From Candidatus Thorarchaeota archaeon (GTDB lineage Archaea > Asgardarchaeota > Thorarchaeia > Thorarchaeales > Thorarchaeaceae), in NCBI GenBank assembly GCA_004524445.1, contig SDNP01000003.1, positions 25,117 to 49,116 of the forward strand: a stretch of DNA of 24,000 bases, written 5' to 3'. Positions within the stretch are counted from its first letter, which is position 1, and every line of letters begins with the position of its first letter. Shown one piece after another: positions 1 to 24,000 of the stretch. Under the pieces are notes generated by a model. That model did not search any database. It was not told where the DNA came from and saw only the letters and a program-made list of their open reading frames with translations. The position numbers were made by a program, and so were the translations under genes.

Positions 1-65
1 ATCAGACGAGTTGGGGTGCTCCCTTTCATTCCGAGTCTTTGCTTCTTTGCTGGCCAGTCCAATCA

Positions 66-199
66 TCTCCCTGCGCTTCTACTGGGAGAGAGTAGTAGCG
101 CCGTTAGAGTGTAGTACCAATGCAGTGTTTCTCATGGCGTCTGAGAGAACACATCGTAGGTTGGGACGCGTAGTGGGAACTGTCCTCTGCATAGAGGAC
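66..199. ncRNA. Candidate structured RNA (hairpin cluster); identity and strand unresolved
   Basis: Three strong local hairpins lie in a region with no convincing protein. The first is 73-83/91-101 (10 bp plus one mismatch, loop GGGAGAG), and the upstream TCTCCC at 66-71 is complementary to that loop. The second is 125-133/143-152. The third is 182-188/193-199 (a perfect 7 bp stem, loop GCAT). An AT-rich tract and CTTTTCT follow at 231-237. The overlapping 94-aa ORF (11..295) has a Cys/Arg/Leu-rich, non-protein-like sequence. Confidence 0.2.
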
Positions 200-299
200 C
201 TTGGCTTAAGCCGCCCATATGCAAATAAGGCTTTTCTAAATTCGGTAAACATTCTGTTGAATAATATAACAATGGATGAGTTAGTTTTTCATTAATTCG

Positions 300-307
300 T
301 TTAAAAT
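300..307 (+). promoter_or_regulatory. TATA-box-like element (TTTAAAAT) upstream of argS
   Basis: TTTAAAAT resembles the archaeal TATA consensus TTTAWATA. It lies in a very AT-rich tract (231-330) upstream of the argS reading frame. The transcription start was not determined. Confidence 0.3.
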
Positions 308-416
308 TGTTTTACTGTATTTTTTGTGAGTGCAACCGCAATCGTGCGTTTTGGAAAGACGTAGCGTTCTATTTATGAAGGAGAATTTACTTCAAGTAGG
401 CATTGGGCGATTGACT

Positions 417-2330
417 ATGGGTAGTAAACTTCATTCAAAGAATCCGTGGCGGGAGATGGTTCAATCTATCGTAGGAGAAATCGCAGCTGCTGCTAAAATC
501 CCCAGAGAAGAGATTTCGGAGTGTCTTGAAATTCCACCTGATTCAAAAATGGGCGACTTGGCTTGCACCATCGCATTCCAGCTTGCTAAGATTGAGGGGA
601 AAAATCCCGTTCATATCGCGAATGAAATCGCAGAGGAATTACGGAAAGACAAATCGGAGAGTAGCTATATCTCAAGAATCGAGGTAAAAGGCCCGTACAT
701 TAACATCTTTCTAAATAAGGGAATCTTCACAGAGATGGTGCTATCATCAGTTGTAGGGTTAGAGGGAAAGTATGGTAAAACCCAGGAATTCAGCAATAGG
801 CGAGTTATGATCGAGTTTCCCGCGGTCAACCCATCGAAGCCCTGGCATATTGGACATGCAAGAAATGCCGTACTAGGAGACACATTGGGAAACCTTCTCA
901 CCGCGACTGGGCATGATGTCACTCGAATTGACTACATAAACGACCTTGGTCTTCAAATTGCACAGCTAACGTGGAAACTTCTTCAACCCACCCAAACAGA
1001 TGCAGAGGAAAAATACGATTGGTACTTGGGAAGACAATATGTGGATGTTCAGGAGGCTTTCCAAGAAGATCCCGAGGTGGAAAAGGAGGTTCGTGAGATA
1101 GCTCGACAATTAGAGGATTTGAGCTCTAGGGCATCACGAGTTAGTACCGAAATGGTGACCAAATGCGTCAAGGCACAAAATCAGACAGCCTACACCCTAG
1201 GAATATATCATGACTACCAAGTCTGGGAGAGCACGCTCTCCCATAGTGGACTTCTAAGCCAAGCCAAGGAGATGGTGCTTGAAGCAGAGAGTATCTTTGT
1301 GATGGAATCAGGAGAGAAAGAGGGCTGCGTTGTAGCACGATTGGACAGCCTTGATGAATTCAAAGAGATGAAAGACCCATTAAAGGTACTATTTCGGTCG
1401 GATGGTACTCGAACCTATACCGGAGCTGATGTTGCACTCCAAATGTGGAAGTTCGGAATTTTATCCGATCCATTTCGTTATTCAGTATTTGAGATGCAAC
1501 CTAACGGCAAACGAGTCTACAGAACAGCCTTAGACGGAGAAAAGAGAGATTTGGGCACCTTTGACTCCGTGTTTAATGTCATAGGTGCAGCACAAGCACA
1601 TCCCCAACGCCTTATCTACGCCATTCTTGAGCTCCTCGGCTATGAGGAAGAAAGCACAAATTCGCATCATGTGGCCTATGAGTTTGTGGGCCTTGAAGAT
1701 GAGGACTTTTCAGGCAGGAAAGGAACATGGATTGGGTATTCGGCTGATGAGGTGATAGAAAAAGCAAAGACTCTCGCTAAGAAAGAGGTAGCTAAGAGAA
1801 ATCCGGAAGAGGACGAGGAATTCTTCGAAAATGTTGCCTCTAGAATAGCGGCAGGAGCAGTCAGATATTTTCTACTCAATGCTTCACCGGATAGGAAAAT
1901 CACGTTTCGATGGTCTGAAGCTCTGGATTTCAATGGTGATGCTGCGCCGTACCTGCAATATTCACTAGCTAGAGCCCAAAGAATTCTCGAGAAGCAGGAT
2001 ACGGGTGCGAATCAACAGAGAGCATCATCAGTATTATCTGAGGACGCAGAATTTGAATTGGTCAAATCAATCAGCCGTTTGGCAGACGAAATTATAGAGG
2101 TGGTTGACGGGTTGAAGAAGCATACGTGGGGGACCAGTTTCCAGACTAGTCGAATTACTGCTTACTGCTATCAGTTGGCAACGCAGTTCAGCAAGTTCTA
2201 TGATACCTGTCCGGTTCTGCAGGCGGATGAAGAAGTGAAACAAGCGCGATTGTATCTAGTCAAGGCATTCAAAATCGCCATGACCAACTGTCTTCGTTTG
2301 CTTGGAATACCAATCATTGAACGAATGTAG
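417..2330 (+). CDS. argS: Arginyl-tRNA synthetase (class I)
   Basis: The class I HIGH-type signature is PSKPWHIGHARNAVLGD. An ArgRS N-terminal-domain-like KMGDLACTIAFQLAK is present. FSGRKG sits in the position of the KMSKS loop, as in ArgRS (MSTRKG-like). There is a long C-terminal helical anticodon-binding region. The ORF is open from GTG 330. ATG 417 (MGSKLHSKNPWREMV...) gives the N-terminal length expected for ArgRS, and ATG 375 is also possible. Confidence 0.9.
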   Translation: MGSKLHSKNPWREMVQSIVGEIAAAAKIPREEISECLEIPPDSKMGDLACTIAFQLAKIEGKNPVHIANEIAEELRKDKSESSYISRIEVKGPYINIFLNKGIFTEMVLSSVVGLEGKYGKTQEFSNRRVMIEFPAVNPSKPWHIGHARNAVLGDTLGNLLTATGHDVTRIDYINDLGLQIAQLTWKLLQPTQTDAEEKYDWYLGRQYVDVQEAFQEDPEVEKEVREIARQLEDLSSRASRVSTEMVTKCVKAQNQTAYTLGIYHDYQVWESTLSHSGLLSQAKEMVLEAESIFVMESGEKEGCVVARLDSLDEFKEMKDPLKVLFRSDGTRTYTGADVALQMWKFGILSDPFRYSVFEMQPNGKRVYRTALDGEKRDLGTFDSVFNVIGAAQAHPQRLIYAILELLGYEEESTNSHHVAYEFVGLEDEDFSGRKGTWIGYSADEVIEKAKTLAKKEVAKRNPEEDEEFFENVASRIAAGAVRYFLLNASPDRKITFRWSEALDFNGDAAPYLQYSLARAQRILEKQDTGANQQRASSVLSEDAEFELVKSISRLADEIIEVVDGLKKHTWGTSFQTSRITAYCYQLATQFSKFYDTCPVLQADEEVKQARLYLVKAFKIAMTNCLRLLGIPIIERM

Positions 2331-2331
2331 T

Positions 2332-3678
2332 CTATCCCGACGTAATCCTTGCCGTTTCTAGGACGACGCTTGGACTCTTGATTGAAAATGTAGTGCGAGT
2401 ATCAGCTCCAACAAGAGATATTCGCTTCAACAAGTCCCGCATGTTTATTCCAATAAGGGTATTCTTCAGAGGGTGTTGAATTTCGCCGTTCTCAATATAT
2501 GACCCCTCCATAATCATTGCACTCAGCTCCCCCGTGGTCATATTGGGGCGATCTGCGGTATTGCGACAAAGAACGCCTTGATCAATCTCTGAAATCAGAT
2601 CGTCAACTGTTCCGTGTCCAGGTGCTACAATGAAGTTGGATGTCGATATGCCTGGGAGTCCAGCATATGACGGACGGGTAGCATTTGCTGTGTTATCCAC
2701 TCGGTCCTTGTTTGCAGTATAGGAATTGTGAAGGTAGTTCTTGAGAACTCCCGCTTCCATGATAGATGTCCTCTGAGACCGAACTCCTTCTGCATCAAAT
2801 GGCCTCGAACCGATTCCGCCTTCCAGAGTACCATTATCGGTGATTGTTAATTCAGAAGAACCAATCATTGAACCAATATCATCAGAAACATATGACCGAC
2901 CATATTGGATTTCCTCTGCGTCAAGTGCGCCTGCAAATCCCAGACCAATTATAGAACTGACCGCAAGAGGCGTTAGAATGACGGGTAGCATACCCCCCTC
3001 AATTGTTTTTGGTCCCAGATTAGCTAAGGCAGACTTCGCAGATTCCTCTCCAACCCAATGGGGGTCAATGTCATTCATCTTTCTCGTTACTTGGAATTCA
3101 TATCCTGATGTCTGCTGCCCAGATTCCTTTATTGTGGGATATGTATACAAGTACGCAATCGTGCTCTTGGTACTACTCTCAATGCCTAGCGAATTCACAA
3201 TAGCTCTTTCATTGATCCGAATTGTTATTTTCCCCTCTATGGCGGGATTTCTTCCATCAAGAACGTTAAGTGCCGAGTCAACTGCTGCAATCATCAACTC
3301 TGCTGCCTCGTCAGCATTCACTTTACTCATAGTCGAATCAAATAGTCCGGAGATAGTAGGATAAGAACTCTGCTCGTAGGGAAGTGTAACAAAATCAGGG
3401 TCCGGAATCGAGTTTTTTGCAAGCTCAGCAGACTTTCTGCCTGCAGTAGCTACTTCCTTGGGGTTAAGATTGGTTACATAAGCAAATCCAATTTTCTTGT
3501 CTACTATTGACCGAATGCCACAACCCTGATCTAAGCTATCCTCTGCTCCTTTTACTGCGGAATTCTCTACCTCGATTTGAAAGGACTTGGTAGAGGATAC
3601 ATATGCTTCCGACTGTTGAGCTCCTTCCTTCTCGGCAACGCGAAGGGCTTTATTTGCCACATCGTAGAGGGTACTCAT
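2332..3678 (-). CDS. pmbA: PmbA/TldE-family protein (partner of the TldD metalloprotease)
   Basis: The family pattern includes GCGIRSIVDKKIGFAYV and SRPFDAEGVRSQRTSIMEAGVLKNYL. The C-terminal region reads SAMIMEGSYIENGEI...LIGINMRDLL. The protein has no HExxxH motif. Its ATG abuts the tldD stop codon (TAG-ATG junction at 3676-3681), indicating one operon. Confidence 0.85.
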   Translation of the reverse strand: MSTLYDVANKALRVAEKEGAQQSEAYVSSTKSFQIEVENSAVKGAEDSLDQGCGIRSIVDKKIGFAYVTNLNPKEVATAGRKSAELAKNSIPDPDFVTLPYEQSSYPTISGLFDSTMSKVNADEAAELMIAAVDSALNVLDGRNPAIEGKITIRINERAIVNSLGIESSTKSTIAYLYTYPTIKESGQQTSGYEFQVTRKMNDIDPHWVGEESAKSALANLGPKTIEGGMLPVILTPLAVSSIIGLGFAGALDAEEIQYGRSYVSDDIGSMIGSSELTITDNGTLEGGIGSRPFDAEGVRSQRTSIMEAGVLKNYLHNSYTANKDRVDNTANATRPSYAGLPGISTSNFIVAPGHGTVDDLISEIDQGVLCRNTADRPNMTTGELSAMIMEGSYIENGEIQHPLKNTLIGINMRDLLKRISLVGADTRTTFSIKSPSVVLETARITSG

Positions 3679-5103
3679 CTACATCCCTCCAACGGGGACA
3701 TTACGAATTCGTGCATGTGGGCCTCCACTCATATCGGGAACCACTTGACCACCTTTTCCACAGTTTCCTGCGTCCAGTTCAAAATCAGATGCGATTCCGT
3801 CTACCTTTGCCAGAATATCTAGGATGTGACCTGCAATAGATACATCTCTCACCATCTGGCCGACATCACCATTTTCAATCAAATACCCATGGCTTGCCTG
3901 GAACATGAATTGACCCTTTGCCGGTTCAGTATAACCATAATTGAATCTACAGAGCAAAATACCGGATTCTGTGTCAGCTATAAGTTCATCTACGCTCCAA
4001 TCACCGGGTTCCATGTAGGTATTACTCATTCTAGGAATTGGAGGGTGCATGAACGATTGTGCTCGAGCAGCACCATTGGCGCTCATATCAAGCCTGGAGC
4101 TGGTTTCCAAATCATGCAGCAATTCTGTGAGAACTCCGTCTTTGACTAAGGTCCGTTTTTTGGCTGGAGTTCCTTCCCAATCAAAATCGAAGCTTCCTCG
4201 CTTCCCAGACAATGTCGGATTATCAGTGATATTCAATTGTTCAGGACCTACTGCCTTTCCAACTTTGTCTTCAAGAACAGTGGTATGTGCGGGCCAATTG
4301 TCAGCCTCACAAGCATGGCCAAATGCCTCGTGAACCATCACACCATTGAGAACTGGATCCATGACGACATCGGAAACCCCACCAGGTGCCGCCTCTGAAG
4401 AAAGCAAATTAATGACAAGCTCTGCAGTTGACAATCCTATTGACTGCGCCGCTTCGGATTCAGTGAACTCAAATCCGCTTCTGACACCTATAGAGTTGTA
4501 AGCCCGTCTCCGATTTTTCCCATCCTTGGCAGTCAATGAAGAAATGATTCTTGGCAGTGAGTTTTCGGTGTATATGGAAGTCCCAAGTGAATTTGCAACA
4601 TAGAGCTCAGTTTCGAGGTCACCATATATAGTGCGGGTGTTAACAATCCGTTCATCATATGACTGTGCTTGGTCATCAATATCCTTAGCAAAATTGATTT
4701 TGTCTTCAAAGTGGATGTCTGAAAATGGAAGCTTGACTGAAAGCGGAGCTCTAGCCCGATTTGAGGTGCCATCTATTTCGAAATGGGCAGAAACCTTCTC
4801 TCGCGTAGCTAGTGCTAATTTCGCAACTGATGTCCCGGCCTTCTTCATGCCTCTCCTAGTCAGGTCTGTGGTTTGACTGAATCCCCAAGAGCCATCAACA
4901 AAAGCTCGTATTCCCGCACCCTTTAGATGAGCAGCAATAGACCGTTTTGTGACGCCATCATTGATTTCAATGATTGTGGTTTGAGTATCTTCCAAACGAA
5001 TATCAACAAAGTCGATGCCCTCGTTTAGAGCAGCAGCAATTGCCGCGTTGGCCAAGTCCTCCATTTTGGTATCGTCCTGCTCTTCGTTTGCAGGACCTGA
5101 CAT
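3679..5103 (-). CDS. tldD: TldD-family Zn metalloprotease
   Basis: The HExxxH motif is present in VHEAFGHACEAD. Further TldD-like motifs are FDFDWEGTPAKKRTLVKDGVL and GNCGKGGQVVP near the C-terminus. The start is placed at ATG 5103 (MSGPANEE...), with ATG 5064 as an alternative. The longer ORF to 5457 has a non-protein-like N-terminus and would overlap the divergent gene at 5211. Confidence 0.88.
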   Translation of the reverse strand: MSGPANEEQDDTKMEDLANAAIAAALNEGIDFVDIRLEDTQTTIIEINDGVTKRSIAAHLKGAGIRAFVDGSWGFSQTTDLTRRGMKKAGTSVAKLALATREKVSAHFEIDGTSNRARAPLSVKLPFSDIHFEDKINFAKDIDDQAQSYDERIVNTRTIYGDLETELYVANSLGTSIYTENSLPRIISSLTAKDGKNRRRAYNSIGVRSGFEFTESEAAQSIGLSTAELVINLLSSEAAPGGVSDVVMDPVLNGVMVHEAFGHACEADNWPAHTTVLEDKVGKAVGPEQLNITDNPTLSGKRGSFDFDWEGTPAKKRTLVKDGVLTELLHDLETSSRLDMSANGAARAQSFMHPPIPRMSNTYMEPGDWSVDELIADTESGILLCRFNYGYTEPAKGQFMFQASHGYLIENGDVGQMVRDVSIAGHILDILAKVDGIASDFELDAGNCGKGGQVVPDMSGGPHARIRNVPVGGM

Positions 5104-5210
5104 TATAACTAATTCGCACTGTGCAGTTGGTAGTGCTAGTATTAGCAGAATAATACACACGTTATTCTTAGAGTATTTTCCTAGTAACGTGATAAGTCGG
5201 AGGCCCGTAT

Positions 5211-6770
5211 TTGACAAAAGGTTCACCATCGAATTATTGTAGCCTTTGTGGCGATAATCGTTCAACGCATATGTGCGAGGACTGTGGTACTTTGCTATGC
5301 ACAAATTGCCTTGATACGAAGTCAAGTGAGTACACAATGTGCGCAGAATGCCACCATAACCTTGGAAGGATTCCAACGGGCGAAGAACCGAAAACATGTT
5401 CTGAGTGTGACTCAGAGAGCTTTGTAACGGCAAAACGCATTGAGGAAATATGTCCAAAATGCTACTCGACTCGAATTGTGGGAATTGAAGAAAAACGAAG
5501 AGCGCTAGCTCACGAACTGCGAAGTGCAGTAATGAACATTCATTACGGTCACACTAAACTTAGAGAGTTCAATGCTAGGCTCGCTTCCGCGAAGAGAATT
5601 CTTGTTTCATTGAGAATGGCGAATTTTCTTGGCTTCAAGTGGTTTGAAGATAGGATTGAACAGATTCAAGACGAGTTCATAGCTATCAAGAACCGTGTTA
5701 CAAATCAAGCAGAGATAGTAGCAAAGAAGATGCTCGCAGAAACAAAAGGTCTCATAGATTACCAAGCATGGGAGACTGGTCAATTTCCGTTTGTTGAAGG
5801 TGTAACCAACCGTGTAAGCCATATCGGACGACAATACAAGAGCAATATTGATGACGCACTCCATGGATTGGAATTGGATTTAGGTGAACTGACTGAGCAT
5901 CTAGAAGGTCTTGATTACTATAGAAAGCATTTCGCAGGATTTTACGAGTATTCAGATCTATCAGTGAACGAACTTCCTGTGTGTGCGATTCCCGAAATCA
6001 AACTAAGCGGGAGCGACTTCCTAAAACACGACAAGGCTACAGGAATACTGTATATCACAAATAAGCGATTAATATTCATTGCAGAAACTGGCATGGTACG
6101 CAAAAAGACAGAGGTCGTATTTGACTTCCCGTTAGTCTACCTAAAATCTCTGGAAGAAGATGGGAGGTTCAGGAAGCGTCTGGTATTGAAGCTAAAACAG
6201 GGCGATGTACGAGTTGATTGTGACGAACAAACAGAACAGGTTCTCTCAGACTACATACAGATTGCAAAGAAGTTTGATCGGTACGTGCAAGATGATATGC
6301 ACCGAGTACGAAAGATTGAGGCGACCAGTGTTAATGTCAGCGATGTGAGACTGAAAATCGAGGAACTAGTTTACTCGATTTTATCCACTAATCAGCCAAG
6401 CAAAATCCCCGAAACAAAGAGAGGGTACTATGTTCCATACCAGGACCAGGAAAGGCAAAGATGGAACCCACAAAGTAGATACCAGACAAAGCAGAATTAT
6501 GAAGACGAATTGGCTGAGGAGCTCAGGAGGACACTCGGCCATCGAAATGGCAGACGAAGAAGTCAGGGATACGACCTTGGTCTTGAACAATTGAGGAGAA
6601 ATGAGCGAGAACTCCAATCCGCTCTCTCTGAAACTGTCGACCTACTTCGAAGTGGAAGAATAGTACCTGAAGACTTCATAAGAAGATACAGAGGCCTCAT
6701 GCGGGACTCATATAGTATCAGAAAAGAACTAGAGCACTACAATGGTAATACTGAATACCACAAATGGTGA
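5211..6770 (+). CDS. ESCRT-I-like protein: Zn-finger modules, helical region, GLUE/GRAM-like PH domain, Tsg101/Vps23-type stalk and steadiness box
   Basis: The TTG start has GGAGG at 5199-5203 with a 7-nt spacer. Residues 10-49 read C-x2-C-x8-C-x2-C-x4-C-x2-C-x10-C-x2-C-HH. Residues 63-84 read C-x2-C-x14-C-x2-C. Residues ~255-355 contain GILYITNKRLIFIAE...FDFPLVYLKSLEE...RLVLKLK, a PH/GRAM/GLUE-like pattern. Residues ~456-510 (RELQSALSETVDLLRSGRIVPEDFIRRYRGLMRDSYSIRKELEHY) resemble the TSG101 C-terminal steadiness box as recalled from memory. The gene is embedded in the ESCRT cluster. Confidence 0.65.
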   Translation: MTKGSPSNYCSLCGDNRSTHMCEDCGTLLCTNCLDTKSSEYTMCAECHHNLGRIPTGEEPKTCSECDSESFVTAKRIEEICPKCYSTRIVGIEEKRRALAHELRSAVMNIHYGHTKLREFNARLASAKRILVSLRMANFLGFKWFEDRIEQIQDEFIAIKNRVTNQAEIVAKKMLAETKGLIDYQAWETGQFPFVEGVTNRVSHIGRQYKSNIDDALHGLELDLGELTEHLEGLDYYRKHFAGFYEYSDLSVNELPVCAIPEIKLSGSDFLKHDKATGILYITNKRLIFIAETGMVRKKTEVVFDFPLVYLKSLEEDGRFRKRLVLKLKQGDVRVDCDEQTEQVLSDYIQIAKKFDRYVQDDMHRVRKIEATSVNVSDVRLKIEELVYSILSTNQPSKIPETKRGYYVPYQDQERQRWNPQSRYQTKQNYEDELAEELRRTLGHRNGRRRSQGYDLGLEQLRRNERELQSALSETVDLLRSGRIVPEDFIRRYRGLMRDSYSIRKELEHYNGNTEYHKW

Positions 6771-6771
6771 C

Positions 6772-7395
6772 TTATACGCCGAGCTCTTTCTCCAATGATT
6801 TAATCGCTTCTTCTAATTCCTCTGCCTCAGTCATCGGGCGCCCCGATTTGGCAGAGGCTTCAACTTGGGCTGCGGCCTCGATTTCTCTCATGGCCTCATT
6901 TAATTCTTCTGAGGTCACCTCAGCTTCGGTTGTGGAATCGAAAGCTTCGCCCGCAATGCCGCTCTCAATTTCAAACTCCTCCAGACGCATGGCGATCTCG
7001 TCTGCATTTTCGATTACTTTGGATGTATCCGTGGCATCTCCGAGAAGACCCAATATATCTGCTACGTCATCAAGAGCTTTAGATGCCTTTGCAGTGGTTT
7101 GTGCTCGAGTTACATGAGCTAATATCTTCAAGATTTGAAGACGCGACTTGTCAATTGAAAGAGCGAAACGTCTGAACCTCACCATTTCTTGTGCATAGGT
7201 TCGAAATGCTTCCGTGTTTCCGTTCTTTCGTGCCTCGATTGCTCGCGCCTTCGTATCTCGTTCTTCCTTTTCCAACTTGTTTCTCTGTCGTTCAAGCTGC
7301 TTTGATAGAACGCGAAGCTGACTCGTAACTTCGTTGATATCAGGCTTCTTTCGTCCCCATGAGAAGGCTTTCTTGAAGATACCCAATCTGTTCAT
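6772..7395 (-). CDS. ESCRT-III subunit (Snf7/CHMP family, probably Vps2/24/46-like)
   Basis: The 207-aa protein has a basic N-terminal helical hairpin (LRVLSKQLERQRNKLEKEERDTKARAIEARKNGN...) and an acidic C-terminal half. It ends in an amphipathic helix, EELEEAIKSLEKEL, that is MIM1-like. It is transcribed divergently from the Vps4 gene. Confidence 0.85.
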   Translation of the reverse strand: MNRLGIFKKAFSWGRKKPDINEVTSQLRVLSKQLERQRNKLEKEERDTKARAIEARKNGNTEAFRTYAQEMVRFRRFALSIDKSRLQILKILAHVTRAQTTAKASKALDDVADILGLLGDATDTSKVIENADEIAMRLEEFEIESGIAGEAFDSTTEAEVTSEELNEAMREIEAAAQVEASAKSGRPMTEAEELEEAIKSLEKELGV

Positions 7396-7397
7396 CC

Positions 7398-7420
7398 TGA
7401 AGAAGCAAGATTCTTCTTCA
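7398..7420. repeat. Perfect 8-bp inverted repeat immediately upstream of the ESCRT-III start codon
   Basis: TGAAGAAG (7398-7405) and CTTCTTCA (7413-7420) are separated by 7 nt. The nearer arm is 2 nt from the ATG (7395-7393, minus strand). Confidence 0.5.
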
Positions 7421-7586
7421 ATTTGAATACTAAGGATGCCATTTTAACACTTCGCCGTTATCCAAAAGGCGGCTGTATAAGAAGCGGTAGAGCAACATCT
7501 GAAACTAGATTTTTGAAAACTCAGTAGTTTGTGGGCAATACAGAAGCTCTTAACAACCAATACAGCATTTTTCAGACGGGGTAAAA

Positions 7587-8810
7587 ATGACCGACACGAA
7601 TGGAACTAGGCTCGATAAAGGCTTAAGAGAATTGCTCGACAGAGCTATCGATCTAGATCAGAGGGGGCTGAAGAAGGAAGCATGCCAAAAATACCTGAAG
7701 GCCAGCAAAATTTTGATTAAACTCTCAAATGCAACAAGTCTCCCCTCCGTCCGTAAGCATTACCTCAAACGAGCGCAGGAGTGTGTAGATAGAGTTCGTT
7801 ATCTATCCGGCATTAGGAAGAAGACTCGAGGACCAGAATTCGGCCTCACAAGGCCAGTCACACCAATCCATGATGATAGCCAAAAAGGTGAAATGCCAGT
7901 TACCAGTCCAACTGAAGAGCAAGACGAAGATGAGATACGACTCAATGAGATGGTTTCTGATACAATTCTTTCCGAGCGCCCTGATGTCAAGATGTCAGAA
8001 GTTGCAGGACTAAGCGATGCAAAGCAAGCAATCCATGATGCCATTATATCACCCATGAAACACCCGGAGTTCTTCAAAGGTAAGGCTAGGCAGCCTTGGA
8101 AGGGAATTCTGCTCTATGGACCTGCTGGATGTGGGAAGACACTAATCGCCAAAGCGGTTGCAAACGAAGTAAAAGCCACCTTTTTCAATGTATCAGCAGC
8201 GAATATAGTGAGTAAATGGCTAGGCGAGTCTGAGCGATTGGTTAAACACCTCTTCGATTCTGCGCGTAACAACCAACCATCAGTCATATTCATAGATGAG
8301 CTTGATTCTATAGGGGTTTCAAGACGGGGAGAAGATGTTGGAGGGGAACGAAGACTCAAGACACAATTGCTAACGGAGCTTCAAGGCCTAACAAGCAAGA
8401 GTGGCGAAAGAGTCACACTCATTGGGGCAACAAATCTTCCGTGGGACATCGATTTCGCCTTACGGTCCAGGTTTGAAAAGAGAATTAATGTTCCACTCCC
8501 CGATAAAGCCGCAAGGGTCAGAATTTTCAAAATACATATTGATGACATTGAAGTCGCGCCGGATGTAGACTTCAATGAGCTTGCTGACTTGACAGAGGGA
8601 TACAGCGGGAGGGATATCAGCGTGGTATGCAGAGAAGCCGCAATGGAACCTATCAGAGAATTGCAGAGCGATATTTCTCCATCGGAAAAAGCTTCGTTCA
8701 GATTGAGGCCTGTATCAAGATTGGATTTCCTTAATGCGATTGATAATATTCGCCCCGCAACATCCCCTGAAGACATTCGCAGATACAAAGAGTGGGCGGA
8801 GGGTTCATAG
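7587..8810 (+). CDS. vps4: Vps4-like AAA+ ATPase with an N-terminal MIT domain
   Basis: The N-terminus is a three-helix MIT-like region (AIDLDQRGLKKEACQKYLKASKILIKL...YLKRAQECVDRVRYL). An acidic linker follows. Walker A is GPAGCGKT and Walker B is VIFIDELD. The second region of homology reads TLIGATNLPWDIDFALRSRF. The C-terminal helix is DIRRYKEWAEG. GGGGT lies 4 nt upstream of the ATG. Confidence 0.92.
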   Translation: MTDTNGTRLDKGLRELLDRAIDLDQRGLKKEACQKYLKASKILIKLSNATSLPSVRKHYLKRAQECVDRVRYLSGIRKKTRGPEFGLTRPVTPIHDDSQKGEMPVTSPTEEQDEDEIRLNEMVSDTILSERPDVKMSEVAGLSDAKQAIHDAIISPMKHPEFFKGKARQPWKGILLYGPAGCGKTLIAKAVANEVKATFFNVSAANIVSKWLGESERLVKHLFDSARNNQPSVIFIDELDSIGVSRRGEDVGGERRLKTQLLTELQGLTSKSGERVTLIGATNLPWDIDFALRSRFEKRINVPLPDKAARVRIFKIHIDDIEVAPDVDFNELADLTEGYSGRDISVVCREAAMEPIRELQSDISPSEKASFRLRPVSRLDFLNAIDNIRPATSPEDIRRYKEWAEGS

Positions 8811-8813
8811 TTC

Positions 8814-9530
8814 GTGGGAGTTAGAGAGCGCAAGAAGGAGAAAAAGGAAAGCAAAGAAGAAGCTCGTTCAGAAGAAAAATCAGCTGAATCAAAAACCGAT
8901 GAAATAACAGAGCAAGAAGTCCAACCGCTTGAAGGACCCAGTACTACACAGAAAGAAGACAAAACGACGACTGAACCTGAATCACGCACTCAGGTCGTTG
9001 AAGAAACACCTGCCGAACGAGAGATGCTGTTGCCAACATGGGGCAGTGTAAATGAGTATGAATTGATGTACCATATACCTACTGGAGAAGACGACCGAGA
9101 TCTCTGGGCAGATGAATGGGGAGATTTCCTCTTGGAGTGGGCACAAAAGAACACGGCACATAAAATATCACTAGTAACTTTCATCACTGAACAACCATTC
9201 TCCGATATATTTGGAAAAGTGAAGGCATTCCGTCTGATAGCAGAAAAACTGGTTGACAAAGATGTGGCTGAATGGGTTGGAAGGAACAAGGGGCAGCTTC
9301 GGATTTACTGGAGACCCATAGAAGATTGGGCAGATATCATCTATGCATGGTCTATTGAAACAGGTAAGACTAGGTTGGATGTGAAGACACTAGTAATCCA
9401 AGAAAGCAGCCAGGATTTTGCAAGTCTGCCTGAAGATGAACTCAAAACCATCCTGGGCATTCTGGTGGAACAAGAACTCGCTGAATGGGTAGACAAGAAA
9501 CGAGCGGCAATAAGAATTCGTATTTCTTAG
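8814..9530 (+). CDS. ESCRT-II Vps25-like protein with an N-terminal Lys/Glu-rich disordered extension
   Basis: The C-terminal ~165 aa look like tandem winged helices. The Vps25-like opening is DLWADEWGDFLLEWAQKNTAHKISLVTFITEQPFSDIF, and the second winged helix ends LAEWVDKKRAAIRI. The GTG start at 8814 is preceded by GGAGGG (8798-8803) and lies 3 nt after the Vps4 stop. The alternative start, ATG 9024, would remove the charged extension. Confidence 0.7.
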   Translation: MGVRERKKEKKESKEEARSEEKSAESKTDEITEQEVQPLEGPSTTQKEDKTTTEPESRTQVVEETPAEREMLLPTWGSVNEYELMYHIPTGEDDRDLWADEWGDFLLEWAQKNTAHKISLVTFITEQPFSDIFGKVKAFRLIAEKLVDKDVAEWVGRNKGQLRIYWRPIEDWADIIYAWSIETGKTRLDVKTLVIQESSQDFASLPEDELKTILGILVEQELAEWVDKKRAAIRIRIS

Positions 9531-9544
9531 GCATAAAGACGGGA

Positions 9545-10348
9545 TTATAAACCATGAGCCGGGCGAGATTCTCGATTGTTTCTACGTCTATCTAATATTT
9601 CATGATGGTCCTCTTTGTCCGATGCCTTGTGATGTAACCCGGGGAAGTAGTATCTACCGCCGGTACTAAAGCGAATATCAGCGACCGCCATTCCGGCATC
9701 AACCAAACTCGATAATACTTGACGGGCGTGATCTTCAGACCACTTGAGTTCCATCATTACCTCTTCAACGGAGGTATAGCCCTTCGTGGCTGCAAGATTG
9801 ACCACATCAGATTGATCGCCACGTAATTCCAATGGACGAAGCTCGACAACTTTGACGCCTCCCCGAAGTGTTCGTATTCCCGGAATCAATCCGTTTTCTG
9901 CAACCCTATTGACAGCCTCTATCACATCATTATAGCTAACCGACTTAAACTGCGGCACACGATTAACAACCTCAACAATCAGGTCTGCAAGACCCATCAA
10001 TCCTTTTGCCGAGTGTGTCGTGGCAACGTCGAGAACCGCCAATCCAAGATGGTCATAATATTCATCCATTGTGTATCCATCTAAGACGGGTCTGGCCCTG
10101 TTTTGGTAAAATTCGATTAATCCAGCTGCGTCTGGAAATTCATCTAAGATTCTTTGCTGTGCCATGAAGCCACCAACATCAATACCCATGCGCCTCATCT
10201 CATCCAAATGCCCTTTCACTTCGCTGACTAACGCATCGGACTCCCGCTGGAATGACCTGATATCAACCGCGCCAAGGTCGTACATCTTCTTGAGTTGATC
10301 TAAGGTAGCTATTGAAGCGTAAAGCTCCTGATGAATATGGTCATGCAT
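9545..10348 (-). CDS. ESCRT-II EAP30-domain protein (Vps22/Vps36-like)
   Basis: EAP30-type patterns include KGLMGLADLIVEVVNRVPQFKSVSYNDVIEAVNRVAENGLIPGIRTLRGGVKVVEL. The second winged helix is ARQVLSSLVDAGMAVADIRFSTGGRYYFPGL, comparable to the eukaryotic ...W.D....E..YWFP.L ending. The gene is adjacent to the Vps25-like gene. Confidence 0.75.
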   Translation of the reverse strand: MHDHIHQELYASIATLDQLKKMYDLGAVDIRSFQRESDALVSEVKGHLDEMRRMGIDVGGFMAQQRILDEFPDAAGLIEFYQNRARPVLDGYTMDEYYDHLGLAVLDVATTHSAKGLMGLADLIVEVVNRVPQFKSVSYNDVIEAVNRVAENGLIPGIRTLRGGVKVVELRPLELRGDQSDVVNLAATKGYTSVEEVMMELKWSEDHARQVLSSLVDAGMAVADIRFSTGGRYYFPGLHHKASDKEDHHEILDRRRNNRESRPAHGL

Positions 10349-10377
10349 CGCCAGATATCCCTTCAGACTGATTTCTT

Positions 10378-10429
10378 GTCTAGTCTAGACTGCTAAACGA
10401 ATTTCGTTGCGTGCTCTCTTAAAAGAGAG
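10378..10429. repeat. Cluster of three short palindromes/hairpins between aspS and the Vps22/36-like gene
   Basis: The first is GTCTAG-T-CTAGAC (10378-10390). The second is AACGAA-T-TTCGTT (10396-10408). The third is CTCTCT-TAAA-AGAGAG (10414-10429). All are perfect 6-bp arms. They lie 30-80 nt upstream of the Vps22/36-like ATG and downstream of the aspS stop on the minus strand. Confidence 0.5.
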
Positions 10430-10534
10430 TATTATTGGGTTCAGGTCCATATTAGCAACATATTCGATTTGAAATATGCCTCTGAGACCAATTTCCAAAA
10501 CCAGAAGCTGAATCGTATTGTATTGGCACGTACA

Positions 10535-11896
10535 TCAAGGTGTGATCCTGTCACGGTCTCTAGGCAGCAGACTAGCCTCTCGGATGTTCTCTATACCAAG
10601 CAACTGCATGGTCAAGCGCTCCACTCCTAGGCCAAGACCGCCATGGGGGGGAGCACCATATTTGAATGGGTCGAGATAGAAAACAAATCGGTCAGGATCA
10701 AAGCCCTTAGCTTTGAATCTCTCAACAAGTAAATCGTAGAGATGGATTCTCTGTCCGCCCGTGGTGATTTCCATTCCCTTGTACGTTAGGTCAAAGCTTT
10801 CGGTCATACCTCCGTCAGACATACTTGGCATTGTGTACGCAGGGCGAAGTTCCATAGGATAATGAGTTATGAATACCATGTCGGCACCGAATTTCTCAGG
10901 AAATATATCTGCAAGCATTCGTTCCGATTCTGGGTCTAGGTCATCTTCCAAGGTAATCTCTTTTCCAGCATCTTGTAATAAGCTGATAACTTCTGCATAT
11001 TTGATTCTCTTGAAGGGTAGTCTAGGAACATTCAGATCAACCCCCAGAAGTTCCAGCTCCCGACTCGCCTCTTGCTTCGTCTTACTAAACGCATGATGGA
11101 GCATCTGCTCTTCCATTTTCATCACATCTTCAACTCCACCAATCCATGCCATCTCAAAATCGAAGGAAGTGTACTCATTCATGTGTCGTGGAGTGTTGTG
11201 TTTTTCAGCTCTGAATACAGGTGCAATCTCAAAGACTCTTCCAAACCCGGCCAAGAGCATAAGTTGCTTGTAGAATTGAGGACTCTGGGCTAGATAGGCT
11301 GGCTTTTCAAAATACTTTATTTCAAAGAGGTTTGCTCCACCCTCTGTTGCTGCTGAAACAATTTTGGGAGTATGTATCTCAGTGAATTCATTCTGTTCAA
11401 GAAACTCACGTGCGAATCTGACCAGCGAGTGCTGAATCCGAAATATGGCATTCACTCTTGGTTTTCGGAGGTCTAGGATCCTGTAGTTCAGTCTCGTGTC
11501 CAGGTCTATGTCGACTTTTCCTTCAACTATATCGATAGGAATCGTTTCTGACCAGTTTAATACGCGGATTTCGGATGGAACAACTTCAGCACCCGACGGA
11601 AGAAAATCTGTCGCAACAACTTCTCCTTTAACGAGCACAGCCGTTTCAGGCTTCAGGTTCTCTGAGATTTCAAAGACTTCTTCAGGTACCCTCTTTTTCG
11701 GGATGGTGATCTGAGTTGTTCCTCGCTCATCACGGAGAATGAGGAATTTTATCTTCCCCTTATCTCTGAGGATATGCACCCAACCAACCAAAGTAACCTG
11801 TTCGCCAATAAGATCCTTTCCTATTTCATACGAATAGTGGTTTCTTCGATCCTTACCTATGGGGCTTACATCTGCCTGTTTGTAATAATCCACCAT
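10535..11896 (-). CDS. aspS: Aspartyl-tRNA synthetase, archaeal/eukaryotic type (class IIb)
   Basis: The N-terminal OB-fold anticodon-binding region reads VTLVGWVHILRDKGKIKFLILRDERG. Motif 2 is FRAEKHNTPRHMNEYTSFDFEMAW. Motif 3 is GGLGLGVERLTM. GAGGA lies 6 nt upstream of the ATG. Confidence 0.92.
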   Translation of the reverse strand: MVDYYKQADVSPIGKDRRNHYSYEIGKDLIGEQVTLVGWVHILRDKGKIKFLILRDERGTTQITIPKKRVPEEVFEISENLKPETAVLVKGEVVATDFLPSGAEVVPSEIRVLNWSETIPIDIVEGKVDIDLDTRLNYRILDLRKPRVNAIFRIQHSLVRFAREFLEQNEFTEIHTPKIVSAATEGGANLFEIKYFEKPAYLAQSPQFYKQLMLLAGFGRVFEIAPVFRAEKHNTPRHMNEYTSFDFEMAWIGGVEDVMKMEEQMLHHAFSKTKQEASRELELLGVDLNVPRLPFKRIKYAEVISLLQDAGKEITLEDDLDPESERMLADIFPEKFGADMVFITHYPMELRPAYTMPSMSDGGMTESFDLTYKGMEITTGGQRIHLYDLLVERFKAKGFDPDRFVFYLDPFKYGAPPHGGLGLGVERLTMQLLGIENIREASLLPRDRDRITP

Positions 11897-12026
11897 TGAA
11901 ACGTCCTCGAACAGCTGTTATTTCAAAGCCAGAGGGCTTGGTTATGAGGCTTTTGGAGAGTCCTAGTTGCCACTATTCATATGGGTATTCGGTTGCTATA
12001 TCCTTAGAGTTCGGCCTTTGATAAGA

Positions 12027-12212
12027 TTACATTGGGGCAGCAGCTAGCACATAGATCCGTTCGCGAGCATCCGTATCATGTTCCTCTTCTTCCAGCAGAT
12101 TCAGCTCTTTCAAACGACTGATGGCATAATTAACAGTTCGTGGAGGAAGAAATGTTCTGGTAATCAGCTGCTGTCTAGAAAGGCGTCGATTACGCTTTAG
12201 AAGAACGTACAA
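12027..12212 (-). CDS. Small winged-helix-turn-helix DNA-binding protein (start problematic; frame open up to 12269)
   Basis: The wHTH pattern is PPSAKFLYVLLKRNRRLSRQQLITRTFLPPRTVNYAISRLKELNLLE. The only canonical start codon in frame is TTG 12212, which would cut helix 1. The frame stays open to 12269 with no ATG/GTG/TTG. An ATG at 12285 has a GGAGGT Shine-Dalgarno motif 9 nt upstream but is 1 nt out of frame. Confidence 0.55.
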   Translation of the reverse strand: MYVLLKRNRRLSRQQLITRTFLPPRTVNYAISRLKELNLLEEEEHDTDARERIYVLAAAPM

Positions 12213-12367
12213 GAATTTCGCAGACGGAGGTAATGCTAAGAATGAGCGCTTGGCAAACGCGATCCCACCTTAGATTTGATGCCATAAATATTGTACCTCC
12301 ATTTTATTGAGTATGATTGGATTAATTGATTAGCAGATAAGCCTTGGCCTTGGAGTAAGGAGAATTT

Positions 12368-13717
12368 TCATTCAGGCTTACGAAGTATTAATACCCATTC
12401 TCCGTCCATTCTTTCTGGTCTGGGAATTTTGATAAAATGTCGAATCAGCAGAGAGAAGAACTTCTTCTCCAACTGGAACCCGATTTCTTCTGATGTAGCT
12501 ATCTCAGAGAGAATCTCATGAGAATGCACCTCGTGTCCTCTAATTGTGTTATTTCCGATGACAATACAATACCTTCCACCCGGTTTGAGAACCCTCACCG
12601 TTTCAGATAGCTGGACGCTCATATCTTCAAAGAATTTGTAGACGATAAAGGAGCGTCGAGGATCTACTTCATGGATGGAATGAAGCAGTGGATCTAAGGA
12701 TTTGTATCCTGAGATTCTTAGGTCCTTGTACTCACTCTTGTAAACAGTCTCTGTACCTATGTATTTCCTCTTTCTCTCCGATAATGGGGAATTATCTAGC
12801 ATGTTCAACCAATACATCTCAAGTTGATGGGTTCTTGTGTAATCGACTGCGTTGATATACGGAGGAGAAGTAATAGCCAAATCGATAAAATCTGCAGCCA
12901 GAGGAATATGAGTTGCGGTTGCCATTGGGAGATGTGTACGAGAAACATCGTTAGTTTGACAATAATCAAGAAGTTCTAACATTGCTTCTTTCTGCTGACA
13001 TAGGGATTCTAAGAACAACTCAATGGTTGCTCCGGGCTGTATTCGACGAATCTGTTTCTTGCGGATAACGGTTCTTGTACAGTGGGGGTCTGCATTGGAT
13101 ACGTCTCTCACGATGGACGAGAAGACGATCCGGAGGAAATCCCTCATTTCAGGACTATAGTTTGGTGCATCTTCACATGTTTCATTGATACATTCCAGTA
13201 TTATCCCAAGTTCGAAGAGGACGAAATCGCGAAACCACTTATCGCGATAATGAAACGAAGGAATTGCAGGTGAGTATGAGTGTTTTCGAATCTTCTGACG
13301 GATGCCATCTCTCAACTGAGGAATAATTCGCTTAAGTTCATTCGATGGCAACGGATTTGTCTTTACCTTTGTTATGAGGCGTGCAATAGGGTCAATATCT
13401 AGCCCAATCCCTACCCTATTTGCCAGCATTGCTTCTAATGGAACAGTGCCACTGCCGCACATGGGATCCAGAACAGTCATACCCTCGTCCGAGTATTTTC
13501 GAATTAGATACCGAGGAAGCTCGGGAAAGAACTTTGCAGGAAATTTATGAATACCGTGAGAAAGAAATGACTGGTCTTTGCTTATAATCAGAATTGACCG
13601 GTTATTCGGAATGGTAACATCAGGATTGATGTTCCCATCAAACTCAAGAATTTCTGTTTTTGCGACCGAATCATCTTGAAATGTGTGATTAGCAGAACTG
13701 TTCATTTTGAAGGGCAC
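12368..13717 (-). CDS. DNA methyltransferase (N4-cytosine or N6-adenine; N6_N4-type motifs in the order I then IV)
   Basis: The AdoMet-binding region is HKFPAKFFPELPRYLIRKYSDEGMTVLDPMCGSGTVPLEA at residues ~57-96. Catalytic motif IV is DLAITSPPYINAVDY at residues ~279-293. It is followed by RVLKPGGRYCIVIGN. Translation starts at GTG 13717 or ATG 13705. Confidence 0.8.
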   Translation of the reverse strand: MPFKMNSSANHTFQDDSVAKTEILEFDGNINPDVTIPNNRSILIISKDQSFLSHGIHKFPAKFFPELPRYLIRKYSDEGMTVLDPMCGSGTVPLEAMLANRVGIGLDIDPIARLITKVKTNPLPSNELKRIIPQLRDGIRQKIRKHSYSPAIPSFHYRDKWFRDFVLFELGIILECINETCEDAPNYSPEMRDFLRIVFSSIVRDVSNADPHCTRTVIRKKQIRRIQPGATIELFLESLCQQKEAMLELLDYCQTNDVSRTHLPMATATHIPLAADFIDLAITSPPYINAVDYTRTHQLEMYWLNMLDNSPLSERKRKYIGTETVYKSEYKDLRISGYKSLDPLLHSIHEVDPRRSFIVYKFFEDMSVQLSETVRVLKPGGRYCIVIGNNTIRGHEVHSHEILSEIATSEEIGFQLEKKFFSLLIRHFIKIPRPERMDGEWVLILRKPE

Positions 13718-13941
13718 TACCTCATCTTTTAGCTGGAGGACAACATCGTCTCTCGGTCATCTTCCAACTACATGATACTTATTGATAAAACGGTCTGTTC
13801 TCTAGATAAGCATCTGAAAAATGCAAATGGTTATCAAGAAGGGGAACGAAAAACCATATGAAATAGGTGTGGTTAGTGGTTGAACAGAGTCTTTGTCAAC
13901 CCCTATTTAGCCGCATTAATTGATTTGTAGGTGAATATAAA

Positions 13942-14277
13942 ATGGCCAAAAGCAGCATGACAAAATTAGGAGAACTTCTAATACTCATTGGAGGCATTGT
14001 AGGCCTCATATATGGAATAGCAGCTGTGCTCTCATTTCCGCTCTTCGATCCCATTGGCTTGGGATTAGCAGGAACATTGGGTAACATTATTGGTGGGATA
14101 ATACTGATAGTTGTTTCACTTGTAACGTTGGCTACGAGCGGAGTTATTGATATACCTGCCCTGAAATTGGATAAGAGCTGGATAGTACTTCTGGTCCTAG
14201 GAATTCTGATCTACATCTTTGGTTCTAGCTTAGGTGGAATTCTAGTAATCATTGGAGCTATTCTATTAGCTCTATAG
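13942..14277 (+). CDS. Small integral membrane protein (3-4 predicted TM helices), paralog of 15777..16133
   Basis: The protein is hydrophobic and Gly/Ile/Leu-rich. An AGGTGA Shine-Dalgarno motif lies 7 nt upstream of the ATG. The C-terminal half (ATSGVIDIPALKLDKSWIVLLVLGILIYIFGSSLGGILVIIGAILLAL) aligns with AISSSLIELPISKSQEWIPLLLIGLLMYFLGGTLGGLLVIMGSLLKLI in the 118-aa protein. Confidence 0.7.
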   Translation: MAKSSMTKLGELLILIGGIVGLIYGIAAVLSFPLFDPIGLGLAGTLGNIIGGIILIVVSLVTLATSGVIDIPALKLDKSWIVLLVLGILIYIFGSSLGGILVIIGAILLAL

Positions 14278-14286
14278 AATTGGTAT

Positions 14287-14325
14287 GCCCTTGCACCCAA
14301 TCAGTGCAAGGGCTTGAATTTTTTT
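14287..14325 (+). terminator. Hairpin plus T7 tract (intrinsic-terminator-like) between convergent genes
   Basis: GCCCTTGCAC (14287-14296) pairs perfectly with GTGCAAGGGC (14304-14313), giving a 10 bp stem with a 7-nt loop. The stem is followed by TTGAATTTTTTT, with the T7 run at 14319-14325. It begins 10 nt after the stop of the membrane-protein gene. Confidence 0.6.
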
Positions 14326-14328
14326 GAT

Positions 14329-15678
14329 TTAAGCAGAATCTTTGATTGCCTTTTCTATCTTATCGACAGCGGAATCCAATTCGTCCTCTGTTATGATATA
14401 GCTTGGAGTTAGTCGAAGACAATTCTGCCCGGATCCCAAAATCCAGAGACCCTGTTTCTGAACAGCATTCTTAATGACACGATCGCGGAGCTTCGGTGCC
14501 TTCTCTTTGCTTTTCTTGTCTTTAACGAGTTCTATGCCCACCATGAGCCCCATCCCGCGAACATCGCCGACGACTTCATTATTCTCCTTCACTTCCTCTA
14601 GGCGTTTGAGCAAATATTCTCCTTTCTCGGCATTCTTCTTGAGATAATCGCCATCTTCGATTTGTTTTAGAATCCATAGAGAGAGAAGTGACATTTTCGG
14701 TTCTGCTGAGAAGGTTTCCGAATGACGACTTCCACCGGTGAACATTGGAGCAGGACCTATTGATGCACCCATAGGATATCCGCCGCCGAGGGCTTTCGCC
14801 ATACTGATATAATCGGGAACAACGTCATGGTGTTCAATTGCAAACCATTTTCCGGTTCTGCCCATTCCTGCCTGAACTTCGTCCGAAATGAAATACGCTC
14901 CATGTTCCTTTGTTACATCATACATGCCTTGCACTGCTTTAGGCGGCGGTACAATAAGACCACCTTCTCCACAAAGCGGTTCCATTACAGTTGCGGCAAT
15001 ATCGGTCCCTTCCACTTGAAGTGCATACTGCAGAGCCTCGACACATTCCACATTGCAAGACTCCACTTGTTGGCCATACGGACAGCGGTAACAATAAGGA
15101 TATGATACACGGATTACATCGATGCCTTGTGGATATCCATTCTTATGTTTGTGATTTGAAGCAGTGAGAGCCAAGGCATATCCAGTTCGACCATGGAACG
15201 CAGGCCTGAATCCAACAAATCTCGTCCTACCAGACAAATCCATTGCAGATTTAAGACAACCCTCAACTGCGCGACCCCCAGAAGTTGTAAAGACTACTCT
15301 CTTCTTATGGTCACCAGGTGCAATATCACCTAGACGCTCAGCAAGAAGTGTTTGAGGGATTGCATCAAAATCCATTCCGGGGAGTTCACGAACTACATCA
15401 TTGATACGATTCTCGAATTCAAGATACGGTGGATATCGAAGACCAAGAGCCCTTACTGCCACTCCACCAGTGACATCAAGATACTCTCTACCTTCAATAT
15501 CATAGATTTTTACACCCTCACCGCGGGAATGGTCAAGGCAGCCGTAGACCTCTCGATCCTGCGTCGTAATTGCCAGTGCCTTTGCGGCTCTCTCCTTCCA
15601 ATATTCATTTGACATCTGCTTAGAAGTGATTTCTTCAAATCCTAATTCTTTGATGATTTCAATGTCTTTCTCGTCCAT
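14329..15678 (-). CDS. Class-III PLP-dependent aminotransferase (acetylornithine/ornithine/GABA aminotransferase family)
   Basis: The family signature is FISDEVQAGMGRTGKWFAIEHHDVVPDYISMAKALGGGYPMG, with the PLP-binding Lys in SMAK. Upstream motifs are TTSGGRAVEGCLK and FHGRTGYALALT. ATG 15678 is preceded by AGAGGAT 8 nt upstream. The ORF also extends to ATG 15726. Confidence 0.88.
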   Translation of the reverse strand: MDEKDIEIIKELGFEEITSKQMSNEYWKERAAKALAITTQDREVYGCLDHSRGEGVKIYDIEGREYLDVTGGVAVRALGLRYPPYLEFENRINDVVRELPGMDFDAIPQTLLAERLGDIAPGDHKKRVVFTTSGGRAVEGCLKSAMDLSGRTRFVGFRPAFHGRTGYALALTASNHKHKNGYPQGIDVIRVSYPYCYRCPYGQQVESCNVECVEALQYALQVEGTDIAATVMEPLCGEGGLIVPPPKAVQGMYDVTKEHGAYFISDEVQAGMGRTGKWFAIEHHDVVPDYISMAKALGGGYPMGASIGPAPMFTGGSRHSETFSAEPKMSLLSLWILKQIEDGDYLKKNAEKGEYLLKRLEEVKENNEVVGDVRGMGLMVGIELVKDKKSKEKAPKLRDRVIKNAVQKQGLWILGSGQNCLRLTPSYIITEDELDSAVDKIEKAIKDSA

Positions 15679-15776
15679 CGCCAACAATCCTCTTGAAATG
15701 CTACGCTTAGGCAATCCCATCTTCATTATCTAATTTGCGATTGAGGCCTCATAGGCATGCTGCCCGCTGCAACATG

Positions 15777-16133
15777 TCAAATCAATTTCAATAGAGAACC
15801 CATGATGACCAGAAGCCCTCCCAGTGTTCCACCAAGGAAGTACATCAATAGACCAATCAACAGAAGAGGAATCCATTCCTGACTCTTAGAAATTGGCAAC
15901 TCAATCAATGAACTTGAGATGGCGAGGGTAATAATTGACAGGAATATCAACAGAACCCCTATTCCCAAACTCGTCAGGCTGCCTAAGATATTTCCAAGCT
16001 CAATCGTTGGGAGAAATCGTAGCCACCTGCCAAAATTCATCAGGTAGAGAACCCCATGTAATCCCGTGAGAATGGCACCAAAGATAACCAAAAATCTCGA
16101 CAGTCTATTGGTGTCTTCCAAATTGTCTGACAT
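15777..16133 (-). CDS. Small integral membrane protein, paralog of 13942..14277
   Basis: The 118-aa protein has the same TM layout and shares the motifs LGNI(L/I)G and LGG(L/I)LVI(M/I)G with the 111-aa protein. Confidence 0.65.
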   Translation of the reverse strand: MSDNLEDTNRLSRFLVIFGAILTGLHGVLYLMNFGRWLRFLPTIELGNILGSLTSLGIGVLLIFLSIITLAISSSLIELPISKSQEWIPLLLIGLLMYFLGGTLGGLLVIMGSLLKLI

Positions 16134-16148
16134 GGTACCAGTCCAAGG

Positions 16149-16517
16149 CTACTTCCTGAACATTAAGAGGATTCCAGCCAGAAGGATCATGAATCCAGCA
16201 AGAGTGCCCAGATTAGTTAGCCAAGATATGATGTTTATGTCAAGGCCCCGTACGACAATAACAATCGAAATGAACCCAATTAATGCAAGCACTACCCCTG
16301 ATTTCTCAAACTTGTAATTTATGAAACCACAAGCGTCGAATGCCAATACAACCATTATGATGAGGGCAATTCCCAAAATGACATCGATTAGAGCATCTAT
16401 GTCTCCTGCTGCCGCATTATTCAGACCGCCAAGAACCATTTGCACTGCAAAAATTAGTAACACTACTCCGCCCAACACTGTATATCCTTGAGCGGCTCCT
16501 ACTGCCTTAAGACCCAT
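16149..16517 (-). CDS. Small integral membrane protein (4 predicted TM helices), possibly distantly related to the two neighbours
   Basis: The 122-aa protein is hydrophobic. A GAGGAT Shine-Dalgarno-like motif lies upstream of the ATG. The gene is 15 nt from the downstream membrane-protein gene on the same strand. Confidence 0.6.
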   Translation of the reverse strand: MGLKAVGAAQGYTVLGGVVLLIFAVQMVLGGLNNAAAGDIDALIDVILGIALIIMVVLAFDACGFINYKFEKSGVVLALIGFISIVIVVRGLDINIISWLTNLGTLAGFMILLAGILLMFRK

Positions 16518-16726
16518 TTTTTCTCATCCTCTCTTTCCACCCTCGTCACATGGTGAGAGAAGGGGGGACACTGAAAACAATGATGAATGATTGAGATAAA
16601 AACCCTACTGTGGGCATCTGTTCCGTTATGCATTATATTTGGGATCAAAAGCTAAAACTACACAGGTAATACATAGGATTGTATTTCGACAATATGACCA
16701 CTACGTAGTAGAAATTCCATTCCGGG

Positions 16727-17605
16727 GTGGTCAAGACGCGATATTCCAGTTATGATGATGAACGAAACCATGAGAGACCTGTTAGACTGGATAGAACTGA
16801 AGGAACCGTTGTGATTGAGGGGAGACCCTACCCAGCAAAGGAAGTGGTTGAGGCTCTAGCACAATCAGGATACTCTGATATCCGACATGCTGGAGATGAA
16901 TTAATTCTTGGTCGGAAGAGAATTTCCCCTATCTTCAAGTCACGCCAAGAAAGAGCTATGGCTTCTCTATGTCATGGCAGTCTGGCATATTGCTGTCCTC
17001 TATCAAAGCGATGCATGGAGAGAGACCGCGCTCTAGAAGTATTAGGTTTGACAAAAAGGGATTATGAGGAGTTGAAGGGTAGCTCACACTATCAATTCCT
17101 TGACTCATCTAGGAGTGACAATCTACACGATGGATTATGGAAGAGAACTAGTGATGGGAGAACTGCAAATAGCCCCGCAACGGATAGAGGATATGGTTCG
17201 GAAGATTATAGGAGGGATTTCGATAAGCTTGATCAAGTTTTTCGCCCAGATGACAGTCACGCAAGTGATTCCTGGAGGAAGGAATCGAGACCATCAAGAC
17301 ACAATGAACGTAGTAGGTCGAGTACCGAAGAAAGGTCTGTCAGGTCGGTTTCCAGAATGCATGGAAATGATAGCTTGATGGATGAGATGAGAGACTCCAC
17401 TCGAAACATTGATTCGGGAACATCCTGCTCGATAAACAGTGAGCCAAGTGTGGAGGGGCTTGGCGCGCTATTTTCACAAGGAGAACTCAGCCCATTCAAA
17501 GACAATGCACCAGAAACAACTGAGGAACGTGCCTTTTGCTTTTCCTGTGGAAGGACATTTGAAAAAGGGACAAAGCTATGCCCCTATTGCGGAACCCGCC
17601 AGTGA
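16727..17605 (+). CDS. Hypothetical protein with an internal Cys cluster, a Ser/Arg/Asp-rich disordered centre and a C-terminal zinc ribbon
   Basis: The GTG start is the first possible start after in-frame TAG TAG. The Cys cluster is CHGSLAYCCPLSKRC. The low-complexity middle reads RSRSSTEERSVRSVSR.... The C-terminus is CFSCGRTFEKGTKLCPYCGTRQ (C-x2-C-x10-C-x2-C). No family was recognised. Confidence 0.5.
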   Translation: MVKTRYSSYDDERNHERPVRLDRTEGTVVIEGRPYPAKEVVEALAQSGYSDIRHAGDELILGRKRISPIFKSRQERAMASLCHGSLAYCCPLSKRCMERDRALEVLGLTKRDYEELKGSSHYQFLDSSRSDNLHDGLWKRTSDGRTANSPATDRGYGSEDYRRDFDKLDQVFRPDDSHASDSWRKESRPSRHNERSRSSTEERSVRSVSRMHGNDSLMDEMRDSTRNIDSGTSCSINSEPSVEGLGALFSQGELSPFKDNAPETTEERAFCFSCGRTFEKGTKLCPYCGTRQ

Positions 17606-17621
17606 CTTGCGGTATCCTCTT

Positions 17622-18704
17622 CTAGCCACCAATGGCTTCTTCTCGCCGGTCCGAATAATCATCTGGATAGGCAAATGTGCCAGATATTCGGTCTATAGCC
17701 GCATCCTTGGCCAAATCCTTGAGCTCTCTGACTTCCTCTATTGAATCAATGCCCCAGCGAAATAGTGTTACATCTCCTCCGCGCCTCTTGAATTCATTTG
17801 AGAAATAAAGTGATTCCACTAATTCATCGTATTCTGAACTTTCTTGAGCAGGAAGAATGGGAGACCATGGGTATAGATTGACTAACATGCTACCTGTGAT
17901 GTCAAGTATTCTCCTCCAGTCATAGCCGTACTCATTCTGGGCGTCTTCTGTAAGCCCAGTCATCGGATCCAATAGCATCTCGATGCTCAGTTTCAAGGGT
18001 TTTGTTCTCTCTGTGCTATCACTAATATCACGAGCCGCTGCCTGCAATTGTTCAATACCTTGATGGACTATCCCGCTTCGCCATTCGTGCCATTTTTCGT
18101 GATATTCAGGGTTCTCTGTGAGATATTGATGAGTGAGTCTATCAGGTTCCTGATTTACTAGAGGGGCAAAATCATTCCTGCACTTTTCACAGAAACAAAA
18201 TCGATCTCGAATGAAGCCCGCACCAAAAACAAAGATTTCATCAACTGGATAATGTCCAATTTCCGCTACGATTTCGGACGCATACTGCCAAAATTCTGGA
18301 GAATTGGGACATATTTGATGGTCCATCGCTTTACCTTTATCATTCTTACTTTGATAATTGGGATCTTTTGCGAACAGCCTATCCGTATACAAATCCATTC
18401 CAACTGCTGTATTTATCTCCAATGCGTTGGCAATCTCAACCCATTCCTCAAAGAAGCCCACGTTTTCTTCGTGAACGGGAGCCGTCTTGCTTTGATAATT
18501 GGCGTGACCATCGGAGCCCTTTCCATATATCCCTACGCTCTCCATGTATGATGCATAGGTGGACAAAAATTCCTTTGCAGACGTTTCAATGTCTTCAGGT
18601 TTAAGAAGAATTACCATCTTCTGCATAAACAGTTCGCGGTAGTTGACCTTCATCATTGGGAGCCCCACTGTGGAACATAATACTAGCTCAGAGCTGGGTT
18701 GCAT
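17622..18704 (-). CDS. Hypothetical protein, possibly a glycoside-hydrolase-like TIM-barrel fold
   Basis: CPNSPEFWQYASEIVAEIGHYPVDEIFVFGAGFIRDRFCFCEKCRNDF resembles GH-like (GHL) families that carry C.N/SPE...vDgi..D and CFC..C motifs. This is a weak assignment made from memory. The likely true start is ATG 18656 or 18653 (MMKVNYREL...). Confidence 0.5.
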   Translation of the reverse strand: MQPSSELVLCSTVGLPMMKVNYRELFMQKMVILLKPEDIETSAKEFLSTYASYMESVGIYGKGSDGHANYQSKTAPVHEENVGFFEEWVEIANALEINTAVGMDLYTDRLFAKDPNYQSKNDKGKAMDHQICPNSPEFWQYASEIVAEIGHYPVDEIFVFGAGFIRDRFCFCEKCRNDFAPLVNQEPDRLTHQYLTENPEYHEKWHEWRSGIVHQGIEQLQAAARDISDSTERTKPLKLSIEMLLDPMTGLTEDAQNEYGYDWRRILDITGSMLVNLYPWSPILPAQESSEYDELVESLYFSNEFKRRGGDVTLFRWGIDSIEEVRELKDLAKDAAIDRISGTFAYPDDYSDRREEAIGG

Positions 18705-18767
18705 CTAGTCAAGGGCTCGCTAAAAGGATTTCTTCTTCAAACCCCCTCACGAAAAAACCGCTGTTCA

Positions 18768-21700
18768 CTAGAAGAAATCATCCAATGTTGTGATTCCTAA
18801 GAGGCTATCAAAATCAATTCCCACTGATTCCAGGACCTGCTCGAAGACTGATCTCAATGTATCTATATACTTCTGCTTATCCAACCAGTATTCTCCCTGA
18901 TTTGCGAGCACTACAGGTAGCACCCCGTCCGCATCCTTTGTCTTAATATATTCAATGATAGTCCCACCCTCAACTTCATGCCCAGCGTCTTCCATCATCA
19001 TTGCTGCTCTCACATGTTGTGGCAGGGTAGTACCATATTGAGAGATGGGTTTTGTCATCTGGATACGGAACGCAAGTTCTTCAGGGGAATAGGGTTCAGC
19101 TTTCCCCTCAAGTCTATCGATTACGCAGTTCACGATTTCGCGGATTTCATCCTTAGCTACTTCAAATCCTTCAGGGCTGTCCACATGAGCTAAGACTTCG
19201 AGCATTTCCCGGAATGCTTCTTGAATGAATTCGGGCGTGTTCCTCTTTTTGCCACTGAGCCCCTTTACCTCAACATAACCAGAATCATAGACCCCAATGT
19301 AGTTCTTTTTGCGATCTGAGAGAGCAACATACTTGTATGTCTTCTCCACTTCCAGGTCTATCTCCAGTTCTTGTCGTGACCATTCAATGAGCTGTCGTTG
19401 TTGTTCTTCTGTTGGACTATCAAGGAAAACTGAGTCAGTGTCCCCATACAATACTCGCACGCCCATGGACTCGGCCTTCTCTTTGGTGCGAATAATTGCG
19501 TCTCGGCCATAGGCAGTAACGCTCTCGGCAGCGGGCATACAGAACAGCTCGAAGTGTTGGGCCCCTGTCACACCATAGCTATTGTGAACTACAATTCCGT
19601 TGGTCGATACAAACAACCCATTCCCAGTTTCCAAGTCGTAGGTTTGTTCAGAATGGTCACTCTTTTGTATCGAGCGAATCCTTACTGCATGTGTGCCATT
19701 AAAATCAGTCAATCCTCGGCCCGTTCGCCGATACTTTAGCCCTTTGCTTTCCACAATACGATACATTGATTCTTCGCGATGAACAGATGCATGTTTCCCA
19801 AGTGCGGCTAACAGGTAAAGAATGTCATAAGCTAGTTCTTTGCTCGATGTCGAATATCGCCTAGCACCGCGAGTATTGATATTCCCATCGCCCTTGAAGA
19901 ACGAATCTAGAACAATGCCTGCTCTCTCCTTATCAAGGAGGTGAATTGGGATAGATTTGTTCCGGGACCTGTTACCACAGAGGGATTCCATGACTGCTGC
20001 AAGTATTTTCGAGTGAATGACATGGTCCTTCTCCGAATATATCGCAAAGGGCAGTTCCATCCGTTGTAAGAGGGTTCCGATCTGCTTGAAATAAGTAGGA
20101 TTGACTTCCTGATACTGTGAAATCGACACCCGATTAACGCCCACATGTCCTTCAGAAAGATACCAGCCCATAAATGCGAAGAAATCTTCATCAAGCTTAA
20201 TTCTGATGTTTTCCCATTTGCCGGCCTCACGCCATCTACCACTGCTTTCAATCAGTTTTAGGTAGAAAGGTGGTGCACCTGATTCGTGTTCTCTAATCAT
20301 ATTCTTGGCTTCTGCGGATAGGTCATTCCATCGTGCGCGATACCACCTGCTAGCCTTTGAATATCTGAATTCTTCGTTAATTAGTGAAATCAGAGGGTTC
20401 TCTGTTCGTTGGGAACGTCGATACGAGAACTTTGTGTAGTCTTTTCTTCTTATTCCGACATGAATGGATTCCTCAGGGATGACGTCCGGAATGAATAATG
20501 TTTCAGGAGGTCTTGGTGAAAGCGGAGTCTGCTCCAGCATGAGGAGATTATCGTCTATCCGGAGATCTTCGGCCGCAACATACCGGATTGAGAGAGGCTT
20601 CTTGGCAATTGCCTTTCGGTTCTTCCGTGTGTTTTTGGGAAGGAGTTTCGGCAAGACATGGTTGACCGTGCATCGGATAGTGCGTCCGTCTCGGAGGCAG
20701 ATGTTGAGAATTGATGCGGGTCCATTCTTCCGAAATCCGACAATAGGAACGAATACTGGTTTTCCAAAGGATGAAGATTCCCATTCATTATCAATGCTTA
20801 GAATCTCAAGATTGCGCCATTCATCTTCTAAGCTGCCAATAGGTTTCTTCGATACAAGACCTTGGGAATCCCGGACCACTACTTCTTCGTTGAAAGGAAG
20901 ACAGGCATTAACGAACACCTTAAGCGCTTTCTCGACAACTGAGTACCAGTTTCGTAACCCTTGATTTAGATTTGTGTCCTTGCTCTTTCCCTTAAACCAT
21001 TTGACTCGGGTATCTCGAAAGAAGCCGATAGTCTGACTAATCATGCCGACATTCTTCTTGCATGTCCAATGATCTGTTTCAGGCACTCGATTGTCCTCTG
21101 CCTTCTCACAGGATTCATGGGGACAATCAACTGTTTCATAACTGATATTGTGTGTCTTCATTATTGTGGGATAGAGACTGGCAAAGTCAAGAACTGTGGC
21201 TCCAAAATGCACTCCCGCCACTGGCTCAATAACAATAGCACCTTTGAATGCCTTGTCCTTTATCATGGCCTCAGTGTGAGCATCACTCGATTTCAGTTCT
21301 CGAATCTCGCGTTGTTTCGGAATCAAGGCATTTCGTGAACGATGCTCCTGCCGAAAGAGCGATTGAATCCATGTTGATATTCCAAAGCGAGTCACATCTT
21401 CCATTGATAAGCGGGAAATTCGCATTAGAAGAACGATGAGCCGTAGCAGTAGATTTTCATTGTATTGAGTGACTCTCAGCGTTATATTGGAGTCTAGCCA
21501 GCAGTAGTGAGCTAGTTCATAATATCCAAGTCTAGAAATCTCGTCGCTTAGCTCAAGTTTGCCTACATTAAGAAGACCTTGCCCGATGGATTCGAGATTG
21601 TTTCGCTCATATGCTCCTGAAAGCGCATACAATCGAACTGAGGGGTTCTTGAGGAACCTGTAGAGGTCAATGTGGATACCACCGTCAAGCAGTGCGATGT

Positions 21701-22907
21701 CCCTGCCTAATCGTATTGGACAATATTTGTCAACATCGATGCCCAGACGTTCTGCACGATTATAAAGATAGGTCAGATCGAAAGCATCTCCGACGAACGT
21801 CAAGACAATCGGATATTTGTCCAGCATTCTGAATGTTTGCATGAGCATTTCTCGTTCGTCTTCGTAAAAGACAACATTCAGTTCTTCAGGAAACTCTTCA
21901 TGCTTTTCGCCTTCTTCCAAGTCAGCCCTCTTTAAAACAAAGCACTTGTTCATTCCTTGATTATCGGAGAGTCCTACCGCTGTGACTGCCTGCGGAGCCC
22001 GATTGGCATCGGGAATTCTATTGCTCTTCTCTGAATAAACTTCTATGTCAACTGCAATTCGTTTGATATCAGGTACTTCCGTGAAGAACATAGGTGCGTA
22101 ATTGTCTATCACACCTCCAAAGTATTCAACATCACCAATTGTTTTCTTGAACTCGTCTAAAGTTTCTTGGTCCAGTTGGGGAGGGCAGGGAACAAGATCT
22201 CCATTTACAATCTTGTATCGCATCCCGCATACGAGTTCGCGGTCATAACAGAAGTTGTTATGGTAACGGATATTGGCTTCCCACGCATGACTTATGGTTT
22301 CACCCGTTGGCCCAGATCTCGTTGTTAAAAGCTCACGAATTGCGCCAGCAGTCCCGCCAATACTCAATGGATCAGTGGCATAAATTTTAGTCATCTCGCG
22401 TGTTTCATCTCGTAGAAGGTCCTGTACTGTTTCAGATTCTAATGAGACAAAGCCACGATGATGCCGGACCTTCTTTTCAGCAGTTTGTGGAGGAAGGTCA
22501 GTAAGGCAATAAGGTAGATGGCCTGTATTATCATGCCAGAAGTAGATTCTCTCAGTTTCTGGATTGTACAGCCGCGCTATAGCTTTCTTCTGAGAGCCAT
22601 CATAGTCCACAGATAATAGGTAGGAGGGGTCCAGATTTTCTGGTTCTTCTCTTAGTCCAGCAATATAATCATTAGCAATGCTTTCGTCATCTTCGAAAGT
22701 CATGCTTTCCGGGTTAATTATTATTGCAGAATTCTCACGGGAAGGGTCTTCTTTTTCCGTTGTTCTCTGTTTTACTGGCTCAGCTTCCTCAGAGGGCGAT
22801 TTCGAGCCTGTTTTCCCGTCCTCTTTTGCCTCAGTTTCAATTAACATGAAGTCCTCTAAAGAAGACTGATTGCTTTCGTCATCATGTTCGCGATTCAACC
22901 GGGGCAC
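18768..22907 (-). CDS. polB: Family-B DNA polymerase (PolB), interrupted by one in-frame intein
   Basis: Exo I is VDIEVYS. Exo II is FVGDAFDLTYLYNRA. Exo III is YCWLDSNITL. Motif A is VLDFASLYPTIM. Motif B is KVFVNA/SYGVTG, split by the intein. Motif C is VLYGDTDSVF. The extein is 938 aa if the GTG 22907 start is used. Alternative starts are ATG 22847 and ATG 22703. Confidence 0.93.
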   Translation of the reverse strand: MPRLNREHDDESNQSSLEDFMLIETEAKEDGKTGSKSPSEEAEPVKQRTTEKEDPSRENSAIIINPESMTFEDDESIANDYIAGLREEPENLDPSYLLSVDYDGSQKKAIARLYNPETERIYFWHDNTGHLPYCLTDLPPQTAEKKVRHHRGFVSLESETVQDLLRDETREMTKIYATDPLSIGGTAGAIRELLTTRSGPTGETISHAWEANIRYHNNFCYDRELVCGMRYKIVNGDLVPCPPQLDQETLDEFKKTIGDVEYFGGVIDNYAPMFFTEVPDIKRIAVDIEVYSEKSNRIPDANRAPQAVTAVGLSDNQGMNKCFVLKRADLEEGEKHEEFPEELNVVFYEDEREMLMQTFRMLDKYPIVLTFVGDAFDLTYLYNRAERLGIDVDKYCPIRLGRDIALLDGGIHIDLYRFLKNPSVRLYALSGAYERNNLESIGQGLLNVGKLELSDEISRLGYYELAHYCWLDSNITLRVTQYNENLLLRLIVLLMRISRLSMEDVTRFGISTWIQSLFRQEHRSRNALIPKQREIRELKSSDAHTEAMIKDKAFKGAIVIEPVAGVHFGATVLDFASLYPTIMKTHNISYETVDCPHESCEKAEDNRVPETDHWTCKKNVGMISQTIGFFRDTRVKWFKGKSKDTNLNQGLRNWYSVVEKALKVFVNACLPFNEEVVVRDSQGLVSKKPIGSLEDEWRNLEILSIDNEWESSSFGKPVFVPIVGFRKNGPASILNICLRDGRTIRCTVNHVLPKLLPKNTRKNRKAIAKKPLSIRYVAAEDLRIDDNLLMLEQTPLSPRPPETLFIPDVIPEESIHVGIRRKDYTKFSYRRSQRTENPLISLINEEFRYSKASRWYRARWNDLSAEAKNMIREHESGAPPFYLKLIESSGRWREAGKWENIRIKLDEDFFAFMGWYLSEGHVGVNRVSISQYQEVNPTYFKQIGTLLQRMELPFAIYSEKDHVIHSKILAAVMESLCGNRSRNKSIPIHLLDKERAGIVLDSFFKGDGNINTRGARRYSTSSKELAYDILYLLAALGKHASVHREESMYRIVESKGLKYRRTGRGLTDFNGTHAVRIRSIQKSDHSEQTYDLETGNGLFVSTNGIVVHNSYGVTGAQHFELFCMPAAESVTAYGRDAIIRTKEKAESMGVRVLYGDTDSVFLDSPTEEQQRQLIEWSRQELEIDLEVEKTYKYVALSDRKKNYIGVYDSGYVEVKGLSGKKRNTPEFIQEAFREMLEVLAHVDSPEGFEVAKDEIREIVNCVIDRLEGKAEPYSPEELAFRIQMTKPISQYGTTLPQHVRAAMMMEDAGHEVEGGTIIEYIKTKDADGVLPVVLANQGEYWLDKQKYIDTLRSVFEQVLESVGIDFDSLLGITTLDDFF
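19581..20903 (-). mobile_element. Intein (441 aa) with a LAGLIDADG homing-endonuclease domain, inserted in PolB motif B
   Basis: The intein begins CLPFNEEVVVRD (Cys1, codon 20903-20901). Block B is CTVNHVL. The LAGLIDADG motifs are FFAFMGWYLSEGHV and IVLDSFFKGDGNI. It ends IVVHN followed by Ser+1 (Asn codon 19583-19581). The insertion is in frame. Removing it restores K-x3-N-A-S-Y-G. Confidence 0.9.
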
Positions 22908-23006
22908 TCATTTATTCATGCATGGTAGAGTATTGATAAGCACTTCCTATTGGCATGAGAAACTCGCAACGCGTATCTTCATTAAGCAGGTTTTCATTTC
23001 TCAGGT

Positions 23007-23447
23007 ATGCCAACTATCAAGAAAACCCAGACAGACCGAGTAATAGTTGCTAGACTCTTTCCTGGTGACGATATTCTCGAGTCGCTTGAGCAGATTGCTG
23101 CGGATTATGATATTCAGGCAGGCATTCTCAATCTAATTGGAGCCATTGAAGGAGCACATCTCGGTTACTTCAATGTCAAAAAGAAAGAATACATGGACTT
23201 TGAGGTAGATGAGGATCTCGAGGTTGTTTCCTGTATGGGTAACATATCTCGTAATGAAGAAAACGCACCTATTGTTCATGCGCATATGGTTGTAGCGGAT
23301 GAATCGGGAAGGTGCTATGGTGGTCACTTGATGAAGGGTTGCACAGTTTCAGTGACAATTGAGATTTTTATCAACGTTCTGGTGGGAACACTCACACGCA
23401 CTGAGGACGAATCTACGGGCTTACATCTACTCAATCTCGAACATTGA
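23007..23447 (+). CDS. PPC (DUF296) domain protein, putative DNA-binding
   Basis: The PPC-domain pattern is VIVARLFPGDDILESLEQIAADYDIQAGILNLIGAIEGAHLGYF...PIVHAHMVVADESGRCYGGHLMKGCTVSVTIEIFI. Confidence 0.75.
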   Translation: MPTIKKTQTDRVIVARLFPGDDILESLEQIAADYDIQAGILNLIGAIEGAHLGYFNVKKKEYMDFEVDEDLEVVSCMGNISRNEENAPIVHAHMVVADESGRCYGGHLMKGCTVSVTIEIFINVLVGTLTRTEDESTGLHLLNLEH

Positions 23448-23868
23448 CATTGCTAAGCTTTTTACCAGTTTCCTCTAGCTGTTCCCTAGAGGCCATCTCG
23501 TCCCGATATCCTTCTGGAAATCGGAAACCAAACTCATCTCCTGCCTTGCGTGGAATGACATGGATGTGCAAATGAGGGATTTCTTGCCCAGCTTCACTGC
23601 CATTTGCGATTGCATTGATTATTCCCGTGGGAGCATACACGCCATGGACTCGCTTTGTAAGCTCACGCAGACGTACTGCCAAGTGAGAAGCGACCTCTGG
23701 ATTTACATCTAACATGTTTTCAAAATGATCCTTAGGGATAAGTAGACAATGTCCCTCGTTCACTGGAAAGACATCCATGAATGCCATACAAACCTCATCT
23801 TCAAAAATAACGGAGGCAGGAATTTCGCCACTCACAATCTTGCAAAAGGTGCAATCTTGTTTTTTCAT
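23431..23868 (-). CDS. HIT-family (histidine triad) nucleotide hydrolase/transferase
   Basis: The N-terminus is CTFCKIVSGEIPASVIFEDE. A conserved stretch reads AFMDVFPVNEGHCLLIPKDH. The histidine triad is IPHLHIHVIPR. The start is placed at ATG 23868 (MKKQDCTFCKI...). The ORF extension to 23997 looks non-coding. The 3' end overlaps the convergent PPC gene by 17 nt. Confidence 0.88.
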   Translation of the reverse strand: MKKQDCTFCKIVSGEIPASVIFEDEVCMAFMDVFPVNEGHCLLIPKDHFENMLDVNPEVASHLAVRLRELTKRVHGVYAPTGIINAIANGSEAGQEIPHLHIHVIPRKAGDEFGFRFPEGYRDEMASREQLEETGKKLSNVNVRD

Positions 23869-24000
23869 ATTTTTCTGATTGACTTTATGCTTTGATAAAT
23901 TGTTCGAGGGCATCAGGCAATGCCAAAGCGAAAGAGAATAGTAACCTCTCGTCAGCATGTCTCGGATGTTTCTCGCATCAAATATCGGGTTTCTCATATC

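Follow-up and report, generated by a model that had tools for sequence, protein, structure and literature searches.

A Thorarchaeota Znr_CC_PH_SB protein, encoded beside ESCRT-II, ESCRT-III and Vps4 genes, as a probable ESCRT-I-like adaptor

The window, a stretch of 24,000 nucleotides of Thorarchaeota DNA, contains a gene in an ESCRT cluster whose product has the domain architecture of Znr_CC_PH_SB (also Znr_PH_CC_SB; asCOG cog.011556), an Asgard-specific protein type described computationally in 2024 (Makarova et al., mBio, PMC10936438). Its members have three modules for Zn binding, a coiled coil, a PH domain and, at the C-terminus, a steadiness box (SB); they were proposed to be likely components of ESCRT-I whose PH domain binds membrane (PMC10936438). 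All four domains were found in the protein studied here (the target), namely the Zn modules, a helical region before the PH domain, the PH domain itself and a C-terminal SB-like hairpin. In its architecture the target thus matches a family already known computationally. We think it probable that this Thorarchaeota member acts upstream in the archaeal ESCRT pathway, as an ESCRT-I-like adaptor. The features of the locus, with those of the protein given by residue, are as follows.

5199..5203, plus strand: Shine-Dalgarno-like GGAGG, read from the sequence, 7 nt before the TTG start
5211..6770, plus strand: target coding sequence, a Zn/coiled-coil/PH/steadiness-box protein of 519 aa, TTG start, TGA stop
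5238..5357, plus strand: eight-Cys module for two zinc ions (residues 10-49), built as a B-box/FYVE-like cross-brace or as two Zn ribbons in sequence
5397..5462, plus strand: Zn ribbon (residues 63-84), C63-x2-C66-x14-C81-x2-C84, four Cys invariant, beta-hairpin in the AlphaFold2 (AF2) model
5484..5951, plus strand: helical/coiled-coil region (residues 92-247), AF2 helices 92-136, 144-178 and 189-247
5976..6284, plus strand: PH-like domain (residues 256-358), contiguous, from AF2, Foldseek, Pfam and a PDB profile search
6396..6569, plus strand: variable linker (residues 396-453), Q/R/Y/P-rich, low pLDDT, poorly conserved
6573..6755, plus strand: steadiness-box-like helical hairpin (residues 455-515), from AF2 and the family profile
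6756..6767, plus strand: C-terminal tail, last residue a conserved Trp (W519), from orthologue comparison
6772..7395, minus strand: ESCRT-III (Snf7 family), convergent, Pfam Snf7 4.6e-8, 1 nt from the target stop
7587..8810, plus strand: Vps4 (MIT + AAA + Vps4_C), from Pfam
8814..9530, plus strand: Vps25-like ESCRT-II subunit, Pfam PF05871 4.9e-13
9545..10348, minus strand: Vps22-like (EAP30) ESCRT-II subunit, Pfam EAP30 8.8e-14 at residues 92-224

The original prediction, made from the sequence of the window, had placed the start of the gene at TTG 5211, downstream of the GGAGG at 5199-5203. Comparison of 77 related loci bore this out: the codon aligned to 5211 was TTG in 59, ATG in 11 and GTG in 6, and a GGAGG-type motif was found at the same offset upstream of the start in almost all of them. 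The N-terminus of the protein was also conserved in the alignment of homologues. The expectation that a start at ATG 5271 would delete the first CxxC pair was correct, as this ATG is codon 21 and initiation there would cost the protein C10 and C13. A minus-strand ORF of 592 aa (3679-5457) overlaps the target start; it was judged to be over-extended because TldD homology fills 3682-5067 and its orthologues are 461 aa long. In public annotation the target copy and many of its relatives carry the label 'hypothetical', and these genes are often called from ATG codons inside the reading frame, at the cost of zinc ligands.

The N-terminus of the target consists of three predicted Zn-binding modules. 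Residues 10-49 have the spacing C10-x2-C13-x8-C22-x2-C25-x4-C30-x2-C33-x10-C44-x2-C47-H48-H49, and this, like the spacing of the ribbon at residues 63-84, was exactly as had been read from the sequence. None of the 12 Cys (six CxxC pairs) varied in 21-28 Thorarchaeota homologues, and their conservation was at least 90% in 51 diverse family members, where mean column identity is 17%; a pattern kept so well at that level of divergence is not due to chance. In the AF2 model, the beta-hairpin of the ribbon region was formed by residues 71-80 and 87-94. The idea of a B-box-like module held as far as the two-zinc Cys pattern, whereas a cross-brace could not be distinguished from three sequential Zn ribbons, for which matches were equally strong. 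Pfam zf-B_box (PF00643) matched the window protein at E=0.002 and 18.7 bits (cut-off 24.1 bits), with a best E of 7.9e-6 among relatives, where ANCHR-like BBOX matches reached 6.5e-6; a precomputed PF00643 match exists for a few relatives. Pfam DZR, a profile of sequential ribbons, matched residues 30-84 in 21/28 Thorarchaeota members (best 2.8e-6). A Foldseek search of the PDB with the separately predicted N-terminal Zn domain (pLDDT 79) returned no B-box, RING or FYVE structure (best E=0.2).

In the full-length AF2 model (pLDDT 80.5) the Zn modules were followed by three long helices and a PH sandwich; a disordered linker then led to a C-terminal helical hairpin, giving the order Zn-CC-PH-linker-SB along the protein. 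The helical character foreseen for residues ~90-250 was confirmed by the three helices spanning 92-247, with pLDDT mostly between 85 and 97, and no significant family match was found for this region. Both structural elements on which the prediction depended, a PH beta-sandwich and a C-terminal hairpin, were present in the model. The PH fold comprised a seven-strand sandwich (256-336) and a capping helix (339-358). The linker, of about 58 residues, was poorly conserved and rich in indels, with pLDDT below 50 at 396-426 and 443-453 and a short, low-confidence helix at 428-442. The top Foldseek matches of the full model were DH-PH RhoGEFs (E down to 1.4e-4), with rmsd of ~20 Å and TM-scores of 0.18-0.37; a RhoGEF identity was rejected, and this likeness is treated as a generic 'helical bundle beside PH domain' resemblance, not homology.

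The PH domain belongs to the GLUE/GRAM/bacterial-PH group. Its Foldseek matches in the PDB included the Lam6 PH-like domain, EAP45 GLUE (2hth_B, TMt 0.59) and Vps36 PH (2cay_A, TMt 0.52), and GLUE structures were among the best single-domain matches. Across 51 family members, Pfam bPH_3 matched 26, GRAM 10 and Vps36_ESCRT-II (PF11605) 4. The best bPH_3 match (4.8e-7, 30.6 bits) exceeded its 23-bit cut-off; Vps36_ESCRT-II matches reached 4.3e-5, with a best score of 24.0 bits (P0179) against a cut-off of 24.1 bits, and this profile did not match the window protein itself. When the PH profile was searched against the PDB, yeast Vps36 GLUE (2cay_A) ranked top at a marginal E=0.017, and hhalign with vertebrate GLUE gave P=0.005 and a score of 20.8, the shuffle maximum being 18.9. 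The domain had been described as a GRAM/GLUE-type split PH; the fold and the relatives agree with this, but in the AF2 model the domain is contiguous and not split.

At the C-terminus, AF2 placed two helices (455-480 and 486-515) with pLDDT of ~95, and family-level profiles suggest a remote homology between this hairpin and the steadiness box of Vps23/TSG101. In hhalign, the family C-terminal profile aligned with the TSG101 SB at Prob 84%, P=7e-6 and a score of 30.9, compared with a shuffle maximum of 15.6, although part of this excess could be generic, since hairpins of helices occur widely and the periodicity of helices is lost when columns are shuffled. A reversed control also scored far below the family profile, and along the full-length family alignment the hairpin gave the best match to the TSG101 SB, with no other stretch giving a credible one. 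The family-wide profile was needed for the call, the Thorarchaeota-only profile giving P=0.001-0.007. Pfam Vps23_core (PF09454) matched 13/51 members, always at the extreme C-terminus (best 7.2e-6), and did not match the window protein alone, so that the steadiness-box assignment stands at the level of the family. When relatives were scanned individually, the best Vps23_core match had 23.5 bits (5.6e-05) and none reached the 26.8-bit cut-off. Yeast Vps23 and human TSG101 chains were among 13 PDB matches, and weak matches to Mod_r/Vps37, Mvb12 and CdvA were also seen. All profile matches of the family to eukaryotic ESCRT domains fall under the Pfam curated thresholds.

The claim that residues 456-510 follow the TSG101 C-terminus almost residue for residue did not survive: BLASTP of the target against human TSG101 found no C-terminal alignment, the TSG101 C-terminus used being confirmed by database matches of 98-100% identity. 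RELQSALSET, which had been paired with EELSSALEKM, aligned instead with ENAIEDTIFY in SB helix 1. The second proposed pairing, of LLRSGRIVPEDF... with ALRRGVIDLDVF..., was recovered by hhalign in the same register. Beyond the hairpin, the terminal residue was Trp in 52/71 Thorarchaeota orthologues, and most of the others carried a W or a Y among their final three positions.

The tail-to-tail arrangement with ESCRT-III across a 1-nt gap was confirmed by the Snf7 ORF at 6772..7395 on the minus strand. This neighbor encodes 207 aa with a Snf7 domain only, and no winged-helix extension was seen by Pfam. The Vps25-like protein has a K/E/T-rich N-terminal extension of ~70 residues. The Vps22-like protein was found to resemble the target hairpin over its N-terminal residues 3-58 (nt 10175-10342): a Vps22 N-terminal profile built from 59 orthologues aligned with the family SB profile at P=3.4e-4 and a score of 23.7 (shuffle maximum 16.4). 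Aligned directly with the TSG101 SB, the Vps22 N-terminus scored 15.2, inside the shuffle range. Asgard Vps22 has been reported as fused to an SB (Makarova et al., 2024, PMC10936438), and a Lokiarchaeota SB protein interacted with Vps22 by yeast two-hybrid (Hatano et al., 2022, PMC9192718).

A survey of gene neighborhoods showed that the ESCRT linkage is conserved. In 66 of 67 Thorarchaeota loci a convergent Snf7 gene lay within 400 nt of the target gene, and all four ESCRT genes were present at 54/55; the scan used the Thorarchaeota alignment and so covers members of the Thorarchaeota type. Within Thorarchaeota, synteny extends over the entire 12-kb block, with ArgRS, TldD/PmbA and AspRS included, so the linkage there is not by itself specific to ESCRT. 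Three distant Asgard relatives with 17-28% identity and otherwise different flanking genes still adjoin Snf7 genes; relatives with different flanks adjoin both Snf7 and Vps4, and in two of the distant relatives (L078 and L080) the gene is adjacent to ESCRT-III.

Proteins of 484-690 aa from Lokiarchaeota, Sigynarchaeum and Jordarchaeia matched the Thorarchaeota profile at E=1e-39 to 1e-55, and the family, with 122 representatives in a set of 1.84 billion proteins, seems to be limited to Asgard archaea. In domain set, Asgard restriction and coding next to ESCRT-III, the target is like the described Znr_CC_PH_SB type. For the Lokiarchaeum GC14_75 member, As_004-p_01543, the published description gives 650 aa and a position 1.2 kb from a Vps20-family gene (PMC10936438), and the Thorarchaeota protein is shorter, at 519 aa. 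A literature search found no experimental work on the family and only the computational study of Makarova et al. (2024, PMC10936438). To that description the present analysis makes minor additions, which are the conserved TTG start, the truncated public annotations, the conserved C-terminal Trp and the SB-like N-terminus of Vps22.

The original prediction was of a Vps23-type ESCRT-I core in which the UEV head is replaced by Zn fingers and a PH domain. The ESCRT locus, Zn modules, PH domain and remotely SB-like hairpin agree with this, and the UEV head is indeed missing: Pfam found no UEV or UBC domain in the target or family, and the N-terminus carries Zn modules instead. The remainder of the claim fared less well. 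Like Vps23/TSG101, the target has a hairpin, apparently a remote homologue of PF09454, and is encoded with ESCRT-II, ESCRT-III and Vps4 genes; unlike them, it has no proline-rich region and no pairwise similarity detectable by BLASTP. The predicted Tsg101-type stalk was not seen: the long helices 92-247 precede the PH domain and are separated from the hairpin by the disordered linker. In the model the hairpin is not joined to a long stalk helix, so that the geometry of an ESCRT-I-like stalk is not apparent, and orthology to Vps23 cannot be distinguished from possession of a generic SB.

In the adaptor reading that we favor, a single polypeptide would carry both the PH domain and Zn fingers of a Vps36-like head and a Vps23-like element for assembly. 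The GLUE/GRAM-like PH domain, in which basic residues are conserved, would bind membrane and/or cargo, perhaps together with the Zn modules, whilst the C-terminal SB hairpin would pack onto SB hairpins of partner subunits. Candidate partners are the SB-like N-terminus of the neighboring Vps22-like protein and any SB protein, Vps28-like or free-standing, that is encoded at another place in the genome. Such SB-SB packing could form a headpiece-like helical bundle coupling the adaptor to ESCRT-II (Vps22/Vps25), which in turn would nucleate a polymer of the adjacent ESCRT-III for remodeling by Vps4. The missing UEV is consistent with the reported lack of ubiquitin in Thorarchaeota (Hatano et al., 2022, PMC9192718).

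Other readings of the same evidence were weighed against this one. The target might recruit ESCRT-III directly, as CdvA does in Crenarchaeota/TACK, with the PH domain on the membrane and the C-terminal hairpin or aromatic tail drawing in the adjacent ESCRT-III, for example for cell division, and no ESCRT-I/II-type assembly involved. Both would be membrane-binding adaptors (putatively so for the target) coded beside ESCRT-III and Vps4, and the tightest and widest linkage of the family is to ESCRT-III, as seen in the convergent Thorarchaeota loci and in L078 and L080. A coiled-coil or hairpin element of the family is weakly similar to CdvA: the Pfam CdvA coiled-coil profile matched 3/51 members weakly, including P0125 (residues 441-504, E=0.014), the CdvA hairpin shows HHpred similarity to the SB (Makarova et al., 2024, PMC10936438), and the C-terminal Trp is reminiscent of a terminal docking peptide. 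However, Pfam found no PRC domain in the target or family, so that the PRC barrel of CdvA is missing and Zn modules and a PH domain are present in its place; the Snf7 neighbor has no winged-helix extension for a CdvA-type E3B peptide, and no sign of such a peptide/winged-helix pair was seen at the target. The CdvA matches are also weaker than those to Vps23_core, and ESCRT-II genes are co-located at nearly all Thorarchaeota loci surveyed for them. We consider direct recruitment unlikely. Quite unlikely, too, is that the target is a functional substitute for Vps36, an ESCRT-II accessory and not an ESCRT-I subunit. Asgard ESCRT-II contains Vps22 and Vps25 and lacks Vps36; the target would supply the missing GLUE-type PH and Zn-finger head and dock on Vps22 through SB-SB pairing. 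Its PH fold is GRAM-like, with the GxLxLTxxRLxF motif in the same register as in Vps36/EAP45 GLUE, which is among its best structural and sequence matches, and Zn fingers are associated with the domain, as are the NZF fingers of yeast Vps36. The resemblance of the Vps22 N-terminus to the target hairpin would suit such docking, and Vps22 homodimers have been reported in place of Vps22/Vps36 (Hatano et al., 2022, PMC9192718). Against this, the GLUE signal is marginal and not clearly above that for bacterial PH or GRAM, bPH_3 matches being commoner and stronger. The target PH domain also has no splitting insertion, and the Zn modules, built of CxxC pairs, lie at the N-terminus and are not inserts of the NZF type. 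No EAP30 winged-helix domains follow the PH domain, Pfam finding no EAP30 match in the target, and EAP30 is carried by the separate gene at 9545-10348. This substitute role differs from that of an ESCRT-I-like adaptor mainly by name.

It is very improbable that the target is a Zn-finger/PH protein with a function outside ESCRT, such as a regulator or B-box/RING-like factor, whose position reflects inherited synteny only. The synteny of the entire ArgRS to AspRS block in Thorarchaeota and the sub-threshold scores of the ESCRT-domain matches would allow it, and for some relatives the only annotation is 'B-box zinc finger protein', 'PH domain-containing protein' or 'transposase-like protein'. Yet the distant relatives keep Snf7 and Vps4 beside the gene in otherwise different surroundings, many members independently show SB and GLUE-like signals where these are expected, and the family is seemingly confined to Asgard archaea.

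A bolder joint reading, which we regard as rather doubtful, is that the Zn-finger and GLUE-like PH head of this family was the source of the eukaryotic Vps36 GLUE domain, and that the Thorarchaeota protein docks directly on the SB-like Vps22 N-terminus to form a minimal, ubiquitin-independent ESCRT-I/II supercomplex, with the TTG start holding dosage low and the C-terminal Trp acting as an extra docking motif. The docking part of this reading takes Thorarchaeota to be without ubiquitin and without a UEV-containing Vps23. The wider question addressed by the locus is how the eukaryotic ubiquitin-ESCRT sorting pathway was assembled from archaeal parts. Thorarchaeota are especially relevant to it, ubiquitin being reportedly missing there, and the family is at present known from computation only. 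Because it joins a Vps36-like head to a Vps23-like assembly hairpin, the family is a candidate for the ancestral element that connected ESCRT-II/III with the recognition of membrane or cargo.

The target protein, of 519 residues, is encoded next to a series of ESCRT genes.

Features of the target gene and its ESCRT neighbors
5211-6770, + strand: target coding sequence, 519 codons, TTG start
5199-5203, + strand: GGAGG motif, 7 nt upstream of the TTG start
7587-8810, downstream of the target: Vps4, with MIT, AAA and Vps4_C domains
8814-9530, downstream of the target: Vps25-like gene (PF05871, 4.9e-13)
9545-10348, - strand: Vps22-like EAP30 gene (EAP30, 8.8e-14)

The original prediction had placed the start at the TTG codon at 5211. 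This call is well supported, as homologs of ~520 aa aligned from residue 1, with the first CxxC kept, and as start codons and upstream motifs agreed: across 77 related loci the codon aligned to 5211 was TTG in 59, ATG in 11 and GTG in 6, and almost all carried a GGAGG-type motif at a similar offset. The non-canonical TTG start is itself conserved across related loci, suggesting that selection favors a weak start codon and low expression. Public annotations cut the protein short (window 5211-5336). A 100%-identical database protein (EU537_01775, NCBI; from a Candidatus Thorarchaeota MAG) is annotated as a "hypothetical protein" of only 477 aa, which by the window translation means a start at Met43 and the loss of three of six CxxC pairs. 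Several relatives are annotated from Met21 ("MCEDCG"), and the Met43 and Met21 starts would both drop conserved, predicted zinc ligands. A 592-aa mechanical ORF at 3679-5457 (-), overlapping the target start, was rejected as an over-extension. As TldD/PmbA homology fills 3682-5067 and the orthologs are 461 aa long, the target and TldD/PmbA genes do not truly overlap.

AlphaFold2 modeled the target from a 28-sequence alignment with a mean pLDDT of 80.5. In the model, Zn modules built as beta-hairpins (residues 10-91) were followed by three long helices (92-136, 144-178 and 189-247), a PH fold consisting of a contiguous seven-strand sandwich (256-336) with a helix as cap (339-358), helices at residues 363-391, a low-confidence linker (396-453) and a C-terminal helical hairpin (455-480 / 486-515, pLDDT ~95). 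The PH domain had been likened to split-PH domains, but its sandwich is contiguous and not split. Nor does the model support the proposed Tsg101-type stalk, because the PH domain and the disordered linker part the long helices from the hairpin. Foldseek searches of PDB with the model returned PH-containing proteins only; DH-PH modules were the top matches, but were set aside for poor superposition (rmsd ~20 Å).

The PH domain is of the GRAM/GLUE/bacterial-PH type. Its best single-domain Foldseek matches included the Lam6 PH-like domain (5yqr), human EAP45 GLUE (2hth_B, TMt 0.59) and the yeast Vps36 PH domain (2cay_A, TMt 0.52). For the window protein alone, the sole PH-type Pfam matches were sub-threshold (bPH_3, 0.0078; GRAM, 0.094); among 51 family members, bPH_3 matched 26 (best 4.8e-7, above threshold), GRAM 10 (best 4.7e-5) and Vps36_ESCRT-II four, the best at 24.0 bits against a 24.1-bit cut-off. 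Searching all PDB sequences with the family PH profile gave only six matches, with yeast Vps36 ranked first (2cay_A, E = 0.017; 1w7p_D, 0.056), then bacterial PH and GRAM domains. The predicted GLUE register, pairing GILYITNKRLIFIAE with GTLLLSTHRLIWRD, was recovered by hhalign against vertebrate GLUE with a weak signal (P = 0.005, score 20.8 against a shuffle maximum of 18.9). These results hint at, but do not prove, a particular affinity with GLUE.

Both predicted Cys patterns (C10-x2-C13-x8-C22-x2-C25-x4-C30-x2-C33-x10-C44-x2-C47-HH and C63-x2-C66-x14-C81-x2-C84) were read from the translation, and each of the twelve Cys was at least 90% conserved in 51 diverse family members with a mean column identity of 17%. 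Evidence on the fold of these modules falls on both sides of a choice between a cross-brace and sequential Zn ribbons. Cross-brace topology is favored by matches to B-box (E = 0.002 for the window protein, 7.9e-6 for the best relative) and to the ANCHR-like B-box (6.5e-6; the Pfam "ANCHR-like B-box" matched 8 family members, the highest score being 26.6 bits with the cut-off at 27), whilst sequential ribbons are favored by DZR matches in 21/28 members (best 2.8e-6, equal in strength to B-box) and by AF2 beta-hairpins between C33/C44 and C66/C81; the literature terms the modules of the Asgard family ribbons. When residues 1-95 were modeled separately (AF2, pLDDT 79), Foldseek gave no significant match. 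The top PDB sequence match of the full-length profile, at residues 10-49 (window 5238-5357), was the FYVE domain of ZFYVE19/ANCHR (1wfk_A, E = 0.02). ANCHR is an abscission-checkpoint protein that binds VPS4; the likeness is weak and may be coincidental.

Identification of the C-terminal hairpin as a steadiness box (SB) is supported as a remote homology, at the level of sequence profiles. Pfam Vps23_core gave no match in the window protein alone, and its BLASTP comparison with human TSG101 was empty at the C-terminus. A Thorarchaeota C-terminal profile had only 13 matches in PDB, among them yeast Vps23 (2p22_A, 0.052; 2f66_A, 0.083; 2caz_A, 0.18) and human TSG101 (6vme_B, 1.3), none significant alone and all sharing one register. 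Vps23_core matched 4/28 Thorarchaeota and 13/51 diverse members, with a best value of 7.2e-6, and every match lay at the very C-terminal end. Aligned by hhalign to a TSG101 SB profile, the 49-sequence family C-terminal profile gave Prob 84%, P = 7e-6 over 56 ungapped columns, with a score of 30.9 against a mean of 8.9 and maximum of 15.6 in 150 column shuffles, and 8.5 for a reversed-profile control. Along the full-length family alignment, the sole credible match to TSG101 SB was the hairpin (P = 2.5e-5; next P = 0.11). The proposed pairing of LLRSGRIVPEDF... with ALRRGVIDLDVF... held, but RELQSALSET and EELSSALEKM are not collinear, since the alignment sets QSALSETV opposite ENAIEDTI.

The target stop ends at 6770 and the Snf7-family ORF (-) begins at 6772, giving the 1-nt gap to ESCRT-III that had been noted. 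Our scan of GTDB species representatives yielded 74 loci, essentially all Thorarchaeota, AB_25 and SMTZ1-45 included. A convergent Snf7 gene lay within 400 nt in 66/67 eligible loci, and Snf7, Vps4, Vps25 and EAP30 were all found in 54/55. This linkage alone is not ESCRT-specific, because the whole ArgRS-PmbA-TldD-[target]-Snf7-Vps4-Vps25-Vps22-AspRS block (window 330-11896) keeps its gene order in nearly all of the species representatives of Thorarchaeota (loci L004-L076; L075 is rearranged, and L045 has no Vps4, Vps25 or Vps22 nearby). More telling are three distant Asgard relatives with 17-28% identity and unrelated flanks that retain Snf7: there are two convergent Snf7 genes at L078, two Snf7 genes together with Vps4 at L080, and one Snf7 gene at a distance of 4.3 kb at L079.

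Residues 1-70 of the Vps25-like protein (window 8814-9020, +) form a probably disordered N-terminal extension rich in Lys, Glu and Thr, present in Thorarchaeota orthologs with poorly conserved sequence. Elsewhere in the window, a family-B DNA polymerase (1379 aa, 18768-22907, -) is interrupted at ~residues 728-1109 by an intein that contains a LAGLIDADG homing endonuclease, as shown by matches to Pfam Intein_splicing and LAGLIDADG_3. Pfam gave no match for three small predicted membrane proteins of 111-122 aa (13942-14277, +; 15777-16133, -; 16149-16517, -), all very hydrophobic and rich in Gly; two of them, which may be paralogs, have the motif ...GGxLGGxLVIxG... in common at the C-terminus.

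By word-indexed search we obtained 165 relatives with 46-89% identity, almost all of them from Thorarchaeota. When 1.84 billion representatives were searched exhaustively with a profile, only 122 matched at E <= 1e-3, many of 600-900 aa. The named members belong to Lokiarchaeota, Sigynarchaeum, Jordarchaeia and "Promethearchaeota"; "B-box zinc finger protein" and "PH domain-containing protein" are the annotations of some. The very last residue (519; residues 516-519 are window 6756-6767) is Trp in 52/71 Thorarchaeota orthologs, and in most of the remainder W or Y occurs among the last three residues. Aromatic C-terminal motifs, e.g., ...YFS, are frequent in distant Loki-type members. The terminal aromatic motif may be a docking motif.

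Around 90 residues precede the EAP30 domain of the Vps22-like neighbor. Within these, residues 3-58 (ELYASIATLDQLKKMYDLGAVDIRSFQRESDAL...; window 10175-10342, -) aligned by hhalign to the family SB profile (P = 3.4e-4, score 23.7, shuffle maximum 16.4), with no significant alignment to TSG101 SB directly. This N-terminus is a candidate SB-SB partner of the target hairpin, which fits the published fusion of Asgard Vps22 to SB (PMC10936438) and the Y2H interaction of a Lokiarchaeota SB protein with Vps22 (PMC9192718).

These analyses confirm the observation made in the original prediction, whose Zn modules, GLUE/GRAM-like PH domain, steadiness box, lack of UEV and ESCRT linkage all stood, with details overstated. 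The architecture is already published: compared by architecture, the protein matches feature for feature the Asgard type Znr_CC_PH_SB (Makarova et al., 2024), which its authors consider likely to belong to ESCRT-I, with a PH domain that they expect to associate with membranes, and of which the Lokiarchaeum GC14_75 member (cog.011556, 650 aa) lies 1.2 kb from a Vps20-family gene (PMC10936438). Our literature search found no experimental study of this family. Domain layout and ESCRT linkage are shown here, and the mechanism that we consider most likely, with reasonable probability, is that of an upstream ESCRT adaptor. Membrane or cargo would be bound by the PH domain, perhaps together with the Zn modules, and the SB hairpin would form a bundle with SB elements from Vps22, from Vps28-like partners or from both, and would in this way engage ESCRT-II and, after it, ESCRT-III and Vps4.
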